Shown here: positions 1 through 64,000 of the stretch, one piece after another
How positions within the stretch are numbered: position 1 is the first letter of the stretch
Layout of the letters: each line of letters starts with the position of its first letter
Origin: Acidimicrobiia bacterium
GTDB lineage: Bacteria; Actinomycetota; Acidimicrobiia; Spongiisociales; Spongiisociaceae
DNA length: 64,000 nt
Direction: 5' to 3'
Assembly (NCBI GenBank): GCA_011523635.1
Contig: WTGI01000077.1
Location: 1,006-65,005, forward strand
Program-made: the position numbers and the translations under genes
The notes under the pieces: generated by a model
Seen by the model: the letters and a program-made list of their open reading frames with translations, nothing else
What the model was told of the DNA's origin: nothing
Database searches by the model: none

Positions 1-272
1 GGACCTGCAGAATACGATTCGACCCGCCGCTGCCGGGGATCCCACGGAGCGTCGCCGCTACTCCTACAGTGGTCAGAGTTACCCCGGAGCACAACAGCAC
101 CGAAGATAGTCCAGGTACCGCAGCGTACGAACAGCCGTGGTAACGTTGCCCAGCATCCTTGAGATGAGCCGCCGTGAGGCAAATACCCTCACCAAGCTGG
201 TCTCGCCACCAAGATTCGTCGTTGGTGGCGTGTATCTTCTGCCACCCAACCGTGTAGGCGCCGGAGACCACA

Positions 273-905
273 ATGGTTACACATGCTCAAGCCCAAGAGA
301 CCGAGCCGCTATTGGGGCGGGGTATCTACGATCTGGCAGAGGCGGCCCGGGTAGTGGGCAGAGACCCGGACACGGTCGCGCGTTGGACCCGGGGCGCCAA
401 TCCCCTACACCATGTGGAGAGTGATCGGATCATCTCCTTCCTCGACCTGATCAGCCTGTGGGTGATATCGGAACTGATCAGGCGCAGAGTTCCCCAAGGG
501 CAGATCCGCGCTGGAGGCGAATATGTCGCCAAACACGTCGGTACGGACTACCCCTTTGCTCACGAACGGCTGGCCACGGTGGGCGCCGCCTTCTTCAGCA
601 AATTCGACGAGTGGGTCGACGTGGGTAGAGGTGGTCAGAGATCCTTCCCAGCAATGATCGGAGAGCTTCTGAGCCCGATCGAGTTCGGACCCGACCTGCA
701 CGCATCCATCTGGCGGCCGGCCAAGGGCGTGTGGCTCAACCCCAACGTCCAGGCCGGAGCTCCCTGCATCGATGGCACCCGGGTTCCCACGAGAGTGATA
801 GCCGACCTCGAAGCTGTGGGCGACCACATCGAGGACATCGCAGACGACCTGAGGCTTAATGTCGCACAGGTACGCGATGCTCTTCAGTATGAACTCGCTG
901 CCTGA
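273..905 (+). CDS. HTH + DUF433-domain protein (putative antitoxin of DUF433/DUF5615 pair)
   Basis: C-terminal ...APCIDGTRVPTRVIADLEAVGDHIEDIADDLRLNVAQVRDAL resembles DUF433. N-terminal segment is HTH-like (DLAEAARVVGRDPDTVARW). Overlaps the downstream DUF5615 gene. Confidence 0.5.
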   Translation: MVTHAQAQETEPLLGRGIYDLAEAARVVGRDPDTVARWTRGANPLHHVESDRIISFLDLISLWVISELIRRRVPQGQIRAGGEYVAKHVGTDYPFAHERLATVGAAFFSKFDEWVDVGRGGQRSFPAMIGELLSPIEFGPDLHASIWRPAKGVWLNPNVQAGAPCIDGTRVPTRVIADLEAVGDHIEDIADDLRLNVAQVRDALQYELAA

Positions 906-1419
906 GAGTCAAGGACATCGGCGTAGACCTCCTCGATGTCGTCTCCTTTTTGATGAGAACCTTCCGTGGAGAGTCGCCAGCGCGCTGTGGGAACTCAAGT
1001 ACCACACCAGCTATGTAGGGAATCAGAGCGACGGTACCCCTGCTCGGGGCTCGTCCGACCAGGCGATCATCAACCATGCCCGAACCATGAACCAGGTGAT
1101 AGTCACGCCGAATTACGACATGATTCTGCTCTGCCTCGAACAGCATCAGTCGGTGATATGGTTGGATCCCCGCGGACCCAACCTCACTTGGGAGGAGATG
1201 GTCGTTCTCGTGTTCCGCGCTGCCCGTGAGTGGGAAGACCTCTTGCAGAGCGCGACCGGACCCGCATGCATCCGTGCCCTGCGAACCAAGAACGAGAGCC
1301 TGTCGGTCGAGCGGGCTAAGCACTTGGTGCGGCAGCGCATGAAACGGATAGCCGCGAGGGAACGAAAGGCGTCCCAGCCAAGACCACTCGGATCCCTGTT
1401 CGATTCCGCGTCCAGTTAG
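889..1419 (+). CDS. DUF5615 (PIN-like) protein, putative toxin partner of the DUF433 protein
   Basis: ...RLLFDENLPWRVASAL... matches the hallmark LLxDENLP N-terminus of DUF5615. In-frame ATGs at 859, 877 and 889, so the start is uncertain. Overlaps the upstream stop at 903-905 (coupling). Confidence 0.5.
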   Translation: MNSLPESQGHRRRPPRCRLLFDENLPWRVASALWELKYHTSYVGNQSDGTPARGSSDQAIINHARTMNQVIVTPNYDMILLCLEQHQSVIWLDPRGPNLTWEEMVVLVFRAAREWEDLLQSATGPACIRALRTKNESLSVERAKHLVRQRMKRIAARERKASQPRPLGSLFDSASS

Positions 1420-1498
1420 GGGGTACCGGCCCCCGCCCTACCTCCTAACTGCCACAGGGGATGCCCTTCTCGACTGAAAGGGATTGATCACTGATCTA

Positions 1499-1527
1499 TT
1501 GACATTGTTTAGCTAATAAGCTAAACT
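1499..1527 (+). promoter_or_regulatory. sigma70-like promoter TTGACA-N17-TAAACT with palindromic TTAGCTAA (1509-1516) in the spacer; upstream of the XRE regulator
   Basis: Read directly: ttgaca(1499-1504), 17 nt, taaact(1522-1527). GAGGAGGGG RBS at 1552-1560 before ATG 1567. Extra 17-nt palindrome gtctggctaagccagag at 1535-1551. Confidence 0.45.
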
Positions 1528-1566
1528 ACCGAAAAGTCTGGCTAAGCCAGAGAGGAGGGGCAGGTT

Positions 1567-1923
1567 ATGGCAGAGCGATTCGGAGATATCCTCAGAAGGA
1601 CCCGGCAACAGGCCAAGAGGACCCTGGGTGATGTCGCGAGGCTGTTGGACGTCTCCGTGGTCTATGTATCGGACGTGGAACGCGGCAACCGCAGGCCCTT
1701 CAGCAACGAGCGTATTCTCAAAATCGCGAGGTTTCTGAAGGCTGATCCAGTACCGCTAATTGCCGCGGCGGATGTCGACAAGGGTGTCATCGAGTACAAG
1801 ATATCCAAGACAAAGCCTCTGGAGGCCAGGGTTGTCGGAGACCTTGTCAGCGGTCTGGCCCGTGGCGGAGTCACGGAAGACCAGTTGGAGAGGATCAGAA
1901 CCATCCTGAAGGACTCCGAGTAG
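1567..1923 (+). CDS. XRE-family HTH transcriptional repressor (CapH-like)
   Basis: HTH_XRE signature LGDVARLLDVSVVYVSDVERGNRRP. 118 aa. Directly followed (11 nt) by the ImmA/IrrE peptidase gene. Confidence 0.75.
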   Translation: MAERFGDILRRTRQQAKRTLGDVARLLDVSVVYVSDVERGNRRPFSNERILKIARFLKADPVPLIAAADVDKGVIEYKISKTKPLEARVVGDLVSGLARGGVTEDQLERIRTILKDSE

Positions 1924-1933
1924 GCGCCCAACG

Positions 1934-2569
1934 ATGTGGCGGGGACTAGTGGGAGCGCGTGCGGACCGCGGTTACAGCTACCGGAATCTGGAGAGGATGG
2001 CCGCCCATGTTCGCGGCCTGCTCGGCTACTCTCCGACCGAGGCGATCGATACGCTGCATCTTTTCGACGGCCTCGACATCGCGGTGGTGGATGAGACCGG
2101 CCGGGACATCCCGATACGCGGCGCCGTGATCGAACTCAACGGCTCCGAAGGGTATGCGAAGTACGACAGCAACCGCTGCGTCATCGAAATCCTGGCGTCG
2201 CCCGCTACCTACGACTGGTTGGAGAAGGGTCACCCGCGCGGCGGTTTCTTCGTTGCCCACGAGTTGGGCCACTGCCTGCTACATACCGACCAACTCGTGC
2301 GCCTGGCCCAGATGCCCAAGGCGGAGCAGGCCGCCCACCACCGAAGTGGGGAGGAGGTCGGGCACGAAGCCTACGAGGACACCGAGTGGCAGGCTAACGC
2401 CTTCGCCAGCGCCCTGCTGATGCCCGCCCAGGGACTCCAGATCCTCGGGCAGGAACACGGTGAACTCTCACCGGACATCATCGTCGAGCACTTTCACGTC
2501 TCTGCCGAAGCTGCGCGCTACCGGCTCCAACTGTACAACGACAGGAAGACGGAGTTGCTCCAGCGCTAG
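1934..2569 (+). CDS. ImmA/IrrE-family zinc metallopeptidase (DUF955, CapP-like)
   Basis: HEXXH motif in FFVAHELGHCLLH, plus conserved downstream E...ANAFASALLMP typical of ImmA/IrrE. Confidence 0.75.
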   Translation: MWRGLVGARADRGYSYRNLERMAAHVRGLLGYSPTEAIDTLHLFDGLDIAVVDETGRDIPIRGAVIELNGSEGYAKYDSNRCVIEILASPATYDWLEKGHPRGGFFVAHELGHCLLHTDQLVRLAQMPKAEQAAHHRSGEEVGHEAYEDTEWQANAFASALLMPAQGLQILGQEHGELSPDIIVEHFHVSAEAARYRLQLYNDRKTELLQR

Positions 2570-2883
2570 CCTCCAGGACGGCCATGAGACCCGCCCCACC
2601 TGCCGCCATCCCAGTCCGAGCCAGCGGGGTGTCACCGTTCCATGGCGTGACGTTACGACGTGACCTAGGCTCCGGAAGAGTTGCATCTGCTTCGACCGGC
2701 TCTTCGTCCCGCGGGACTACGGGGCGGAGGGAACACCTCGCACCGGTCGGCTAACGCCCCTTCCCCTCTCTGTCCCGTCCTCTCGTTGTCACTGAGGTCG
2801 TCCCGGAACCCTCGAAAGCGCGGCGGGTCGACCGACGCGCCATGCGGGAGGAATTGGTTTCAGGGGATACTCCGCGCAGGTCC

Positions 2884-2912
2884 TTGACAGTGTTAAGCGC
2901 ATTAGCTAACTT
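2884..2912 (+). promoter_or_regulatory. sigma70-like promoter TTGACA-N17-TAACTT with the same TTAGCTAA palindrome (2902-2909); upstream of the Ubl operon
   Basis: ttgaca(2884-2889), 17 nt, taactt(2907-2912). GCTAACT direct repeat. Hairpin cccctcggctgagggg at 2923-2938. AAGGAGG RBS before ATG 2988. Confidence 0.45.
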
Positions 2913-2987
2913 GCTAACTAACTCCCCTCGGCTGAGGGGTCGTCGGACCGAAAACAAGACCCCCGTTTCAGCGAAGGAGGCTGAATC

Positions 2988-3269
2988 ATGGTACCAGACA
3001 ACAAGCCGCAGACCATTGACGTGGAGGACCACAAGACGGTCACCATCGTCGTGGAAGGCATCCCCCACCAGTGGCCCGAGGAGTACATCACCTATGCGCA
3101 GGTGGTCACCCTCGAAGTGCCTGACTACGCCCAGCACCCGGAGATCACCTACACGGTGATCTACAAGGGAGGCCCCCGCAACAAGCCCGAAGGCACCCTC
3201 TCCAAGGGTGGCACCGTCAAGGTCGTCGAAGGAATGGTCTTCAATGTTTCAGAAACTGGCCAGTCATAA
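2988..3269 (+). CDS. multiubiquitin-domain (beta-grasp Ubl) protein
   Basis: 93 aa. ...ITYTVIYKGGPRNKPEGTLSKGGTVKVVEGMVFNVSETGQS resembles the multiubiquitin family seen in prokaryotic E1/E2 operons. Confidence 0.6.
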   Translation: MVPDNKPQTIDVEDHKTVTIVVEGIPHQWPEEYITYAQVVTLEVPDYAQHPEITYTVIYKGGPRNKPEGTLSKGGTVKVVEGMVFNVSETGQS

Positions 3270-4437
3270 TCACGACCTCCGGCGTCTGCTCGAAAAGGGC
3301 TATGCGATAGCCGTCGATAGCAATCACCTCGTCGTCCGCGACATTCCGTATCTGGACGGCGAGGGTGGCCTGCAGACGGGCGCCATCGTCGCCAAGCTGG
3401 AGTTCATCGACCAGGAGCGAGTCACCCCGACGGACCACCAAGTGTACTTCGCCGGGTCGGTACCCCACGGGTTGGGCGGAAGTCCGATCCCGAACCTGGG
3501 CGGAGGACCCACGACCATCGCCCTGAGCGAGGCCTGTAGCGATGTGGTGGTCCAGCGGTCATTCTCCAACAAGCCCAGAGCCACGGGGAAGTTCGAGGAC
3601 TTCTTCCACAAGATCGAGAGCTACGTCGCAATCATTTCAGGGCCGGCGATGGAAGCCCACAGGGCCACCCCCTACACGTTCCGGTCCGTGGACGAGGCCC
3701 CGACCGATTCGGTGTTTAAGTTCCACGACACCCTGACCACCCGGGCGGAGATCTCGGACCTGGCCGCGAAGTTCAAGGACGATGTGGTCGCCATCATTGG
3801 CCTGGGCGGTACAGGCTCGTACCTCCTGGACTTCCTGGCAAAGACGCCCGTCCGGGAGATTCGGGCGTTCGACCTGGACCCCTACCACGTACACAACGCC
3901 TTCCGGTCCCCCGGCCGGCTGGGGAAAAGTGAGTTGGGGAAGTCAAAGGCGGAGGTTTACGGCGGCCGCTACGAGAACTTCCGCACGGGCCTGTCTGTGA
4001 CCCCCGTGTTCATCGACGCGTCCTGCCGCGACGAGGTGGACGGGGTCACCTTCGCATTCGTCTGTGTCGATAAGGGTCCGTCCAGAGCGGGCATCTTCGA
4101 CCTGCTCATCTCCATGGGCATCCCCTTCATCGACGTGGGTATGGGACTGAACCGGAAGAGGGGCCCCATCAGCGGCCTGCTGCGCACCACCTACTACTCG
4201 GCGGAGCACGGGCAAGAGGTCAGGGAGAGAGACCTGGCCCCGCTAACCGATGACCCGGATGACATCTACCGGACGAACATCCAGATCAGCGAACTGAACG
4301 CCCTCAACGCATGTCTGGCGGTCGTCAGGTTCAAGCAACTCAGGGGCTTCTACTTCGAGGACGTTCCCTACCACCACCTGGTCATGGACATAGGCGACCT
4401 CAGGATGGTCGGCGAGTGTGACCTTGGCGAAGATTAG
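3244..4437 (+). CDS. E1-like ThiF/MoeB adenylyltransferase fused to an N-terminal ~190-aa domain (possibly E2-like)
   Basis: Rossmann nucleotide-binding motif VVAIIGLGGTGSYLLDFL and ThiF-like FVCVDKGPSRAGIFDLLISMGIPFIDVGMG. ATG 3244 overlaps the Mub stop by 26 nt; the ORF could also start at GTG 3208. Confidence 0.65.
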   Translation: MFQKLASHNHDLRRLLEKGYAIAVDSNHLVVRDIPYLDGEGGLQTGAIVAKLEFIDQERVTPTDHQVYFAGSVPHGLGGSPIPNLGGGPTTIALSEACSDVVVQRSFSNKPRATGKFEDFFHKIESYVAIISGPAMEAHRATPYTFRSVDEAPTDSVFKFHDTLTTRAEISDLAAKFKDDVVAIIGLGGTGSYLLDFLAKTPVREIRAFDLDPYHVHNAFRSPGRLGKSELGKSKAEVYGGRYENFRTGLSVTPVFIDASCRDEVDGVTFAFVCVDKGPSRAGIFDLLISMGIPFIDVGMGLNRKRGPISGLLRTTYYSAEHGQEVRERDLAPLTDDPDDIYRTNIQISELNALNACLAVVRFKQLRGFYFEDVPYHHLVMDIGDLRMVGECDLGED

Positions 4438-4828
4438 GCTGGAACGAGTCCACTACATGCCGCAGGAGCTAAGTCCCGGGGTGCTCTACGTCTCCGAGGA
4501 GTTCGGCACCGCGGCACACCTGTGCGCCTGCGGATGCGGCACAAAGGTCAGGACGCCCCTTGGTCCCACCGAGTGGTTCCTGGAGGAGACCGATGATGGG
4601 CCGACGCTTTGCCCATCGATCGGCAACTGGCAGCAAGCCTGCCAATCGCACTATCTGATCACAAGTGGTGAGGTGGTCTGGGCCAAGGGGTGGACCGCCG
4701 AAGAGATCGCCGACGGTCGGCGCCGTGAAGAGGCGCGCCGGCGTAAGCACTATGAAGCCCTCGACCGCAAGCACCGGAGCGTCCTGCGCAGGCTGTGGCG
4801 GTGGATCAGCAGCCTGTTCAAACGCTAG
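4418..4828 (+). CDS. DUF6527-like Cys-rich small protein (accessory of the Ubl operon)
   Basis: HLCACGCGTKV...C(x9)C cluster. Start is GTG 4418 (alternative ATG 4457). Overlaps the E1 stop by 20 nt. Confidence 0.5.
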   Translation: MTLAKIRLERVHYMPQELSPGVLYVSEEFGTAAHLCACGCGTKVRTPLGPTEWFLEETDDGPTLCPSIGNWQQACQSHYLITSGEVVWAKGWTAEEIADGRRREEARRRKHYEALDRKHRSVLRRLWRWISSLFKR

Positions 4829-5099
4829 AGCCCAGTAACCGGTTCGGAACAGGGCACGAGGGAGACCGAACCTGACAGATGAGCTACCGGGTACGGGAAG
4901 TGCAGTACGCACTGTCGCCCAAGGTCCTGCGGAGCATGCTCAAGCCCACGCCGGAACCCGCCCTACGAGCGCCTTGCTGCCACTACACCACCACCCTGCA
5001 GCACGGTAACGCACCTCGCCTTGGATGTGCCAGGCCCGGACGCCTCAACTGAATTGCAAATCACGTTCAGGCCATCAGCTACGCAGTGATGGTCGCCGC

Positions 5100-8000
5100 T
5101 CAGGTAGCGGCTAGGTCACGGATTTGTTGGACGATCCTGAAGAACTCGTCGAGGTCGGGCTTGGCGAAGATGGTTTCGGGGCCCTCGGGCGCGACGCTGG
5201 TGAATGGGGACTCGTAGATACGGCCGGGTTGGATGGTGCCGTGTTCGGTGAGGTAGTCGATGACCAGGCTGACGAAGTTGATTTGGTTGACGCTGTAGCG
5301 CTTGTCGTTGAGGAATCTGGCAAACACCCGTTTGGCGGCGGTGCGGTCGAGGCCGACAAGGGAGCGGACGAAGAGTCCGAAGCTGCCGGCACGCATGGTG
5401 GCTTCGGCGAAGGTGTCCGTATCGCCGATGCCAGCCGCGACAAGCACCCGCTGAAGGTCCTGCATGTCGGCTGCTGTGATCGGATGACCGTTGCGGACCT
5501 TGGCGACGATGTCATTGGCGAAGTGGTCTTTGAGGAATCGCTCGGCCTTTTTCTTGAATTGCTCGAAGTCGTGGCTACCAACGCTTCCGCCGATGCCTGG
5601 GAGTTCGATCTCGGTGCCTTCGCCCATCGAGTCTGTGAAATCCGAGTACAGGGGCGTCTTGTGGACGGTTTCGACAAGCTGGACAAGGTTCCGTAGGCGC
5701 TTGCGGGCATCTTCGAGCATGGGATACGTGACGTCGATCCACCACTCGTCGGTTTGGATGTCGATGATCAGTTCTAGCTGCGTGGCGACGGCGGGGATTG
5801 CCGTTCCAAGGTCTTCGAGCGCTGATGCCATGTTGATGATGCGCTTACGTTGTCGCTCGAACGGTTCGTGGCGAAGCAGGCCTAGCTGAGCATTGAGCAT
5901 GAGGACGTCGAAGCGCTTGGCCTCCTCGTTGTCGGGGTCGAGTTGATCGGGGAGCTTCGCAATCCGGTTGTTGAGATCTGCCAGGTCTTGCAGGGTGAGC
6001 GTGTCCCATGCCTCTTGGGTACGGAACCGCTCGACCAGTTCGAGATGGGGACGCACGAGAAAGTTGTACTCGTTCATCGATGCCACAGTCTCACGCAGCG
6101 TGGTGGCGATGTCGGATCGATCGTCGGCGAGAGCCTCGATGCCATCCAGGGCTTGCAGGAGTTCGACGCGGGCAGTGAACAGGATCTCGCTCAGCGGGGC
6201 CGCGCTCTTTGGATCTGCCACAGGGAGCGGCTGGCTGAAGTACTCAAGGTTGCTGCAGAAGTCGAACACGTTGAATGATGTCTTGTCGTCGCCTGGGCCG
6301 AACAGGTCCTTGCAGAGGCGGGTACCACGGCCGAGCATCTGCCAGAACTTGGTCTTGGACCTGACCATCTTGAAGAAGACAAGGTTGACGACCTCGGGTA
6401 CGTCGATGCCGGTATCGAGCATGTCAACGCTGATCGCGATGTGTGGTGCCTTGTCTCTGTTGGAGAAGTCGTCGATCAGGCTCTGTGCGTAGTTGACCTG
6501 GTGGGTGATCACCCGGGCGAAGTTGCCAGCGTCGAGCGCCGGGTAGTTGATGTCGAAACGTTCCTTGATGTAGTCGGCGTGGCGCTGGTTCTTGGCGAAG
6601 ATAATTGTCTTCCCCAGCCGGTCACCACCTGCCACCGTCACGCCTTCGGTCATGAGGTATTTCAGAACCTGGTCGACGGTGTCCTCGTTGAATAGCCACT
6701 TGTTGAGCTCGGCGGCGTTGACCTCATCTGGCGGCTCGATCGGGATGCCGTCATCATCCACGCCCCACTCGAGCTCGTCCCACTCGGCTTTCTCGTCTTC
6801 GGACAGGTCGCCGTAGCGGATGCCCTCGCGCACGAACTTCAGCGGTACCGATACTCCTCGGGGTGGGACAAGGTACCCGTCCCGGATCGCATCATCGAGC
6901 GAGTAGGCGTCGGTTGGTACTCCTGTCTCCAGATCAAACAGGTCATAGGTGTTCTTGTCGACCTCGTCCTTAGGGGTGGCAGTCAGTCCCACCAACAGCG
7001 AGTCGAAGTAGTCGAAGATGCCCCGGTACTTTCGATATACCGACCGGTGCGCTTCGTCGATCACCACCAGATCGAAATGCCCGACACCGAACCGGCGGGT
7101 GCCGTCAGACCGGTACTCATCGATCTTGCCGACCATCGTCTGGTACGTAGACACGTACACCCGTCCGTCTTCGGCGCCTTCACTGACCAGGTTCACGGGC
7201 GCCGAGTCCGGCAAGTGGGTCTTGAACGCGTTGACCGCCTGATTCACCAACGCAGTGCGATCCGCCAAGAACAGCACACGCTTCACCCAACCAGCCCGCA
7301 TCAACAGATCCACAAGGGCAATCACAGTGCGGGTCTTACCAGCGCCTGTGGCCATCACCACCAGTGCCTTACGCTGCTTGTCAACCTCGAAGTGCTCGGC
7401 AACCGCCTGGATCGCTCGCTGTTGATAGTGGCGGTCTACGATCCCCTCGCTGACATCCAAAGATGACAGTGACAACTGGCTATTCCGTCGCTGGATCAGC
7501 AGCGCCAACTCGTCGGCCGTGCAGTAGCCCTGCACCCTTCGAGCCGGATACCTCGTGTCGTCCCACAGCCAATGCTCATACCCGTTGCTGTAGAAAACGA
7601 CCGGGCGCTGTCCCGTCTCAGCCTCTAGGCAATTCGCGTACAGTTTGGCTTGCTGTTGGCCAGCCTGAGGGGCGACCGAAGTCTTCTTCGCCTCCACCAC
7701 GGCCAATGGCAACCCATCGTCGCCCCACAGCACATAGTCGACGTAGCCAACCCCCGAGACCGAAGGCATCCCCCGTACCTCGTATTCGATCTCGCATCCG
7801 TCATCAGGGTCGGCCCAGCCCGCCTCGCCTAGCAGAGCGTCTATCTTGTACCGGCGCGTTTCTGCCTCGGACCAGTCGTGCGCCCCGATCGGAATGGACT
7901 CGGCTGCCTTCTTCGCCGCCGCTACCTCAGCCCTCAACTCCCCTAACTGTGCAGCGAGCCCTTCGGCCGTTTGGTGAGGCTCCGCCAACCCATGACGGGC

Positions 8001-8510
8001 CCGCAAGCCGTTCGCGACATCCCGTCCCAGACGTTCCTCAAGATCTTGACGGGCCTTCAGTGAAGGCTTCGCTTGCCCGCCATCGCCTCGGAGAAGGCCC
8101 GGGTCGAAATGCGCCAGAGGATCGGGTTTTGTTGATCGGCCATAGGTGAAGGCCAACCACAGACAGAACTGGAACAACGCAGACACCACCTCCACAGCGT
8201 CCAGCCTCGACGGCGGCCTCGCCTTCTGCACCGCACGATCACCCGCGCGCTGAATCTTCCGAGCCCAACCGAAGACCCGACCACCGGCTAACGCCTTGAA
8301 TGCAGGTTCATTGATGCAGGCATCCAGATGATCCTCATACGGATCCGGAAGCCCACGGTCATACCGGTACATCCACCTGACACCCGACTCCAAACACTTC
8401 CTCGCATAGACCACCGCCGAGCCTGGATCCGACAACACGAGACGCTCTGCCCAACACGCCAGCCCAAACTCGACCGAGAAGTCCTCTTCGAGGAACGAGA
8501 ACTGGCTCAC
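5100..8510 (-). CDS. hsdR: Type I restriction enzyme R subunit
   Basis: SF2 helicase motifs VVMATGAGKT and DEAH-box (VVIDEAHRS). 1136 aa. 4-nt overlap with hsdS. Confidence 0.9.
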   Translation of the reverse strand: MSQFSFLEEDFSVEFGLACWAERLVLSDPGSAVVYARKCLESGVRWMYRYDRGLPDPYEDHLDACINEPAFKALAGGRVFGWARKIQRAGDRAVQKARPPSRLDAVEVVSALFQFCLWLAFTYGRSTKPDPLAHFDPGLLRGDGGQAKPSLKARQDLEERLGRDVANGLRARHGLAEPHQTAEGLAAQLGELRAEVAAAKKAAESIPIGAHDWSEAETRRYKIDALLGEAGWADPDDGCEIEYEVRGMPSVSGVGYVDYVLWGDDGLPLAVVEAKKTSVAPQAGQQQAKLYANCLEAETGQRPVVFYSNGYEHWLWDDTRYPARRVQGYCTADELALLIQRRNSQLSLSSLDVSEGIVDRHYQQRAIQAVAEHFEVDKQRKALVVMATGAGKTRTVIALVDLLMRAGWVKRVLFLADRTALVNQAVNAFKTHLPDSAPVNLVSEGAEDGRVYVSTYQTMVGKIDEYRSDGTRRFGVGHFDLVVIDEAHRSVYRKYRGIFDYFDSLLVGLTATPKDEVDKNTYDLFDLETGVPTDAYSLDDAIRDGYLVPPRGVSVPLKFVREGIRYGDLSEDEKAEWDELEWGVDDDGIPIEPPDEVNAAELNKWLFNEDTVDQVLKYLMTEGVTVAGGDRLGKTIIFAKNQRHADYIKERFDINYPALDAGNFARVITHQVNYAQSLIDDFSNRDKAPHIAISVDMLDTGIDVPEVVNLVFFKMVRSKTKFWQMLGRGTRLCKDLFGPGDDKTSFNVFDFCSNLEYFSQPLPVADPKSAAPLSEILFTARVELLQALDGIEALADDRSDIATTLRETVASMNEYNFLVRPHLELVERFRTQEAWDTLTLQDLADLNNRIAKLPDQLDPDNEEAKRFDVLMLNAQLGLLRHEPFERQRKRIINMASALEDLGTAIPAVATQLELIIDIQTDEWWIDVTYPMLEDARKRLRNLVQLVETVHKTPLYSDFTDSMGEGTEIELPGIGGSVGSHDFEQFKKKAERFLKDHFANDIVAKVRNGHPITAADMQDLQRVLVAAGIGDTDTFAEATMRAGSFGLFVRSLVGLDRTAAKRVFARFLNDKRYSVNQINFVSLVIDYLTEHGTIQPGRIYESPFTSVAPEGPETIFAKPDLDEFFRIVQQIRDLAAT

Positions 8511-9667
8511 AACTCACCCTGGAACGCACGCTGCTGTAGCGAAGCGAACAGCCTGTCGCATCGCCGGGATGAGCGATTGAGGACATCTCGCTGCCGCGCG
8601 ATCATCCTCAAGTAAGACTCGAACTGTCGCTGAAGCTTGAGCGCAGGAATCGGGATCTTGATTTCCTTGAGGATTGCTTGGTTAATCTTGTGTGTCCCGT
8701 TGGTAGTTCGCGCAGCACTCTCGATCTGACGACGAACGATTGGCGTATTCCAGACTCGACTAAGAAAGTCTCGCGAAATCAACTCAGAATCACACCGAGC
8801 AGCGATCATCGTATCAGGAAAGGCGACATCGGGGAGACTTTGTTGTGGATACTTCCCTCGCCCAACCAGAAACAGATTTCCGTTGCCACGACAAATGAGA
8901 AACAGGTCTGCTGAAACTGTCTGCTGCACGACATGAGGCCTAACAAAAGTGCTGTTCTTGACTGCATCTGGATCAAAGGACAAACCAGTAATGGCTGAAA
9001 GGGTTAGTACTCGTCCTGGGAATTCACCTGACGTTGATGGTGACACTCCATTACGCAGTGGTTTCGTCATTAATGTCTCAAACCTTACTTGTCTAAGCGT
9101 CGTTAGATTATCGAACAGGTCGGCAAACACGGCTTCGACGAATCTGTCGAGCTTGGCGAGGGCCTGGCGGCGCTTCGCTCGAAGCGCCTCAGCCGCGTCT
9201 AACACCGCTGCGATACGCCGCTGCTCCTCTAACGCCGGCAAGGAGATAGGAATGTCGGCGACGTACGATGGCCTGGCGCGAAGCAATGATCCTCCGACCC
9301 CTGCGACGGTCTGGATAAAGGCATGATGAAATCGATCGGACACCAGTACATAGCGCAAGTACGCAGGATCGAAGCGATCACTCCGGAAGATGATCCATTC
9401 GCTCGACCCGATGGCCGGCCGATCAGAGCCCAGCTCTACAACCCATGCGCGTCGAATGTGCGGGACAATCTTTGAGAGGAGGACGTCACCGCTCTCAAGC
9501 ACCTGTTTACGGGAGCCGACTTCCCTGCCACTAACGAGCTCGGGCACCTTGGCATCGAATGCTGGGATGCTGAAGAGTTCGAACTCATCATCGGGATTCT
9601 TGCGTGGATCGATGGAACGCGTTCTTGTTGACATCAGTTCACCAAGCGGTACGCTTGCGAAAGTCAT
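8507..9667 (-). CDS. hsdS: Type I RM specificity subunit with two target recognition domains
   Basis: Duplicated TRD architecture with conserved spacer helices (LPALEEQRRIAAVLD ... IPIPALKLQRQFESYL). Overlaps hsdM and hsdR by 4 nt each. Confidence 0.8.
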   Translation of the reverse strand: MTFASVPLGELMSTRTRSIDPRKNPDDEFELFSIPAFDAKVPELVSGREVGSRKQVLESGDVLLSKIVPHIRRAWVVELGSDRPAIGSSEWIIFRSDRFDPAYLRYVLVSDRFHHAFIQTVAGVGGSLLRARPSYVADIPISLPALEEQRRIAAVLDAAEALRAKRRQALAKLDRFVEAVFADLFDNLTTLRQVRFETLMTKPLRNGVSPSTSGEFPGRVLTLSAITGLSFDPDAVKNSTFVRPHVVQQTVSADLFLICRGNGNLFLVGRGKYPQQSLPDVAFPDTMIAARCDSELISRDFLSRVWNTPIVRRQIESAARTTNGTHKINQAILKEIKIPIPALKLQRQFESYLRMIARQRDVLNRSSRRCDRLFASLQQRAFQGEL

Positions 9668-11232
9668 GCCAACATTGCCTTAAGTTCGTCGACGCCTCTT
9701 AGGATTTCTGTCTCCAGGGCTGTGAGTTCGTCGAGGATCTGGGTTGGCGGTGGGTATTCGATTTCGTTGTAGATGATTTCTTTGTAGCGGTTGATGCTGA
9801 GGTCGTAGGCGTTGCTCACGATGTCGGACTTGGGTATGCAGAAGGACTGCTCGGTGCGGACACGTGACATCTCCGTAGTGGTGCGTTTCTGCCAGCGGGC
9901 GAGAACGTCGGGTAGGTTGTTCTTCTCATGCTCTTCATCGGTCAGCTCCCCCTCCGTGAGTACGCCGAGTTTGGCCTCGTCAAGTAGCGGGATGCGCTTG
10001 TCGTCGAGGCTGTAGCCGTCAGCCTCCAAGTCATAAAACCAGACATGGTCGGTGCCGCCAGAGTTGGTCTTGGTGAACAGCAGGATGGCGGTAGAGACCC
10101 CGGCGTAGGGTTTGAACACGCCGGATGGGAGCGAGACGATGCCCTCGAGCTTCTGGTCTTCAACCAGAATACGGCGAAGCTCTTTGTGAGCCTTGGTCGA
10201 GCCGAAGAGTATCCCATCGGGCACAATCACCGCCGCTCTTCCACCGGGTTTGAGGAGTCGCAAGAACAGTGTGAGAAACAGCAGTTCGGTCTTCTTGGTC
10301 TTGACGACCTTCAGGAGGTCCTTCGCTGTGCTCTCGTAGTCGAGCGAGCCTGCGAAGGGCGGGTTGGCCAGGATCAGGCTGTAGGACTCCGTGCCTCCGG
10401 CGTGGTCCTGGGCTAGGGAGTCCCGGTAGCTGATGTTGGGGTTCTGGACTCCGTGGAGCTGCATGTTCATCGACCCGATCCGGAGCATCGTGTTGTCGAA
10501 GTCATAGCCGGTGAACATCGTGCTGTGGAAATGTCGTGCCTTGACTGGGTCGGTCAACGCGATCGGATGTCGGTCACGGATGTGTTCGCCAGCCGCTACT
10601 AGGAACCCGCACGTCCCGCTTGCGGGATCGCAGATAGTGTCGTCTGGTTGGGGGGCGACCATTTCGACCATCAGCCGGATGATGTGGCGCGGGGTACGGA
10701 ACTGGCCGTTTTGCCCGGCTCTGGCGATCTTGGAGAGCATGTACTCGTAGACGTCACCCTTTGTGTCGCGGTCTGTCATCGGGATCGAGTCGAGACCGTC
10801 CACTGCCTTCTGCAGCAGCCCAGGGGTGGGGATCGTGAGACGGGCACCGCGCATGTGTTTGGCGTGAGTGCTCTCCTCCGCCCGCTGGTGCAGGAACGGG
10901 AAGACGTATCTCTCGACTACCTCGAACATGTCGGCCGCGGACATGTGCTTGAACCTCGACCAGCGAAGGTCACTGTACGGTCGGCCGTTGATGAGCCCTT
11001 CAGGCAGGAATTGTTGGCCCTTAGGGAAGATGACCACATCGATCGGCTGGCCGGTTCGGTTCGCTTTGTTCTCGGCGAGTGTCTGGCGTTCGTCGAGGGC
11101 CTTGATGAACAGCAGATAGGTGAGTTGCTCTATCACCTCGAGCGGGTTGGATATGCCACCCGACCAGAAGCTGTGCCAGACAGCGTCGATCTTGTTTCTG
11201 ACCTCACCGGTGAGCATTGGTTCCCACTTCAT
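9664..11232 (-). CDS. hsdM: Type I RM N6-adenine DNA methyltransferase
   Basis: HsdM N-terminal domain, motif I (DPASGTCGFL) and motif IV (NPPF in LILANPPFAGS). Confidence 0.9.
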   Translation of the reverse strand: MKWEPMLTGEVRNKIDAVWHSFWSGGISNPLEVIEQLTYLLFIKALDERQTLAENKANRTGQPIDVVIFPKGQQFLPEGLINGRPYSDLRWSRFKHMSAADMFEVVERYVFPFLHQRAEESTHAKHMRGARLTIPTPGLLQKAVDGLDSIPMTDRDTKGDVYEYMLSKIARAGQNGQFRTPRHIIRLMVEMVAPQPDDTICDPASGTCGFLVAAGEHIRDRHPIALTDPVKARHFHSTMFTGYDFDNTMLRIGSMNMQLHGVQNPNISYRDSLAQDHAGGTESYSLILANPPFAGSLDYESTAKDLLKVVKTKKTELLFLTLFLRLLKPGGRAAVIVPDGILFGSTKAHKELRRILVEDQKLEGIVSLPSGVFKPYAGVSTAILLFTKTNSGGTDHVWFYDLEADGYSLDDKRIPLLDEAKLGVLTEGELTDEEHEKNNLPDVLARWQKRTTTEMSRVRTEQSFCIPKSDIVSNAYDLSINRYKEIIYNEIEYPPPTQILDELTALETEILRGVDELKAMLA

Positions 11233-13432
11233 TCTCCGTTTCGATCATCGCGTTCCTCAAACTGAGGATGCCGGCCACGAGGCCTTCGCGGACCGTATCG
11301 TAGGTGGTGCGGCAAGCTTCGAGTGTCTCGTCGAATTGGGACATCTGCGTCTCGATAGCGGTCAGACAGGCGACGAGGGCTTTCTGTTCTTCGAGGGCTG
11401 GCAGGTGAACTTCGATGTCTTTGAGCGTGTCATGCCTTAGGTTGGCGATGACACTTCCTGTGGCAGCTCCTGCGAGGGCTGCTCTCCCCCGCCTGGATGT
11501 CAGATACAGCCTCAGGTAGTCAGGATCCAAGCGTCTCTGGTCAGGTCGGAGTCTGATCAGCCAGTTCGAGAACGATGCAGGAACATCGAATCTGACTATG
11601 GCGCACGCTACAGATCTGTGGCCATCGATCCCACGCGTCACAAGTAGGAGATCCCCTCGTCGGACCATCCGACCTCGAACATGGCCGAACGTGGACTCAG
11701 CAGGAACGTTGGCCAGGATCGGCTGTCCCTGGATAACCATTCCGGTTGTGACGTACGGCGTCGGATCGCCTTCGCCGCCTTCACGTTGCCGTATGCCAGG
11801 CAACGGATCAGTGATCAACAAGTCACCCAGGCGGTGATGCGAGAAACTTGGGCCATCCACCGGGTCGATTGCCGAGAGTTGCTGCCGGATCGTAGCCTCA
11901 ACTGTCGGGAGAGCCGCCAGACGCTCCTTGACGGTCGTTGTGAGACGTTTCTGCCGGGACCGGATCGGCTCACCGTTGATCTCCGTGATCTTCACCGCGT
12001 ACTGGATGTAGCGACTAGGGCCCAGTGCGCTGCCGTTTGCAACAATCTCGTCGGTGGTGCCGATGCCGCTGAACTGAGCTTCGGGTTCCAGCCGTCCGTC
12101 ACGCCACCGCTGTATCGTCCGTCCGATCTTGACTATCTCGGGTGGCTGGAAGCTACGCACTCCCCCTCTCTCGGGCGTTCCGAGTTGACGAGCATCGAGA
12201 AACAGAACCCTCCCGGCACGATTCACTCGGTCCTTCTGCAGAACCAAGATCGCAGTGGGTATAGACACCGACGTGAGCATCCCCGGCGGGAGGTAGAGGA
12301 CAGCATCCACGTAGTCGGCCTCTAACAGTCCCGTCCGGATTATGACCTCGGAGCGGCCACGTCTCGTCAAAGCGGTGGTCGGGAGCACAACAACTCCGAT
12401 ACCGGAGTCGGCGAGGTGGAACACAACGTGCTGAACCCAAGCAAGGTCAGCGTGCCCCTTCGGAGGTAACCCTAAGAACCACCGGGGATCACCGTCCATC
12501 TGCTCGACCGAGGCGAGACGGAGACCGAACGGAGGTTCGACAGCGATGCGGTCGGCTCTCAACTGCCAGAGACGATCATCGACCATCGTGTCACCGGTCA
12601 CGAGCTGGAAGGACGCGCCCTGCAACAGCAGGTGGAGGAACCCGAGCCTCCAGGTCTGCTCCCTGATCTCTTGACCATAGAGTTGGGTCACCGTATCCGA
12701 ATAGCGTTCCCATGTCGATCCCAGGAAGACAGCTCTGCCACAAGCTGGGTCGTAGACAGTTCCCTCAAGAGGTTCGAGCAAGGCTGTCATGATGTCGACA
12801 AGGCTTGGCCCACTATCGACGTTGCCCGCCTTAGCCCCACGACGCTTGGCGAAGTCTTCGAGGAGGACTGTTGAGGCATCCCCCCAGTCGGTTGAGCGGG
12901 GGTGGAAGTGACCAACAGTTTCGATCAGTCGAGTCCAGTCTGAAGGCCGCAACTGGCTCACAACAGACGACACCCTCAGCGCCCTAGCGAGGTCGGGGTC
13001 CGACATGGTCAGAGCGTCGGCGGTCGAGGAATACACCAGTCCGGGGTCGTTTGCTGCTTCGATCCGGCCCCAGGCACGTGCGAGCGGAGTCAGACGCTCG
13101 TATCGACCGGAAGCTGCCGCGCGCAGGGCGAATAGTTGCAGCAGGACCTCCGGAGTGTCGAACACACCGGGGAGATCGCGCACTGCATACGTAGCCTGTA
13201 ACACCGCACTCTCGATCGAGTCCTGTTCTGGAAGGTGGACACTCTTGCCCGCGGCTCGAAGCCACGCCACGATCTGAGCCCGGTCGAAGAGTCCTTCCTC
13301 AGCTTCTGTCGGGAAGTCCGGGTGGCGACGCTTCCAGTTCGACACCGCAGACGGTCTAACCCCAGCGAGTCTTGCGATCTCGGCACCTGTGATCAGGATC
13401 GGAGTTGATGGGTTTGTATCTGGGACCGTCAT
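11204..13432 (-). CDS. HTH + gamma-class N6-adenine MTase + TRD fusion protein (second, non-canonical M/S polypeptide)
   Basis: N-terminal HTH (ILITGAEIARLAGVRPSAVSNWKRRHPDFP). Motif I (YDPACGRAVFLG) and motif IV (VEPPFG). C-terminal HsdS-like TRD with LPALEEQKALV helix. First gene body of the operon after the NYN gene. Confidence 0.75.
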   Translation of the reverse strand: MTVPDTNPSTPILITGAEIARLAGVRPSAVSNWKRRHPDFPTEAEEGLFDRAQIVAWLRAAGKSVHLPEQDSIESAVLQATYAVRDLPGVFDTPEVLLQLFALRAAASGRYERLTPLARAWGRIEAANDPGLVYSSTADALTMSDPDLARALRVSSVVSQLRPSDWTRLIETVGHFHPRSTDWGDASTVLLEDFAKRRGAKAGNVDSGPSLVDIMTALLEPLEGTVYDPACGRAVFLGSTWERYSDTVTQLYGQEIREQTWRLGFLHLLLQGASFQLVTGDTMVDDRLWQLRADRIAVEPPFGLRLASVEQMDGDPRWFLGLPPKGHADLAWVQHVVFHLADSGIGVVVLPTTALTRRGRSEVIIRTGLLEADYVDAVLYLPPGMLTSVSIPTAILVLQKDRVNRAGRVLFLDARQLGTPERGGVRSFQPPEIVKIGRTIQRWRDGRLEPEAQFSGIGTTDEIVANGSALGPSRYIQYAVKITEINGEPIRSRQKRLTTTVKERLAALPTVEATIRQQLSAIDPVDGPSFSHHRLGDLLITDPLPGIRQREGGEGDPTPYVTTGMVIQGQPILANVPAESTFGHVRGRMVRRGDLLLVTRGIDGHRSVACAIVRFDVPASFSNWLIRLRPDQRRLDPDYLRLYLTSRRGRAALAGAATGSVIANLRHDTLKDIEVHLPALEEQKALVACLTAIETQMSQFDETLEACRTTYDTVREGLVAGILSLRNAMIETENEVGTNAHR

Positions 13433-14049
13433 GCCGCCACCTCCGGGGGTGCAAGATTGGGTAGGAGCCGCACGAACGTAGCGGCATTCGCAAGTCCACT
13501 CGAGAGGCTTCGCCCGCGTGATACCACCCCGACAGGCAGCCCGTGCGATCGGAATCTCGTGACCATCTCTTCGAAGATGCCGTCGCCCGATCCGATAATG
13601 ATTTGGTCATACCGTTCAGCTATGAAGCGGTCATCGTTCACCCAAGCCAGCAACGCAAGATCGGCTCCGTCCGGACCTCGACCTGACAGGACCCTGGGCG
13701 ATGGCCATGCGGCTTTGGTGATGGGGAGAAGTGCCGGATTGACAGCAACCACCACGTGATCTCCGTCGACCACCGAGGCTCCAGCCTTATAGAGGGCAAT
13801 GGCCTGGAGGAGCATGTGAGTACCCGTCCACGGACCACCCATCAGGTTCTCCAGGTCGACCAGATGCAGGGTCCGACCGGGGGGAACGTGCTGGGCCCGA
13901 GGGAAACGTCGCGGCGAAACCGCGTATAGGTGCGCGTAGCGCCGCCGCACGTCTCGGCTGTGAACAGTGCCTCTGAGTGGTTTGTGACTTAGAGTCATAA
14001 GGTTGACACTAGCGGGTCGCCCCACCGCTGTCAAGTGACTTCCATTCAC
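13429..14049 (-). CDS. NYN/LabA-like (PIN-fold) domain protein
   Basis: LHLVDLENL...GGP and ...QIIIGSGDGIFEEMV match the NYN acidic-residue pattern. 4-nt overlap with the MTase-TRD gene. Start is GTG 14049 or ATG 13998. Confidence 0.55.
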   Translation of the reverse strand: MNGSHLTAVGRPASVNLMTLSHKPLRGTVHSRDVRRRYAHLYAVSPRRFPRAQHVPPGRTLHLVDLENLMGGPWTGTHMLLQAIALYKAGASVVDGDHVVVAVNPALLPITKAAWPSPRVLSGRGPDGADLALLAWVNDDRFIAERYDQIIIGSGDGIFEEMVTRFRSHGLPVGVVSRGRSLSSGLANAATFVRLLPNLAPPEVAA

Positions 14050-14104
14050 ACTTCACCAGAACGGAAGACCGTCTCTCCAAATGGTCGCCCATAGCATCAT
14101 CGAA

Positions 14105-14152
14105 GCTGTGGGCCCGGCAGGACTCGAACCTGCACCCAACGGATTATGAGTC
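14105..14152. repeat. Direct repeat of the 3' end of tRNA-Met (att-site duplication)
   Basis: 14109-14152 tgggcccggcaggactcgaacctgcacccaacggattatgagtc matches 21306-21349 (1 mismatch) plus shared gctg flank, same orientation. Partner is the full tRNA at 21306-21379. Confidence 0.7.
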
Positions 14153-14818
14153 GGCATAAAACCCCAGCTAAAGTATAGTTTTCAGGTCAGTCCCATTCGA
14201 CTGACCCACAGGACACTAGGCATGGGCGGAGCCTTTCCCAGCAGAAACGCCAAGGCGCCCTCGGACTCCGCCCAGCCCGTCACATCCAGCCCCATAGTGG
14301 CACCCGGTGCTGGCGGCCGGCCTCATCCGCTCGCCGAGAATCGCGCACAACGGTGTCAAGGTCGACTTCGGCCCAGACCGCTCCGATCACCTCCCTGAGC
14401 GAACCGCTGTGACTATGGCGAACGATACGGCGAAGTACAGCTTCCGATGGACCGTTGATTGTCGGATCTGCTCTGGGCCATACGGAGACGTTGGGGATTT
14501 CCATAGCAAGCTCGGAGGTGTCCTGGCTCCCCGTTGTTTCGGCAGCGCGGTCAACGCGTCGCCTGCTTGGTTGTCGCGGCGGTATCCTGGGCGACGGCTA
14601 TTCCATGACGGCCGCGATAAGTGGCTGTACTCGTTTGGCTGTCGCCGGGCTGCTGTTCCTCGGGGCGAGGTGCGGTGGCAGTCGCAGATGAGTACCGACG
14701 TTTCCTGACTCGGAGGGCTGGGCTCGCTCTGTGCCTGAAGGCCGGCCAACCGGAATCGTGCTGGAGCACATCGCCATTCCTTGTGACTGATCGGCTCGAT
14801 GACAGATGGCCGTTGGCG

Positions 14819-17752
14819 ATGGCCGTTGGCGTGGATGCTTGCAGAACCGGGAGATACCGTGCCGTGACGAAGTCCGATTCGAAGCAACGTGGCAACATCG
14901 GCACGAGCGCAGTGTCCCTCAAATTCGAACGAGATCTCTTCTGGGGGACCGCGGACAATTCGCGAGATGATCGAGGCATCGACTTCTTTGCGCTGGCTCG
15001 TGACTCGTTGCTGGGCATGCGAGAGATTCCAATCGGGATTCAAGTCAAGACGGGCAAGTCGAGATTCGACAGAGCCAAGCGGCAAGCTGACGGCGACATC
15101 GAGGGCTGGTGGTACGAATCGAGCAAGCAACGCTTCAAGTACTGGGAGGAGTACGGCGTACCCGTACTGCTCGTTCTCCACAACGAGGACGACGATGTCT
15201 CGTTCTGGGTCCACGTTACACAGGACGCGTATGAGTCGACAGGCACGCGTGCCAAGATCCTGGTACCGCGACGTCAGACCATAAGCAAGCTTTGCAAAGA
15301 TCAGCTGCTCCGCATCGCCGACCGACATAGCGCGTCTCTGGCGCTCGAGGGAACAGTCCTCGCGGACAGCCTCGAAGGAGTCCCATCCGAGCGCCGAATG
15401 CGGTACGCGCTCGTCGTCCCCAGATTCATAGCGCCGCCCCCGCACGTGGCCAGAGAGCGCCCGATCGACGCGTGCGAAGCAGTCGCGCTTCTTGCCCAGG
15501 GCGACCTCCGCGTATTGGATGAGATTGTCGACAAGCACGACGAGGTGCCCAGGCCTGAGTCCCTTAACGCAGATGCAAGTTGGGATTGGCAGTTCACCGC
15601 CGCGATCTGGGATTGGTTGGTAAGCCAATCGATAGACAAGCTGAAGAACATCTACGAAACTGCCCCCGAGGGTCACAGCGCGGCTGCGAGTGGTGTGCTG
15701 CTTGCCTGCGCTTTGGGCCGTCGAGAACGCCACGAAGACGCCGTCGCGGTCCTCTATGGACTCATCCGGCGCGGCGATCCTGACGCCCTCGACCGCGCAT
15801 GGGTCCTCGCACAGCGCGCCCGGTGGCACGCTGACCTCGGCAACTTCGATGCCGCCCAATCCGACGCTGCCGATGCGCGCCGATTGCTCGACGGCGTTCA
15901 CAACGACGCCCTAGTCTCCGCGCCCATGGTCTCGGCGCTCCTCGCATCAGCCACACGGACGATGAACGTCATAGCCGCGACGAGGCGCTTTCGAGACCGT
16001 TCCTCGGATGCTGAGTCCACCGACCTGTGGATTGCTGAGCAACAAAAGGCCTACCTTGAACTGTTGAAGGCATCTGACACCACCGTCTCATGGTGGCGCG
16101 CCAGGAACGTTGCCTCAGCATTGGGGCGAGCGCAAGACGCCAACTTCGAGTCATGGGTAGAGGACAACCCACCGCAATACGTAGGCGGAAGTCCAATGCC
16201 AGAAACGAAGCTCTTGGCCGCCGAGTTCAACGCCGACATCACGGGTGAGCATGGGTCCTGGCGAACACTCTCAGCCCGCCGCGGAGTTCAGAACCTCTTA
16301 CGTGCTGCGTCCTTACCCGATACAGCAAGGGAGTTAGGAGAAGGCCTCGACACCGTGCGACGCAGTGGCGACTCGAACCGCTTCACCAAGGCAACTCACC
16401 ACCTACTCAGAACCGGTCCACTAGCGGCCGTTGCTGCCTCGGTCCGGAAGGTCCCCACAGCGGGATGGACCCACACAACAGCGAAGACGAACTTCGACGC
16501 CCTAGCACTAGCAGGGGATCTCATCGACCAATCCGTTGCTGACCAACTGCTCGAACAGTGCGCCCGCGCGGCGTGCGGAGAAACGACAGCGCTTGGCTGC
16601 ATACAAGACGACGGGTACTTCAGCCTTCCCGCGTTTGCTACGGAAGCAGCAGCTGGTGTACTCCCAGCCGCGTCCGCCAGCTCGCACGACAGCTTCACCG
16701 GTTACCTAGCCAAGCTACCGGAAGTCGAGCCAGGCTTCTTCCTTCGTGGTCTTGAACGAGCGCTGTCGTTCTTGGACTACACGCAAATCGGTCAGGAGAA
16801 TCGACGAGGGTTGCTCGCGCTCTCTGAACGAGGACATGCCCAGCTAAGTGCCGCCGTATGGGGCTGGTTCGCGAGTCACGGTGACTCTGCTGCTATACGT
16901 TCGCTCATACGAGCTGCTGCGCAGGGCGACATCTACGCACTCGCCGAAATCGAGGACCCGTCGGTATTCAATGAGTCCGAGAGTGCCGCGCTCATGGACA
17001 CTCTTGCGCAACGTGTAGATCAGGCTCACGCTGACGCCCTCACTGGTGCGGGCAGCAGCTGGAACAGTGCGTTCTGTCATGCGCTCACTCGACTGAATCT
17101 CACGATCCCCAGCAGTGCCCGTTGGGAACCGGTGATCACCCTTCTCGGCGAACCGCGCTCCTTCGTCGAAGACAAGGCCGCTATCTGTAGAGCCCTGGGC
17201 ACCGACGCTCAACAAATACCGGAGGACGTGCGCGATCAACTCGCCGCTCTCGTCGACGTCGCAGCATCGGCGTCGGCCTCGTTCTGGCCAGGTGCAGAAG
17301 CAGCGGGAATCGAGATCAGGCTCAAGATCGCTTTGGCACTAGTCGACGAGAGCGAAACCGACAGAGCCCTTGTTCGACTCGCACTGGGCTCACATCAGGA
17401 ACGTCGAGACGCCTGCTTGATACTACGATCGTCAGCTTGTGCCAGTCGTCGACTGTTACTGGAGTTCCTGTATCGGGACGCCAACTTCACTGTGCGCTAT
17501 CAGGCCGCCCAGACAGTCGCCCACCTTGTTGCCACCGAAGCGAGCGATGCCGACATTGACCTCGCGTGGAAGGTGGTCCGCGACGACGGGCGCCACCTAC
17601 CGATTGCCCTCCTTCAGGGGTTCGCGGCGGCTCCAGGTGTTCCCGCACCGATCGCCCAAGAAATCAGTAACTCCTTTGAGCATCACCCCTCCGCAATAGT
17701 TCGGCACCACGCCGCACAACTTCAGCAACTCTCCTCCGCCGAGCCCCATTAG
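14819..17752 (+). CDS. DUF4365 (PD-(D/E)xK-like) N-terminal domain fused to long alpha-helical HEAT/TPR-like region
   Basis: N-terminus ...GNIGTSAVSLKFERDLFWG...DDRGIDFFAL...IGIQVKTGKSRFD...YWEEYGVPVLLVLHN matches the DUF4365 pattern. Rest is ~800 aa of Ala/Leu-rich helical repeat. Alternative upstream start 14621. Confidence 0.6.
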   Translation: MAVGVDACRTGRYRAVTKSDSKQRGNIGTSAVSLKFERDLFWGTADNSRDDRGIDFFALARDSLLGMREIPIGIQVKTGKSRFDRAKRQADGDIEGWWYESSKQRFKYWEEYGVPVLLVLHNEDDDVSFWVHVTQDAYESTGTRAKILVPRRQTISKLCKDQLLRIADRHSASLALEGTVLADSLEGVPSERRMRYALVVPRFIAPPPHVARERPIDACEAVALLAQGDLRVLDEIVDKHDEVPRPESLNADASWDWQFTAAIWDWLVSQSIDKLKNIYETAPEGHSAAASGVLLACALGRRERHEDAVAVLYGLIRRGDPDALDRAWVLAQRARWHADLGNFDAAQSDAADARRLLDGVHNDALVSAPMVSALLASATRTMNVIAATRRFRDRSSDAESTDLWIAEQQKAYLELLKASDTTVSWWRARNVASALGRAQDANFESWVEDNPPQYVGGSPMPETKLLAAEFNADITGEHGSWRTLSARRGVQNLLRAASLPDTARELGEGLDTVRRSGDSNRFTKATHHLLRTGPLAAVAASVRKVPTAGWTHTTAKTNFDALALAGDLIDQSVADQLLEQCARAACGETTALGCIQDDGYFSLPAFATEAAAGVLPAASASSHDSFTGYLAKLPEVEPGFFLRGLERALSFLDYTQIGQENRRGLLALSERGHAQLSAAVWGWFASHGDSAAIRSLIRAAAQGDIYALAEIEDPSVFNESESAALMDTLAQRVDQAHADALTGAGSSWNSAFCHALTRLNLTIPSSARWEPVITLLGEPRSFVEDKAAICRALGTDAQQIPEDVRDQLAALVDVAASASASFWPGAEAAGIEIRLKIALALVDESETDRALVRLALGSHQERRDACLILRSSACASRRLLLEFLYRDANFTVRYQAAQTVAHLVATEASDADIDLAWKVVRDDGRHLPIALLQGFAAAPGVPAPIAQEISNSFEHHPSAIVRHHAAQLQQLSSAEPH

Positions 17753-17871
17753 GTGGAGCTGGGCCCCTGATCTCCATCTTGCGGTCAACGGTTCTGGTCC
17801 ACCTTGACGGCTCGTGAACCGGTCCAATGCCGACCCGACAATCTGTCTGCGACAACGTGTAGACCGTCAAT

Positions 17872-18759
17872 GTGGAGGCTGGAAATGCACGGGCCGGCCT
17901 AGGCGCTCCTTCCAGTCACCGCAACGCAGGGTCGCGCATCTCATCCGGGTACTTCCCAGACGTGATGCTCTGCCGTGGTTCCGTCCTCTCAAGGTCCGGA
18001 GCCTGTGTAGTCCTCGGTGGGCTCACCGAGGACGTTCGCCCACACCTGCGAAACGCGAGCGCGATCCTGCATGGGTATATTTGCTCGGTGGCTTCGACGG
18101 ATGAGTTCACCGCATTGCGCCGCAGAGTGATGCGGCGATGCGTATACGCCCTGAATGCCTTGGCGTTGCGCGATGATCGGGTGCCCCGTGACGGTGCATT
18201 CGATGCAGCAGCGGCGAATGCACTTGCAGCCATTGTCGCTTACATGGCTAGCGGGCGTGAGTACAAGAGCAATGGCAGTTGGGTTCAACCGCCGACGGCG
18301 TTACTGGCAATTGTCAGGCGAGAACCTGAGATCAAGACGGATACTCTAAACAATTCTGAATTGCATACGCTGGGGGAGGGAATAGAGAAGGCCAAGTTGA
18401 TCCGGCATGGTCGAGCTGACGAAGAGTGGGATGTGCTGAATAAGAGACATGTTGATGCGTTGATTTCACTAGATCAACATCCTGCTCTTCAGGTCTTGGA
18501 GATCGTCGATGGACTGGACTTTACACAAGCAGCCGTCGAACTCTACAGGACGGAAACTGAGGAGCTAATGCCATTCAGCCCTAAGGAACGCTCAATGGTA
18601 CCTGAGCCTTCAGAATGCGACTACTGCGGACGCATGACTCTTATCACCGAGGGATCCGATGTGTTCGGCTTCGATCCAGGCGAGGGAACCTGCATCGCCT
18701 GCGGTAGAGAAAGAACCTATGACGACACGGTTCACGACTACGCCTGGAGGGTGCGATAA
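17872..18759 (+). CDS. hypothetical protein with C-terminal CxxC...CxxC zinc ribbon
   Basis: CDYCGRMT...CIACGRE at the C-terminus. Co-directional with neighbours. No recognisable family. Confidence 0.4.
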   Translation: MEAGNARAGLGAPSSHRNAGSRISSGYFPDVMLCRGSVLSRSGACVVLGGLTEDVRPHLRNASAILHGYICSVASTDEFTALRRRVMRRCVYALNALALRDDRVPRDGAFDAAAANALAAIVAYMASGREYKSNGSWVQPPTALLAIVRREPEIKTDTLNNSELHTLGEGIEKAKLIRHGRADEEWDVLNKRHVDALISLDQHPALQVLEIVDGLDFTQAAVELYRTETEELMPFSPKERSMVPEPSECDYCGRMTLITEGSDVFGFDPGEGTCIACGRERTYDDTVHDYAWRVR

Positions 18760-18933
18760 CTACTTACATCGCTGCCCATTGGGCTGCCCATCGCTGATGT
18801 CCAGTCAAGTGCACCGGCTCAAGCCGTGGCTAACGTGGCCCGCTGCCGTGCCCCAAGTTCAAATGCGTCCTACGACAGACCACAACCAAGCATTTTGAGG
18901 CTGCGTGAGGCCGACCCGTCTTGGTGATCTCCA

Positions 18934-20139
18934 ATGTCAAGTTGGGGGCTGTCTTGCTGTATCGGCCGCCGGGGCCGACCACTTTCGGGGGAGCACCCCG
19001 AGAGCCAGACGGAGGAGGCAAAAGAGCCTCACCCGATCGATGACGAGCCGAAACCGTGCTTCTACCAGTCACAGCGGACCCAGATCCCCACCGGCGAGCA
19101 CCCTTCCGCGACCTCGTGTTGCGGCGGGAGGGTATGTCATAGCCGTGTCGCCATGTCCAAAGACTGCGTGGTCCATGCCTACGACGAACAACTTCAATCC
19201 CTTCTTGAGACAGCCCTCGATCAGCATCCGGAAGTGCTCGCCCTTCGTAGACGGTTCGACATCGCCGGCAAACAACTCAAGAACCACATCCGATGCGTGG
19301 CCCTATCCCAGAGCGCCCGAAGGTACCTGTTCAGCGCCGTGGACGAGGCATGGTGCATCGACCCAGAAGGAAGGGGAATCTGGGCGCTTCGATTCCCAGC
19401 CAAGGAACCACAACCACAGCACACCCACAACATCCACATCGGAACCAGCAAGGAAGTCGAACAGGCTCTGGACATCATGGACCTCACCATGCCCTTCACG
19501 CCGAAGGACCTGAAACGGCGTTACCGCGAACTCGCTAAACACCACCATCCCGATCGCAACCCGCACAATCCCCGCTCCGCAGAAGCTATGGCAGCCATCA
19601 ACCACGCCGCCGAGATCCTCACTGGGGCGGATGCCGCCGCGCTGGAACACGGCATCACCATCACGATCGGGATCCAGTTCGGAGCAAGCGAACAATTCGC
19701 CTCTGACTGGATCTACGCGGCCAGCTTCGCCGCAGGATCCGACGCGGCCTACCTCGCCAGCTACTCCGGCCGGGTGGTACTAGTAGACCAAAACGGGAAA
19801 GGCCAGCGGGTCTACGACATCGGAAGCGTCCCCACCCAGATCATTGACACGGGTGACTACCTCTACCTCCTGACCGGCACCAGACTGTACGTGCTGCGAA
19901 ACAACGCACTGTGCGCACTGGTAGATACCTACGAGAAAGGTACACTCGTCGCCGCCCAGACCGGCTTCGGACTCCTCCAAAACAAACGATTCCGCTGGTA
20001 CCGCGAAGACGGCCGCTACCTCGGCACCGTCCTCACCAAAGCCCCAATCCGCCATGTCCACTCCAACGGAGACACCATGACAGTGGAAACCCGCCAACGA
20101 CGAGCAACCATACGCGGAGTACCCGCATGGTGGGGCTAA
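18934..20139 (+). CDS. J-domain (DnaJ-like) protein with unrelated N- and C-terminal regions
   Basis: Internal J domain DLKRRYRELAKHHHPDRNPHNPRSAEAMAAINHAAEIL (HPD motif). No CXXCXGXG repeats, unlike the bona fide dnaJ at 38363. Start uncertain. Confidence 0.55.
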   Translation: MSSWGLSCCIGRRGRPLSGEHPESQTEEAKEPHPIDDEPKPCFYQSQRTQIPTGEHPSATSCCGGRVCHSRVAMSKDCVVHAYDEQLQSLLETALDQHPEVLALRRRFDIAGKQLKNHIRCVALSQSARRYLFSAVDEAWCIDPEGRGIWALRFPAKEPQPQHTHNIHIGTSKEVEQALDIMDLTMPFTPKDLKRRYRELAKHHHPDRNPHNPRSAEAMAAINHAAEILTGADAAALEHGITITIGIQFGASEQFASDWIYAASFAAGSDAAYLASYSGRVVLVDQNGKGQRVYDIGSVPTQIIDTGDYLYLLTGTRLYVLRNNALCALVDTYEKGTLVAAQTGFGLLQNKRFRWYREDGRYLGTVLTKAPIRHVHSNGDTMTVETRQRRATIRGVPAWWG

Positions 20140-20191
20140 GCCCATCTACCGACACTGCTCGCGGGCATTCCGTCAGCCGTGCGTCCGCCGT

Positions 20192-21109
20192 GTGTCAGCA
20201 AGGTCGAAGCACTACTCACCCTGGGTGGGCGAACGTCTGTTTGCTACACTAGCGAGACCTGCCGATATCTTTGTGAGGTTCCGGATGACGGCCTTCTTGA
20301 ACGCTGAAGCTGATACTGACCCCGCTCACGCTTCGCCCCGTCATGGACGCCCCGTCGCGCTCGCCGACCCTGCCCTTGCCCTGAACATGGTGACCGAGTT
20401 CCTCGATGCGGCTAGTTGCAGTACGAGCGCATACCACAAGGGCATGTACGACGAACACATGCGACACGAAGCGCGGATGCGACGCTTGTTGCCGCTGCTT
20501 CGGGAAATTGCTGAGCGAGTACATCCGAGCGTCGTCGCAGACCTAATAGAACCCAACCGGGTGTTTTACGACGAGTCTGGTGACCCGGCATGGCATTGGG
20601 GGCCAACCGAACGAGCGACCGAGACACTCGCTGGTGTCCTAGAACACCAAGATGTCTATGAGAAGATATTCGGAAACTCTGGCCCGTCGCTTGCCGCCAG
20701 TGGTCTTCACAAGTGGGTTTGGGACGCCGCGAAGGGTCGATGGGATGCCGGTTACTACGGAGACGCAGTGCATGCAGCCGCCGAAGTCATCAGCCAGAAG
20801 ACCAAAGTGAAGCTCGGTAGGCGGGATATCACGGGAACTGGCCTATACAGCAGTGCCTTTTCCCTTGACCCGCCTAAACCCGGCGAGCCGAGGCTGCGCT
20901 TCGCTTCTGTAGACGAGCAAGACCAAAGTACTTGGAGGTCTGTCCATCAAGGAGCGATGCATCTGGGAATGGCCTGCTCCCTGGGAATTCGTAACCGCCA
21001 AGCCCACAAGACGGCGAACCGACTCACTGAACAGGAAGCACTTGAGCAGCTCGCAGCATTGAGCGTCTTGGCCCGCTGGGTGGAGAAGGCCGTACTGGAG
21101 AGCCCGTAG
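20192..21109 (+). CDS. HEPN-superfamily protein (TIGR02391 hypoth_ymh-like), Rx4H motif
   Basis: C-terminal ...GYYGDAVHAAAEVISQKTK...GIRNRQAHK...EQEALEQLAALSVLARWVEKA fits the TIGR02391/HEPN consensus with R-x4-H (RNRQAH). Confidence 0.6.
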   Translation: MSARSKHYSPWVGERLFATLARPADIFVRFRMTAFLNAEADTDPAHASPRHGRPVALADPALALNMVTEFLDAASCSTSAYHKGMYDEHMRHEARMRRLLPLLREIAERVHPSVVADLIEPNRVFYDESGDPAWHWGPTERATETLAGVLEHQDVYEKIFGNSGPSLAASGLHKWVWDAAKGRWDAGYYGDAVHAAAEVISQKTKVKLGRRDITGTGLYSSAFSLDPPKPGEPRLRFASVDEQDQSTWRSVHQGAMHLGMACSLGIRNRQAHKTANRLTEQEALEQLAALSVLARWVEKAVLESP

Positions 21110-21305
21110 TAGAGGTTGATCGAGAAGACTCCGTCAACGCACAGCTCAACATTGCGGCCTCGATGTTGGTCCTTCGGAGCGCTTGGTGACAACCAGTTCG
21201 GACGGGTAGATCCTGCACAATCTGCTGGTGGGCGAGAGCCAGAACCCGCCTCTGACCTTGGAGCTTAAGTAGCTATGAAACAGTTAGCGACTAGTAGAAA
21301 CGCTG

Positions 21306-21379
21306 TGGGCCCGGCAGGACTCGAACCTGCAACCAACGGATTATGAGTCCGCTGCTCTGACCGCTTGAGCTACGGGCCC
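21306..21379 (-). tRNA. tRNA-Met (anticodon CAT), 74 nt, CCA not encoded
   Basis: Cloverleaf folded by hand: acceptor gggcccg/cgggccc, D stem gctc/gagc, anticodon stem gcgga/tccgt with loop ctCATaa, T stem gcagg/cctgc with ttcgagt loop. Confidence 0.9.
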
Positions 21380-21422
21380 TGTAGGGGAAGGATAATCCCA
21401 GCGCGTGATGACCTGGCGGGGG

Positions 21423-22286
21423 TTAGGGGCGGTAGAACCTGCCGGGGACGCGGGCTATGGCAACGTCGCAGGGGACGGTCCGCATGAGGGCTTCGGCGTT
21501 GCTGCCCAGGAGGACCATGTTGGAGTTGCCGGCGCCGCGGCTGGCGGCCACCACCAGGTCGGCGTTGCTGATGCGGGCGAACTCGGCCACGGTCTGGGGC
21601 GGGGGGCCGTCCAGGACCACCGGCGTGACCAGGCCGCCCCAGCCGGCCACGAACTTCTGCATGCTCTCCTCCAGCAAGGAAAGGCGTTCCCGCCGCAGCA
21701 CGTCGAGCCGTTCGGGCATGACCCCCGCATCCGAGAGCATGGTCTCGTCGTCGGTGGGTAACGACGCCACCGCCGTCACGGTGTCGGCGCCCGTCGCCAG
21801 TAGGAGGGCCAGGTCGACTGCCGAAGTGCTGGCTTCGGAGAGGTCTACGGCCGCTATCGCCCGGCGGTACGGGGAGCGCAGCAGCCTCCGCACGCTGAGC
21901 ACTGAGGCATGCAGCTTGCGGGCCAGCCTGGTGGTGCGGGGGCCGATCCTCGTCTGGTCGACCGAGGAGGTGCCGGTGATCACCAGCCCTGCCTTGTGGG
22001 ACAGCTTGGCCAGTTCGATGGCCATGTTCCCCGACCGGACCTCCAGATCCACCCGGCAGCGGGCGCGAGCATTGATCCAGGTCAACAGGTCCTCCGCCTG
22101 GCTCTGGCGGTACAGGTGGATCCGCTCCAGCATCTCGTCGGGGAGCGGGACGTCGGGCGGTTCCGCGACATGGACCAGCCTGAGTTCGGTCTGGTGGGCC
22201 TCCGCGAGAATCCGGCCTCGATCGGCCACCCGGCGGGACATCGGGGACAGATCGACCGCAGCCAGCACATGCTTCATGTCAGCCAA
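21423..22286 (-). CDS. tandem universal stress protein (UspA) domain protein
   Basis: Two Usp-like halves (HVLAAVDLSPMS... and RAIAAVDLSEAS...) with C-terminal ...VLLGSNAEALMRTVPCDVAIAR. Confidence 0.8.
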   Translation of the reverse strand: MADMKHVLAAVDLSPMSRRVADRGRILAEAHQTELRLVHVAEPPDVPLPDEMLERIHLYRQSQAEDLLTWINARARCRVDLEVRSGNMAIELAKLSHKAGLVITGTSSVDQTRIGPRTTRLARKLHASVLSVRRLLRSPYRRAIAAVDLSEASTSAVDLALLLATGADTVTAVASLPTDDETMLSDAGVMPERLDVLRRERLSLLEESMQKFVAGWGGLVTPVVLDGPPPQTVAEFARISNADLVVAASRGAGNSNMVLLGSNAEALMRTVPCDVAIARVPGRFYRP

Positions 22287-22406
22287 ACCGAGCCCCGGGA
22301 ACCAGCACGGGCAGGTACCTTAGCCAACCCCACGGGCGCACGTCCCGCAACGGGTCATGCTCAAACGAGAGTGAGAAAAAACGGCAACCGCCCCGCCGTC
22401 AGACCC

Positions 22407-23567
22407 CTATCCGGAGCTACCGGGACCGCCTGTCTCGCCCGGCGGCGGCACGCCCGGCTGGGAACGTACCCAGATGGTGCGCTGCGGGAACGGGATCTCG
22501 ATTCCCGCCTCGTCGAGCGCGAACTTGAGACGCTTTCGCAGTTCCCGCGCCGTGCCGAACTGCTCTCCGGGCTCGGTCCTGACCATCAGGCGGAGGGCGA
22601 TCGAGTTGTCCCCGAATGCCTGAACACCCGCCATGGTCGGCTCCTGGATGATCGTGAACGACTCGAGCTGCTCACGCCACAACCCGTCCGCCACTTCCTT
22701 GATGAGAGCCATCGCCGCGGCGATGTCGGTGTCGTAGGCGACCTCGATGTCGACCACGGCCTGGCCCCAGTCCTGGGTGAGGTTGGCCACCCGGGCGATC
22801 TCGCCGTTGGGGATGTACCAGAGCGTCCCGTTGATGTCGCGCACCTGGGTGGTACGGAGCTTGACCTCCTCCACCACGCCGACTGTGTCCCCCACATCGA
22901 CGACATCGCCCACCCCGTACTGGTCCTCGAGCAGCATGAACACGCCGGAGAGGAAGTCCTTGACCAGGCTCTGGGCGCCGAAACCGACCGCTACGCCCGC
23001 TATGCCGGCGCCGGCGATCAGGGGGCCCAGGTTCACATCGAACTCCGCCAGGGCCATCATCAGGGCCATGCCGTAGATGATCGCCGAGGAGACCGACCTG
23101 AGCACCGAACCGAGCGTCCTCGTCCGCTGGCCGCTCCGCTCCTGTTGGTCCACCATCCGGCGGGCCCTCTCGAGCGCGGCCTCCCCCAATCCGGGCCCGT
23201 CGTCATCCGGCTCAAGGGTTCCGGAGATGGCCGCCGCCACCTCAGAGCGCTTCGACAGCCAGCCCTCCACCAGCCTGTCTAGCCATCGGCGCACGATCCG
23301 GCTGACGATCCAGGCCAGCAACAGGATGAGTACCACCTTGACCGGACGGGCCGCCAGTTCCGCCAGGCGAGCGGTCCCGCTGCTACCGGTCAGGTCATAG
23401 ACGAGGCCGCACACGGACCCCGGATCGACGCCGCAGGCGTCCGCAACGGACTGAGCGATCAGGTATAAGGGCATGTCACGCCACCATTCCGATTGAAAGA
23501 ACCTTCTCCGAGGCCGGTTCCGTACCGGCCCGGAGGGCAGGTTAGCCCTGTCGGATGGCACAATCAC
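22407..23567 (-). CDS. mechanosensitive ion channel (MscS family) protein
   Basis: TM helices followed by the conserved MscS beta-domain ...GDVVDVGDTVGVVEEVKLRTTQVRDINGTLWYIPNGEI... Confidence 0.85.
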   Translation of the reverse strand: MIVPSDRANLPSGPVRNRPRRRFFQSEWWRDMPLYLIAQSVADACGVDPGSVCGLVYDLTGSSGTARLAELAARPVKVVLILLLAWIVSRIVRRWLDRLVEGWLSKRSEVAAAISGTLEPDDDGPGLGEAALERARRMVDQQERSGQRTRTLGSVLRSVSSAIIYGMALMMALAEFDVNLGPLIAGAGIAGVAVGFGAQSLVKDFLSGVFMLLEDQYGVGDVVDVGDTVGVVEEVKLRTTQVRDINGTLWYIPNGEIARVANLTQDWGQAVVDIEVAYDTDIAAAMALIKEVADGLWREQLESFTIIQEPTMAGVQAFGDNSIALRLMVRTEPGEQFGTARELRKRLKFALDEAGIEIPFPQRTIWVRSQPGVPPPGETGGPGSSG

Positions 23568-23587
23568 CGCATGGCACGGGACGAGGC

Positions 23588-24250
23588 ATGAGGTTCACCG
23601 ACCGTTCGCACGCCGGCAGTGTGCTGGCCGGACTGCTCGACCATCTCGCCGACCAGCCCACCGTGATCCTGGGCCTGCCCAGGGGCGGGGTCCCGGTCGG
23701 CTACGAGATCGCCACGCGTCTCGGCGCTCCCCTGGAGGTGTTGCTGGTCCGCAAGCTGGGAGTGCCGGTCCAGCCGGAACTGGCCATGGGCGCCATCGGC
23801 GAGGGCGGGGTACGCGTCCTGGACGAGCAACGGATCGAACGGCTCGGGATACGGCCGGCGGCCGTCGAGCGGGTGGAGCGGAGAGAGCGCCGCGAACTGG
23901 CCCGCCAGGCGGAACGCTTCCGGGGCGATGCCCCTCCCGCAGACCTGGACGGCAAGACCGCGGTGATCGTCGATGACGGCATCGCCACGGGCGCCACCGC
24001 CCGTGCCGCCTGCCTGATCACCCGGCGCCTCGGGGCCGGGCGGGTCGTGCTGGCCGCTCCGGTCGCTCCCCGGGACGCATCGGCGACCTTCGCCGAGGTG
24101 GCTGACGAGCTGGTGGTGGCCCACACGCCGCGGCGCTTCGCGGCCATCGGCATGTTCTATCGCGACTTCCGGCCCACTCCGGACCATTCGGTGGTCGAGC
24201 TACTGGACCTTGCCCGGGAGTGGACGCCCGGCCACGAGCCACGTCGCTGA
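23588..24250 (+). CDS. phosphoribosyltransferase-family protein
   Basis: PRTase type-I fold motif ...KTAVIVDDGIATGATARAA... Start chosen at ATG 23588 (ORF opens at 23555). Confidence 0.7.
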   Translation: MRFTDRSHAGSVLAGLLDHLADQPTVILGLPRGGVPVGYEIATRLGAPLEVLLVRKLGVPVQPELAMGAIGEGGVRVLDEQRIERLGIRPAAVERVERRERRELARQAERFRGDAPPADLDGKTAVIVDDGIATGATARAACLITRRLGAGRVVLAAPVAPRDASATFAEVADELVVAHTPRRFAAIGMFYRDFRPTPDHSVVELLDLAREWTPGHEPRR

Positions 24251-24326
24251 GAGACCGGTTCACCCGCGACCCCGCCGCCCTACAAAGTTCGGCGGTTGGC
24301 CGGATTTCGGCTGTAGAGTACTGATA

Positions 24327-26177
24327 ATGACGCTTCCCGACACTCCCCTCCTGGACACCGTCCGGGGACCCGCCGATCTCCGATCCCTGAGTTTCGAGGA
24401 ACTCGAGGAGTTGGCCACCGAGATCCGCCACCTCATCGTGGCCACTGTCACCCGGAACGGCGGCCACCTGGGGTCGAACCTGGGGATAGTCGAGCTCACC
24501 CTGGCCCTGCACCGTGTCTTCCGATCCCCCCATGACGCCATCCTGTTCGACACCGGGCACCAGGCCTACCCCCACAAGCTGCTGACCGGGCGTCGCCACC
24601 AGTTCGCCACCCTCCGGCTCCCCGATGGAATGTCCGGGTATCCCAGCCGGGCCGAGTCCGAACACGACTGGATCGAGAACAGCCATGCCTCCACCGCCCT
24701 CTCGTACTCCCACGGGCTGGCCGCCGCCTTCCAGGCCGGTGGCGATGATCGGCAGGTGGTGGCGGTGGTGGGCGATGGCTCGCTGACAGGGGGCATGGCG
24801 CTCGAAGGGCTCAACAACATCGGCCATTCCAGCGCCGACGTCACCATCATCCTCAATGACAACGGACGTTCCTACGCACCCACCATCTCGAAGTTGTCCG
24901 AGAGCCTCATCAAGCTACGGACCACCAATGTCTACGAGCGCGGTCAGGGCGTGGCCCGTTCGATCGCCGAGTCCATCCCCTGGGTGGCGGACCTGGTGAG
25001 CCGCGGTATAGACGCCACCGAAGTGGCCATCCGGCAGATGTGGGAACCGCCCCAGATCTTCGAGCAGTTCGGCATCCGCTACTTCGGTCCGTTCAACGGC
25101 CACGACCTACCCGAGCTCGAGCGCATCCTCAAGAACGTCCGGGCGATGAGCGGGCCCACGGTGGTGCATGTGATCACCCAGAAGGGCCGCGGCTACGCGC
25201 CGGCCGAGAACGACCCCATCAAGGCGATGCATGACCTCTCGTCCATCAAGGAAGGGAGCTACACGGCCGCCTTTGCGGAACACCTGCTGGCGCTCGCCGA
25301 CCGCCATCCCGAGCTGGTGGCGATCACCGCCGCCATGCCCGACTCGACCGGCGTGCTGCCGCTCCAGAACCGGTTCCCCGACCGGGTCTTCGACGTCGGC
25401 ATCGCGGAGCAGCACGCAGTCGCGATGGCTACGGGTATGGCCATGGGAGGCCTCCGCCCGATGGTGGCCATCTACTCCACCTTCCTCACCCGGGCTCTCG
25501 ACCAGATCAACCTCGATACCGCCCTCCACGGTTGCCCGGTCATCTTCTGCCTCGACCGGGCCGGCATCACCGGCGACGACGGCGCCTCCCATCACGGACT
25601 CCTCGACATGGTCCTGCTGTCGAAGATCCCGGGCATGACCATCTTCGCCCCTTCCTCCTACGAGGAACTCCCCGTGATGCTCGACACCGCGATGGAGATA
25701 ACCACCGGCCCCTCCGCCATCCGGTGGCCCAAGACCCCGCCCCTCCGAGCGTCGATCGACGAGGTGGGATCCGGATTGTCGGCCCGCCGGGTCCGCGAGG
25801 GATCCGAGGTCTGCCTGATCGGGATCGGCAAGATGCTGGAGACCGTCTGCGAAGCGGCCGACCTCCTGGAACTCGAGGGGATCAGCTGCTCGGTGTGGGA
25901 CCCGAGGGTGGTGAAACCGCTCGATCCGGTGATGATCGGCGATGCCGCTCAGCACGGACTGGTAGTCACCGTCGAGGACGGGCTGCGCGCCGGAGGGATC
26001 GGGCAGACGATCCGTGACCAGGTGGACGGCGCCGGATCCGCGAAAGTTGTGACGATCGGCCTCCCGACTGCGCACCTGCCTCATGGTAAGATCGATGAAC
26101 TTCTCGCCCGTTACCGGATGGACGCTTCTGGGATCGTCTCGGCGGTCAAGCAACACCAGCATGCGGCGGTTTTATAG
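24327..26177 (+). CDS. dxs: 1-deoxy-D-xylulose-5-phosphate synthase
   Basis: TPP-binding GHLGSNLG...DTGHQAYPHKLLTGR, transketolase-like domains. Start ATG 24327 (MTLPDTPLLD). Confidence 0.9.
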   Translation: MTLPDTPLLDTVRGPADLRSLSFEELEELATEIRHLIVATVTRNGGHLGSNLGIVELTLALHRVFRSPHDAILFDTGHQAYPHKLLTGRRHQFATLRLPDGMSGYPSRAESEHDWIENSHASTALSYSHGLAAAFQAGGDDRQVVAVVGDGSLTGGMALEGLNNIGHSSADVTIILNDNGRSYAPTISKLSESLIKLRTTNVYERGQGVARSIAESIPWVADLVSRGIDATEVAIRQMWEPPQIFEQFGIRYFGPFNGHDLPELERILKNVRAMSGPTVVHVITQKGRGYAPAENDPIKAMHDLSSIKEGSYTAAFAEHLLALADRHPELVAITAAMPDSTGVLPLQNRFPDRVFDVGIAEQHAVAMATGMAMGGLRPMVAIYSTFLTRALDQINLDTALHGCPVIFCLDRAGITGDDGASHHGLLDMVLLSKIPGMTIFAPSSYEELPVMLDTAMEITTGPSAIRWPKTPPLRASIDEVGSGLSARRVREGSEVCLIGIGKMLETVCEAADLLELEGISCSVWDPRVVKPLDPVMIGDAAQHGLVVTVEDGLRAGGIGQTIRDQVDGAGSAKVVTIGLPTAHLPHGKIDELLARYRMDASGIVSAVKQHQHAAVL

Positions 26178-26242
26178 CCAGGAGTCCCGGCAGGTGGGGA
26201 ATGATGCCGAACCTAAACGCGAGAACGGAAAGGGGCCTACTA

Positions 26243-27388
26243 ATGACTCGAAGGCTTGTACCGCTGTTCGTGGTACTTGCGATGGTCGTCGCTTCGTGCG
26301 GAGCGGACGACGAGCCTGCCGCCACTACAGCAGCCCAGGAAACGACTACGGCTGCTACGCAGGCCGCCACCACCCAGCCCGAGGAAGTGGTGGTCGTTCC
26401 CTCGCAAGGCGGCACGCTGGCCGAGATACAGGCCCGCGGTAGCTTGAGATGCGGTGTATCGACCGCCGCTATCGGCTTCGCCGAGCCCCAGGACGACGGT
26501 TCCTACACCGGATTCGACGCCGACTACTGCCGTGCTCTGGCAGCAGCTGTGCTAGGCGATGCCACCGCGGTCGAGTTCGTGGGCACCACCGCCGCCGAGC
26601 GCTTCAACGTGCTCGCCGCCGGCGAGGTCGACGTGCTGTTCCGTAACACCACCTGGACCCAGAGCCGGGATACGGAGATCGGCGGTGACTTCGGGCCCAC
26701 CACGTTCTACGACGGCCAGCAGATCATGGGCAAGGCCGACTTCGGATTCACCGATGCCTCTACTCTGGTGGACGTGGACGGCGCCAGGCTCTGCACCAAC
26801 GCCGGAACCACCACCGAGAAGAACATCACGGAGGGCGCCCGCGTGGTCGGCGCCGAGATCGAGCTGGTGACCGTGGAGAACTTCCCGGAGGCCATGGATC
26901 TCTTCCGGGCGGGTTCCTGTGACCTGGTGACCACCGACGGCTCGGCCCTGTTCGGCCATCGCTACGCCGCCATCCAGAACGGTGAGATCGCCGAGGGAGA
27001 CTGGATCATCTTCCCGACCACCCCGATCTCCAAGGAGCCCCTCGGGCCCATGTACCGCCAGAACGACAGCCAATGGGCTGATGTCGTCAACTGGTTGGTG
27101 TACATCCTGATCATCGCCGATGAGAAGGGGGTCACCTCCCAGAACATCGACGAGATGGTGGCGAACCCGCCCGACCCCGAAGCGGGTCGCTTCCTCGGCG
27201 TGGGCGAGGACGAGCTGCAGACCAAGATGGGTCTCGCGGCTGACGCATATGCCCAGGCCATCAGGCAGGTCGGCAACTACGACGAGATCTACGCCAACAA
27301 CCTGCACCCGCTCGGGTTCGCCCGAGCCGGGTCCGCCAATGCCCGCTGGACCGAGGGCGGTCTGGTCTACGCACCACCGGCCCGGTAG
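26243..27388 (+). CDS. amino-acid ABC transporter substrate-binding lipoprotein (family 3 SBP)
   Basis: Signal peptide plus lipobox (VVLAMVVASCG). SBP_bac_3-like body. RBS AAAGGGG before ATG 26243. Confidence 0.8.
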   Translation: MTRRLVPLFVVLAMVVASCGADDEPAATTAAQETTTAATQAATTQPEEVVVVPSQGGTLAEIQARGSLRCGVSTAAIGFAEPQDDGSYTGFDADYCRALAAAVLGDATAVEFVGTTAAERFNVLAAGEVDVLFRNTTWTQSRDTEIGGDFGPTTFYDGQQIMGKADFGFTDASTLVDVDGARLCTNAGTTTEKNITEGARVVGAEIELVTVENFPEAMDLFRAGSCDLVTTDGSALFGHRYAAIQNGEIAEGDWIIFPTTPISKEPLGPMYRQNDSQWADVVNWLVYILIIADEKGVTSQNIDEMVANPPDPEAGRFLGVGEDELQTKMGLAADAYAQAIRQVGNYDEIYANNLHPLGFARAGSANARWTEGGLVYAPPAR

Positions 27389-27447
27389 AAACCAAGTAGA
27401 TCCGAATCAAGGAGGGGGCGCCGATCAGGTGCCCCCTCCTCGCGTAG

Positions 27448-29040
27448 TTGGTATCGTCTGGGAGGCCGGCTAGAACGGAAGGTCAATTGGTCACGCCCAC
27501 CGACCGCTCCTCTCAGACCCGCGTGCCCATATGGCGCAACGTGGTCGTCATCAAATGGGCCACCCAACTCGGAATCCTCGTCGGCCTCCTCTGGCTGGGT
27601 TACGTCGTCATCACCCAGGCCACCGCCAATCTCCGGGCTACCGGCATCCCGTTCTCGTGGGACTTCCTCGGCGAACCACTGGGCGTCAAACTCGGCGAGG
27701 GGTTCAACACCGATCCCGAGTCGGGCCTGGAGGCGCTGGCGGTGGGAATGGTCAACATGTTGAGGGTCACCTGGAGCGGTGTCATCGCCGCCACCATCCT
27801 CGGCACGGTGATCGGGATTTCGAGGCTGTCGTCCAACTGGATCGTCTCGCGGATCGCCAACGCCTACATCGAGTTCTTCCGCAACATCCCGCTGCTCGTC
27901 CAGATCCTCTTCTGGCAGGCGCTGATCGTCGGGCTCCTGCCGGATCTGACCCCCGAGATGGAGGGGTCCCGATGGCTGTTCGCCAGCCCCAAGGGCATCG
28001 CCATGCCCTGGCTCACCCCCCTGGCCGGCCGCTGGCAGTACACCGTGGTGCTGATCGTCGGCGTGGTGGCGGCGCGCTGGGTGTACCGGCGCCGGATCGC
28101 GCTCCAGGAGCGAGAGGGGCACGATACCCACGCCTTCGCTTGGTCGATCGGCACTTTCGCCGTCTTCCTGGTGGGAGGATGGTTCGCCCATCCCGCCGCC
28201 GGAGTATTGGGATGGCTGTTCACCGCCCTCGCCTGGGTGGCCGGGGTCGTACCGGTGATCGGTCTCCAGCTGGTGCTGGCCGCCCTCGCTGTCTCGTTGG
28301 CAGCCCGCTACATCGTGCGTTACCTGAGGCGGCTCCGGTCGCCCGCCGGTATGGCCAAACTCTCCGACGACGACTACTTCCGCCTGGCAGTGGCGGCCGT
28401 GGTGGGTATCGGGGTGATGCTGTTCTTCGTATCCGGGGCCGGGCAGGCAACCCTATCCAGTGTTCTGGGACGGACGCTCTGGTACCAGATGAACTGGGGA
28501 TTCGAGCCGCTCTTCGACTTCCTGGCGTCAAGGTTCGACTTTGCCGGCGGCGCCCCCCTGCGCTTCACCCTTCCCGAGGTGGTGGTGCCCACCAGGTTCC
28601 CCCAGTACTCCCACGAGGTCGGTAAGGCGCTCACACCGGGCTTCATGGCGGTCTGGATGGGAGTCACGCTCTACACCGCCGCCTTCATCGCCGAGATCGT
28701 GCGGGCCGGGATCATGGCCGTGCCGCGCGGTCAGGGCGAGGCCGCCGCGGCGGTCGGTCTGCGCCGGGGCCAGGTGCTGCGCCTGGTCGTGCTGCCCCAG
28801 GCCTTCCGGATCATCCTTCCCCCGCTCGGTTCCCAGTACCTGAACCTGGCCAAGAACACCTCCTTGGGTATCGCCGTGGCCTACGCCGACATCGTCCAGG
28901 TCGGCCAGACCATCTTCAACCAGGAAGGCCAGGCATTGGCGGTGTTCATCTTCTGGATGGGCTTCTACTCGCTCGTGAGCCTGATCCTGTCGGGCATCGT
29001 GAACTACTACAACCGCAAGATGGCCCTGGTGGAGCGCTGA
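27448..29040 (+). CDS. amino-acid ABC transporter permease (AapQ-like) with long N-terminal extension
   Basis: C-terminal EAA-loop region ...EAAAAVGLRRGQVLRLVVLPQAFRIILPPLGSQYLNLAKNTSL typical of polar amino-acid permeases. Exact start uncertain (CTG/TTG/GTG candidates). Confidence 0.75.
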   Translation: MVSSGRPARTEGQLVTPTDRSSQTRVPIWRNVVVIKWATQLGILVGLLWLGYVVITQATANLRATGIPFSWDFLGEPLGVKLGEGFNTDPESGLEALAVGMVNMLRVTWSGVIAATILGTVIGISRLSSNWIVSRIANAYIEFFRNIPLLVQILFWQALIVGLLPDLTPEMEGSRWLFASPKGIAMPWLTPLAGRWQYTVVLIVGVVAARWVYRRRIALQEREGHDTHAFAWSIGTFAVFLVGGWFAHPAAGVLGWLFTALAWVAGVVPVIGLQLVLAALAVSLAARYIVRYLRRLRSPAGMAKLSDDDYFRLAVAAVVGIGVMLFFVSGAGQATLSSVLGRTLWYQMNWGFEPLFDFLASRFDFAGGAPLRFTLPEVVVPTRFPQYSHEVGKALTPGFMAVWMGVTLYTAAFIAEIVRAGIMAVPRGQGEAAAAVGLRRGQVLRLVVLPQAFRIILPPLGSQYLNLAKNTSLGIAVAYADIVQVGQTIFNQEGQALAVFIFWMGFYSLVSLILSGIVNYYNRKMALVER

Positions 29041-29041
29041 T

Positions 29042-31528
29042 ATGACCGACCCCGCATCCGCCGGCGTTGCCGCCGACATGACCGAGCGGGCTCCCGAGCC
29101 CCCACCCACCGGGCCGTGGCGCTGGATGCGCGAGAACCTCTTCTCGGGCCACACCTGGGGACAGATCGCCTTCAACTCCTTCCTCACCCTGGCCTTCGCC
29201 CTGGTGCTCCTGAACATCCTGCGGTTCATCACCTCTTACCTCTTCGCTCCGGAACGCAAATGGGCGGCGGTCACCCACAATGCGAAGCTGCTGATGGTCC
29301 AGGCCTTCCCGCAGGACGACCTGATCCGGATCTGGACGTCCCTGGGCATATTCATCGTCCTGGTGGTCTGGTCACTGGCGTCCTGGAAGGTGGGAGGACG
29401 GCTCGAGCTCACCACCTTCGCGGGAGGTGTGAGGAGCGGCGCCGTGCTGGTGGCGGTGACGGCGATCATGCACCATGCGGCCGAGGCGCGCACATTCGGC
29501 ATTCCCATCCTGGCATTCGACTCGCCCGCCGCCTGGAGCAACGTACGTGCCTGGATACTCCTCGCCGCCGTCCTGGTGGCCGTCCTGGCCCACTTCGCCG
29601 TCCGGTGGAGCCGCGCCGCCACCCCGTCGCCCACGATCCCGCTGCTGACCGTGCCGGTGATGGTCATGGCGGCGGTGGCCGCGCTCCTATGGACCGTGGA
29701 ACTCCCGGTTCCGTTGGGCCAGTTCGACCAGACCACCGCACCGATAGCCGCCACCACCGCGGGCCCGTGGACGACTCTGTTCGTCCTGGCGGTGGCCGCC
29801 TACCCCCTCGGGATCCTGATCGAGCGCATCTGGCCCCGCGCCTTCCGGCGGTTCCTGATCTCGGCCTGGGTCCTCTCCTATCCGGTGATCATCTTCATCA
29901 TCCAGCGCAACCCGGTCCTCGACTGGACCGACATGATCCTGCTACTGGGCATAGTGCTGGGCGCCGGCGCGCTCCGGGTGCTGGTCGCTCTGCCCAGAGG
30001 GCCGACCGGCGCCGCGGTGGCGGCAGCCATCGGGCTGGTGATAGCCGCCCTGCCACTCGCTTCCGCAGAGGAGCCGCTCTGGGTCGCGGTGGGGTTGGTG
30101 CTGGTCGGGGTGGCGACGCTTATCACCGCCCTGACGATCAAGGAGCCGGTGGTGATGGTCAGGGCGTCGGCTGCGGGCCTGGTCCTGGCCAGCCTGTTGG
30201 TCTGGCTCGTCTCGATGCCGTTCCTGTTCCGGGTGCTGGTCACTGCCTTCACCCTGTTCCTGCTCGTAGCGCCCGCCGTCGGACGAACGCAACGGGGCAG
30301 GACCAACCTGGTCCGGGTCTGGGTAGCGGCCACGGTGGTGGCGGTGGTGGCGGTCCGGCTGGGAGCCACGTTCGACGACGGCTCGAGCCTGACCGCCTTC
30401 CTGCGCTCGGATGTGGTCTCCATCCTCCTGGCAGTCGTACTGGGTGGCGGCGCGCTCTGGGTTCTGGGCCTCCCGCCCAGAGGGTATGCCTCGAGCGCGG
30501 TGGTGGCGGCCATCGGGCTGGCGGCGGCCGCCCTGCCGTTCGCCTCCGGGGAGGAGCCGCTCTGGCTCACCGTGGGGTTGGTGCTAGTCGGCCTGGCGAT
30601 ACTGGCCGCCGCCCTCACGATCAAGGAGCCGGTGGAGATGGTTCGCGCATCGGCTGCAGGCCTGGCGGTGGTATGCCTGTCGATCTGGTTCATCCCGATG
30701 CCGTTCCTCTACCGCACCCTGATCGTCTCCTTCACCCTGTTCCTGCTGGTGACACCCACCTTCGGAGGAACGCAGCGGGGAAGGACCAACCTGGTCCGAG
30801 CCTGGACAGCCGTTGCGGTGCTGATAGTGGTGGGATTCCGGCTGGGCGCTGCCAGCACATCCCTCGAGTTCCAGGGAACCACCTTCCTGGGCGGTTTCAA
30901 CCTGACCATCCTCCTGGCCGTCAGCGGCATCGCCCTGTCCCTTCCCGTCGGCCTGATCCTCGCCCTGGCGCGAACCTCCTCGATGCCCATCTTCCGCCTG
31001 CTGGCCACCGGATACATCGAACTGGTCCGGAGCGTGCCGATGATCACCTGGCTGTTCTTCGGCTCGGCCATGCTGACCGCCTTCCTTCCCGCCGGAGTGG
31101 AGTTCGACGAGATCGTGCGGATAGTCGCGGCCATCACCATCTTCAACTCGGCCTACGTGGCCGAGAACATCAGGGGAGGATTGCAGGCCATCGACCGGGG
31201 CCAGTACGAGGCGGCCAGGGCTGCGGGCCTGAGCATCGTCCAGTCCACCTCGCTGGTGATCCTGCCCCAAGCGGTGCGGACGGTGATCCCGGCGCTGGTC
31301 GGGTCGATCATCGTCGCCTTCAAGGACACCTCGCTGGTGGCCATAATCGGGCTGGCAGACATCCTGCTGATCGCTCGCAGCTTTATACCCCAGCAGAGCG
31401 ACCCCAACTTCCAGGGCACCCTGCCCCAGATGATGTTCTTCATGGCGTTGTTCTACTGGATAGTCACCTTCACGATCTCGAAGCTGAGCATGCGCTACGA
31501 GCGCAGTCTCGGTCTTGGAGAACGCTGA
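29042..31528 (+). CDS. amino-acid ABC transporter permease (AapM-like) with ~550-aa N-terminal membrane extension containing a tandem duplication
   Basis: C-terminal ...[43 protein letters not shown] is a permease EAA loop. The N-terminal half has many TM segments and two ~161-aa repeats. Confidence 0.75.
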
Positions 31529-31553
31529 TGGCCGAATCACTGAGGAGGATTTC

Positions 31554-32297
31554 ATGACCACTAACGGATCTCAGGCGATCATCTGCGAGGACGTAAAGAA
31601 GTGGTTCGGTGACTTCCAGGCTCTGAGCGGGGTGAGCACCTCGATCGGCTGGGGCGAGGTGGTGGTGGTGATCGGACCTTCCGGGTCCGGCAAGTCCACC
31701 TTCATCCGTTGCATCAACCGCCTCGAGGCCCACCAGGCGGGGCGGATCGTTGTGGACGGGATGGAGCTGACCAACGACCTCCGCAACATCGACGCCATCC
31801 GCCGCGAGGTCGGCATGGTCTTCCAGCAGTTCAACCTGTTCCCCCACCTCACGGTCATGCAGAACATCACCCTGGCGCCCATCTGGGCCCGAAACCGGAC
31901 GCGGTCGGATTCCGAGGCCGCCGCCATGAAGCTGCTCGAGCGGGTGGGCATACCAGAGCAGGCGCACAAGTATCCGGGCCAACTATCGGGAGGCCAGCAA
32001 CAGCGGGTGGCCATAGCCCGCGCCCTGGCCATGAACCCGAAGATCATGCTCTTCGACGAGCCCACCTCGGCGCTCGACCCCGAGATGATCAAAGAGGTCC
32101 TAGATGTGATGAAGGAGCTGGCCGAGTCGGGCATGACGATGATCGTGGTCACCCACGAAATGGGTTTCGCCCGCGAAGTCGCCGATCGGGTGCTCTTCTT
32201 CGACTACGGGATGGTTGTGGAAGAAGGAACTCCGGAGCACTTCTTCCACAACCCCCAGCACGACCGCACCAAGCTGTTCCTCAGCCAAATCCTTTAG
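31554..32297 (+). CDS. amino-acid ABC transporter ATP-binding protein
   Basis: Walker [13 protein letters not shown] signature [15 protein letters not shown], Walker [22 protein letters not shown] before ATG 31554. Confidence 0.9.
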
Positions 32298-33215
32298 CTA
32301 TTCGGTTGCGCCTTCCTTGAACATCTCGCCGATCGCGGCCACCGCGCCCAGCAACCCTGACGTGTCGAGCGGCAGGAATATCTTGGTGGCCTGACCGTCG
32401 GCGATGCCCTGCAGAGTCTCCAGGTATTTGATGGCGATCAGGTCATCGGTCGGATCGCCGTTGTGGATCGCCAGGAAGACCCTCTCGATGGCCTGGCCCT
32501 CACCCTCGGCCACCGTGAGCTTCTGGTACTTGTCCGCGTCGGCCACCCGCTTGATGGCCTCAGCCTCACCTTCGGCCCGAAGGATGGCCGACTGCTTGAC
32601 ACCCTCTGCCTGGAGGATGGCGGCTCGCTTCTCGCCCTCGGCTTCGGTCACCACCGCCCGGCGGCCTCGCTCCGCCTTCATCTGGCGGTGCATGGCCTCG
32701 GTCACGTCCGGCGGCGGCTCGATCCGCTGGATCTCCACCCGCACAACCCTCGTTCCCCACTTGTCGGTGGCGTCGTCGAGGATCTGGCGGAGCTTGCTGT
32801 TGATGACCTCGCGGGAGACCAGGGCCTCGTCCAGCTGGAGGTCGCCGACCACGTTACGCAGGTTGGTCTGGGCCAGCTTGGTGATGGCCAGGATGAAGTT
32901 CCCGACCGCGTACTTGAGCTTCACCGGATCGGTCGCCTCGAAATAGATCACCGCGTCCACCGTGACGACCACGTTGTCCTTGGTGATGACCTCCTGCGGC
33001 GGCACGTCCACCACCTGCTCCCGCATGTCGACCTTCAGGATTCTCTGCACGAACGGGATGACGAACCGGAGCCCGGGCGAGACGGTCCTCTGGTACTTGC
33101 CGAGGAACTCGATCAGACCCTGCTCGTACGGCCGCACGATGCGGAACCCGCTCGCTGCTATCAGCAAGACCGCCAGGGCAATGATGCCTAGAAGCAATAC
33201 GCCCGCTACCTCCAT
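32298..33215 (-). CDS. SPFH/band-7 (stomatin/prohibitin-like) protein
   Basis: N-terminal TM then SPFH domain ...[30 protein letters not shown]...; coiled-coil C-terminus. Confidence 0.85.
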
Positions 33216-33254
33216 CGGATTTCCTTTCTCTGGTGTTCTCTAGTGGGTTGGTCT

Positions 33255-33737
33255 CTAGTGGACTTCTCTGACTACCAGGCGGGTACCTCGCAGGTCCACC
33301 ACTTGCACCCTTCTACCCTCTTCGATGGGCTCGCCGTCGGTGACGGCCCGCCATTCCTCCGCCTCGACCCTGATCAGCCCGGTGTTGGCGCCGGTGTCGA
33401 TCGTCTGCAGCACAAGAGCTTCCATCCCGACGTAGCGACCGGGCCCCACCACCAGACCCCCGTCCTCATCCTGGGCCCTCATGAAACGGCGCACGTACAG
33501 GAAGGAAAGTCCAGTACCGACGAAGAAGAGCAACCACTGGACGATGTCGCTCAGGCCTGTCCAGGCGGCGATCGCGGCGAGGCCGGCACCGATCGCGAAC
33601 GGGAGCAGGAAGAACCCGGCCGTGACGATCTCCCCGAGACCCATGAACAGGGCCAGTCCGGTCCACACCCATCTCCAGACTTCGTTGTCCATCATCGTCT
33701 CCAGTCTCCATGAGGACGGTCGCGCGGCCGTCACCAT
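33255..33737 (-). CDS. NfeD-family membrane protein (partner of the SPFH protein)
   Basis: TM helices plus C-terminal OB-fold-like ...GEPIEEGRRVQVVDLRGTRLVVREV. Operon with the band-7 gene. Confidence 0.75.
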   Translation of the reverse strand: MVTAARPSSWRLETMMDNEVWRWVWTGLALFMGLGEIVTAGFFLLPFAIGAGLAAIAAWTGLSDIVQWLLFFVGTGLSFLYVRRFMRAQDEDGGLVVGPGRYVGMEALVLQTIDTGANTGLIRVEAEEWRAVTDGEPIEEGRRVQVVDLRGTRLVVREVH

Positions 33738-33854
33738 GGATCACCACGCCCTGCCCGGATAACCTTGCCCGGGCGAATCCTGCCGTCAGGTCGCCTAACC
33801 GGATGTCCCCGTCAAGGATACTGACACCGTCTCCTTAACCTAGACTGGCACGGC

Positions 33855-34043
33855 ATGTACGGACCCCTGAACGGTGTACGGGTAGCGCTGGTGACGCTGG
33901 CGGTGATCGCTGCCCTGTTCGCCGCAGTTCTCGGTCACTGGATAGTCACCCTGATCCTGCTTGCCGGCGTGGCCATTCATGGTCTCGGCTGGCTCTACCT
34001 AGCCCAACAAGCCAAGCTGGAATCAACCGATACTGGTCGGTAA
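33855..34043 (+). CDS. small hypothetical membrane protein (2 TM)
   Basis: 62-aa ORF with two hydrophobic helices. Only ORF-level support. Confidence 0.3.
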   Translation: MYGPLNGVRVALVTLAVIAALFAAVLGHWIVTLILLAGVAIHGLGWLYLAQQAKLESTDTGR

Positions 34044-34052
34044 CACTAGCGA

Positions 34053-34952
34053 CTAATAGTACCGGGGGAAGCGTGAGAAGTCCTTCGGACGCTTCTCCAC
34101 GAAGGCATCCCGCCCCTCTTGGGCCTCTTCGGTCATGTAGCCGAGGCGGGTGGCCTCGCCGGCGAAGACCTGCTGGCCCACCAGACCATCATCGATCAGG
34201 TTGAAGGCAAACTTGAGCATCCGCTGTGACATGGGGCTCTTGGCGTTGATGACCCCGGCCCACTCCAGCGCGGTCTCCTCCAGTTCCGCATGGGGCACCA
34301 CCTTGTTGACCATCCCCATACGAAAAGCTTCGGTGGCCGAGTAGTCGGCGCCCAGGAAGAAGATCTCGCGGGCCCGCTTCTGGCCGACCATGCGGGTCAG
34401 GTAGGCCGAGCCGAACCCGGCGTCGAACGAGGCCACATCGGAGTCGGTCTGCTTGAAGACGGCGTGCTCCTCCGAAGCCAGGGTCAGGTCGCAGACCACG
34501 TGGAGGCTGTGGCCACCCCCGACCGCCCAACCCGGCACGACCGCGATGACCACCTTCGGCATGAACCGGATCAGGCGCTGGACCTCGAGGACGTGGAGCC
34601 TTCCGAGACGCGCCGGGTCGATGTCGGCGGCGCCTTCACCCTCGGCGTACATGTAACCGGCCCGACCGCGAATGCGCTGGTCCCCGCCCGACGAGAAGGC
34701 CCAACCACCGTCCTTGGGAGACGGGCCGTTCCCGGTAACCAGGACAGTCCCCACGTCGCTCCACTGCCGGGCGTGATCGAGGGCGACATAGAGCTCGTCC
34801 ACCGTCTGCGGCCGGAAGGCATTACGCACCTCCGGTCGGTCGAAAGCCACCCGGACCGTTCCCTGATCGACCGCCCGGTGGTAGGTGATGTCGTCGAAGG
34901 AGAAGCCCTCTACGGGGTGCCAGGCATCGGGGTCGAACAGCTCGGAGACCAT
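34053..34952 (-). CDS. menB: 1,4-dihydroxy-2-naphthoyl-CoA synthase
   Basis: Crotonase fold with MenB signature ...FSSGGDQRIRG...GWAVGGGHSLHVVCDLTLAS...EGRDAFVEKRPKDFSRFPRYY. Confidence 0.85.
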   Translation of the reverse strand: MVSELFDPDAWHPVEGFSFDDITYHRAVDQGTVRVAFDRPEVRNAFRPQTVDELYVALDHARQWSDVGTVLVTGNGPSPKDGGWAFSSGGDQRIRGRAGYMYAEGEGAADIDPARLGRLHVLEVQRLIRFMPKVVIAVVPGWAVGGGHSLHVVCDLTLASEEHAVFKQTDSDVASFDAGFGSAYLTRMVGQKRAREIFFLGADYSATEAFRMGMVNKVVPHAELEETALEWAGVINAKSPMSQRMLKFAFNLIDDGLVGQQVFAGEATRLGYMTEEAQEGRDAFVEKRPKDFSRFPRYY

Positions 34953-35869
34953 CAGGAGCGCGGCATGTCGCTCGGGGCGCCGGCGCAGCAGGCGACCTCC
35001 GGACCGTATGCCGCCACCGCGGCCGCCCGGTCATCCTGATTCTGGTACTGGGGGGTGTCGTGACGGGGGGTGCGATGGTCCTCCGGTCGCAGCGCTTCTT
35101 CCTTCCATGGCGCGGGCCACGTGTAACCCAAGTCCACGATCCCCGGCCGGTCCATGGTCTCGAACAGGGCCAGGGCGTCGCGCATGATCGACCGCTGCTC
35201 CCCGGGCCGGTCAGGCGGCCCGCAGGTGTGTCCTAGCGGGAAGTCGGTGAAAGCCGCCCGAGGCGGGTTGGCCGACGCGGTGATGGAGCGCGCGCTGGTC
35301 ATGGACAGGGTGGGGACGCCCTTCCGCTCGATCGCCCTGCTGACCAGCCCAACTGACTGGTGGCATACCGGTCAGACGGGTACCAGCAGCACCGCGTCCG
35401 CCCCCATTTCGAGGGTACGGTCCACCAATACCGGGATCAACTCGGAGGCCAGCCGGCGCTGCGAGTAGATGCCGCCCATGAAGGTGAGCGCCAGCGGTGC
35501 CAGCTCCCCCACAGTGCCCTCGGCGACCAGATAGCGAAGGGTGTCGATCGGGAAGACCACGTTTGGATCCCGCCGGGCGGCGGCCGGATCGAAGGCGAAG
35601 TGAGTCACCCGGAGCTCGGTGCTGTCCACGTCGGTGGGGATCTCCCGGTGGGTCACGTCATCTCGATGGGTGAAGGCCACTTGCCCGTGCCGGTAGATCC
35701 CACCGGATGCGATCAACCCCAACCGGGCTTCCGAGAGCGGTTTGCCGAGCGTGGCCCACGAAGGCGGGTCATCGTTTAGGGCCCAGCGGTAGGGCCGGTA
35801 GCCCAGGCGGGTGTAGGTCTCCCTGGTTACGGCGATGTAGTCGATCGGTCGGCGGTCGGACTCGGCCAT
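34952..35869 (-). CDS. candidate selenoprotein (GrdB/PrdB-like reductase family?) with in-frame TGA (Sec) at 35372-35374
   Basis: ORFs 35372-36088 and 34952-35302 are in the same frame, separated by a single TGA. Read-through gives ...ADAVLLVPV-U-PVCHQSVG... (UxxC). Stop overlaps the menB start (ATGA). Start chosen at ATG 35869; the ORF opens at 36088. Confidence 0.45.
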
Positions 35870-35974
35870 ACGCCCGATTGTAGAACGCCGCCCGGCCACC
35901 CAACGCAGCCTTCCAGGTCGGCGATCAGCCGGACGAACATGCAGGGTCGTCGGCTTGAGTAGGGTTCTGACCCT

Positions 35975-36862
35975 GTGTGGAAGATTCCGGAGCCGAGTTC
36001 GGTGCATGGTGTTCGTCTGGAGGACGGCACCCAGGTCACCCTGCGCCGCCATGGGAAAGCGTCGGGCCAGCGGCTCGTTCTGAGCCACGGCAACGGGCTG
36101 GCCATTGATCTTTATTTACCATTCTGGTCGTTACTTGCCGAAGATTTTGACCTTATACTCTACGATTTGAGGAACCATGGGTGGAACGAGACAGGATCTT
36201 TGAGAGCCCACACCATACCTACGTTTATTAAGGATCATGATAAAATTCTAGAGGCTATTGATGAGACCTTTGGACAGAAACCGAAGATAGGCGTCTTCCA
36301 TTCCTTGTCCGGCCTGGTAAGCCTGCTCTCATCTACAAGAGGTAGCGGCTTCGCGGCACGGTTCCTGCTGGATCCACCCCTGTGCACTCCTGGCAGAAGC
36401 TACGAGGAGTTCGACATAGCCGCTACCCGGACGGCCGCCATCGCACGCCGTCGTTCCGACCGGTTCCGCTCTTACGATGAGTTCGTGGGGCTTCTCGGCT
36501 TCTCGCCCGTCTTCCGTCACGTTGTACCGGGTGTCCTCGATCTGATGGCGAGGACCACTCTCCGTGAAGACGGTACCGGCGACACGTACAGCCTTAGATG
36601 CCCCCGGGAATATGAGGCACAGATAATCGACTACGCAAGCTCGTATTCGGTGCTTGTGGACTTCAACGATCTCGAGTGCCCGACCAAGGTCTTAGGAGCT
36701 GACCCCTTGGTACCGTACTCATACCTGCCCACACTCGACCTCAGCGACATGCTGAGTGTCGACTACGACTTCCTTCCGGAAGCCACCCACTTTCTTCCGC
36801 TCGAACAGCCAGAGCAGTGCGCGGCGATAGTACGCGACTACATCAACTCGATTAGTTTCTAG
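35975..36862 (+). CDS. alpha/beta-hydrolase fold protein
   Basis: HGNG oxyanion region (LVLSHGNGLA) and nucleophile elbow GVFHSLSGL. Contains a local AT-rich codon patch (36100-36300). Confidence 0.7.
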   Translation: MWKIPEPSSVHGVRLEDGTQVTLRRHGKASGQRLVLSHGNGLAIDLYLPFWSLLAEDFDLILYDLRNHGWNETGSLRAHTIPTFIKDHDKILEAIDETFGQKPKIGVFHSLSGLVSLLSSTRGSGFAARFLLDPPLCTPGRSYEEFDIAATRTAAIARRRSDRFRSYDEFVGLLGFSPVFRHVVPGVLDLMARTTLREDGTGDTYSLRCPREYEAQIIDYASSYSVLVDFNDLECPTKVLGADPLVPYSYLPTLDLSDMLSVDYDFLPEATHFLPLEQPEQCAAIVRDYINSISF

Positions 36863-36895
36863 TCCGTATTTGCTGGTTACTAGTCAATTATCTGT

Positions 36896-36935
36896 ACTAG
36901 CAACTAGCAACTAGCAACTAGCAACTAGCAACTAG
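36896..36935. repeat. tandem heptamer repeat (ACTAGCA)x5
   Basis: actagcaactagcaactagcaactagcaactagcaactagg between convergent genes. Same motif at 42118, 49846 and 57615/57688. Confidence 0.8.
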
Positions 36936-37174
36936 GAATTGCTGTCGATAAAGGCTGCGACATCCTTCAACGTGTCCAACGCGTAGCAGTCCTCAACAGC
37001 AAACTCCACACCGAACTCTGCAGAAATCAGCTTCGCCAGGGCAACGGCCTCCAGGGAGGACACACCGGAGTTCATGAGGCTGATGTTCAGATCGTCCGGG
37101 ATGTCCAGCTTCTGGCCATCAACCTCGATGTTCTCGTTGACCAGACTGGTGAGCCGTTCGGCAGTTGAAGCCAT
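36932..37174 (-). CDS. acyl-carrier-protein-like (phosphopantetheine-binding) small protein
   Basis: 80-aa acidic four-helix-type protein with the serine in ...LMNSGVSSLEAVAL... at the expected PP-binding position. Confidence 0.55.
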   Translation of the reverse strand: MASTAERLTSLVNENIEVDGQKLDIPDDLNISLMNSGVSSLEAVALAKLISAEFGVEFAVEDCYALDTLKDVAAFIDSNS

Positions 37175-37241
37175 TGATACATTCCCCTCAGGTTCGCGAG
37201 CGTTCGCAGCCCTGGTAACAGAGCCGCGTGGTGAATCCTAG

Positions 37242-37706
37242 TCAATCAGCCCGCCGGTTCCGCATCCCCGTTGACGGGTTCCAGTCCGGATCCAGGTCGA
37301 TCAGGAACCGGGCGCATCGCTCGGCTTCGGGAAGTTCGCCGAGCCGGCCCGCCATCCGCGCCAGCCCGGAGACGCAGCGCAGGAATCCCCGATTCGGCTC
37401 GTCCTCCCACCTGACCGACTGGCTGCCGTTCCAGCCGTTGCCGCGCAGCGCATCCAGCCCCCGGTGGTAACCGACCCGGAAACAGGCATAGGCGGCGACC
37501 CCGTTCACCAGCGTGGCGTCGCTCCGCTCGTACCACTGCCCGAGGGCCGCCCAGGCATCCATCGAGTCGGGATGGGCGGCGACCACCCGGGCCAGTTCAT
37601 CGAGCGTCGAGGCAGAGCCGATCCGGCCCGACAAACCAGGATCGGAGGCGGGCAACACAACTCTGGGGCGCTCTCGGCCACCGAATCCGATCGGCTCGAA
37701 CTCCAC
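37242..37706 (-). CDS. hypothetical protein (actinobacterial DUF3151-like)
   Basis: ...AWAALGQWYE...AYACFRVGYHRGLDALRGNGWNG... pattern. No catalytic motif recognised. Confidence 0.45.
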   Translation of the reverse strand: MEFEPIGFGGRERPRVVLPASDPGLSGRIGSASTLDELARVVAAHPDSMDAWAALGQWYERSDATLVNGVAAYACFRVGYHRGLDALRGNGWNGSQSVRWEDEPNRGFLRCVSGLARMAGRLGELPEAERCARFLIDLDPDWNPSTGMRNRRAD

Positions 37707-37721
37707 GGGCGCTCCTCCCGG

Positions 37722-38138
37722 CTACCGCGGAAAGTCGGGGAAGCGGAGGATGTCCCGGCGTACCAGGATCTCGCCGGCCAGGTTGCGCCTGGTCTCCTGT
37801 AGCGCTTCGGTTGCCGCGATGGCGGTCTCCTGGGCGGCCTTCTTCTGGCGGCGCAGCCTCCGCACCTCATCCCGGAGGAACCGGTTCTCCTCTTCGAGGG
37901 CGATGATGCGCTTCACGCCTTCGATGTTGATGCCCTGGCCGGTCAGACCCTGGATCAGGGAGAGGCGCTCGAGGTCGGCATCCGAGTAGCGGCGGGTACC
38001 ACCGGGAGTCCGGAACGGCTCGATCAGCCCCCTTCGCTCGTAGATGCGTAGGGTCTGGGGATGCATGCCGGATAGCGAGGCCGCGACCGAGATGACGTAG
38101 ACCGCCTCCATTTCGGGTGAGATTCTCTTGCCGGGCAT
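37722..38138 (-). CDS. hspR: MerR-family heat-shock repressor HspR
   Basis: MerR HTH (VYVISVAASLSGMHPQTLRIYERRGL) with coiled-coil tail. Last gene of the dnaK-grpE-dnaJ-hspR operon. Confidence 0.8.
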   Translation of the reverse strand: MPGKRISPEMEAVYVISVAASLSGMHPQTLRIYERRGLIEPFRTPGGTRRYSDADLERLSLIQGLTGQGINIEGVKRIIALEEENRFLRDEVRRLRRQKKAAQETAIAATEALQETRRNLAGEILVRRDILRFPDFPR

Positions 38139-38362
38139 CCGTAGCCTCCTTCCTATAGGCGTTCCGCAGTATTCATCATCTTCGACGCCACCGTCCTAGT
38201 GGTCTGTCTACGAAACAGCCAGGCGTGTTCTGGCGGTCATCGGTGCCCCGTCGCTGCGTTCCGCTTCCTCAACGTACCGCTGCGGGCACGCCTTCGTCAG
38301 CGGGCCTTGCGAGAAACACCGCTGCCGACGCCATACCACACCGCCATTCCACAAACAGACCA

Positions 38363-39454
38363 CTAGAGATGCGCTCTCGGGTCGGCGGTCTCGTACTTGT
38401 CCTTGAACTCTTCCAGGAGCTTCCTGGCATCCCTCGGCAGCTTCTCGGGGACGGTCACCTGCGCCGTGACCAGCAGGTCGCCAGGGCGCCCCTTATCCCT
38501 CCGGACTCCCTCCTTGCGTATCCGGAAGGTCTTGCCGGAGGGTGTGCCGGCCGGGATCTTGAGCGTGACCGGGCCGTTCAGCGTCATCACCCTCACCTTG
38601 GCGCCCAGCGCCGCCTCGGTGAACGTGATCGGCAGCTGCATGGTCAGGTTGTCGCCCTTGCGGGAGAACACCGGATGCCGGCCCACGCTGACCTTGACCA
38701 GTAGATCGCCCGGGGGGCCGCCCCTCGGCCCGGGCGCTCCCCGGCCCCGTAGCCGGATCGTGTTTCCGTCCTTGATGCCGGGTGGGATACGGACCTTGAT
38801 GGTACGTGCGCGGACTTCCTGGCCGGAACCGCCGCACTGGAGGCAATGCGACTCCACGTTCCTGCCGGCGCCGCCGCATACCGGGCACGGGTTGGTGAAG
38901 GAGAAGAGACCCTGGTTGGAAGCGACCGTGCCGGTACCACCGCAGTTCCCGCACACGTCCACCGTCGTCCCGGGCTCCCCTCCCGAGCCTGAACAGCGTC
39001 CGCACTGGACCGCGCCCTGCACCCGTACCGGACTGGTGGTTCCCCGGATGGACTCTTCGAAGGTCAGGTCAAGGGTGGCCGACATGTCGGCGCCGCGCTG
39101 GGGGCCTCTGCGACCGCGGCCGAAGTTGAACAGGTCACCGATGCCTCCCGCACCGCCGAACAGATCCTCTATCCGGACCTGCCCCCCGGCGAACGGGCCG
39201 CCGCCCGGGCCGAAACCCTGCGCTCCCATGGAGCGAACCTGGTCGTACTCCCTTCGACGGTCGGCGTCCGACAGCACCGAATATGCCTCCGAGACGCCCT
39301 TGAAGCGCTCGGCGGCATTCGGATCGTCCGGGTTGGCGTCCGGATGGAGCTTCTGCGCCAGCCGCCGGTACGCCTTCTTGATGGTCGCCTGGTCGGCATC
39401 CTTGCCCACCTCGAGGAGCCGGTAGAAGTCCTTCTCGAGCCAGTCGCGGTTCAT
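38363..39454 (-). CDS. dnaJ: chaperone DnaJ
   Basis: J domain with HPD (YRRLAQKLHPDANP), G/F region, four CxxCxGxG zinc-finger repeats. Confidence 0.9.
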   Translation of the reverse strand: MNRDWLEKDFYRLLEVGKDADQATIKKAYRRLAQKLHPDANPDDPNAAERFKGVSEAYSVLSDADRRREYDQVRSMGAQGFGPGGGPFAGGQVRIEDLFGGAGGIGDLFNFGRGRRGPQRGADMSATLDLTFEESIRGTTSPVRVQGAVQCGRCSGSGGEPGTTVDVCGNCGGTGTVASNQGLFSFTNPCPVCGGAGRNVESHCLQCGGSGQEVRARTIKVRIPPGIKDGNTIRLRGRGAPGPRGGPPGDLLVKVSVGRHPVFSRKGDNLTMQLPITFTEAALGAKVRVMTLNGPVTLKIPAGTPSGKTFRIRKEGVRRDKGRPGDLLVTAQVTVPEKLPRDARKLLEEFKDKYETADPRAHL

Positions 39455-39473
39455 GGGCGACCCCCGGACAGGA

Positions 39474-40136
39474 TCACGCCCGGTCCTCCTCCCCGGCGTC
39501 CGCCTCTGCAGGTGATGCCGGCTCGTAACCCACCGCGACCAGCGCAGGCCTGACGACCCTCCCCTTGAGAAGGTAGCCGCGGCGCAACTCGGCCGTCACC
39601 ACCATCGTGCCACTCCCCTCGGCCATCTGGGCCGCTTCATGGAGGGTGGGATCGAACGCGGCGCCCAGGGCCTCGATCGGCTCGAGGCCTTCCCGGGACA
39701 GCGTGGAGAGCAGGAGCTCTCGCGTGCTGGACAATCCCTGGCGCAAACCACCGCCCGAGGATCCGTCAGCGCTCTCCATGATCAGGGCGGCGTCGAGGCT
39801 GTCGAGCACCGGGAGGATCTGGAGCATCACCCGCTCAGACGCCCGGGCGACCGACTCCTGCTGGACCCGCGCCGTGCGCTTGCGATAGTTGTCGAACTCG
39901 GCGACCGACCGCTTCCACCTGTCCTCCGCCTGCTCGGCCGCCTCCCGGGCCGCCAGCAGCTCGTTGATCAGGAGGGCCACGGCCTCGTCCGGATCCTCGG
40001 GAAGCTCCATGCGATCCATCTGGTCTGGCGCGCCCTCATCGAGGACGGCCTCGACCACCTCCGCGGGTGTGGGCGTAGTCACCTCATCGGGCGGGGTGCC
40101 GGAAGGATCGGCGCCCGGCCGCGTGGCGCCGGTCAA
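39474..40136 (-). CDS. grpE: nucleotide exchange factor GrpE
   Basis: GrpE coiled-coil and C-terminal beta-domain (...[33 protein letters not shown]...). 4-nt overlap with dnaK. Confidence 0.85.
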
Positions 40137-41965
40137 CCGTCCTCGCCCTCATCGATGATCTCGGCCTCCACGATGTCCTCGTCATCCGGCATCGCCTGAC
40201 CGTCGGTGGCGGCCGCCTGCTCCTCGGCCTCCGACGCGTACATCTTCTGGGCCAGCACGGCAGAGGCCTGGAAGAGGGCATCGATGGCGGACTGGATATC
40301 GTCGGCCGAAGCCGCCTCGTCCTCGGAGACCGACCGCAGCGCCGCCACCGCGTCGTCGATGGCGGACCGCTCATCGTCATCGAGCTTGTCGCCGTGGTCC
40401 TCCAGCAGCTTGGCAGTCTGGTTGAGAACCTGATCCGCCCTGTTGCGGGCATCCGCCAGGTCCCGGCGCTGGCGGTCCTCGTCCGCGTAGCGCTCCGCAT
40501 CCTCCACCATCCGCTCTATCTCGTCCTGCGACAGGGCGGTCCCGCCGGTGATGGTCATCGCCTGCTGGCGGCCGGTGCCCAGGTCCTTGGCGTAGACCGA
40601 CACGATCCCGTTGGCATCGATGTCGAAGCTCACCTCGATCTGGGGCACACCCATCGGGGCGGGCGGGATCCCGGTCAGGCGGAACTTGCCCAGGCTCTTG
40701 TTGTCGCCGGCCATCGGACGCTCGCCCTGCAGGACGTGTATCTCGACCTCCGGCTGGTTGTGATCCGCCGTGGTGAAGATCTCCGTGCGCTTGGTGGGGA
40801 TGGTGGTGTTGCGCTCGATCATCTTGGTCATCACGCTGCCCTTGGTCTCGATGCCGAGAGTCAGGGGCGTCACGTCCAGCAACAGGATGTCCTTCACGTC
40901 ACCTGTCAGCACGCCGGCCTGGAGCGCCGCGCCGGCCGCCACCACCTCGTCCGGATTGACCCCACGATGGGGGGTCTTTCCGGTCAGCCGCCGCACCAGG
41001 TCCTGGATGGCCGGCATCCGGGTGGAACCGCCCACCAGCACCACGTGGTCGATCTCGCCGGCGGACACCCCGGCGTCAGCGACCGCACGCTTGAACGGCC
41101 CCTCGGTCCGGCCCACCAGATGCTCGGTGAGCTTCTCGAACTCGGAGCGGGACAGCTTCGTCTGGAGATGCAGCGGCCCGTCAGAGGTGGCGGTGATGAA
41201 CGGGAGGTTGAGGTCGGTCTCGGGCACGGTCGACAACTCGATCTTGGCCTTCTCCGCGGCTTCCTTGAGCCGTTGCACGGCCATCTTGTCGGCACTCAGG
41301 TCGACGCCGTTCTCGTTCTTGAAGCCCTTCACCAGCCAATCGATGATCGCCTGGTCCCAGTCGTCCCCGCCCAGTTGGGTGTCGCCGCTGGTCGACTTCA
41401 CCTCGAACACGCCGTCGCCGATCTCCAGGACCGACACGTCGAAGGTTCCTCCCCCGAGATCGAATACCAGGATGGTCTGGTCCGACTCCTCCTTGTCGAG
41501 GCCGTAGGCCAGGGCGGCCGCGGTGGGCTCGTTGACGATCCGCAGCACCTCGAGGCCGGCGATCTGCCCCGCTTCCTTGGTGGCCTGCCGTTGCGCGTCG
41601 TTGAAGTAGGCCGGAACTGTCACCACGGCGGAGGTGATGGGAGATCCCAGGTAGGCCTCGGCATCCCGCTTCAGCTTCATCAGGGTCCGGGCCGACACTT
41701 CCTGGGCCGTGTAGGACTTGCCGTCGGCGCCGACGGACCAGTCGGTTCCCATGTGGCGCTTGACGGATCGGACGGTGTGATCGGGATTGGTGATGGCCTG
41801 CCGCTTGGCGACCTCGCCGATCAGCACCTCACCGTCCTTGAAGGCCACCACTGATGGCGTGGTGCGAGCCCCTTCGGCATTGGCGACCACGGTCGGTTCG
41901 CCGCCTTCCAGCACCGCGATCACGCTGTTGGTGGTCCCCAGATCGATTCCGACGGCCTTGGCCAT
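40133..41965 (-). CDS. dnaK: chaperone DnaK (Hsp70)
   Basis: Hsp70 signatures [16 protein letters not shown] and [11 protein letters not shown]. 610 aa. Confidence 0.95.
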
Positions 41966-42000
41966 GCGTTCACCCTTTCCGTACTTCTCAGTGTCTTCGA

Positions 42001-42025
42001 TAGGTATAACCTAAGTCATACCTTA
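42001..42025. promoter_or_regulatory. inverted repeat AGGTAT-N10-ATACCT upstream of dnaK (candidate HspR/HAIR-type operator)
   Basis: taggtataacctaagtcatacctta lies ~40 nt upstream of the dnaK start. Not a match to the canonical CTTGAGT-N7-ACTCAAG. Confidence 0.25.
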
Positions 42026-42075
42026 TCATATTCCCGCGAATCCGCCGCATCGCCGGGATTCCGGAAGTGGAGCAG

Positions 42076-42146
42076 TGGTCAGCGGTCAGCGGTCAGCCGT
42101 CAGCGATAATCCAACATAAACTAGCAACTAGCAACTAGCAACTAGA
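42076..42146. repeat. two adjacent heptamer tandem arrays: (GGTCAGC)x4 then (AACTAGC)x3
   Basis: ggtcagcggtcagcggtcagccgtcagcg (42076-42104) ... aactagcaactagcaactagcaactagat (42118-42146), between the CoA-binding gene end and the dnaK upstream region. Confidence 0.8.
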
Positions 42147-42624
42147 TATCCCTTAGGCGCTTGCTGGAGATGACTCCGGTGTCGAAGCCGGCCAGGTTCA
42201 GGCGGCCCGAGAAACGGGCGTGCTCGATCTTGAGGCAACGGTCCTGAACCACGTCGAGGCCGGCGTCGATGGCTGTCCGGGCCGCGCCGTCGTGGCGAAG
42301 GCCGAGCTGGAACCACACGACCTTGGCGCCGATGGCGATAGCGTCGTCCACCACCTCTGGGATGAAGCGAGGATGGCGGAAGATGTCGACGATGTCAGGC
42401 ACCTCCGGCAGGTCCGCAAGCGATGCGTAGCACTTCAGGCCGAGCACCTCGTCGTACATGGGATTGACGGGGTAGACGCGCAGGTGGGTACGGACAAGGT
42501 AGGTGGCGACGAAGTTAGACGCCTTCAGCTCGTTACCGGACACACCGACCAAGGCCACCGACTTCGCCTGGCGGATGATCCGCAGCCGGGTGCGGGCGTC
42601 GGCTTCGAGTACCTCGGTCATCAT
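42142..42624 (-). CDS. CoA-binding domain protein (YccU-like)
   Basis: Rossmann-like CoA-binding motif ...KSVALVGVSGNELKASNFV...VNPMYDEVLGLKCYASLADLPEVPDIVDIF... Confidence 0.75.
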   Translation of the reverse strand: MMTEVLEADARTRLRIIRQAKSVALVGVSGNELKASNFVATYLVRTHLRVYPVNPMYDEVLGLKCYASLADLPEVPDIVDIFRHPRFIPEVVDDAIAIGAKVVWFQLGLRHDGAARTAIDAGLDVVQDRCLKIEHARFSGRLNLAGFDTGVISSKRLRDI

Positions 42625-42625
42625 T

Positions 42626-43900
42626 TCAGCTCCCCAGCGCTTGGTCGAGGTCCCAGAGAATGTCTTCGATGTTCTCGAGACCGATCGAGATCCGGATCAT
42701 GTCGCCGCCCACCCCGGCCGCATCCCTCTCCTCGGGCGGGACCTGCTGGTGCGTGGTGCTGGCCGGGTGGATCACCAGGGTCTTGGCATCACCCACGTTG
42801 GCAAGGTGGCTGGCCAGCTCCACCCGCTTGATGAACGATACCCCCGCCTCGTAGCCCCCGGCTATGCCAAAGGTGAACACCGCTCCCGGCCCGCCCGGTA
42901 CGTACTTACGGGCCAAGTCGTGGGACGGGTGGGAGGGCAGCCCGGCGTAGGACACCCACGACACCCGGCTATCCGCGTCCAGGAACTCGGCCACCGCTTG
43001 CGCGTTGGCCACGTGGCGCTCCATCCGCAACGACAGCGTCTCCAGCCCCTGCAGCAGCAGGAACGAGTTGAAGGGCGACAGGACCGCGCCCACGTCCCGC
43101 ATCAGCTCCATGCGGGCCTTCATCAGGTAGGCGTACTCCCGGAAGTTTGCCCAGAAGGTGAGGTTGTGGTACGCCGGTGACGGCTCGACGATGGCGGGGA
43201 AGCGTCCGTTGTCCCAAGGGAAGACTCCGCTCTCGACGATCACGCCGGCGATCGTGGTGCCGTGCCCGCCGATGAACTTGGTGGCCGAGTGCACCACCAC
43301 ATCGGCGCCGTACTCGATCGGCCGGCACAGCGCCGGACTGGCGAAGGTGTTGTCCACCACCAGGGGTAAGCCGTAGGAGTGGGACAGCTCGGCCATCGGC
43401 GCCAGGTCCAGCACGTCACCCGCCGGGTTACCGATGGTCTCTCCGTAGACGAGCCGGGTCCGGTCGGTGATGGCCGCCTCGATGGCATCGAAGTTATTGG
43501 TATCGACGAAGGTCGTCTCGATGCCCATCCGGCGCAGCGTCACGTCGAACTGGGTGAAGGTCCCGCCGTACAGCGACCGGTTGGTGACGATGTGGTCCCC
43601 CACCTCGCAGAGGGTGAGTATCGCCACGAGTTGGGCCGCCATTCCGGAGGCGGTCGCCAGGCCGCCCAGCCCACCCTCCAGCGAGGCCATGCGCTCCTCG
43701 AAAGCCGCGTTGGTGGGGTTGCCGATCCGCGTGTAGATGTTGCCGAAGCTCTGGAGGGCGAATAGGTCGGCGGCCTGCTGGGGATCCTCGAACACGTAGG
43801 ACGTGGTCTGGTAGATGGGCATGGCGCGCGCGCCGGTCTCGGGATCCGGCCGCTGGCCGGCGTGGATGGAACGGGTGTCGAAGCCGAACTCGTGGCTCAT
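42626..43900 (-). CDS. metY: O-acetylhomoserine aminocarboxypropyltransferase (PLP-dependent)
   Basis: Cys/Met-metabolism PLP fold with lysine in ...[13 protein letters not shown].... Start ATG 43900 ([15 protein letters not shown]); the upstream ORF extension is spurious. Confidence 0.85.
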
Positions 43901-45084
43901 TTTGCGCTCCTTCTGGCCCTGGTCGTGGATGAGGGATCCCAATCGGATTCCAGATGGTAACGGAGGTGGGGCTCGAATAGATGCGGCTCGAGCAGGAAGG
44001 CATCGTGGCCCTTCTCGGAGTGGACGGTGATCCAGTTGAAGTCTTGACCCGCCGCCTTCAACTCCTCTGCCAACTCCTTCTGCTCGCCCGGGTAGTAGCA
44101 CACGTCGGAGTCGATCGAGAAGACCAGATACTTGTGGGATCCGGCTGAGAGCATGTCCCGGAGCGTGATCCCCTTGAGCTCGGCCTCCGCATACAGATCG
44201 AAGTCCTGCCATGCCCACATGGTCCGCAGGTAGGCGTTGGCGTCGAAGCGCTTGACGAACTTCTGACCCTGATGCCACATGTAGCTCTCGATCGGAAGCC
44301 GTACCCGCTCATTGGACTCGGCCACCTCCCCTCTGGCCCTCTTCTTCATCTGGTCCAGCGACACGAAAGTCTTGTGCCCGATCATCCGGGCGAGGGCGAG
44401 GCCGGCATCGGGCGCGTCCCCGTCGTAGTAGTTGCCGCCTTTGAAGTCCGGGTCGTTGTAGATGGCGTTGATCTGCTCGAAGTCATGGATCACATGGAGG
44501 GTGGTGGCCCGCAGGCCTGCCGCGATCGGAACGACGAAGCGCACCCGATCGGGGTAGCGGACCGCCACGTCGAGGCACATCATCCCGCCCACGCTGCCGC
44601 CCACCACCGCATGGAGCTGTTTCACCCCGAGGTGGTCCAGCAACTTGAAGTGCGCCCGCACCGTGTCACCCGCGGAGACCCGCGGGAAGTCGGGCCCGTA
44701 GGGCTTGCCGGTGAGCGGGTTGATGCTGGCGGGTCCGGTGGTGCCATAGCAGTGACCCAGCCAGTTGGCGCAGATCACGGCGAACTTGTCCGTGTTGAGG
44801 GAACGGCCCGGCCCGATGAAGTCGTCCCACCACCCGGTATGCACCTCGTCGGTCCAGCGGTCCTCGGCGCCCGTGTAGTCGCGGTTCTCGCCGGCCGCGT
44901 GGTGGCTGCCGGTGAGGGCGTGGAAGAGGAGGATGGCGTTGTCGCCCTTCTCGTCGAGCTCTCCGTAGACCTCGTAGGCGAGGGTTACTTCGGGCAGCTC
45001 CTCGCCGCTCTCGCAGACGAAGGGATTAGATTCGCTGCCGAACGTGAAGAACCGGGTCTCGACCGGTCCGATGCCTTTGCCCAT
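43897..45084 (-). CDS. metX: homoserine O-acetyltransferase
   Basis: Alpha/beta-hydrolase MetX pattern ...GIGPVETRFFTFGSESNPFVCESGEELPEVTLAYEVYGEL...FHALTGS.... 4-nt ATGA overlap with metY. Confidence 0.85.
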   Translation of the reverse strand: MGKGIGPVETRFFTFGSESNPFVCESGEELPEVTLAYEVYGELDEKGDNAILLFHALTGSHHAAGENRDYTGAEDRWTDEVHTGWWDDFIGPGRSLNTDKFAVICANWLGHCYGTTGPASINPLTGKPYGPDFPRVSAGDTVRAHFKLLDHLGVKQLHAVVGGSVGGMMCLDVAVRYPDRVRFVVPIAAGLRATTLHVIHDFEQINAIYNDPDFKGGNYYDGDAPDAGLALARMIGHKTFVSLDQMKKRARGEVAESNERVRLPIESYMWHQGQKFVKRFDANAYLRTMWAWQDFDLYAEAELKGITLRDMLSAGSHKYLVFSIDSDVCYYPGEQKELAEELKAAGQDFNWITVHSEKGHDAFLLEPHLFEPHLRYHLESDWDPSSTTRARRSAK

Positions 45085-45167
45085 GAGTCCATTCCGAGCG
45101 CCTCTGGATCGGCGCATACGATATCAACCTATCCGGCTATCCCGAACATCGGGGTTGGTGCGAGCTC

Positions 45168-45803
45168 CTACAGCTCCCGCCGGTCCGCCAGGGCCCTGCC
45201 GAGGGTGATCTCGTCGGCGTAGTCCATGTCACCCCCGACCGGCAGGCCGCTGGCGGGGCGTGTAACGGTTATCCCGAAGGGCTTGAAGCGTCGCGCCAGG
45301 TACATGGCGGTGGTATCGCCCTCGATGGTGGGGTTGGTAGCGATGATGATCTCGATCCGCCGCTCCCCGGTCCCGCCCGCGCCGTTGTCCTGGCCCTGGT
45401 TACGGAGCTCCTTGATCCGGAGCTCGAGCTCCTCGATCCGGAGCTGGGAGGGTCCTATCCCGTCGATGGGCGAGAGGGCACCGCCCAGCACGTGGTACTG
45501 GCCGGCGAACTCGCGCGTGCGCTCGATGACCGCGATGTCCTGGGCTCGTTCGACCACACAGATGTACCCGGGCTCGCGGCGAGGATCGCGGCAGATCGAG
45601 CACTCCTCCCCGGCGGTGACGTTGTAGCACCGAGAGCAGAAGGAGGTCTGCTCGCGCAGGTCGATGATCGCCCCTGCCAGGCGGCGGGCGTCAGCCTCAT
45701 CTACGTTCAGCAGATGGAAGGCGAGGCGCTGGGCGGACTTGCGACCAACCCCGGGGAGCCTGCTCAGCTCGTCGATCAGTCGTTGAACGGGACGCTCGAA
45801 CAT
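45168..45803 (-). CDS. recR: recombination protein RecR
   Basis: HhH motif ([16 protein letters not shown]), C4 zinc finger (CSRCYNVT...CSICRDP), Toprim domain. Start ATG 45803. Confidence 0.9.
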
Positions 45804-45959
45804 CAGCCTGACCAGGGTAGTCGGCGATGGTGACGAAACCGTCGCACCCCCGGCCGGCAGGAGGGTATTGAAAACTGTCCAGTTGGAGCGGCATCCTTCA
45901 ACGAGACCAGGTCGAGGCATGGCGAGTCCACCCCATCCCCGTCTTTTTCAGCACCCTCC

Positions 45960-47750
45960 TTAATCGGGTTGGACCTCCTGGACGTTCAACTCGGACTCGC
46001 GCAGCAGGAGCTCTGCCTGATGCATCGCCGCCGCCGGGTCCACTCGCGGCGGCGCCGACGAGGGGGCGGGTTCATCCACCGGCTCGGGCGGATCCGGGGC
46101 GTCCGGCTCCGGTCCGGAGTCGGGGTTCGGATCCGGCGGGGGCGAGGGATCCGGTCCGGCGCCCTGCCCGTGCGACGCGCCCGGCGCGCCCGCCATCCGG
46201 AAGTCGATCTCCACCGATCTGCCGAGGAGCCTTCCTCCCTCCCGAGCAAGCAGCTCGGCCAGATCGGCGTCGTTCGAGAGGGTCTTGTAGTGGAGGTCGT
46301 ACCCGGCCGGAAGGTGCAGTACCAGAGTGGAACCCTCCACTGCGCCCGGAACGGCCTCGCGGAAGAACGCCCCCAACCTTCCGCCCAGCCTTTCGATCAC
46401 CGCATTGCTGAGCTGCGGCCAGATGCGGTCCAGGTCCATGTCGGTGAGGGGCTGGTCGGACGCCGGGACGGACGCCGGCGGCTCTAGAGGCGGGGATACG
46501 GGAGCCTCCGCCTGGCCGTCCGCCGGGGCGTCTGGAGTGGAGACGACCGGAGTGGAGGCCGTAGGGTCCTGGGCGGGCGCGATCGGCCGGCCCCTCTCGA
46601 GCCGCTCGATCCTCCGCAGCAGTCCATCCGGGCGGTCGTCCAACTCCGGGCGGGATAGCTTCAGGACGGCCAACTCCAGCATCATGCGCTCGTCCCGGCC
46701 CTCCCTGAGCTTGACGAGCGCCTCTCCCAGAAGGTCGATCGACCTCATCACCGAGGCCGCGGGGAGCCGGCCTGCCACCTCCTTCCAGCGCTCGATCACC
46801 TCAGGCGGCTCGTCGGTGAACTCCCTCACATTGGAGCTGTAGTGGGTGAGAAAGACCCCTCTGAAGAACCCCAGCGCATCGCCGGCGAAGCGCCGCAGAT
46901 CGACGCCACCCGCCGATAGGTGGGCCACCAGCTCGAGGGCGGCCGCCGGCGCCTCGCCCACAACCGCATCCACCAGCTTCATGAGCGACTCGGGCCCGGC
47001 CACCCCGAGAGCCGTCTGGACGCCCTCCTCCGTGACGGTGCCGTCCCTGGCCGCAACCTGCTCCAGAAGGCTCAACGAGTCGCGGACCGACCCGGCAGCC
47101 CGCCGAGCCACCGCCAGCAGGGCGCCGTCGGTGGCCTCGAATCCTTCGGCCTCAGCTATCCACCTCAGGTGGTCGGTCAGCTTGTCGGTGGGCACCAGTT
47201 GGAAGTCGAACCGCTGGCTCCGGGAACGGACCGTGTCGAGCAACCGGTAGGGCTCAGTGGTGGCCAGCACGAAATGCACGTGCTCGGGCGGCTCCTCTAG
47301 GGTCTTGAGCAGGGCGTTGGCGGCCGACTTGGTGAGCATGTGGGCTTCATCGAGGATGAACACCCGCCGAGCGCCCCCTACCGACGCCACCGTGGACACC
47401 CCGGCCCGCAGCTCCCTGATGTCCTCCACCTTGTTGTGGGAGGCGGCATCGAGCTCCATCACGTCCATGGAGACGGATGACGCCACGCCCACGCAGGACG
47501 GGCAGGCGCCGCACGGTTCGCTGTCCGCACTCCGGTCGGGACAGTTCAGGGCCATCGCCAGCAGCCGGGCGGTAGTGGTCTTGCCCGTGCCTCTGGGACC
47601 GGTGAACAGGTAGGCGTGAGCCACCCGACCTGCGGCGATTTCCCTGGCCAGGGTTACCGTTACATGGTCCTGGCCGATTACCTGATCGAAGCGCTGCGGC
47701 CGGTACTTGCGGTAGAGCGCCTGGTACTCCATCGCCGGAAGCGTACTCAT
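45960..47750 (-). CDS. dnaX: DNA polymerase III subunits gamma/tau
   Basis: AAA+ clamp-loader motifs: Walker A GPRGTGKTT, zinc module CGACPSC, DEAH-like ILDEAHML. Pro/Asp-rich C-terminal tail. Confidence 0.9.
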   Translation of the reverse strand: MSTLPAMEYQALYRKYRPQRFDQVIGQDHVTVTLAREIAAGRVAHAYLFTGPRGTGKTTTARLLAMALNCPDRSADSEPCGACPSCVGVASSVSMDVMELDAASHNKVEDIRELRAGVSTVASVGGARRVFILDEAHMLTKSAANALLKTLEEPPEHVHFVLATTEPYRLLDTVRSRSQRFDFQLVPTDKLTDHLRWIAEAEGFEATDGALLAVARRAAGSVRDSLSLLEQVAARDGTVTEEGVQTALGVAGPESLMKLVDAVVGEAPAAALELVAHLSAGGVDLRRFAGDALGFFRGVFLTHYSSNVREFTDEPPEVIERWKEVAGRLPAASVMRSIDLLGEALVKLREGRDERMMLELAVLKLSRPELDDRPDGLLRRIERLERGRPIAPAQDPTASTPVVSTPDAPADGQAEAPVSPPLEPPASVPASDQPLTDMDLDRIWPQLSNAVIERLGGRLGAFFREAVPGAVEGSTLVLHLPAGYDLHYKTLSNDADLAELLAREGGRLLGRSVEIDFRMAGAPGASHGQGAGPDPSPPPDPNPDSGPEPDAPDPPEPVDEPAPSSAPPRVDPAAAMHQAELLLRESELNVQEVQPD

Positions 47751-47794
47751 CCGGGACGGTCCGGCAACCTGGCCGGCCTCGCTATCGTCGGAGT

Positions 47795-48790
47795 GTGGTC
47801 GTCCATGCGGAACCCTTCCGGCACGTTACCCGCGAGACTCGGGAGAGCTCCGAGTACCTGCGGCTGGCGCCCGCCGCCACCAAGGCCGCCGAGTCCAAGG
47901 GCCGGGAAAGTCCGGAGGAGCCCGACCCGCTGCGCACCGCATTCGAACGGGACCGCGACCGCATCGTCCACTCCAACGCCTTCCGGCGGCTGGCTCGAAA
48001 GACCCAGGTCTTCATCGACCCCGGCAACGACCACTTCGTCACCAGGCTCACCCATACGCTCCAGGTCGCCCAGATCGGACGCTCGATGGCGGTGGCGCTC
48101 GGCCTGAACGAGTCCTTGACCGAGGCCATCTGCCTGGGTCACGACATCGGCCACGCCCCGTTCGGTCATACCGGGGAGGATGCCCTCGACGAGATACTGG
48201 ACGGAGGTTGGATCCACGCCGATCACTCGGTGCGGATACTGTCGGTGATCGAACCGCTCAACCTCACCTGGGAGACCCGAGACGGCATCCGCGCCCACCC
48301 GTGGCGGATCGAGGAGGGACCCGCCACCCCGGAGGGCACCCTGTGCCGCTACGCCGACCGGATCGCCTACCTGAGCCACGACCCGATCGATGCCATGAGG
48401 GCCGGGATCATCCGCTACGTGGACCTCCCGTTCCGGGCGCAAGCCCTGCTCGGCGACCAGCACGGCCGTTGGGTGACCGCGATGGTGCACGCCGTGGTCG
48501 ACGGCTCGATCAGCGCCGGCCGTGTTCGGATGGCGCCCGATGTGGCCGAGGCCATGGACGACCTGCGGAACTTCATGTTCGAGCGGGTCTACCTTCGGGC
48601 TGAAGGTCAACCTCTGAGGAAGCAGGCAATGGCGGTGGTGCAGGACCTGGTCCGCTACTTCGAGGCGCACCCGTCCGAGCTACCCCCCTCGGCGCGGCGG
48701 TCCGAGTCTCCGCAGCGCCAGGCGGTCGACTACGTGGCCGGCATGACCGATCGCTTCGCCGGCCGGGTCCACACCGCCCGCTGCGGGTAG
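47795..48790 (+). CDS. dGTPase-like HD-domain phosphohydrolase
   Basis: HD motif ...RLTHTLQVAQIGRSMAVALGLNESLTEAICLGHDIGHAPFGHTGE.... Start may be downstream of 47795. Confidence 0.8.
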   Translation: MVVHAEPFRHVTRETRESSEYLRLAPAATKAAESKGRESPEEPDPLRTAFERDRDRIVHSNAFRRLARKTQVFIDPGNDHFVTRLTHTLQVAQIGRSMAVALGLNESLTEAICLGHDIGHAPFGHTGEDALDEILDGGWIHADHSVRILSVIEPLNLTWETRDGIRAHPWRIEEGPATPEGTLCRYADRIAYLSHDPIDAMRAGIIRYVDLPFRAQALLGDQHGRWVTAMVHAVVDGSISAGRVRMAPDVAEAMDDLRNFMFERVYLRAEGQPLRKQAMAVVQDLVRYFEAHPSELPPSARRSESPQRQAVDYVAGMTDRFAGRVHTARCG

Positions 48791-48796
48791 GGCGAG

Positions 48797-49831
48797 ATGC
48801 TCCGACCGGTAATCCTGGCGGGAGGATCGGGGACCCGGTTGTGGCCGCTGTCGCGTCCCGAGCATCCCAAACCTCTCGCCCGCCCGGCCGGTGACCGTTC
48901 GATGTTGCAGGAGACCGTCCTACGCGCCGCCCAACTCCGGGATCCGGCGGATCCGATCATCGTGTGCGGTAGGGACCACCACCCGCCCATATCGGACGAT
49001 CTGGCAGAGATCGGTGTGAACCGTTTCCGAGCGGTGCTGGAGCCGGTGGGGCGCAACACGGCCCCCGCCGCAGCCGCCGCGGCGTTGCTGTCCGCGGCGG
49101 ACGACCTGCTGCTGGTGCTCCCGGCCGACCATGCCGTCGAGAACACCGATGCCTTCGTCGAGGTGGTGGAGGGGGCCATGGCCGCCGCCCGGGCCGGCTG
49201 GCTGGTCACCTTCGGGGTCACGCCGGACCGGCCCGAGACCGGATACGGCTACATCGAGCACGGCTCGGCCATCGCGGGCCATCCGGGCGTGGTCCGGATC
49301 GCCTCGTTCCGGGAGAAGCCCGATAGTCCCACCGCCCGCCGATACCTCGACTCGGGTCGCTACTCGTGGAACTCCGGCATGTTCCTGTTCCGGGCAGCCA
49401 CCTTCATCGAGGAGTTGGCTTCGGCGAGTCCCCGCATGATCCGCCAGGTCCGGGCCGCGCTCGGCGACGAGGGCGACGATGGTCCGGTCGTGCTGGAGGA
49501 GCAGGCCTTCACGGCCTGTCCCGAAGGCTCCATAGACCGGACCGTGATGGAACAGACCCGGCGCGGCGCCATGGCGCCCCTCGAGGCGGGGTGGTCCGAC
49601 CTGGGGTCATGGGCCGCTCTATGGGCGCATGCAAGCCGTGACCGGCACGGGAACGTGGTGGCCGGGCCCGCCGAGGTGCGCTCCGTCTCGTCCAGCTACG
49701 TATCCGCCGGGGAGCGGCCCGTCCTCGTACTCGGCCTCGACAAGGTCATCGTGGTGGACACGGGGGACGCGGTCCTCGTGGCAACCATGGACCATGCCCA
49801 GGAAGTCAAGCCTCCGGAGAGAGCTCGTTAG
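48797..49831 (+). CDS. mannose-1-phosphate guanylyltransferase (GDP-mannose pyrophosphorylase)
   Basis: NTP-transferase N-terminus ILAGGSGTRLWPLS, then ManC-like body. Confidence 0.8.
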   Translation: MLRPVILAGGSGTRLWPLSRPEHPKPLARPAGDRSMLQETVLRAAQLRDPADPIIVCGRDHHPPISDDLAEIGVNRFRAVLEPVGRNTAPAAAAAALLSAADDLLLVLPADHAVENTDAFVEVVEGAMAAARAGWLVTFGVTPDRPETGYGYIEHGSAIAGHPGVVRIASFREKPDSPTARRYLDSGRYSWNSGMFLFRAATFIEELASASPRMIRQVRAALGDEGDDGPVVLEEQAFTACPEGSIDRTVMEQTRRGAMAPLEAGWSDLGSWAALWAHASRDRHGNVVAGPAEVRSVSSSYVSAGERPVLVLGLDKVIVVDTGDAVLVATMDHAQEVKPPERAR

Positions 49832-49864
49832 TCGTTAGTGGTTAGAACTAGCAACTAGCAACTA
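49826..49864. repeat. GTTAG / AACTAGC short tandem repeats between convergent manC-like and rpoC genes
   Basis: cgttagtcgttagtggttagaactagcaactagcaacta. Confidence 0.7.
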
Positions 49865-52800
49865 ATCAACAGGATCGCTGGTAACGAGACCCTCTTCGGG
49901 TTCGCGGAAGCCGATTCCGGTGCCGGTGTCCCCGTGTTCGGCCAACTCCCCGTTCGGCTCGCCCTCCTCGCCCGGCATCTGGAGGGATGCCAACCAGTCG
50001 GCGCCGAGGTTCGACGGGAGCACGCTCGCCTCGGGAAGGTCCGGCTGGATGGACTGGTACCGGGTGGCTCCCGTTCCCGCCGGGATCAGCTTGCCGATGA
50101 TCACGTTCTCCTTGAGACCCCGCAGGTGATCCGAGCGACCGTTGATGGCCGCCTCCGTCAGGACCCGGGTGGTCTCCTGGAACGAGGCCGCCGACAGCCA
50201 CGAGTCCGTGGCCAGCGACGCCTTGGTGATTCCCATCAACTCGGGACGTCCCTCGGCAGGTTGGCGGCCCTCGGCGACGAGACGGCGGTTCTCCTCACGG
50301 AACTCCCCGTAGTCGACCAGTTGGAGGGGCAGGAAGTCCGAGTCGTTCGAGCGGGCTACCCGAACCCTGCGCAACATCTGGCGCACGATTAGCTCGATGT
50401 GCTTGTCGTGGATGTCGACACCCTGGTTCCGGTAGACCTCCTGAACCTGCTCCACCAGGTATTGCTGGCAGGCCCTCACCCCCTGGATGTCGCACACTTC
50501 CTTGGGATCGAGCGGGCCCTCGGTCAGCGGAGTACCCGGCGCGATCTCCTGGTTGTTGCGAACCGTGAGGCGGGCGCGGCGGGAAACCTCGTACTGGGTC
50601 TCCCCTTCCGAGGACTCGATCACGATGGCCCGTCCGCCATCGTCCGTCTCTTCGATCCGGACCCGGCCGCCGACCTCGGAGAGCACCGCCTTCCCCTTTG
50701 GAGACCGGGCTTCGAAGAGTTCGACCACCCTGGGCAGGCCGTGGGTGATGTCCTGGCCGGCCACGCCACCGGTGTGGAACGTGCGCATGGTCAGCTGCGT
50801 TCCCGGCTCGCCGATCGACTGGGCGGCCATGATCCCGACCGCCTCGCCGGGCTCGACCATCCGGCCCGTGGCCATGCTCAGCCCGTAAGAGGCCTGGCTT
50901 ATCCCGTGGGGGATCTCGTCGGTCAGGGGCGACCGCACCCGTACGCTCAGAACCTCCGACGCGGCCTCCAGGGCGACCATGGCGTAACGGTCGAGCACCT
51001 CCCCGGCCACCAGCTCGCGCCCGTCCTTGGTCACCACCGGCTCGTCGTCGACCAGCACGTCGTCTACGAGTACCCGTCCGTAAACACGGTTCCGCAGGTT
51101 GGGGATCAGGCGCCACTCCTTGCCTTCCATGACCCTGATGGGAATGCGGATACCCCGATCCTCCGACTCCTCCTCCTGCACGATGATCTCCTGGGAGACA
51201 TCGACCAGGCGCCGAGTCAGGTAACCCGAGTCGGCAGTCCGCAGGGCGGTGTCGGCCAGGCCCTTCCGGGCACCGTGGGTGGAGATGAAGTACTCCAGCA
51301 CGGTCAGGCCCTCAAGGAAGTTGGCCTTGATCGGGCGGGGGATGATGTCACCCTTGGGGTTGGCGACCAGGCCGCGCATGCCGGCGATCTGGCGGACCTG
51401 CATCCTGTTGCCCCGGGCGCCCGACTTCACCATCATGTCGATCGGGTTGAAGTCGTCGCTGGCCAGGGTCTTCTCCATGGAGGCGGTCACCTCCTCGGTG
51501 GCCTCGGTCCAAATCTCGATCAGCTCCTGGTGGAGTTCGTCCTGGGTAATGATGCCGCGCTGGTACTGGCGATCCTGCGCGTCAGCCTTCTTCTGGTGCT
51601 TGTTGAGGATCCGCTGCTTGTCACGGGGTGCCCGAACGTCGCGGAGCCCCATGGTCAGCCCGGACCTCGTCGAGTAGTCGAATCCCAACTCCTTGAGCCC
51701 GTCCAGGGTTCGCTGCACCACGTTCTTCCCGTATCGCTCGATGATCTCGGCGATCAGCACCTTGAGGTCGCCCTTCAGCACCACGGCATCGAGTACCGGG
51801 AAGTTCTCGGGCATGGCCTGGTTGAGCAGCGTCCGCCCGAGGGTGGTCTCGAACAGCCCGCTCCCGTCCACCGGCGTCTCGGTGATGAGGTTCGGGATGA
51901 AATCGACCAGTTCGGCATGTAGGTCCGGATCGCCGGCCATCTCGCCCAAGCGCAGCTTGATCGGGGCGTGCAGGGATATCTCGCCCAGGTCGTAGGCCAT
52001 CAGGGCTTCGTCCGGGTCGGCAAACACCCGGCCCGCCCCCTTGGCGTCCTCCACTTTCTCGGACAGGTAGTAGATACCGATCACCATGTCCTGGGACGGC
52101 GCCACGATCGGGTAACCGCTGGCCGGGGAGAGGACGTTGTTGGTGGAGAGCATCAGGATCCGGGCCTCCGCCTGAGCCTCGGCCGACAGCGGCAGGTGGA
52201 CCGCCATCTGGTCGCCATCGAAGTCGGCGTTGAACGCCTCGCACACCAGGGGGTGTATCTGGATGGCCTTACCCTCGACCAGGATGGGCTCGAAGGCCTG
52301 GATACCCAACCTGTGCAGCGTGGGGGCGCGGTTCAGCAGCACCGGGTGCTCCTGGATCACCTCTTTGAGCACGTCCCAGACCTGGGGACGCCGCCGCTCC
52401 ACCATGCGCTTGGCGGACTTGATGTTCTGGGCGATGTCCCGATCGACCAGTCGCTTCATGACGAAAGGCTTGAACAGCTCCAGGGCCATGACCTTGGGCA
52501 GACCGCACTGATGGAGCTTCAGCTGGGGCCCCACCACGATCACCGAGCGCCCCGAGTAGTCCACCCGCTTACCCAGCAGGTTCTGACGGAAACGACCCTG
52601 CTTACCCTTCAGCATGTCGGTCAGGGACTTGAGAGGCCGGTTGCCCTGGCCGGTGACAGCCTTGCCCCGCCGACCGTTGTCGAACAGGGCGTCCACCGCT
52701 TCCTGGAGCATGCGCTTCTCGTTGTTGACGATGATCTCGGGAGCGTTCAGATCGAGGAGTCGCTTCAGCCGGTTGTTGCGGTTGATGACCCGCCGGTAGA

Positions 52801-53812
52801 GATCGTTGAGATCGGACGTGGCGAACCGGCCGCCGTCCAACTGGACCATCGGGCGGAGATCGGGCGGGATCACCGGCACCGACTCCACGATCATGCTCCG
52901 CGGAGCGTGCTTGCCCTCCCAGAAGGGCTTCACCACTTTGATCCGCTGGGTGGCCCGGTGGCGGCGCTGGGCGGAGGTGGCCACCAGGTTCTCGCGCAGC
53001 ATGGCCATCTCGGCATCCAGGTCGATCCGCCGGAGCAGGGCCTTGACCGCCTCGGCGCCCATGCCTCCCGAGAAATAGTCCGAGTACTGGTCATCGAGCA
53101 TCCGCCAGAGCTGCTCCGACTCCACCAGCATCTTGGGCTTCAGGCTGCGGAAGGTCTCGAAGGCCTCCCGGTAGAGATCGCACTCCCGTTCGCACCGGTC
53201 CTGGCGGTCGGCGATCTCACGCTCTACGTCGCGCCGCCGCGCCGTGATCTCCTGGGGCTTGGCGCCCCCCTCCTCCATGCGCCGGATCTCTTCCTCGTGT
53301 CGCGCCAGACGGTTGTCCCGCCACTCCTCGAAGTCCTCGCGCTCCAGATCGATCTGGACCTCCATGCGGGCCTCCAGATCGGGCAGCTCGGACAGACGCT
53401 TCCTCTCGTCGAGTTCGGTGACCACGTAGGAGGCGAAGTAGATGACCTTCTCGAGTTCCTTGGGGGACATGTCGAGCAGGTAGCCGAGGCGCGAGGGAAC
53501 GCCCTTGAAGAACCAGATGTGGGTGACCGGAGCGGCCAACTCGATGTGGCCCATGCGCTCACGGCGCACCTTGCTCCGGGTCACCTCGACGTTGCACTTC
53601 TCGCAGGTGATGCCCCGGTAACGGATGCGCTTGTACTTGCCGCAGGCGCATTCCCAGTCCTTCTGGGGACCGAAGATGCGCTCGTCGAACAGGCCTTCCT
53701 TCTCGGGCTTGAGAGTCCGGTAGTTGATGGTCTCCGGCTTCTTCACCTCCCCGAACGACCAGGAACGGATCTGTTCGGGCGAGGCCAGACCGATCTTGAG
53801 CTCGTCGAACAC
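49862..53812 (-). CDS. rpoC: DNA-directed RNA polymerase subunit beta'
   Basis: Zinc-binding [19 protein letters not shown] and NADFDGD catalytic motif. Start chosen at GTG 53812 ([10 protein letters not shown]); the upstream in-frame extension is judged spurious. Confidence 0.95.
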
Positions 53813-53895
53813 ATCCCTCGTGGGCGCGCTGGAGGAAGCCTGGTAGCTCCCGTACGTACTGAACCGGTCAGGTGTTTGACCCCAATCCACGCTTA

Positions 53896-56800
53896 TCAAC
53901 CTTCTTCCCTGCGCTCCGGACGCGACAGATCGATTCCGAGCGACTCCGACGTGCGGTAGAGGTCCTCGTCCAGGTCTCTGAACTGGACCTCCTCCCCCGC
54001 CGACAGCAGCTCTACGTTGAGACACAGGCTCTGCATCTCTTTGATTAGCACCTTGAAGGATTCCGGAATCCCCGGTTCGGGTATGTTGTCGCCCTTCACG
54101 ATCGACTCGTAGACCTTGACCCGACCCAGGACATCGTCTGACTTGATGGTCAGCAACTCCTGGAGCGCGTAGGCGGCGCCGTAGGCCTCGAGGGCCCACA
54201 CCTCCATCTCCCCGAAGCGCTGGCCACCGAACTGCGCCTTACCACCCAGCGGCTGCTGGGTGATCATCGAGTAGGGACCGGTCGAACGGGCATGGAGCTT
54301 GTCGTCCACCAGGTGGACCAGCTTGAGGATGTAGAGGTATCCAACCGTGATGGTGGTGTCGAAGGGCCGCCCGGTACGACCGTCGTAGAGAACCGCCTTG
54401 CCGTCGTCGCCCACCAGGCGCATCCCGTCCCGGTTGGGGAGGCTGTTGGCGATGACGTCCCGTATCTCGCTCTGGCGGGCGCCGTCGAACACGGGCGTGG
54501 CCACGGGAGATCGGGGCGGCCTGCCCTCCGCCGCCGGGGTCGCGCTCTTGAATGGGCGCCATCCCTGAGCGGCGGCCCAGCCGAGATGCGTCTCCAGCAC
54601 CTGGCCGAGGTTCATCCGGGATGGAACACCCAGCGGCGAGAGCACGATGTCGATGGGGGTTCCGTCCGCCAGGAACGGCATGTCCTCCTCCGGGAGGATC
54701 TTGGCGATCACGCCCTTGTTGCCGTGCCGGCCGGCGAGCTTGTCCCCTTCGGAGATCTTGCGCTGGCTGGCCACGCACACCCGCACCAGCTCGTTGACTC
54801 CGGGCTGGAGATCGTCGTAGCCCTCCGCCCTCCGGTAGACGCGTACGTCGATCACCTTGCCGGACTCACCGTGGGGAACCTTGAGGGAGGAGTCCCTGAC
54901 CTCGCGGGCCTTCTCGCCGAAGATGGCCCGGAGCAGCCGCTCCTCGGGGGTCATCTCGGTCTCGCCCTTGGGAGTCACCTTGCCGACCAGGTAGTCACCC
55001 GGGCCCACGTTGGCGCCCACCCGGATAACGCCCTCGTCGTCGAGGTCCTTGAGCACCTCTTCCGCCACGTTCGGAATATCACGGGTGATCTCCTCGGCGC
55101 CCAGCTTGGTATCGCGAGCGTCGACCTCGTACTCCTCGATGTGGATCGAGGTCAGCACGTCGTTCTTCACCAGCCGCTCGCTGAGGACCACGGCGTCCTC
55201 GAAGTTGTGGCCCTTCCACGGCATGAAGGCGGCCAGCAGATTCTTGCCCAGCGCCAACTCACCCGCCTCGGTGGAGGGCCCGTCAGCGATCACGGTCCCG
55301 GCCGCCACCTCATCACCGATGTCCACCACCGGCTTCTGGTTGATCGAGGTGCCCTGGTTCGAGCGCTCGAACTTGCGCAGCCGGTAGCGATGCTCCTCAT
55401 CGGAGCCGTTTTCGACGATCACGATCTCCTTGCCGTTGATGGACGTCACCACGCCCGCCACCTCGGAGGTGATCAGGTCGCCGGAATCCTGTGCCGCGCG
55501 GGCCTCCACGCCGGTGCCCACCAGAGGGGCCTCGGCCTGGAGAAGGGGCACCGCCTGGCGTTGCATGTTGGAGCCCATGAGCGCCCGGTTGGCGTCGTCG
55601 TGCTCAAGGAACGGGATCAGGGAGGTGGCCACCGAGACGATCTGCTTGGGTGATATGTCCATGTAGTCCACGTCTCGGGGCGGCACCCGGTCGATCTCGC
55701 CGCCGGCCCGGCGGACCAGAACCCGGTCACGAACGAAGGTGCCGTCCGGGTTCAACTCCGAGTTGGCCTGGGCGATCACGAAACGTTCCTCCTCCGATGC
55801 CGTCAGGTGCTTGGTGACATCGGTCACCCGGCCGTCCCTGACCTCGCGGTAGGGGGTCTCGATGAAGCCGAACCGGTTGACCCTGGCGTAGCTGGCGAGG
55901 GACCCGATCAACCCGATGTTGGGACCTTCGGGGGTCTCGATGGGGCACATGCGCCCGTAGTGGGAGGGATGGACGTCCCGGACCTCGAAGCCTGCCCGCT
56001 CCCGCGACACACCGCCCGGACCCAGCGCCGACAGGCGCCTCCGGTGGGTGAGCCCGGCCAACGGGTTGGGCTGGTCCATGAACTGGCTGAGCTGGCTGGA
56101 TCCGAAGAACTCCTTGATGGAACCCACCACCGGCCGGATATTGATGAGCGAGGTGGGCGTGATGGAGTCCGGGTCCTGGGTCGACATCCGCTCCCTGACC
56201 TGGCGTTCCATCCGGCTCAGACCCACCCGGATCTGGTTCTGAACCAGCTCCCCGACCGTCCGTACCCGGCGGTTTCCGAAGTGGTCCGTGTCGTCGGTAC
56301 GGACCACCACGTCGTTACCGGCCCGGGTGGTCATGGTGTCCTTCCCCTGCTGGAGGTGGATCAGGTACCGGATGGTGTCGATGAAGTCGTCCGGGGTGAA
56401 GAGACCGTTCTCGGATGGGTGTCCCTCCGGGTTCTCGAACTTCTGGTTGACCTTGTAGCGGCCCACCTCGGTGAGGTCGTAACGCTTCGAGTTGAAGAAG
56501 ATGGAGCCGATCAGGCCCTTGGCGGAGTCCAGGGTGGTCGGCTCACCCGGACGCTGCTTGCGGTAGAAGTCGAGCATGGCCTCCTCGACCTTCCTGTCCT
56601 CGGAGACATTGCTCACCGGGTCCTTGTCCAGGGTGTTGGCGATGACATCCGCGTCATGGAACAGGCGGAGTATCTCGTCATCGGTCTCGGCGATGCCCAG
56701 CGCCCTCACGAACGACGTGATGTACTGGCGCCGCTTGCGATCCACCCGCACGCCGACCGTGTCGCGCTTGTCGATGTCGAACTGCATCCAGGCGCCCTGC

Positions 56801-57282
56801 CCGGGTATCACCTTGGCGCCGTACACGTCCTTGTCGGAGGCCTTGTCGACCGAGTGGTCGAAGTACACGCCGGGAGATCGCACCAGCTGGCTCACCACCA
56901 CCCGCTCGGTGCCGTTGATGATGAAGGTGCCGTTGCGGGTCATCATCGGGAAGTCGCCGAGGAACACCCTCTGTTCCTTGATCTCCCCGGTGTTGCGGTT
57001 CACGAACCGGGCGATCACGTGAAGGGGCTTGGAGTAGCTCGTGTCTCGCTCCTTCGCCTCCTCCTCGGTCATCAGCGGCTCTCCGAAGTAGTGATCGCTG
57101 AGGTCGAGAGCGAGCTGCCCGCCGAAGTCCTCGATGGGTGAGAGCTGCTGGAAGATCCGGCTGAGGCCTTCTTCGAGGAACCAGTTGAAGGATTCTCGCT
57201 GGACCGCGATGAGGTCGGGCAGGGGGCTGACCTCGGGGATCTTCGAGAAGGACAGTCGATCAACAGCAGGGGCTATGGCCAA
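53896..57282 (-). CDS. rpoB: DNA-directed RNA polymerase subunit beta
   Basis: Full-length beta subunit with conserved rifampicin-cluster and catalytic regions. TTG start at 57282. Confidence 0.95.
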
Positions 57283-57614
57283 AGCTTCCTCCTAATAGAC
57301 ACCCAACCGGTAACACCGGCCGGCTCGAACTCAATTGACCCGGTACATCCGTGTTCCGACGCCACTCCGGACACGAACAATCACCATGCTCTCCGAATAT
57401 CGGTCGCCATCAGGCGGGATGTGTGAAGGTACGCGCGCTCTCCCGACACCATAGGGCACAGCAAACCGGCAGTTTAGCACGCGGCAAAACCCGCCTAAAC
57501 CCGAAGCCTTAGGCGGAAGTCAACTCCTATCGACGGACTCCCCGTCGCTGCACCCTACGGGCTATGCCGTCCACTCCGCGGTGATGTTAACGAGAGACCC
57601 GAGCAACCGCCAGT

Positions 57615-57708
57615 CTTAGTTGCTAGTTTCTAGTTTCTCGTCTGGAGTTTATTGTCACCCAATATATCCTACTAAAGCGCGAATAGTGACTAGCAACTAG
57701 AAACTACC
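57615..57708. repeat. inverted repeat (11-bp perfect arms tagttgctagt / actagcaacta, ~60-nt spacer) in the rplL-rpoB leader; the right arm overlaps the rplL stop codon
   Basis: cttagttgctagtttctagtttc at 57615-57637 and gactagcaactagaaactacc at 57688-57708. Same CTAG heptamer family as 36896, 42118 and 49846. Confidence 0.6.
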
Positions 57709-58090
57709 GGATCTCGACTGAGCCTCCGACCGCCTCGATTTTCTCCTTGGCGGCGTTGGCCTCCTCCTTGGAGACGGCCTCAAGAACGGTGCTGGGTAGG
57801 CCGTCCACCACCGCCTTGGCCTCCTTGAGCCCGAGACTGGTCATGGCCCGGACTTCCTTGATGACCTGGATCTTCTTCTCGCCGGACCCGGTGAGCACCA
57901 CGTCGAACTCCGTCTGCTCCTCGGCGGGCGCCTCGGCGCCGGCGCCGTCCCCGGCCGCCACCGCCATCGCCATCGGGGCTGCCGCGGTCACGTCGAAGTG
58001 CTCCTCGAAGGCGTCGAGGAACTCCTTGAGCTCGAGGACCGTCATCTCCTCGAACACACCCAACAGTTCTTCAGTCGTCATGCTGGCCAT
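57704..58090 (-). CDS. rplL: 50S ribosomal protein L7/L12
   Basis: [24 protein letters not shown]...Ala-rich hinge...[11 protein letters not shown]... Start ATG 58090 with AGGAGG 6 nt upstream. Confidence 0.9.
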
Positions 58091-58156
58091 TGCCATCCTC
58101 CTAGATTCCGTTCTTTCGGCCGGTGCGGGCACCGGTGGCCGGGCCTGGGATCGGCC

Positions 58157-58678
58157 CTATCCGTCTTCCTTTTTTTCGAGCAACTGCGAGAACACCGAGG
58201 CTGCGTTCCTCGTAAAGGAACCCATCAACGAGGCGGCTCTGGTCAGGGGCGCGTTGAATGCCCCGGCGACCTTGGCGAGCAGCACATCCCGGCTGTCCAG
58301 GGTGGCGAGGCGCGCCACCTGATCGGGCCCGATGGCCCGGCCGTCGAGCATGCCGGCCTTGATGACCAGGCCTTCGTGGTCCCGGCTGAAGGCGACCAGT
58401 GCCTTGGCGGCCAGTACCGGATCGTCCTCGACGAACGCCACGGCGGTCGGTCCTGTGAGCCACTCATCGAGGTCGGCGTGGCCGAGATCGTGGAGGGCTC
58501 GCTTGGTGAGCGTCATCTTCAGGACCCGGTATCGTGCCCCGGCTTCCTTGAGACTCCGGCGAAGCTCCTGCTGGTCCGCCACCGGCAGGCTGCGGTACTC
58601 GGTCAGGAACGATGAGGACGAGGCCGAGAAGTAACCCTTGATGTCTTCAACAGCCCGGACCTTGTCGGGTCGTGGCAT
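58157..58678 (-). CDS. rplJ: 50S ribosomal protein L10
   Basis: L10 fold ...KVRAVEDIKGYFSASSSSFLTEYRSLPVADQQELRR.... Start ATG 58678. Confidence 0.9.
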   Translation of the reverse strand: MPRPDKVRAVEDIKGYFSASSSSFLTEYRSLPVADQQELRRSLKEAGARYRVLKMTLTKRALHDLGHADLDEWLTGPTAVAFVEDDPVLAAKALVAFSRDHEGLVIKAGMLDGRAIGPDQVARLATLDSRDVLLAKVAGAFNAPLTRAASLMGSFTRNAASVFSQLLEKKEDG

Positions 58679-58930
58679 GAGTTCCTCCGCTGGATTGCGG
58701 GTCGCGGGCCGTCCCACGACTTTGCTGGCGGTCGGCCGCACGCGCCGGAATGGCGCACAGGGACAGCAAGGAGGAACCGAGACGGATGCCTCGATCCGAC
58801 CTCGGCAGGCGAATCCTCCCGGATTGCTTTACACCCGTGACGGGTACCGGCTGTCTACGGCCAAACGTTCCCGGCTCTGAGCCGGGAAACCGGCGGCAGT
58901 GTAGCGGCCACGCCGGCTTGACGCCAGTCT
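58679..58930 (-). promoter_or_regulatory. rplA-rplJ intergenic region / L10 leader (structured 5'UTR) with hairpin cccggctctgagccggg at 58871-58889 just after the rplA stop
   Basis: 252-nt non-coding gap in the position of the conserved L10(L12) autoregulatory leader. GC hairpin read directly. Confidence 0.4.
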
Positions 58931-59638
58931 CTAAGCCGCCAGGCGGTCCACCTTCGACACGTCCACCCTGATCCCGGGACCCATGGTGGCGGAGATGGAC
59001 AGTCCCTTCAGATAGGTGCCTTTGGAAGCGGCCGGCTTCACCCGCAACAGCTCGGAGACCAGGGAGATCAGGTTGTCGTGAAGGAGCGCTTCGTCAAAGG
59101 AGGCCTTGCCGATGGGAGCGGCCACGTTGCCATAGCGATCGTTGCGGTACTCGATCTTGCCGGCCTTGAACTCCCCGACCGTCCGAGCCAGGTCTCGGGT
59201 GATGGTCCCGGCCTTCGGGTTGGGCATCAGGCCCCGAGGTCCCAGGATCCTTCCGAGGCGACCCACCTTCGGCATCATGTCCGGCGAGGCGATGGCCACG
59301 TCGAAGGTTATGTCCCCGCCCGAGGCGATGGACTCGATCAGTTCGTCGCCACCGACCACCTCGGCTCCCGCCTCCTCGGCCTCGGTGGCCAGGTCACCGA
59401 CCGCGAACACGCCGACGCGAACTGCCTTGCCCGTTCCGTGGGGGAGCACCACCGTGCCCCGTACCAGCTGGTCGGCCCTGCGGGGATCGATCCCCAGCTT
59501 CATCACCGCCTCGATGGTCTCGTCGAAGCGGGCGGCGGCGGAAGCCTTCACCATGCGCACTGCCTCGAGCGGCTCGTAATGGTGATACTTGTCGTATGCG
59601 GCGGAGAGCCGGTCGTAGCGCTTGCCCCTGCTAGACAT
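58931..59638 (-). CDS. rplA: 50S ribosomal protein L1
   Basis: ...KRYDRLSAAYDKYHHYEPLEAVRMVK...LPHGTGKAVRVGVFA... Start ATG 59638. Confidence 0.9.
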   Translation of the reverse strand: MSSRGKRYDRLSAAYDKYHHYEPLEAVRMVKASAAARFDETIEAVMKLGIDPRRADQLVRGTVVLPHGTGKAVRVGVFAVGDLATEAEEAGAEVVGGDELIESIASGGDITFDVAIASPDMMPKVGRLGRILGPRGLMPNPKAGTITRDLARTVGEFKAGKIEYRNDRYGNVAAPIGKASFDEALLHDNLISLVSELLRVKPAASKGTYLKGLSISATMGPGIRVDVSKVDRLAA

Positions 59639-59711
59639 AGGGTTCCTCCTTGTGGTCATAGCGAGCCACCCTCGCGGTGGCTCTCCCATCGGTGTTCGGT
59701 TGTCGTAGTGG

Positions 59712-60140
59712 TCAGTCGGAGACGATGATTCCCATCGACCGGGCGGTGCCGGCCACGATGTTCATGGCGGCCTCGATCTCGTCCGTGTTCAGGTCGGGAA
59801 GCTTGGTCTCGGCAATCCGCCTGATCTGGTCCCTGGACAAGGTGGCAACCTTCTCCCGGTGCGGCTCCGCCGAGCCCTTCTCCACCCGAGCGGCCTGCCG
59901 GAGCAAGACCGCCGTGGGAGGTGACTTGGTGACGAAGCTGAACGACCGATCGGTGTAGATGGTGATCTCGGCCGGAACGATGGTGCCCACCTGGGCCCGG
60001 GTGGCATCGTTGTAGGACTTGACGAACTCCATGATGTTGATGCCGTACTGGCCCAGGGCGGGCCCGACGGGCGGCGCCGGGCTCGCCTCGCCGGCCGGGA
60101 TCTGAACCTTCAGGATGGCTGCAACCCTTTTTCTGCCCAT
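59712..60140 (-). CDS. rplK: 50S ribosomal protein L11
   Basis: ...[39 protein letters not shown]... typical L11. Confidence 0.9.
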
Positions 60141-60203
60141 GGTCGGTCTGTCCTTCGTATCTCTCGTCTTGGCGGTCCGGTCTCGGTCCGGATGGTCGTG
60201 GCG

Positions 60204-61064
60204 CTACTGCTTCTGGATGTCCTCGAAATCCAGTTCCATCGGCGTGTCCCGGCCGAAGATCTCGACCAGCACGGTGACTTTTTGCTGGTCGACGTTGATG
60301 TTCTCCACCACGCCGTTGAAGTCGGCGAAGGGTCCCTTCGACACCCGCACCGTCTCTCCGATCTCCCACGCCGGGCGGAACCTCGGGGCCTTCTTGGCCG
60401 CCTCTCTCTTGAGACCGAGGAAACGCTCCACCTCGCGGCGCGACAAGGGGGTGGGCTGGAATCCGCCTCCCATCCCGCTACCCACGAACGAGGTGACTCC
60501 GGGGGTATTCCGCACCACGTTGAAGGTATGGGTGTCGTCGTACATCCGGATCAGGAGGTAGCCGGGGAACATGCGCCGCTCCACCTCGACCTTGCGGCCC
60601 CCCTTGATCTCGACCACCTTCTCGGTGGGGATGACCACCTCGAAGATGCTCCCCTCCAGGTGCTGGGAGGTCTTGAGGGTGTCGAGGTTGGCGCGAACCT
60701 TCTTCTCGTGACCTGAATAGGCATGGATCACGTACCAGGACCCGCGCTTGTCGTAGGGGCTGATCGGATCCTCCTCCACCAACTCGGGAACCAGTTCCTG
60801 AGTGGCGGCGGTCTTGGCTCCGTCCGCCGGAGTCTTCGCAACCGGCGCCTTCAGCTCGGGCTCGGGCGGGGTCTCGGTCTCCGCAACCTCCGGGCGGGGG
60901 GCTTCCTCGGGGGGTTCCGGCTCGTTCTCATCACGGGATCCATCGGCCAGGAAGCCCGCACTCAGGAAAGCCGCTCCCAGCGAACCGAGCGACGATGCCT
61001 CGCGATCTCCCTGCTCGGCGGGAGCTTCATCCTGCTGCGTTGCTGCCCGTTCCGCCATGATCAA
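60204..61064 (-). CDS. nusG: transcription termination/antitermination factor NusG with acidic/Pro-rich N-terminal extension
   Basis: NGN domain (WYVIHAYSGHEKKV) and KOW (...VRVSKGPFADFNGVVENINVDQQKVTVLVEIFGR...). Confidence 0.85.
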   Translation of the reverse strand: MIMAERAATQQDEAPAEQGDREASSLGSLGAAFLSAGFLADGSRDENEPEPPEEAPRPEVAETETPPEPELKAPVAKTPADGAKTAATQELVPELVEEDPISPYDKRGSWYVIHAYSGHEKKVRANLDTLKTSQHLEGSIFEVVIPTEKVVEIKGGRKVEVERRMFPGYLLIRMYDDTHTFNVVRNTPGVTSFVGSGMGGGFQPTPLSRREVERFLGLKREAAKKAPRFRPAWEIGETVRVSKGPFADFNGVVENINVDQQKVTVLVEIFGRDTPMELDFEDIQKQ

Positions 61065-61375
61065 CCTGTCAGGGCTCTGATCCCGGCCAGGACCGATCGG
61101 CTGAGGGCCAGGTCCACCAGGAATACGTAACCCGTCAGAACGCCGGTCGTGATGACGGTCACGGTAGTGAATGCGATCATCTGCCGCCGGTTTGGCCAGT
61201 TGACGCGGCTCAACTCCACCCGCACCTCGCGCAGGAACTGGACCAGCCGGCCCCAGCGACCGGCCACCGACCCGTCGCCACCCGGCGCACCCGCAATCGG
61301 CGAACGACGCCGGTCACCCTGCTGTTTGTTGCGCCGCTCTTCCCGCTCGGCCATGCGACGCATCTCGCGGTTCAT
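61061..61375 (-). CDS. secE: preprotein translocase subunit SecE
   Basis: C-terminal TM helix plus ...LVQFLREVRVELSRVNWPNRRQMIAFTTVTVI.... Start set at ATG 61375 because the longer ORF would overlap tRNA-Trp. Confidence 0.75.
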   Translation of the reverse strand: MNREMRRMAEREERRNKQQGDRRRSPIAGAPGGDGSVAGRWGRLVQFLREVRVELSRVNWPNRRQMIAFTTVTVITTGVLTGYVFLVDLALSRSVLAGIRALTG

Positions 61376-61433
61376 TTTTCTGCTGCCTTTTGTTGTGGAT
61401 ACTGCGACGAGAGCCGCAGTGAACGAGTCGAGC

Positions 61434-61509
61434 AGGGGCGGAGGGACTCGAACCCCCAACCTCCGGTTTTGGAGACCGGCGCTCTAACCAACTTCGAGCT
61501 ACGCCCCTC
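61434..61509 (-). tRNA. tRNA-Trp (anticodon CCA)
   Basis: aggggcgtagctcgaagttggttagagcgccggtctCCAaaaccggaggttgggggttcgagtccctccgcccctg. Acceptor aggggcg/cgcccct, anticodon loop ctCCAaa. Conserved position upstream of secE. Confidence 0.9.
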
Positions 61510-61606
61510 GGCTGCCGCAGGGAGTATACGAACAGGTCTGCCCTAGTTTAGACACCTCACGACCCGGTCCGGTCGTCGCGGCCGCTTCCAGCCTTTGGGT
61601 CGGCTC

Positions 61607-62002
61607 CTAGATATCGGGTGATCTCATCCGGCGGGCCAGCACCACCACGCCTATGGCGGCGATCGAAACCGCCGACGCCACGGCGGTTGTGGTTCTTCGA
61701 TTGGTGGATCTGCGTTGTGCCGAGGGGTGGTCGGTGCCCACCTCGGCCGGATACTCCAGGCCGGCCGTCATGTCGTATGGCACCGGCTCGACCTCGGTTC
61801 GCAGCGCGCCCAACTCGGCCAGCATCCTCCGCTGGCGGGCGGTGGCCGCCTGGCAGGACAGGCATCCCCTCCGATGTCGCTCCATCACCGGAGGCAGGTC
61901 TATCCCGCCCGACTCGGCGCCGTGGAGCACGAGCCGGGTCAGACCGCAGGTGGCGACCCGCGGGACGCGATCGAGGCCGGCTCGGTTCACCAGGCGGCTC
62001 AA
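61607..62002 (-). CDS. zinc-dependent anti-sigma factor (ZAS family, single TM)
   Basis: HxxxCxxC motif (HRRGCLSCQ) and C-terminal TM helix. 4-nt overlap with the ECF sigma gene. Confidence 0.55.
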   Translation of the reverse strand: MSRLVNRAGLDRVPRVATCGLTRLVLHGAESGGIDLPPVMERHRRGCLSCQAATARQRRMLAELGALRTEVEPVPYDMTAGLEYPAEVGTDHPSAQRRSTNRRTTTAVASAVSIAAIGVVVLARRMRSPDI

Positions 62003-62562
62003 TTCGCCTCCTTCAGCAGCTCCCGCAACCGGAGATGAGCGCGGTGCAGCCGCACCTTGGAGGCGGTCACCGAAATCGACAGCGCTTCGGAGATCTCCTT
62101 GTGTGACCAGCCGTAGACGTCCTTCAGGATCACCACGGTGCGCTGGGACAGCGCCAGCTCTGCGAGCGCCGCACTGAGCCGGGCGCGCAGCTCGGTCCGC
62201 TCCCCCGCCACCTCGGGATTGCCGCGGTCGCTCGCCTGGGGTTGGACGATCATGGCGTCGAGCTGGTAGGTGCGCTGGCGAGCCGCCCGTCCCTTGAGCG
62301 TCCAGGCGACGTTGGCCGTGATCCGGTACAGCCAGGTGGAGAAGCTCGAATCACCCCGGAAACGCCCGATGGCCCTCCACGCCCGGATCAGCGCCTCCTG
62401 GGTGACGTCGGCAGCCAGGGTTCGATCACCGACCAACCGGACGGCCAGCGTGTAGACCTCGTGTTGATGGAGCCGGGCCAGCTCTCCGAAGGCATCCCGG
62501 TCGCCCTTGCGCGACCGGTCCACCAACTCGAGCACATCGGATTCGAACCGGCGGTCCTGCAC
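61999..62562 (-). CDS. ECF-type RNA polymerase sigma-70 factor
   Basis: Sigma-70 region 2 (...HQHEVYTLAVRLVGDRTLAADVTQEALIRAW...) and region 4 (...VVILKDVYGWSHKEISEALSISVTASKVRLHRA...). GTG start 62562 chosen to avoid overlap with MaoC. Confidence 0.8.
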   Translation of the reverse strand: MQDRRFESDVLELVDRSRKGDRDAFGELARLHQHEVYTLAVRLVGDRTLAADVTQEALIRAWRAIGRFRGDSSFSTWLYRITANVAWTLKGRAARQRTYQLDAMIVQPQASDRGNPEVAGERTELRARLSAALAELALSQRTVVILKDVYGWSHKEISEALSISVTASKVRLHRAHLRLRELLKEAN

Positions 62563-62566
62563 CCTC

Positions 62567-63448
62567 CTACCCGCTCCTGTCGGCTGCCTGCATCTCGATG
62601 CTAGCCGAGACGTGATCCCCCGCTTCGGACGAAACCTTCGAACTGAGGACGGTCCGCCGCTCATCCCGATCCTTCACCATGGTGGTGACCAGGGCAGCCT
62701 GGTCGGGATACAGGGGCCGACGGAACCGGAAACGGGCCCTGGCCAGAGGGTGGGGCCCCGGCGAGGATGCAGCGGCCGGCTGGGTGGCCCAGGCGGCCAT
62801 CAGCAGGCCGTGGCAGATGACACCGCCCACTCCCGACTCGACCCCCCGCAGGTGGTCCCAGTGGACGGGGTTGAAGTCCTCGCTGGCAGCGGCGTACCGC
62901 ACCAGGTCGATCCGGGAGGCCGACTTGGCCAGCGGCGTGAGGGATTCGCCCACGGCGGGCAGGGGCTCCGCCCGGGGAACGGAGTTGGCCCGGCGCGCCT
63001 CCGCCGCCGGCTCGGAACGCTCGGAAGCAGTCCCTCCGGGTGGACTCTCCGGGGACATGAGGAACAACGAACGTGACGACAGCACCGTCCGGCCCGCGGA
63101 GTCGACGACTTCGGCGCCGAAGGTGACGAAGGCGGTGCCGGCCCGCTCCCGGAGGCGGTCGACCCGGGCCGTGATGGCCAGGTCGGCGCCGATCCTCCAG
63201 GGCCGGCGCCAGATGAATGTCTGCTCACCGTGGATGAGCAGGCGGGCATGGGATGCCACGTTCGGATCGCCCAGGAAGGAGGTGGCCACCTTGAAGAGAA
63301 CCGCCCCCGCGAACGAGGGCGGAGCATGGGAGTGCCAGCGCTCCGGATCGTCGCCGCACGCCGCCACGTATGCGGCCGCCTGGGCCCTGGTGACCCCGAA
63401 CCGCGACGGCCCGTAGGTGCGACCGGCCAGGTCCCCCAGGCCCGTCAT
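62567..63448 (-). CDS. MaoC-like (R)-hydratase/dehydratase, tandem hot-dog (HadAB-like position between rpmG and tRNA-Trp/secE)
   Basis: ...ASEDFNPVHWD... MaoC motif. Start ATG 63448 (MTGLGDLAGRTYGPS). Confidence 0.75.
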   Translation of the reverse strand: MTGLGDLAGRTYGPSRFGVTRAQAAAYVAACGDDPERWHSHAPPSFAGAVLFKVATSFLGDPNVASHARLLIHGEQTFIWRRPWRIGADLAITARVDRLRERAGTAFVTFGAEVVDSAGRTVLSSRSLFLMSPESPPGGTASERSEPAAEARRANSVPRAEPLPAVGESLTPLAKSASRIDLVRYAAASEDFNPVHWDHLRGVESGVGGVICHGLLMAAWATQPAAASSPGPHPLARARFRFRRPLYPDQAALVTTMVKDRDERRTVLSSKVSSEAGDHVSASIEMQAADRSG

Positions 63449-63459
63449 ATCTTTATGGC

Positions 63460-63642
63460 CTACCGAGTTTCGCGGTGCAGCGTGTGGCGCCGCAGGAAGG
63501 GGTTGTACTTCCTGAGCTCGAGCCGTCCGGTGGTATTGGTCCGGTTCTTGGTGGTGATGTAACGCGACGGGGGCTTTCCCTCGGCCCTCGCCTCGGTGCA
63601 CTCAAGGGTGATCTTGATGCGGCTTCCCTTTTTCTTGGCCAT
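63460..63642 (-). CDS. rpmG: 50S ribosomal protein L33
   Basis: [18 protein letters not shown]...[32 protein letters not shown]. Confidence 0.85.
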
Positions 63643-63684
63643 GGCGGCCCTCCCGCTGTCCGGTTCTCCGACCTGGTTCTCTGG

Positions 63685-64000
63685 TTATTCGATGATTTTG
63701 GTGACGGTGCCTGCTCCTACGGTGCGTCCGCCTTCTCGGATAGCGAAGCGGAGGCCTTCGTCCATAGCGATGGCGGAGCCCAGTTGGACCGTCATGGTGG
63801 TGTTGTCGCCGGGCATGACCATCTCCACCCCGTGGGGGAGGGTGACGGTGCCCGTCACGTCGGTGGTACGGAAGTAGAACTGGGGTTGGTAGCCCGAAAA
63901 GAACGGGTTGTGCCGCCCTCCCTCGTCCTTAGTAAGCACATAGACTTGTGCTTCGAAGCCCGTGTGGGGGGTGATCGACCCCGGTGTGGCCAGCACCTGG
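63685..64000 (-). CDS. tuf: elongation factor Tu, C-terminal part (gene continues beyond window end)
   Basis: ...[38 protein letters not shown]...[15 protein letters not shown] (domain III). Confidence 0.85.

Follow-up and report, generated by a model that had tools for sequence, protein, structure and literature searches.

Four neighbouring genes in an Acidimicrobiia bacterium, encoding a nuclease, a Zn-ribbon protein, a J-domain protein and a HEPN protein, raise the question of whether they are parts of one defence system or separate genes lying side by side. They were analysed within a window of 64,000 nt of contig WTGI01000077.1 (GCA_011523635.1), and all coordinates given here are window positions. 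As the first-pass annotation had predicted, the genes at 14819-21109, here G1 to G4, are all + strand open reading frames (ORFs) and encode the expected domains (Table 1). Position 14819 is an in-frame ATG within the ORF 14621-17752, and 21109 is the final base of the G4 stop codon. Homologue alignments, together with the GC2 of the N-terminal extensions, place the probable true starts at approximately 18070-18088 (G2), 19153 (G3) and 20285 (G4). The gaps, which had been described as short, are so when measured between the longest ORFs (119, 174, and 52 nt) but not with the homology-supported starts, from which they measure approximately 320-335 nt (G1-G2), 393 nt (G2-G3) and 145 nt (G3-G4). 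The four genes are co-directional, and no + strand terminator-like site was found between them in a scan whose promoter and terminator counts were at or below shuffled expectation; they may be co-transcribed in this lineage.

Table 1. Positions of the islet features in the 64,000-nt window
Feature	Position	Strand	Description
Distal direct repeat	14105..14155		Copy of tRNA-Met 3' part, att-like scar; outer islet end
Orphan 74-aa ORF	14280..14504	-	Between distal repeat and G1; gene call in 3 of 7 source-contig tables; possibly a non-gene
G1	14819..17752	+	DUF4365 nuclease + alpha-solenoid, 977 aa
G1 nuclease domain	14876..15322		Residues ~20-168
G1 alpha-solenoid	15368..17743		Residues ~184-975
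G2	18088..18759	+	Zn-ribbon protein, ~223 aa; longest ORF from 17872, homology from near 18070
G3	19153..20139	+	5'-truncated J-domain/beta-propeller copy, 328 aa; longest ORF from 18934
G3 J domain	19471..19623
G4	20285..21109	+	Solo Ymh HEPN protein, 274 aa; longest ORF from 20192
G4 HEPN domain	~20702..21082
tRNA-Met (CAT)	21305..21379	-	ARAGORN; 3' part carries proximal repeat copy

The earlier placement of these genes inside a tRNA-bounded element was borne out, G1-G4 being flanked on one side by tRNA-Met and on the other by a 51-nt repeat of its 3' portion. The two copies of the direct repeat (14105-14155 and 21302-21352) are identical at 49 of 51 positions, and the GC content is approximately 0.60 to the left of tRNA-Met vs approximately 0.66 to the right, so that the locus has both the tRNA 3'-end direct repeat and the deviant GC content that characterize a tRNA island. 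Neither the ORFs of 14156-21301 nor the ORFs tested in 1-14100 encode an integrase domain, and the orphan ORF had no match in Pfam and NCBIfam searches. The islet is adjoined by a type I restriction-modification (R-M) system, a toxin-antitoxin pair and an E1-like/BubE pair. We consider it probable that a defence island 21 kb or more in size adjoins the tRNA-Met 3' end, with 14105-21352 as the 7.2-kb islet nearest the tRNA.

Domain composition of the four proteins

The reading of G1 as a DUF4365 nuclease fused to a helical part of approximately 800 aa is supported in agreement by a Pfam match (77 bits, cut-off 24.3, residues 27-166) and by an AF2 model (pLDDT 82), in which an alpha/beta nuclease (residues 20-168) is followed by helices only (residues 184-975), the sole exceptions being two isolated single-residue bridges. 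Foldseek matched the N-terminal ~150 residues to the DREN domain of SPARDA (E 1e-5; 9qcc, 9vx6, 9jsz) and the remainder to CAND1/importin-type solenoids. The previous label of HEAT repeats is approximate, as G1 of the window gives only a weak TPR match and some homologues match HEAT_2. The DREN-type D...QxK motif is intact, with little or no variation at D55, Q75 and K77; Q75 is invariant and K77 is kept in at least 90% of the sequences. A hidden NTPase of the Avs type was rejected on the almost wholly helical model and the absence of any ATPase/NTPase Pfam match. Members of the G1 family occur on both chromosomes and plasmids of Actinomycetota.

G2 is a conserved Zn-ribbon protein of approximately 220 aa that belongs to a small uncharacterised family and travels alone. 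No Pfam family was assigned to it, and a PDB sequence search gave no significant match. Its residues ~75-290, counted on the longest ORF, are matched by 118 cluster representatives, which are typically 210-240 aa in length. The four cysteines of a C-terminal CxxC...CxxC are invariant across 25 homologues, and the alignment contains an invariant R-H within the consensus RHGRxDDEW.

G3 shares a J domain with HPD with class A/B DnaJ/Hsp40 proteins and, as had been proposed, is distinct from the chaperone DnaJ: it matches Pfam DnaJ (42 bits, cut-off 27.8), scores far below the cut-off of the DnaJ equivalog TIGR02349 (32 bits, cut-off 377), and does not have the G/F, Zn-finger and client-binding composition of DnaJ. 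The genuine dnaJ is a separate gene (38363-39454), correctly recognized before, in a dnaK-grpE-dnaJ operon on the - strand (38363-41965). Residues 372-700 of P0035, a J-domain/beta-propeller protein of approximately 700 aa, share 79% identity with G3, which thus represents the C-terminal 47% of this family (residues ~372-701). In the AF2 model of the full-length protein, a J domain is inserted in a BamB/WD40-like propeller; compared with this model, G3 has kept the inserted J domain together with the C-terminal blades and some of the propeller, whereas residues 1 to ~371, which comprise the helical N-domain, winged helix and approximately two propeller blades, are missing. In over 25 loci, the DNA homology of G3 sets in at 19148-19150, and the truncation breakpoint lies between 19093 and 19150. 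The N-terminal half of the family was absent from the whole window in tblastn searches with P0035-family N-halves, and G2 was rejected as this missing half, BLASTP of G2 against P0035 giving no match. The notion that G3 might be one of the natural short (347-aa) forms of the family was rejected on the two short entries examined: in one (L127), a frameshift approximately 60 nt upstream of the Met interrupts a gene of the long form, and in the other (L125) the reading frame runs on upstream of the Met with family homology. G3 is probably inactive, yet a residual or new function is conceivable because its 328 codons contain no stop or frameshift and the HPD (H132-P133-D134, invariant) is intact.

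The ~700-aa J-domain/beta-propeller family is itself widespread and annotated only as "J domain-containing protein." A phage origin of this family was discarded, with only one match in 2.9 million viral contigs. We found no paper on a J-domain/propeller plasmid protein and none in which a J-domain protein is a component of a defence system; the only related report found is that phage sensing by bNACHT25 needs the host DnaJ (PMC12169576).

The assignment of G4 to HEPN was correct at the level of Pfam Hypoth_Ymh (PF09509; 87.3 bits, cut-off 25) and the Rx4H motif, but TIGR02391, the family named at first, scores below its cut-off (22 bits, cut-off 39). The motif R267-N268-R-Q-A-H272 (RNxxxH) is intact, and its R and H are kept in 99% and 97%, respectively, of 120 aligned family sequences. 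Homologues are 240-280 aa long; the N-terminal region of approximately 140 aa contains no named domain in Pfam, and a sequence search of G4 against the PDB gave no significant match. Proteins of the Ymh HEPN family occur as solos, as fusions or in R-M operons (PMC3710099). Like many members of this family, G4 carries Rx4H and stands solo near an R-M system, whereas it lacks an MNT, paraMORC or AbiJ-NTD partner. In particular, G2 and G3 have no Pfam or PADLOC match to an MNT nucleotidyltransferase of the HEPN-MNT type, and G4 is followed by the tRNA gene.

Distribution and boundaries of the four families

A total of 134 independent loci were examined, comprising 37 for G1, 86 for G3, five for G4 and six for G2, the last two samples being small and including several short contigs. 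Among these, 36 G1, 80 G3 and five G4 loci were searched by tblastn and profile HMMs in all six frames, and 13 further loci (one G1, six G3, and six G2) were added. In none of the 134 loci, profile HMMs included, does a second of the four families lie beside any one of them. The first-pass annotation had itself named a lack of co-occurrence elsewhere as evidence against its one-module reading, and this reading falls. Nor is the four-gene neighbourhood conserved across genomes, as it recurs solely in 15 contigs of one chromosomal locus. Six of these 15 contigs, compared over the 7.4-kb islet, share 99.96-100% DNA identity, a level at which population variation gives no measure of selection.

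Neighbours already differ in close relatives of G1 (84 and 82% identity) and G4 (88 and 84% identity), and all-against-all clustering revealed no conserved neighbour of G1 or G3, the commonest cluster being present in 5 of 37 G1 and 7 of 80 G3 loci. Relatives of G4 are solo or coupled to differing partners, for example, a 1586-aa PLD/ResIII protein. Consistent with this, blastn homology to the nearest relatives ends at gene edges: the G1 block covers 14717-17769 (relatives at 82-84% protein and 84-87% DNA identity), the G2 block 18072-18740 (DNA homology to L138), the G3 block 19148-20134 and the G4 block 20153-21145 (DNA homology to L118 and L119). Only about 14 nt separate the G3 stop from the start of the G4 cassette. 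We conclude that G1-G4 are likely independently acquired, gene-sized cassettes and not parts of one machine; because the families occur singly elsewhere and G3 is truncated, the islet is best described as a patchwork of candidate immunity genes that each stand alone. What stands of the view that these are immune rather than housekeeping genes is their position as island cargo beside defence genes, while the single four-gene module does not.

The defence context extends to other genomes. PADLOC names no system here, in line with the previous failure to recognize one, and its sole match within G1-G4 is a domain-level one of the G1 N-terminus to Aga_REase, with none for G2, G3 and G4. Elsewhere, many known defence genes are found around members of the G1 and G3 families (PADLOC, E-values down to 1e-300), among them type IIG and type I R-M, RmrA, PbeA, MADS, Mokosh, Lamassu, AriA, GajA and DrmMII; as the PADLOC counts of neighbours lack a matched control, these neighbourhoods are "defence-rich" in a qualitative sense only.

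Among the other explanations, decay of an old integrative element, of which the islet would be an eroded remnant with non-functional genes, fares best and is nevertheless unlikely. It would account for an islet with no integrase, a demonstrably truncated G3, repeat copies that differ at 2 of 51 positions and the lack of any population signal of selection among the near-identical copies, but G1, G2 and G4 are full length for their families, free of frameshifts and have kept every invariant or catalytic residue checked. A lineage-specific pair, in which the truncated G3 (or G2) regulates the adjacent HEPN toxin G4, is very improbable. A solo HEPN toxin usually needs some control, which counts in favour of such a pair, as do the ~14-nt distance and the intact HPD and RNxxxH. 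The arrangement would loosely recall sacsin, which joins DnaJ and HEPN domains in one protein (PMC3710099). However, Ymh HEPN genes are missing from all 86 G3-family loci and J-domain or G2-like genes from all five G4-family loci, the relatives of G4 are solo or have quite different partners, and the G3 fragment lacks part of the propeller.

A single four-gene immune or abortive-infection system, in which the J-domain protein recruits DnaK of the host and the effectors are the DUF4365 nuclease and HEPN RNase, has hardly any probability left. Its appeal lies in co-directional genes within one islet, in the presence of nuclease, RNase and J-domain proteins within a defence island, in the absence of a + strand terminator-like site between the genes and in the chaperone-defence link provided by the host DnaJ required for bNACHT25 sensing (PMC12169576). 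Against this stand the 0 of 134 loci with two families, the other neighbours of the nearest relatives, the cassette-sized homology blocks that stop at gene edges, the gaps of 145-393 nt vs the overlapping stops and starts of the adjacent type I R-M operon, and a J-domain gene that is a truncated fragment. A newly formed, lineage-unique unit, in which G3 would recruit the host DnaK and restrain the HEPN RNase (perhaps also the DREN nuclease) until infection titrates the chaperone, is just as improbable; if true, it would give bacteria a counterpart to sacsin, with its pairing of J domain and HEPN.

Potential roles of the separate cassettes

With G1-G4 read as independent cassettes, G1 and G4 are each plausible stand-alone abortive-infection effectors, and G4 might act as a stress- or phage-triggered RNase. 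G1 would most likely be a single-polypeptide abortive-infection nuclease, whose alpha-solenoid of ~800 aa may serve as both sensor and autoinhibitor. We infer that the DREN-type PD-(D/E)xK domains could be brought together when a phage or plasmid component binds, or by oligomerisation, and that the assembled domains might then cleave DNA indiscriminately, the activity that this domain has in SPARDA.

Similar to SPARDA, G1 has within its N-terminal ~150 residues the DREN/DUF4365 PD-(D/E)xK fold with the same QxK catalytic motif (motif as in PMC10810196), and an assembly-activated collateral DNase is adopted as the working model. Different from SPARDA, G1 has no APAZ, its nuclease is fused to the alpha-solenoid, and the gene stands alone: no Argonaute was matched among the nine window proteins scanned against PADLOC or found among the 25 commonest PADLOC families of G1-family neighbours. 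Divona, a DUF4365 + crr6 fusion that figures in a list of anti-phage systems recovered from integron cassettes of Vibrio (bioRxiv 10.1101/2024.07.02.601686), is likewise a single polypeptide with an N-terminal DUF4365 nuclease and a non-nuclease domain; compared over DUF4365 only, it differs in that the C-terminal part of G1 is an alpha-solenoid with no Pfam crr6 match. G1 also shares with Avs and NLR-like STAND proteins the logic of an N-terminal nuclease effector and a C-terminal helical-repeat sensor but lacks the central NTPase. We tentatively suggest that G1 could well found a new single-protein defence family, combining a DREN nuclease with an alpha-solenoid sensor and lacking an Argonaute or NTPase. 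This reading of G1 is likelier than that of a newly formed J-domain/HEPN unit.

Because G1-G4 are a patchwork, the tidy-looking four-gene "operon" does not belong in a catalogue of defence systems, and a false lead is thereby removed despite its attractive domains. The locus illustrates, at base-pair resolution, that single-gene cassettes with homology ending at gene edges can build defence islands. Two candidates remain, namely, the DREN-nuclease/alpha-solenoid family of G1 and the ~700-aa J-domain/beta-propeller family, represented here by a fragment only. If G1 protects its host, the effector nuclease of SPARDA can work without an Argonaute.

Islet boundaries and gene content

The islet (14105-21352), bounded by tRNA-Met and a 51-nt copy of the 3' part of this tRNA, is the defence-island block closest to tRNA-Met. 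The direct repeat lies at both ends and, together with tRNA-Met, bears out the tRNA-bounded element described in the first-pass annotation. GC content is ~0.60 over 1-21000 and ~0.66 past tRNA-Met. When the islet was compared with every other locus by blastn, similarity to the nearest relatives ended at the gene edges for G1 (DUF4365 nuclease/solenoid), G2 (Zn-ribbon), G3 (J-domain) and G4 (Ymh HEPN), and the alignments indicate a separate history for each of them. We consider the islet a probable mosaic whose cassettes are independent and include one truncated remnant.

No integrase was recognised inside the islet by family scans of its ORFs. The 560-bp stretch between the repeat and the G1 cassette (14156-14716) contains as its sole ORF an orphan of 74 aa (14280-14504, minus strand) with no family match, and neither an integrase nor an excisionase was recognised there. 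The ~390 bp between G2 and the G3 truncation point (18760-19147) match none of the fetched loci; weak residual J-domain-family similarity upstream of G3 may reach ~19093.

Features of the islet, its surroundings and the full-length G3 homologue P0035 (positions in the window unless residues are stated)
Feature	Position	Strand	Remark
DUF433 gene	273-905	+	
DUF5615/PIN-like gene	859-1419	+	
IrrE/M78 (IrrE-like) peptidase gene	1934-2569	+	
DUF6791-ThiF (E1-like) gene	3208-4437	+	
BubE-like gene	~4418-4828	+	follows DUF6791-ThiF gene
Type I R-M operon	5100-14049	-	stops/starts all overlapping
hsdR	5100-8510	-	type I R-M
hsdS	8507-9667	-	type I R-M
hsdM	9664-11232	-	type I R-M
Second methylase-specificity fusion, 742 aa	11204-13432	-	in R-M operon
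NYN-like gene, 206 aa	13429-14049	-	in R-M operon
51-nt direct repeat copying tRNA-Met 3' part	14105-14155 and 21302-21352		49/51 identical
G1 ORF	14621/14819-17752	+	ORF call
G1 DNA similarity	14717-17769		87% to L034/L035, 84% to L036/L037
G2 longest ORF	17872-18759	+	ORF call
G2 DNA similarity	18072-18740		75% to L138
G3 longest ORF	18934-20139	+	ORF call
G3 DNA similarity	19148/19150-20134		80% to L038; identical start point in >25 loci
G4 longest ORF	20192-21109	+	ORF call
G4 DNA similarity	20153-21145		91% to L118, 84% to L119
tRNA-Met	21305-21379	-	tRNA prediction
Canonical dnaK-grpE-dnaJ operon	38363-41965	-	
P0035 helical domain	residues 38-172		AF2
P0035 winged-helix-like unit	residues 178-219		AF2
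P0035 BamB/WD40-like propeller	residues 286-453 and 560-694		AF2
P0035 J domain, inserted in propeller	residues 472-538		AF2
L-numbers, other loci holding a relative of one gene.

ORFs and Pfam matches agree with the earlier description of four co-directional genes with DUF4365, J-domain and HEPN domains: in the family scan, DUF4365 covers residues 27-166 of G1 (77 bits), DnaJ matches G3 (42 bits) and Hypoth_Ymh matches G4 (87 bits), and G2 is without any Pfam match. Since G3 scores far under all DnaJ equivalog cut-offs in NCBIfam and the canonical dnaJ lies in a separate operon elsewhere in the window, the J-domain protein is distinct from the bona fide dnaJ, as had been proposed. The assignment of G4 as a TIGR02391 HEPN with an Rx4H motif holds for the Hypoth_Ymh domain and for the retained R267 and H272, but TIGR02391 itself reaches 22 bits, under the model cut-off. 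The only PADLOC match is at the domain level, between the N-terminus of G1 and a model of an Argonaute-associated REase, with none for G2, G3 and G4; consistent with the first reading, the combination corresponds to no named defence system in PADLOC.

The gaps between the genes had been described as short. G2 homologues are usually 210-240 aa and their alignment begins at residue ~67-77 of the G2 ORF, G3 homologues align only from 'MSKDC' at 19153 onward, and G4 homologues are 240-280 aa, the G4 product as called beginning at 20285. In the longest ORFs, the N-terminal extensions have a GC2 of 0.52-0.59 versus 0.44-0.49 in the conserved cores, which is atypical for coding sequence here. Because homologue alignments and GC2 place the starts later than the longest ORFs, the gaps are in fact about 320-335, 393 and 145 nt; in the neighbouring R-M operon, by contrast, stops and starts overlap.

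The left third of the window, all of it, forms a defence island. Apart from the type I R-M operon and the IrrE-like gene, the paired DUF6791-ThiF and BubE-like genes point to a conflict system of the ubiquitin-like (Bub/Bil) type, and the DUF433 and DUF5615/PIN-like genes look like a toxin-antitoxin pair.

Predicted functions of the individual genes

The AF2 model of G1 (pLDDT 82, pTM 0.76) comprises an alpha/beta nuclease (residues 20-168) followed by almost only helices (184-975). In Foldseek, the first ~150 residues matched the DREN domain in SPARDA complexes (9qcc, 9vx6 and 9jsz; E about 1e-5) and the remainder generic solenoids, e.g., CAND1, importins and PP2A-A. Although SPARDA and G1 have the DREN nuclease domain in common, the APAZ domain and Argonaute of SPARDA are absent from G1, which also has no NTPase. 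Divona, listed among integron-cassette anti-phage systems (bioRxiv 10.1101/2024.07.02.601686), is a DUF4365 fusion protein, as is G1. D55 and Q75 are invariant in 21 G1 homologues, at least 90% of which keep K77; in the DUF4365 nuclease TmuRE, Q62 and K64 are the proposed active site, both mutated for an inactive control (PMC10810196). By analogy, the G1 solenoid might sense a trigger and then release or assemble the nuclease, which would cleave DNA indiscriminately.

Members of the G1 family come from Acidimicrobiia (among them sponge-associated Ca. Poriferisodalis), Solirubrobacterales, Streptomyces, Nocardia and a Latescibacteria MAG, and also from Streptomyces, Rhodococcus and Glutamicibacter plasmids. 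G1 is a single gene in all loci, and its surroundings vary, with R-M (type IIG and type I), RmrA, PbeA and MADS among the genes nearby. One 1137-aa homologue (P0026), named 'transposase' in its source, has DDE transposase Pfam matches, which probably reflect either the insertion or fusion of an IS or an artefact of annotation.

Members of the G3 family are usually ~700 aa long, with >560 homologues (50-60% identical) in Acidimicrobiia, Rhodospirillales, Bryobacterales, Dadabacteria and Thermodesulfobacteriota. G3 is 79% identical to P0035 over residues 372-700 of the latter, and the N-terminal ~370 residues of the family have no match anywhere in the window. In the P0035 model (pLDDT 81), G3 begins at residue ~374, within the propeller, so that the N-domain, the winged helix and about two blades are missing from it. 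The HPD of G3 is kept intact, and the broken propeller suggests a loss of function. Non-functional decay of the islet genes is an unlikely explanation.

G2 was rejected as the missing N-terminal half of G3, being unrelated to those residues. The 347-aa database entries starting at the G3 Met were likewise rejected as natural short forms, the two examined (L125 and L127) being gene-calling artefacts. L127 (4952-7044) is a long-form gene in which a frameshift ~60 nt upstream of the called Met splits off the N-terminal half, the upstream ORF stopping at an out-of-frame TGA within a conserved CTGATC; here and in L125 (5459-7044) alike, the frame stays open ahead of the called Met and the stretch is homologous to the family.

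The ~700-aa J-domain/beta-propeller family (L038-L117, L125-L127 and L134-L136) is widespread across distant phyla and stand-alone in every locus. MADS, Mokosh, Lamassu, PARIS, Gabija and DISARM genes are among those found next to it, and on Roseobacter-group repABC plasmids it adjoins zincin-like peptidase, SSB, H-NS, RadC and ParB genes, a setting that resembles a plasmid leading region. These settings would fit a role in defence, anti-defence or establishment.

G4 is a member of the Ymh HEPN family of predicted RNases, which are described as solo or fusion proteins or as operon partners of R-M systems (PMC3710099). The RNxxxH-type motif of G4 (R267-N268-x3-H272) is kept, and 97-99% of 120 aligned members of the family share it. 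At L120 (3244-8834), a 66%-identical G4 relative shares 4 nt with the end of the gene for a 1586-aa protein with PLD, AAA, HSDR_N and ResIII matches; some Ymh HEPN genes thus do have a coupled partner, unlike anything in the window. The G2 family is real but small, with an invariant R-H inside an RHGRxDDEW consensus and four invariant cysteines, and G2 has no Pfam or PDB relative. G4 has no evident antitoxin-like partner. A lineage-specific pair of the J-domain or Zn-ribbon protein plus the HEPN is quite improbable.

Co-occurrence across genomes

A one-genome-per-species scan yielded 32 G1 loci with 10-kb flanks, and four further loci were taken from the contexts of 84% and 82% identical relatives; none contained a G2, G3 or G4 relative by tblastn, even at E<1. 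No G1, G2 or G4 relative was found in 80 metagenome loci of G3, and none of six G2 loci had a G1, G3 or G4 partner, these being Streptomyces linear plasmids, one contig beside a type IIG-like methylase, and others beside transposase or excisionase-like HTH genes. Five loci of the closest G4 relatives (88%, 84% and 66% identity) show quite different neighbours. Profile HMMs built for all four families and run on every six-frame segment of all loci identified exactly one family per locus, copies of the window's own locus excepted. All-against-all neighbour clustering recovered no conserved partner for G1 or G3, the commonest cluster being present in 7/80 G3 loci and 5/37 G1 loci.

Conservation of the four-gene neighbourhood across genomes, suggested earlier as a check, was seen only on 15 contigs of the window's own locus, which come from several samples with a constant chromosomal context. 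The 7.4-kb islet DNA is 99.96-100% identical among six contigs compared, and these copies therefore represent one lineage. A true four-gene system is a highly improbable explanation, as other loci hold only one of the four families each and the commonest neighbours are not conserved. The first-pass annotation had read the genes as one immune or abortive-infection module rather than housekeeping genes: immunity-type cargo is retained from that reading, given the defence-island context, but by both tblastn and profile HMMs the homologues co-occur in none of the other loci searched, and the single module is abandoned.

The one-system headline fails, and the remaining candidates are predicted from sequence; what is new lies mainly in G1, which may be a nuclease-plus-sensor defence protein of novel architecture.

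Follow-up and report, generated by a model that had tools for sequence, protein, structure and literature searches.

The prototype of the family treated here is PrdB, the selenocysteine (Sec) subunit of D-proline reductase, for which selenoenzyme status was described in C. sticklandii (work cited in PMC1088965). The C. difficile form needs Sec151 for activity, and its U151C variant is inactive; PrdA and PrdB occur in one gene cluster in Clostridia (PMC11229817). A selenoprotein family published as 'Proline reductase PrdB, pfam07355, UxxC' is abundant in marine metagenomes (PMC1088965, PMC2398784), having been reported in the Sargasso Sea (Zhang et al. 2005, PMC1088965) and GOS (Zhang and Gladyshev 2008, PMC2398784) selenoproteomes, and few selenoprotein families in ocean metagenomes are more abundant than the PrdB-like clade (PMC2398784). 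A 2006 survey also listed Anaeromyxobacter and Geobacter as carrying 'proline reductase' selenoproteins (PMC1794560), in line with the deltaproteobacterial loci that we detected among the homologues of the present gene.

We analyzed a 64,000-nucleotide stretch of DNA (the window) from a sponge-associated member of the Acidimicrobiia near Ca. Spongiisocius, a lineage that is uncultured and assembled from metagenomes and for which a literature search on Ca. Spongiisocius returned no matches. Our comparisons indicate that 34952-35869 on the minus strand is very probably one gene for a 305-residue GRDB (PF07355) selenoprotein, a stand-alone PrdB-like form in which UGA is read as Sec (Table 1).

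Table 1. Features of the predicted selenoprotein locus in the window.
Feature	Position	Strand	Details
Predicted PrdB-like selenoprotein gene, complete	34952..35869	-	305 codons incl. Sec166, plus terminal TGA stop
Predicted Sec codon UGA, residue 166	35372..35374	-	codon comparison across homologous loci
U-P-V-C putative redox motif (Sec166, Pro, Val, Cys169)	35363..35374	-	conservation in 47 sequences
Candidate SECIS hairpin	35343..35361	-	7-bp stem, 5-nt apical loop AGUUG at 35350-35354
N-terminal part, residues 1-165	35375..35869	-	PF07355 match on residues 43-162
C-terminal part, residues 167-305	34955..35371	-	would be translated only via UGA read-through
TGATG junction	34950..34954	-	stop TGA 34952-34954 + menB ATG 34950-34952, one base common
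menB (1,4-dihydroxy-2-naphthoyl-CoA synthase), downstream neighbor, outside selenoprotein	34053..34952	-	NF006186

Gene structure and reading frame

The original prediction, made from the sequence alone, had joined two same-frame ORFs across a single TGA into a gene of 305 aa, and translation of the window agrees with both points: the minus-strand frame runs from the ATG at 35869 to the stop at 34954-34952, with the TGA at 35374-35372 as its sole internal stop. The read-through product, ...GADAVLLVPV-U-PVCHQSVGLVSRAIERKG..., would contain 305 residues including Sec, and the U-x-x-C motif that had been proposed is present as U-P-V-C (Sec166, Cys169). Because the frame contains no ATG, GTG or TTG after the TGA until the ATG at 35302, the conserved PVCHQ stretch cannot arise by separate initiation. 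TGA is the normal stop of 17 of the 53 window genes, indicating that the genetic code is not reassigned, and a scan of the window for further same-frame TGA junctions returned only antisense shadows of dnaK, rpoB and rpoC.

Public gene calls start the N-terminal ORF at the same ATG (35869) and divide the locus into this 165-aa product and a 77-aa ORF, with the N-terminal part appearing in public data as a truncated GRDB-domain protein of 165-197 aa. In tblastn searches against related genomes, matches spanned residues 1-304 of the fused product.

Family assignment

Residues 43-162 matched PF07355 (GRDB) with 35.6 bits against a gathering threshold of 22. Searching the concatenated product, as the original prediction had proposed, showed that the best-scoring curated model, TIGR04483 (PrdB), aligns with residues 35-244 across the TGA (E 2.3e-43), pairing them with model positions 17-226 with no net indel, at a score of 148.4 bits, which is well below the equivalog cut-off of 300. 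Sec166 falls at TIGR04483 position ~148, against residue 151 for the Sec of C. difficile PrdB, as placed by the model alignment and not by authentic PrdB sequence. The GrdB models (TIGR01918 and TIGR01917) gave 51.4 bits against a subfamily cut-off of 65.45, the C-terminal third of GrdB aligning with residues 45-200, Sec region included. The GrdB/PrdB-type domain suggested at the outset thus stands insofar as the family match spans the TGA, but neither curated cut-off was reached, and PrdB is closer than GrdB. Judged by these models and its surroundings, the predicted protein is a member of Pfam GRDB and not a bona fide PrdB or GrdB, because it stays under the two curated cut-offs, lacks a PrdA or GrdE neighbor and belongs to a group with variable gene context.

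Conservation of the UGA codon and of the downstream sequence

Of 151 homologous loci, drawn from at least eight phyla, 143 had TGA as the residue-166 codon and seven had TGC or TGT; a single locus, in Blastococcus tunisiensis, carried TAG. Among species genomes, 79 of 80 loci had TGA followed by PVCHQ, and TGA was found in 64 of 71 metagenome loci. Genomes bearing the TGA, closed chromosomes among them, came from Acidimicrobiia, Anaerolineales, Deltaproteobacteria, Pseudomonadales, Binatia, Entotheonella, Methylomirabilota, Gemmatimonadota and Acidobacteriota. Geodermatophilaceae, including B. saxobsidens DD2, have been shown to possess a tRNA(Sec) with anticodon CUA along with Sec-TAG selenoprotein genes (PMC5330540).

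Database proteins were of two kinds: truncated ones that end at ...LLVPV, represented by many entries of 165-200 aa, and full-length ones with VPV-C-PVCHQ, in which residue 166 is Cys or, rarely, Thr. The alignment of homologues, another comparison suggested with the original prediction, therefore places Sec or Cys at the TGA codon. P167, C169, H170 and Q171 were invariant in 47 sequences. In an AlphaFold model of P0004, a Cys homologue 52% identical to the window protein and not the window protein itself, the UxxC pair lies between strand 160-164 and the N-terminus of helix 168-183.

The frame remained open for 130-140 codons after the TGA in all 21 sequences compared (window plus L001-L020), and this part has its homologue in the C-terminal half of the Cys forms. 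Across 14 loci, dN/dS after the TGA was 0.11-0.36, similar to that of the N-terminal part. These ratios indicate purifying selection on the 139 codons that follow the TGA.

Predicted SECIS element

Downstream of the UGA we detected a 19-nt stem-loop, ACCAGUC-AGUUG-GGCUGGU (35361-35343, minus strand), with dG -8.9 kcal/mol and z = -3.07 (0 of 200 shuffles folded as well), whose stem begins 10 nt past the UGA. Folds of longer segments around the site, 81 nt (z = -0.37) and 40 nt (z = -0.52), were not significant, so single-sequence thermodynamics alone are insufficient to settle the assignment. The published bSECIS model describes an upper stem of 4-16 bp under an apical loop of 3-9 nt that has a G within its first two positions, with 16-37 nt of spacing and an MFE no higher than -7.5 kcal/mol (PMC13188914 Fig. 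2A); with a 5-nt loop (A-G-U-U-G), a 7-bp stem, a UGA-to-loop spacing of 17 nt and an MFE of -8.9, the window hairpin agrees with it on each count. The small hairpin of the original prediction, CCAGUCAGUUGGGCUGG, proved to be the core of this genuine 19-nt stem-loop, which is conserved and covarying, and the bSECIS comparison proposed for it was likewise favorable. A search of the site against Rfam returned zero matches at the gathering threshold and at a permissive threshold alike. To our knowledge, bacterial SECIS elements are generally not captured in Rfam.

The same hairpin is the RNAalifold consensus of 81 sequences, and all seven pairs were kept in 128 of 143 TGA loci versus three to four of seven in Cys-codon loci. 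Compensatory changes were evident at several pairs: 18:34 was UA in 78 sequences, CG in 35 and UG in 3; 21:31 was GC in 120 and AU in 7, with zero mismatches; and 22:30, U-A or U-G elsewhere, was A-U in the HQTVS/HQTVC clade, a switch brought about by substitutions that alter amino acids. Synonymous codons in the 3' arm were also strongly biased, with Gly encoded by GGC in 0 of 105 cases versus 47% elsewhere in the same genes (p = 8e-29) and Leu by NTG in 126 of 126 versus 52% elsewhere (p = 1e-35), though these counts, like the covariation, come from related sequences and the p-values overstate independence. The peptide at this site varies freely in the Cys forms (HQTMSML, HQAAAIV...). The lower stem varies by clade, and the 7-bp upper stem-loop alone is universal.

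Selenocysteine machinery and gene neighborhood

ARAGORN found no tRNA-Sec in the 64-kb window or in the first 80 fetched loci, and the scan of window ORFs, in which those in 1-21 kb and in the ribosomal/rpo block were judged by size and N-terminal sequence only, yielded no selA, selB or selD. Selection on the hairpin within the clade implies that SelB would be present.

The gene's neighbors in the window are an alpha/beta hydrolase gene and menB, the latter recognized by NF006186 at 571 bits against a cut-off of 378. The junction with menB reads ...TCC TGA TGG..., base 34952 being common to the stop and to the menB ATG, so that the 4-nt ATGA overlap described earlier is in fact a 1-nt overlap, TGATG. 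Among the window and L001-L020, this junction was found only in the closest relatives (L001-L006). We sought a Shine-Dalgarno-like motif upstream of menB and found none; this, with the menB start on the last base of the selenoprotein stop (TGATG), raises the idea that translation of menB may rely on ribosomes which have first read through the Sec-UGA, 420 nt upstream, tying menaquinone synthesis to selenium supply, though we regard such coupling as unlikely.

The immediate neighbors of 78 genome loci shared no partner family; the top neighbor families (ECH, small methyltransferase, MFS and PntB) each accounted for 13 or fewer of 140 neighbor ORFs. Neighbors instead varied by clade, being menB in one, rRNA methyltransferase with AAA ATPase and PEP carboxylase in another, and PntAB with SerA and acyl-CoA synthetase in a third. 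No PrdA, GrdE, GrdA or thioredoxin partner was detected in the gene neighborhoods scanned.

Alternative explanations

Were the UGA a true stop, the locus would hold two genes, a 165-aa GRDB-domain protein and an independent 116-aa protein beginning at ATG 35302. Automatic gene callers annotate the locus in much this way (165-aa and 77-aa ORFs), and the many database entries of 165-200 aa that end in LLVPV look the same, but the 23 codons from the TGA to the first ATG (PVCHQSVGLVSRAIERKGVPTLS) lack a start and yet hold the invariant P-x-C-H-Q, and the Cys homologues are full-length and colinear over the junction. With frame and length after the TGA conserved in 21 of 21 sequences, and dN/dS there below 0.4 in the 14 loci compared, we consider two genes very improbable indeed. 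The TGA is only one base from TGC or TGT, and the window is metagenome-assembled from an uncultured lineage, so a Cys codon could in principle have been mutated or misread in a decaying gene. Such a pseudogene or sequencing error has a vanishingly small chance of being correct, given that 143 independent loci, spread over several phyla and including closed chromosomes, have the same TGA, that both halves are under purifying selection, and that a dedicated hairpin accompanies the TGA and is absent with TGC or TGT. Two separate genes or a pseudogene had been the alternative offered with the original prediction, and conservation of the TGA across phyla, downstream selection and the absent internal start contradict it.

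The UGA could also be read through without selenocysteine, by near-cognate insertion of Trp or Cys or by SelB-independent, hairpin-stimulated read-through. Downstream hairpins can stimulate stop-codon read-through in other systems, and Sec machinery was not found within the 64-kb window. Yet homologues align a Cys, the classical partner of Sec, with this codon, and the PrdB prototype is itself described as a selenoenzyme whose C. difficile form needs Sec151 and is inactive as U151C (PMC1088965, PMC11229817). The codon, moreover, turns to TAG precisely in the lineage whose tRNA(Sec) reads UAG (PMC5330540), and the hairpin fits a SelB-type bSECIS model (PMC13188914), all of which make non-Sec read-through quite improbable. 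We favor selenocysteine insertion because the PrdB match crosses the TGA (E 2e-43), with TGA in 143 of 151 loci and TGC or TGT in seven; because TAG occurs in Blastococcus, of a family known to decode Sec with UAG; because 139 downstream codons are under purifying selection; and because the hairpin agrees with the bSECIS model and shows compensatory changes, synonymous-codon bias and absence from Cys forms. Comparison among homologues establishes the codon and the hairpin, the selection acting on them, and the pairing of Sec with Cys.

Proposed mechanism and significance

We propose that the UGA at 35372-35374 is read as selenocysteine, with the stem-loop at 35343-35361, 10 nt downstream, acting as a bacterial SECIS. 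This element would bring SelB, loaded with Sec-tRNA(Sec), to ribosomes that pause at the UGA, the SelB, SelA, SelD and selC machinery presumably being encoded elsewhere in the genome, and translation would continue for 139 codons to the true stop abutting the menB start. By analogy with PrdB, Sec166 and Cys169 (U-P-V-C, at a helix N-terminus) may form a redox pair: following the pattern of D-proline reductase, Sec would attack the substrate, the adduct would be resolved as a selenenyl-sulfide, and a thiol reductant would re-reduce it. The substrate is probably not D-proline, as no PrdA-type pyruvoyl partner lies nearby, and the stand-alone PrdB-like clade is likely an autonomous selenoenzyme acting on a different substrate.

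Recognizing the Sec codon would restore the 305-residue protein and mark the organism as a selenium user. The split made by gene callers, which yields a GRDB fragment of 165 aa plus a small orphan ORF, is an error repeated in hundreds of database entries. The PrdB-like clade occurs without PrdA, the partner that defines proline reductase. Our data set, with 143 Sec forms, 7 Cys forms and one form with UAG, offers a clean SECIS model of the family that can be tested by experiment, and the finding leaves the current picture of selenoprotein biology unchanged.

Comparison with known systems

Like the PrdB of C. difficile and C. sticklandii D-proline reductase, with whose TIGR04483 model its product is colinear over 210 residues, the window gene carries a candidate SECIS within the gene. 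It differs from PrdB in length (305 residues versus about 240) and in its C-terminal extension, in the lack of PrdA, PrdH or PrdC nearby, and in that hosts of the PrdB-like clade are mostly aerobes rather than Stickland fermenters. The GrdB, GrdF and GrdH proteins of glycine, sarcosine and betaine reductases (TIGR01917, TIGR01918, NF040794, NF040795) belong to the same Pfam family; GrdB, however, is about 430 aa with U-x-x-C-x-x-C (PMC13188914), whereas the window protein is 305 aa with U-P-V-C-H-Q-S and no third Cys, and no grdA, grdE or grdC lies near its gene. The hairpin resembles the E. coli fdhF-type SECIS and the bSECISearch consensus in being an in-coding stem-loop just after the UGA, with a small apical loop containing G-U, a spacing that falls in the 16-37 nt range and an MFE lower than -7.5 kcal/mol (PMC13188914), though its sequence is unrelated to that of the fdhF SECIS and no bulged U was identified in it.

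The nearest counterpart is the marine 'Proline reductase PrdB' family, which has the same Pfam domain and the same U-x-x-C Sec motif, in which Sec forms likewise outnumber Cys forms, and which is likewise found in aerobic marine and environmental bacteria. What is new here is the lineage, sponge-associated Acidimicrobiia, together with the 1-nt overlap with menB and the explicit covariation and codon-bias analysis of the family SECIS. In all else the window gene appears to be an ordinary member of a family described since 2005, from which it differs in nothing essential.

Selenocysteine codon and read-through frame

The minus-strand frame of the PrdB-like gene opens with an ATG at 35869, closes at 34954-34952 and holds one internal stop, the TGA at 35374-35372. 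The original prediction, made from sequence alone, that this TGA is a Sec codon was correct, as the TGA is conserved, the frame continues past it and a SECIS element is present; the read-through sequence that it gave was also borne out, yielding a 305-residue product (...GADAVLLVPV-U-PVCHQSVGLVSRAIERKG...). After the TGA, the first in-frame start codon (of ATG, GTG or TTG) is the ATG at 35302, so the 23 codons that follow the TGA have no translation start of their own. Beyond the TGA, the frame stays open for 130-140 codons in each of the 21 sequences compared (L001-L020 and the window), and dN/dS between the window and 14 increasingly distant loci was 0.11-0.36 downstream of the TGA and 0.10-0.32 in the upstream part. 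Because TGA is the ordinary stop of 17 of the 53 gene calls in the window, the genetic code is not reassigned. The remaining rough gene calls end in TAG (32) or TAA (4); the genome is 64% GC, and at such a composition TGA is usually the commonest stop.

Homologues among 5.8 billion searched proteins fell into two classes, one of 165-200 aa (60-92% identity), all ending in ...LLVPV, and another of 290-315 aa (41-53% identity) that continues VPV-C-PVCHQ... or, in a few members, VPV-T-PVCHQ. Dozens of the best protein matches were shortened in the same way, at the Sec codon, and the PrdB-like family is systematically mis-annotated in public gene calls. At four loci whose DNA carries the identical menB (L161-L164), these calls split the selenoprotein into a GRDB ORF of 165-175 aa and a 77-aa ORF. 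Three full-length homologues in the protein alignment (P0006, P0017 and P0021) carry Thr at the Sec/Cys position (VPV-T-PVCHQ or VPI-T-PVCHQ) and keep the second Cys; they would be without the Sec/Cys redox pair.

Read at the DNA level in the best 80 loci from species-representative genomes, the codon at the Sec position was TGA in 79. These loci span Acidimicrobiia, Anaerolineales, Deltaproteobacteria/Deferrimicrobium, Pseudomonadales, Binatia, Entotheonella, Methylomirabilota, Gemmatimonadota, Verrucomicrobiales and Acidobacteriota, the nearest being sponge-associated Ca. Spongiisocius/Spongiisociaceae (86-92% amino-acid identity). When metagenomes were scanned with Cys forms as seeds, the codon was TGA 64 times, TGC six times and TGT once.

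The single non-TGA locus among the 80, from Blastococcus tunisiensis, has TAG, with the hairpin intact (7/7 pairs) and a 136-codon frame after the TAG. Geodermatophilaceae have a tRNA(Sec) with anticodon CUA and TAG at the Sec site of selenoprotein genes (PMC5330540, citing Mukai et al. 2016), Blastococcus saxobsidens DD2 being one documented case (PMC5330540). The TAG of the B. tunisiensis orthologue fits UAG=Sec recoding via tRNA(Sec)-CUA; the codon at this position thus tracks the Sec codon of the lineage, which provides independent support for Sec at residue 166. If so, the PrdB-like protein joins the FDH, UGSC-motif and AhpC selenoproteins reported to use UAG-Sec in this family (PMC5330540).

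Features of the window and of the Blastococcus locus
Feature	Position	Strand	Details
Carrier-protein ORF	36932-37174	-	80 aa, phosphopantetheine-binding
Alpha/beta hydrolase	35975-36862	+	divergent
Selenoprotein gene	34952-35869	-	PrdB-like (GRDB)
SECIS hairpin	35361-35343	-	ACCAGUC-AGUUG-GGCUGGU, 19 nt; 7-bp stem, 5-nt loop
menB
NfeD-like gene
SPFH-family gene
Polar-amino-acid ABC transporter operon	26201-32297	+	convergent to the SPFH-NfeD-menB-selenoprotein block
tRNA-Met	21305-21379
Region of lower third-position GC	1-21400
Very large ORFs	5100-8510, 9664-13432, 14621-17752
TAG at Sec codon	L065:10493-10495		Blastococcus tunisiensis DSM 46838, NZ_FOND01000003.1

SECIS hairpin

The small hairpin proposed 3' of the TGA held up as a conserved, covarying structure that conforms throughout to the bSECIS model (loop 3-9 nt, stem 4-16 bp, G within the first two loop bases, spacing 16-37 nt, MFE no higher than -7.5 kcal/mol; PMC13188914 Fig. 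2A), with a loop of 5 nt, a stem of 7 bp, a UGA spacing of 17 nt and an MFE below -7.5 kcal/mol. Its dG is -8.9 kcal/mol (z = -3.07; none of 200 shuffles folded as well), the second loop base is G, followed by U, and the RNAalifold consensus of 81 sequences is exactly the same hairpin. The lower stem varies between clades, and only the upper stem-loop is universal.

All seven pairs were kept in 128 of 143 TGA loci, and only 3-4 in the seven Cys-codon loci, where the peptide varies freely (HQTMSML, HQAAAIV, HQSACIV). Across 127 distinct TGA sequences, stem pair 18:34 was UA in 78, CG in 35, UG in three and mismatched in 11, while pair 21:31 was GC in 120 and AU in seven with no mismatch, the change (CAG/CUG to CAA/UUG) being synonymous at both sites. 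At pair 22:30 the HQSVGL clade has U-A or U-G, and the HQTVS/HQTVC clade has A-U, a swap that costs two amino-acid changes; with U22-A30 thus inverted, the peptide of the second Sec clade was changed to keep the RNA stem. Members of this clade (L085-L112, L124, L127, L137) have HQTVSL, HQTVCL or HQTGCL after the UGA in place of HQSVGL. Codon choice within the hairpin was likewise constrained, and recurrently so across different clades: the Gly codon of the 3' arm was GGC in 0/105 sequences vs 47% for Gly codons in the rest of these genes (Fisher p = 8e-29), and the Leu codon was NTG in 126/126 vs 52% elsewhere (p = 1e-35), these p-values ignoring shared ancestry and so being upper bounds on significance.

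We found no tRNA-Sec and no recognisable selA, selB or selD in the 64-kb window, and none of these in the first 80 fetched loci. From the sequence comparison, we infer that Sec machinery is present in the genome because the hairpin is under continuing selection within the clade, with C-G in the window vs U-A in three relatives (L009, L012, L013).

Gene neighbourhood

The downstream gene is menB (NF006186, 571 bits vs a cut-off of 378), and an NfeD-like gene and an SPFH-family gene come next. An ATGA overlap with menB had been predicted; the overlap stands, as a single nucleotide (34952) shared by the stop TGA and the menB ATG, but the junction (...TCC-TGA-TGG...) makes the motif TGATG. Among the Acidimicrobiia relatives, L001-L012 and L016 likewise have menB after the selenoprotein gene, with a short intervening ORF in L012, but only L001-L006 retain the TGATG overlap. 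The 1-nt overlap might make translation of menB, for which no Shine-Dalgarno motif was found, depend on Sec decoding, but this is unlikely. Other clades have unrelated neighbours, identified by eye from sequences: an rRNA methyltransferase with an AAA ATPase and PEP carboxylase, or PntAB with SerA and an acyl-CoA synthetase. Among 140 immediate neighbours surveyed against Pfam, the top family occurred in at most 13.

The hydrolase and the carrier-protein ORF, which lie directly upstream of the selenoprotein gene, are both conserved in the nearest relatives. The ABC operon encodes an SBP_bac_3 binding protein, a GlnQ/EhuA-like ATPase and two permeases that are unusually long (530 and 828 aa). 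Synteny extends to the ATPase and the 828-aa permease in most close relatives with enough flank (L002, L005, L007-L009). The first 20 kb or so of the window has a third-position GC of 0.64-0.83 (mostly ~0.7) vs 0.8-0.9 in the remainder, contains very large ORFs and ends beside tRNA-Met; it may be an island acquired at a tRNA gene.

Protein family and comparison with known systems

Profile searches used the fused protein with Cys in place of the stop. It matched Pfam GRDB (PF07355) at 35.6 bits vs a cut-off of 22 and NCBIfam TIGR04483 (PrdB) over residues 35-244, covering residue 166 (E = 2.3e-43), at 148 bits, far under the 300-bit equivalog cut-off; the GrdB-type models scored 47-57 bits, all under their own cut-offs. 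By these scores, the protein is a GRDB superfamily member with PrdB nearest and an equivalog of neither the PrdB nor the GrdB subunit.

Neither sequence nor Foldseek searches found a solved structure for the family. The AlphaFold model of a Cys homologue (P0004, 52% identical; pLDDT 92.7, pTM 0.93) has an alpha/beta fold with Cys167, the Sec equivalent, and Cys170 between beta-strand 160-164 and the N-terminus of helix 168-183. Redox-active CxxC pairs usually sit in this way, between a strand and a helix N-terminus, and we read the modelled pair accordingly; the selenoprotein probably uses a Sec/Cys selenenyl-sulfide cycle.

In D-proline reductase, the genes for PrdA and PrdB lie together, and the substrate that PrdB acts on is held by the PrdA pyruvoyl group (PMC11229817). 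In contrast, no PrdA, GrdE, GrdA or thioredoxin partner appeared among the 140 neighbours surveyed against Pfam, and with no PrdA beside it the window protein is treated as a stand-alone PrdB-like selenoprotein. 'Proline reductase PrdB, pfam07355, UxxC' was reported to rank third in abundance among the selenoprotein families of the Sargasso Sea (PMC1088965), and in GOS, where it has 235 Sec and 110 Cys forms, it is also one of the most abundant (PMC2398784). The window gene is a further member of this known selenoprotein family, in a sponge-associated Acidimicrobiia lineage, and its Sec-TGA is the expected biology for the family.
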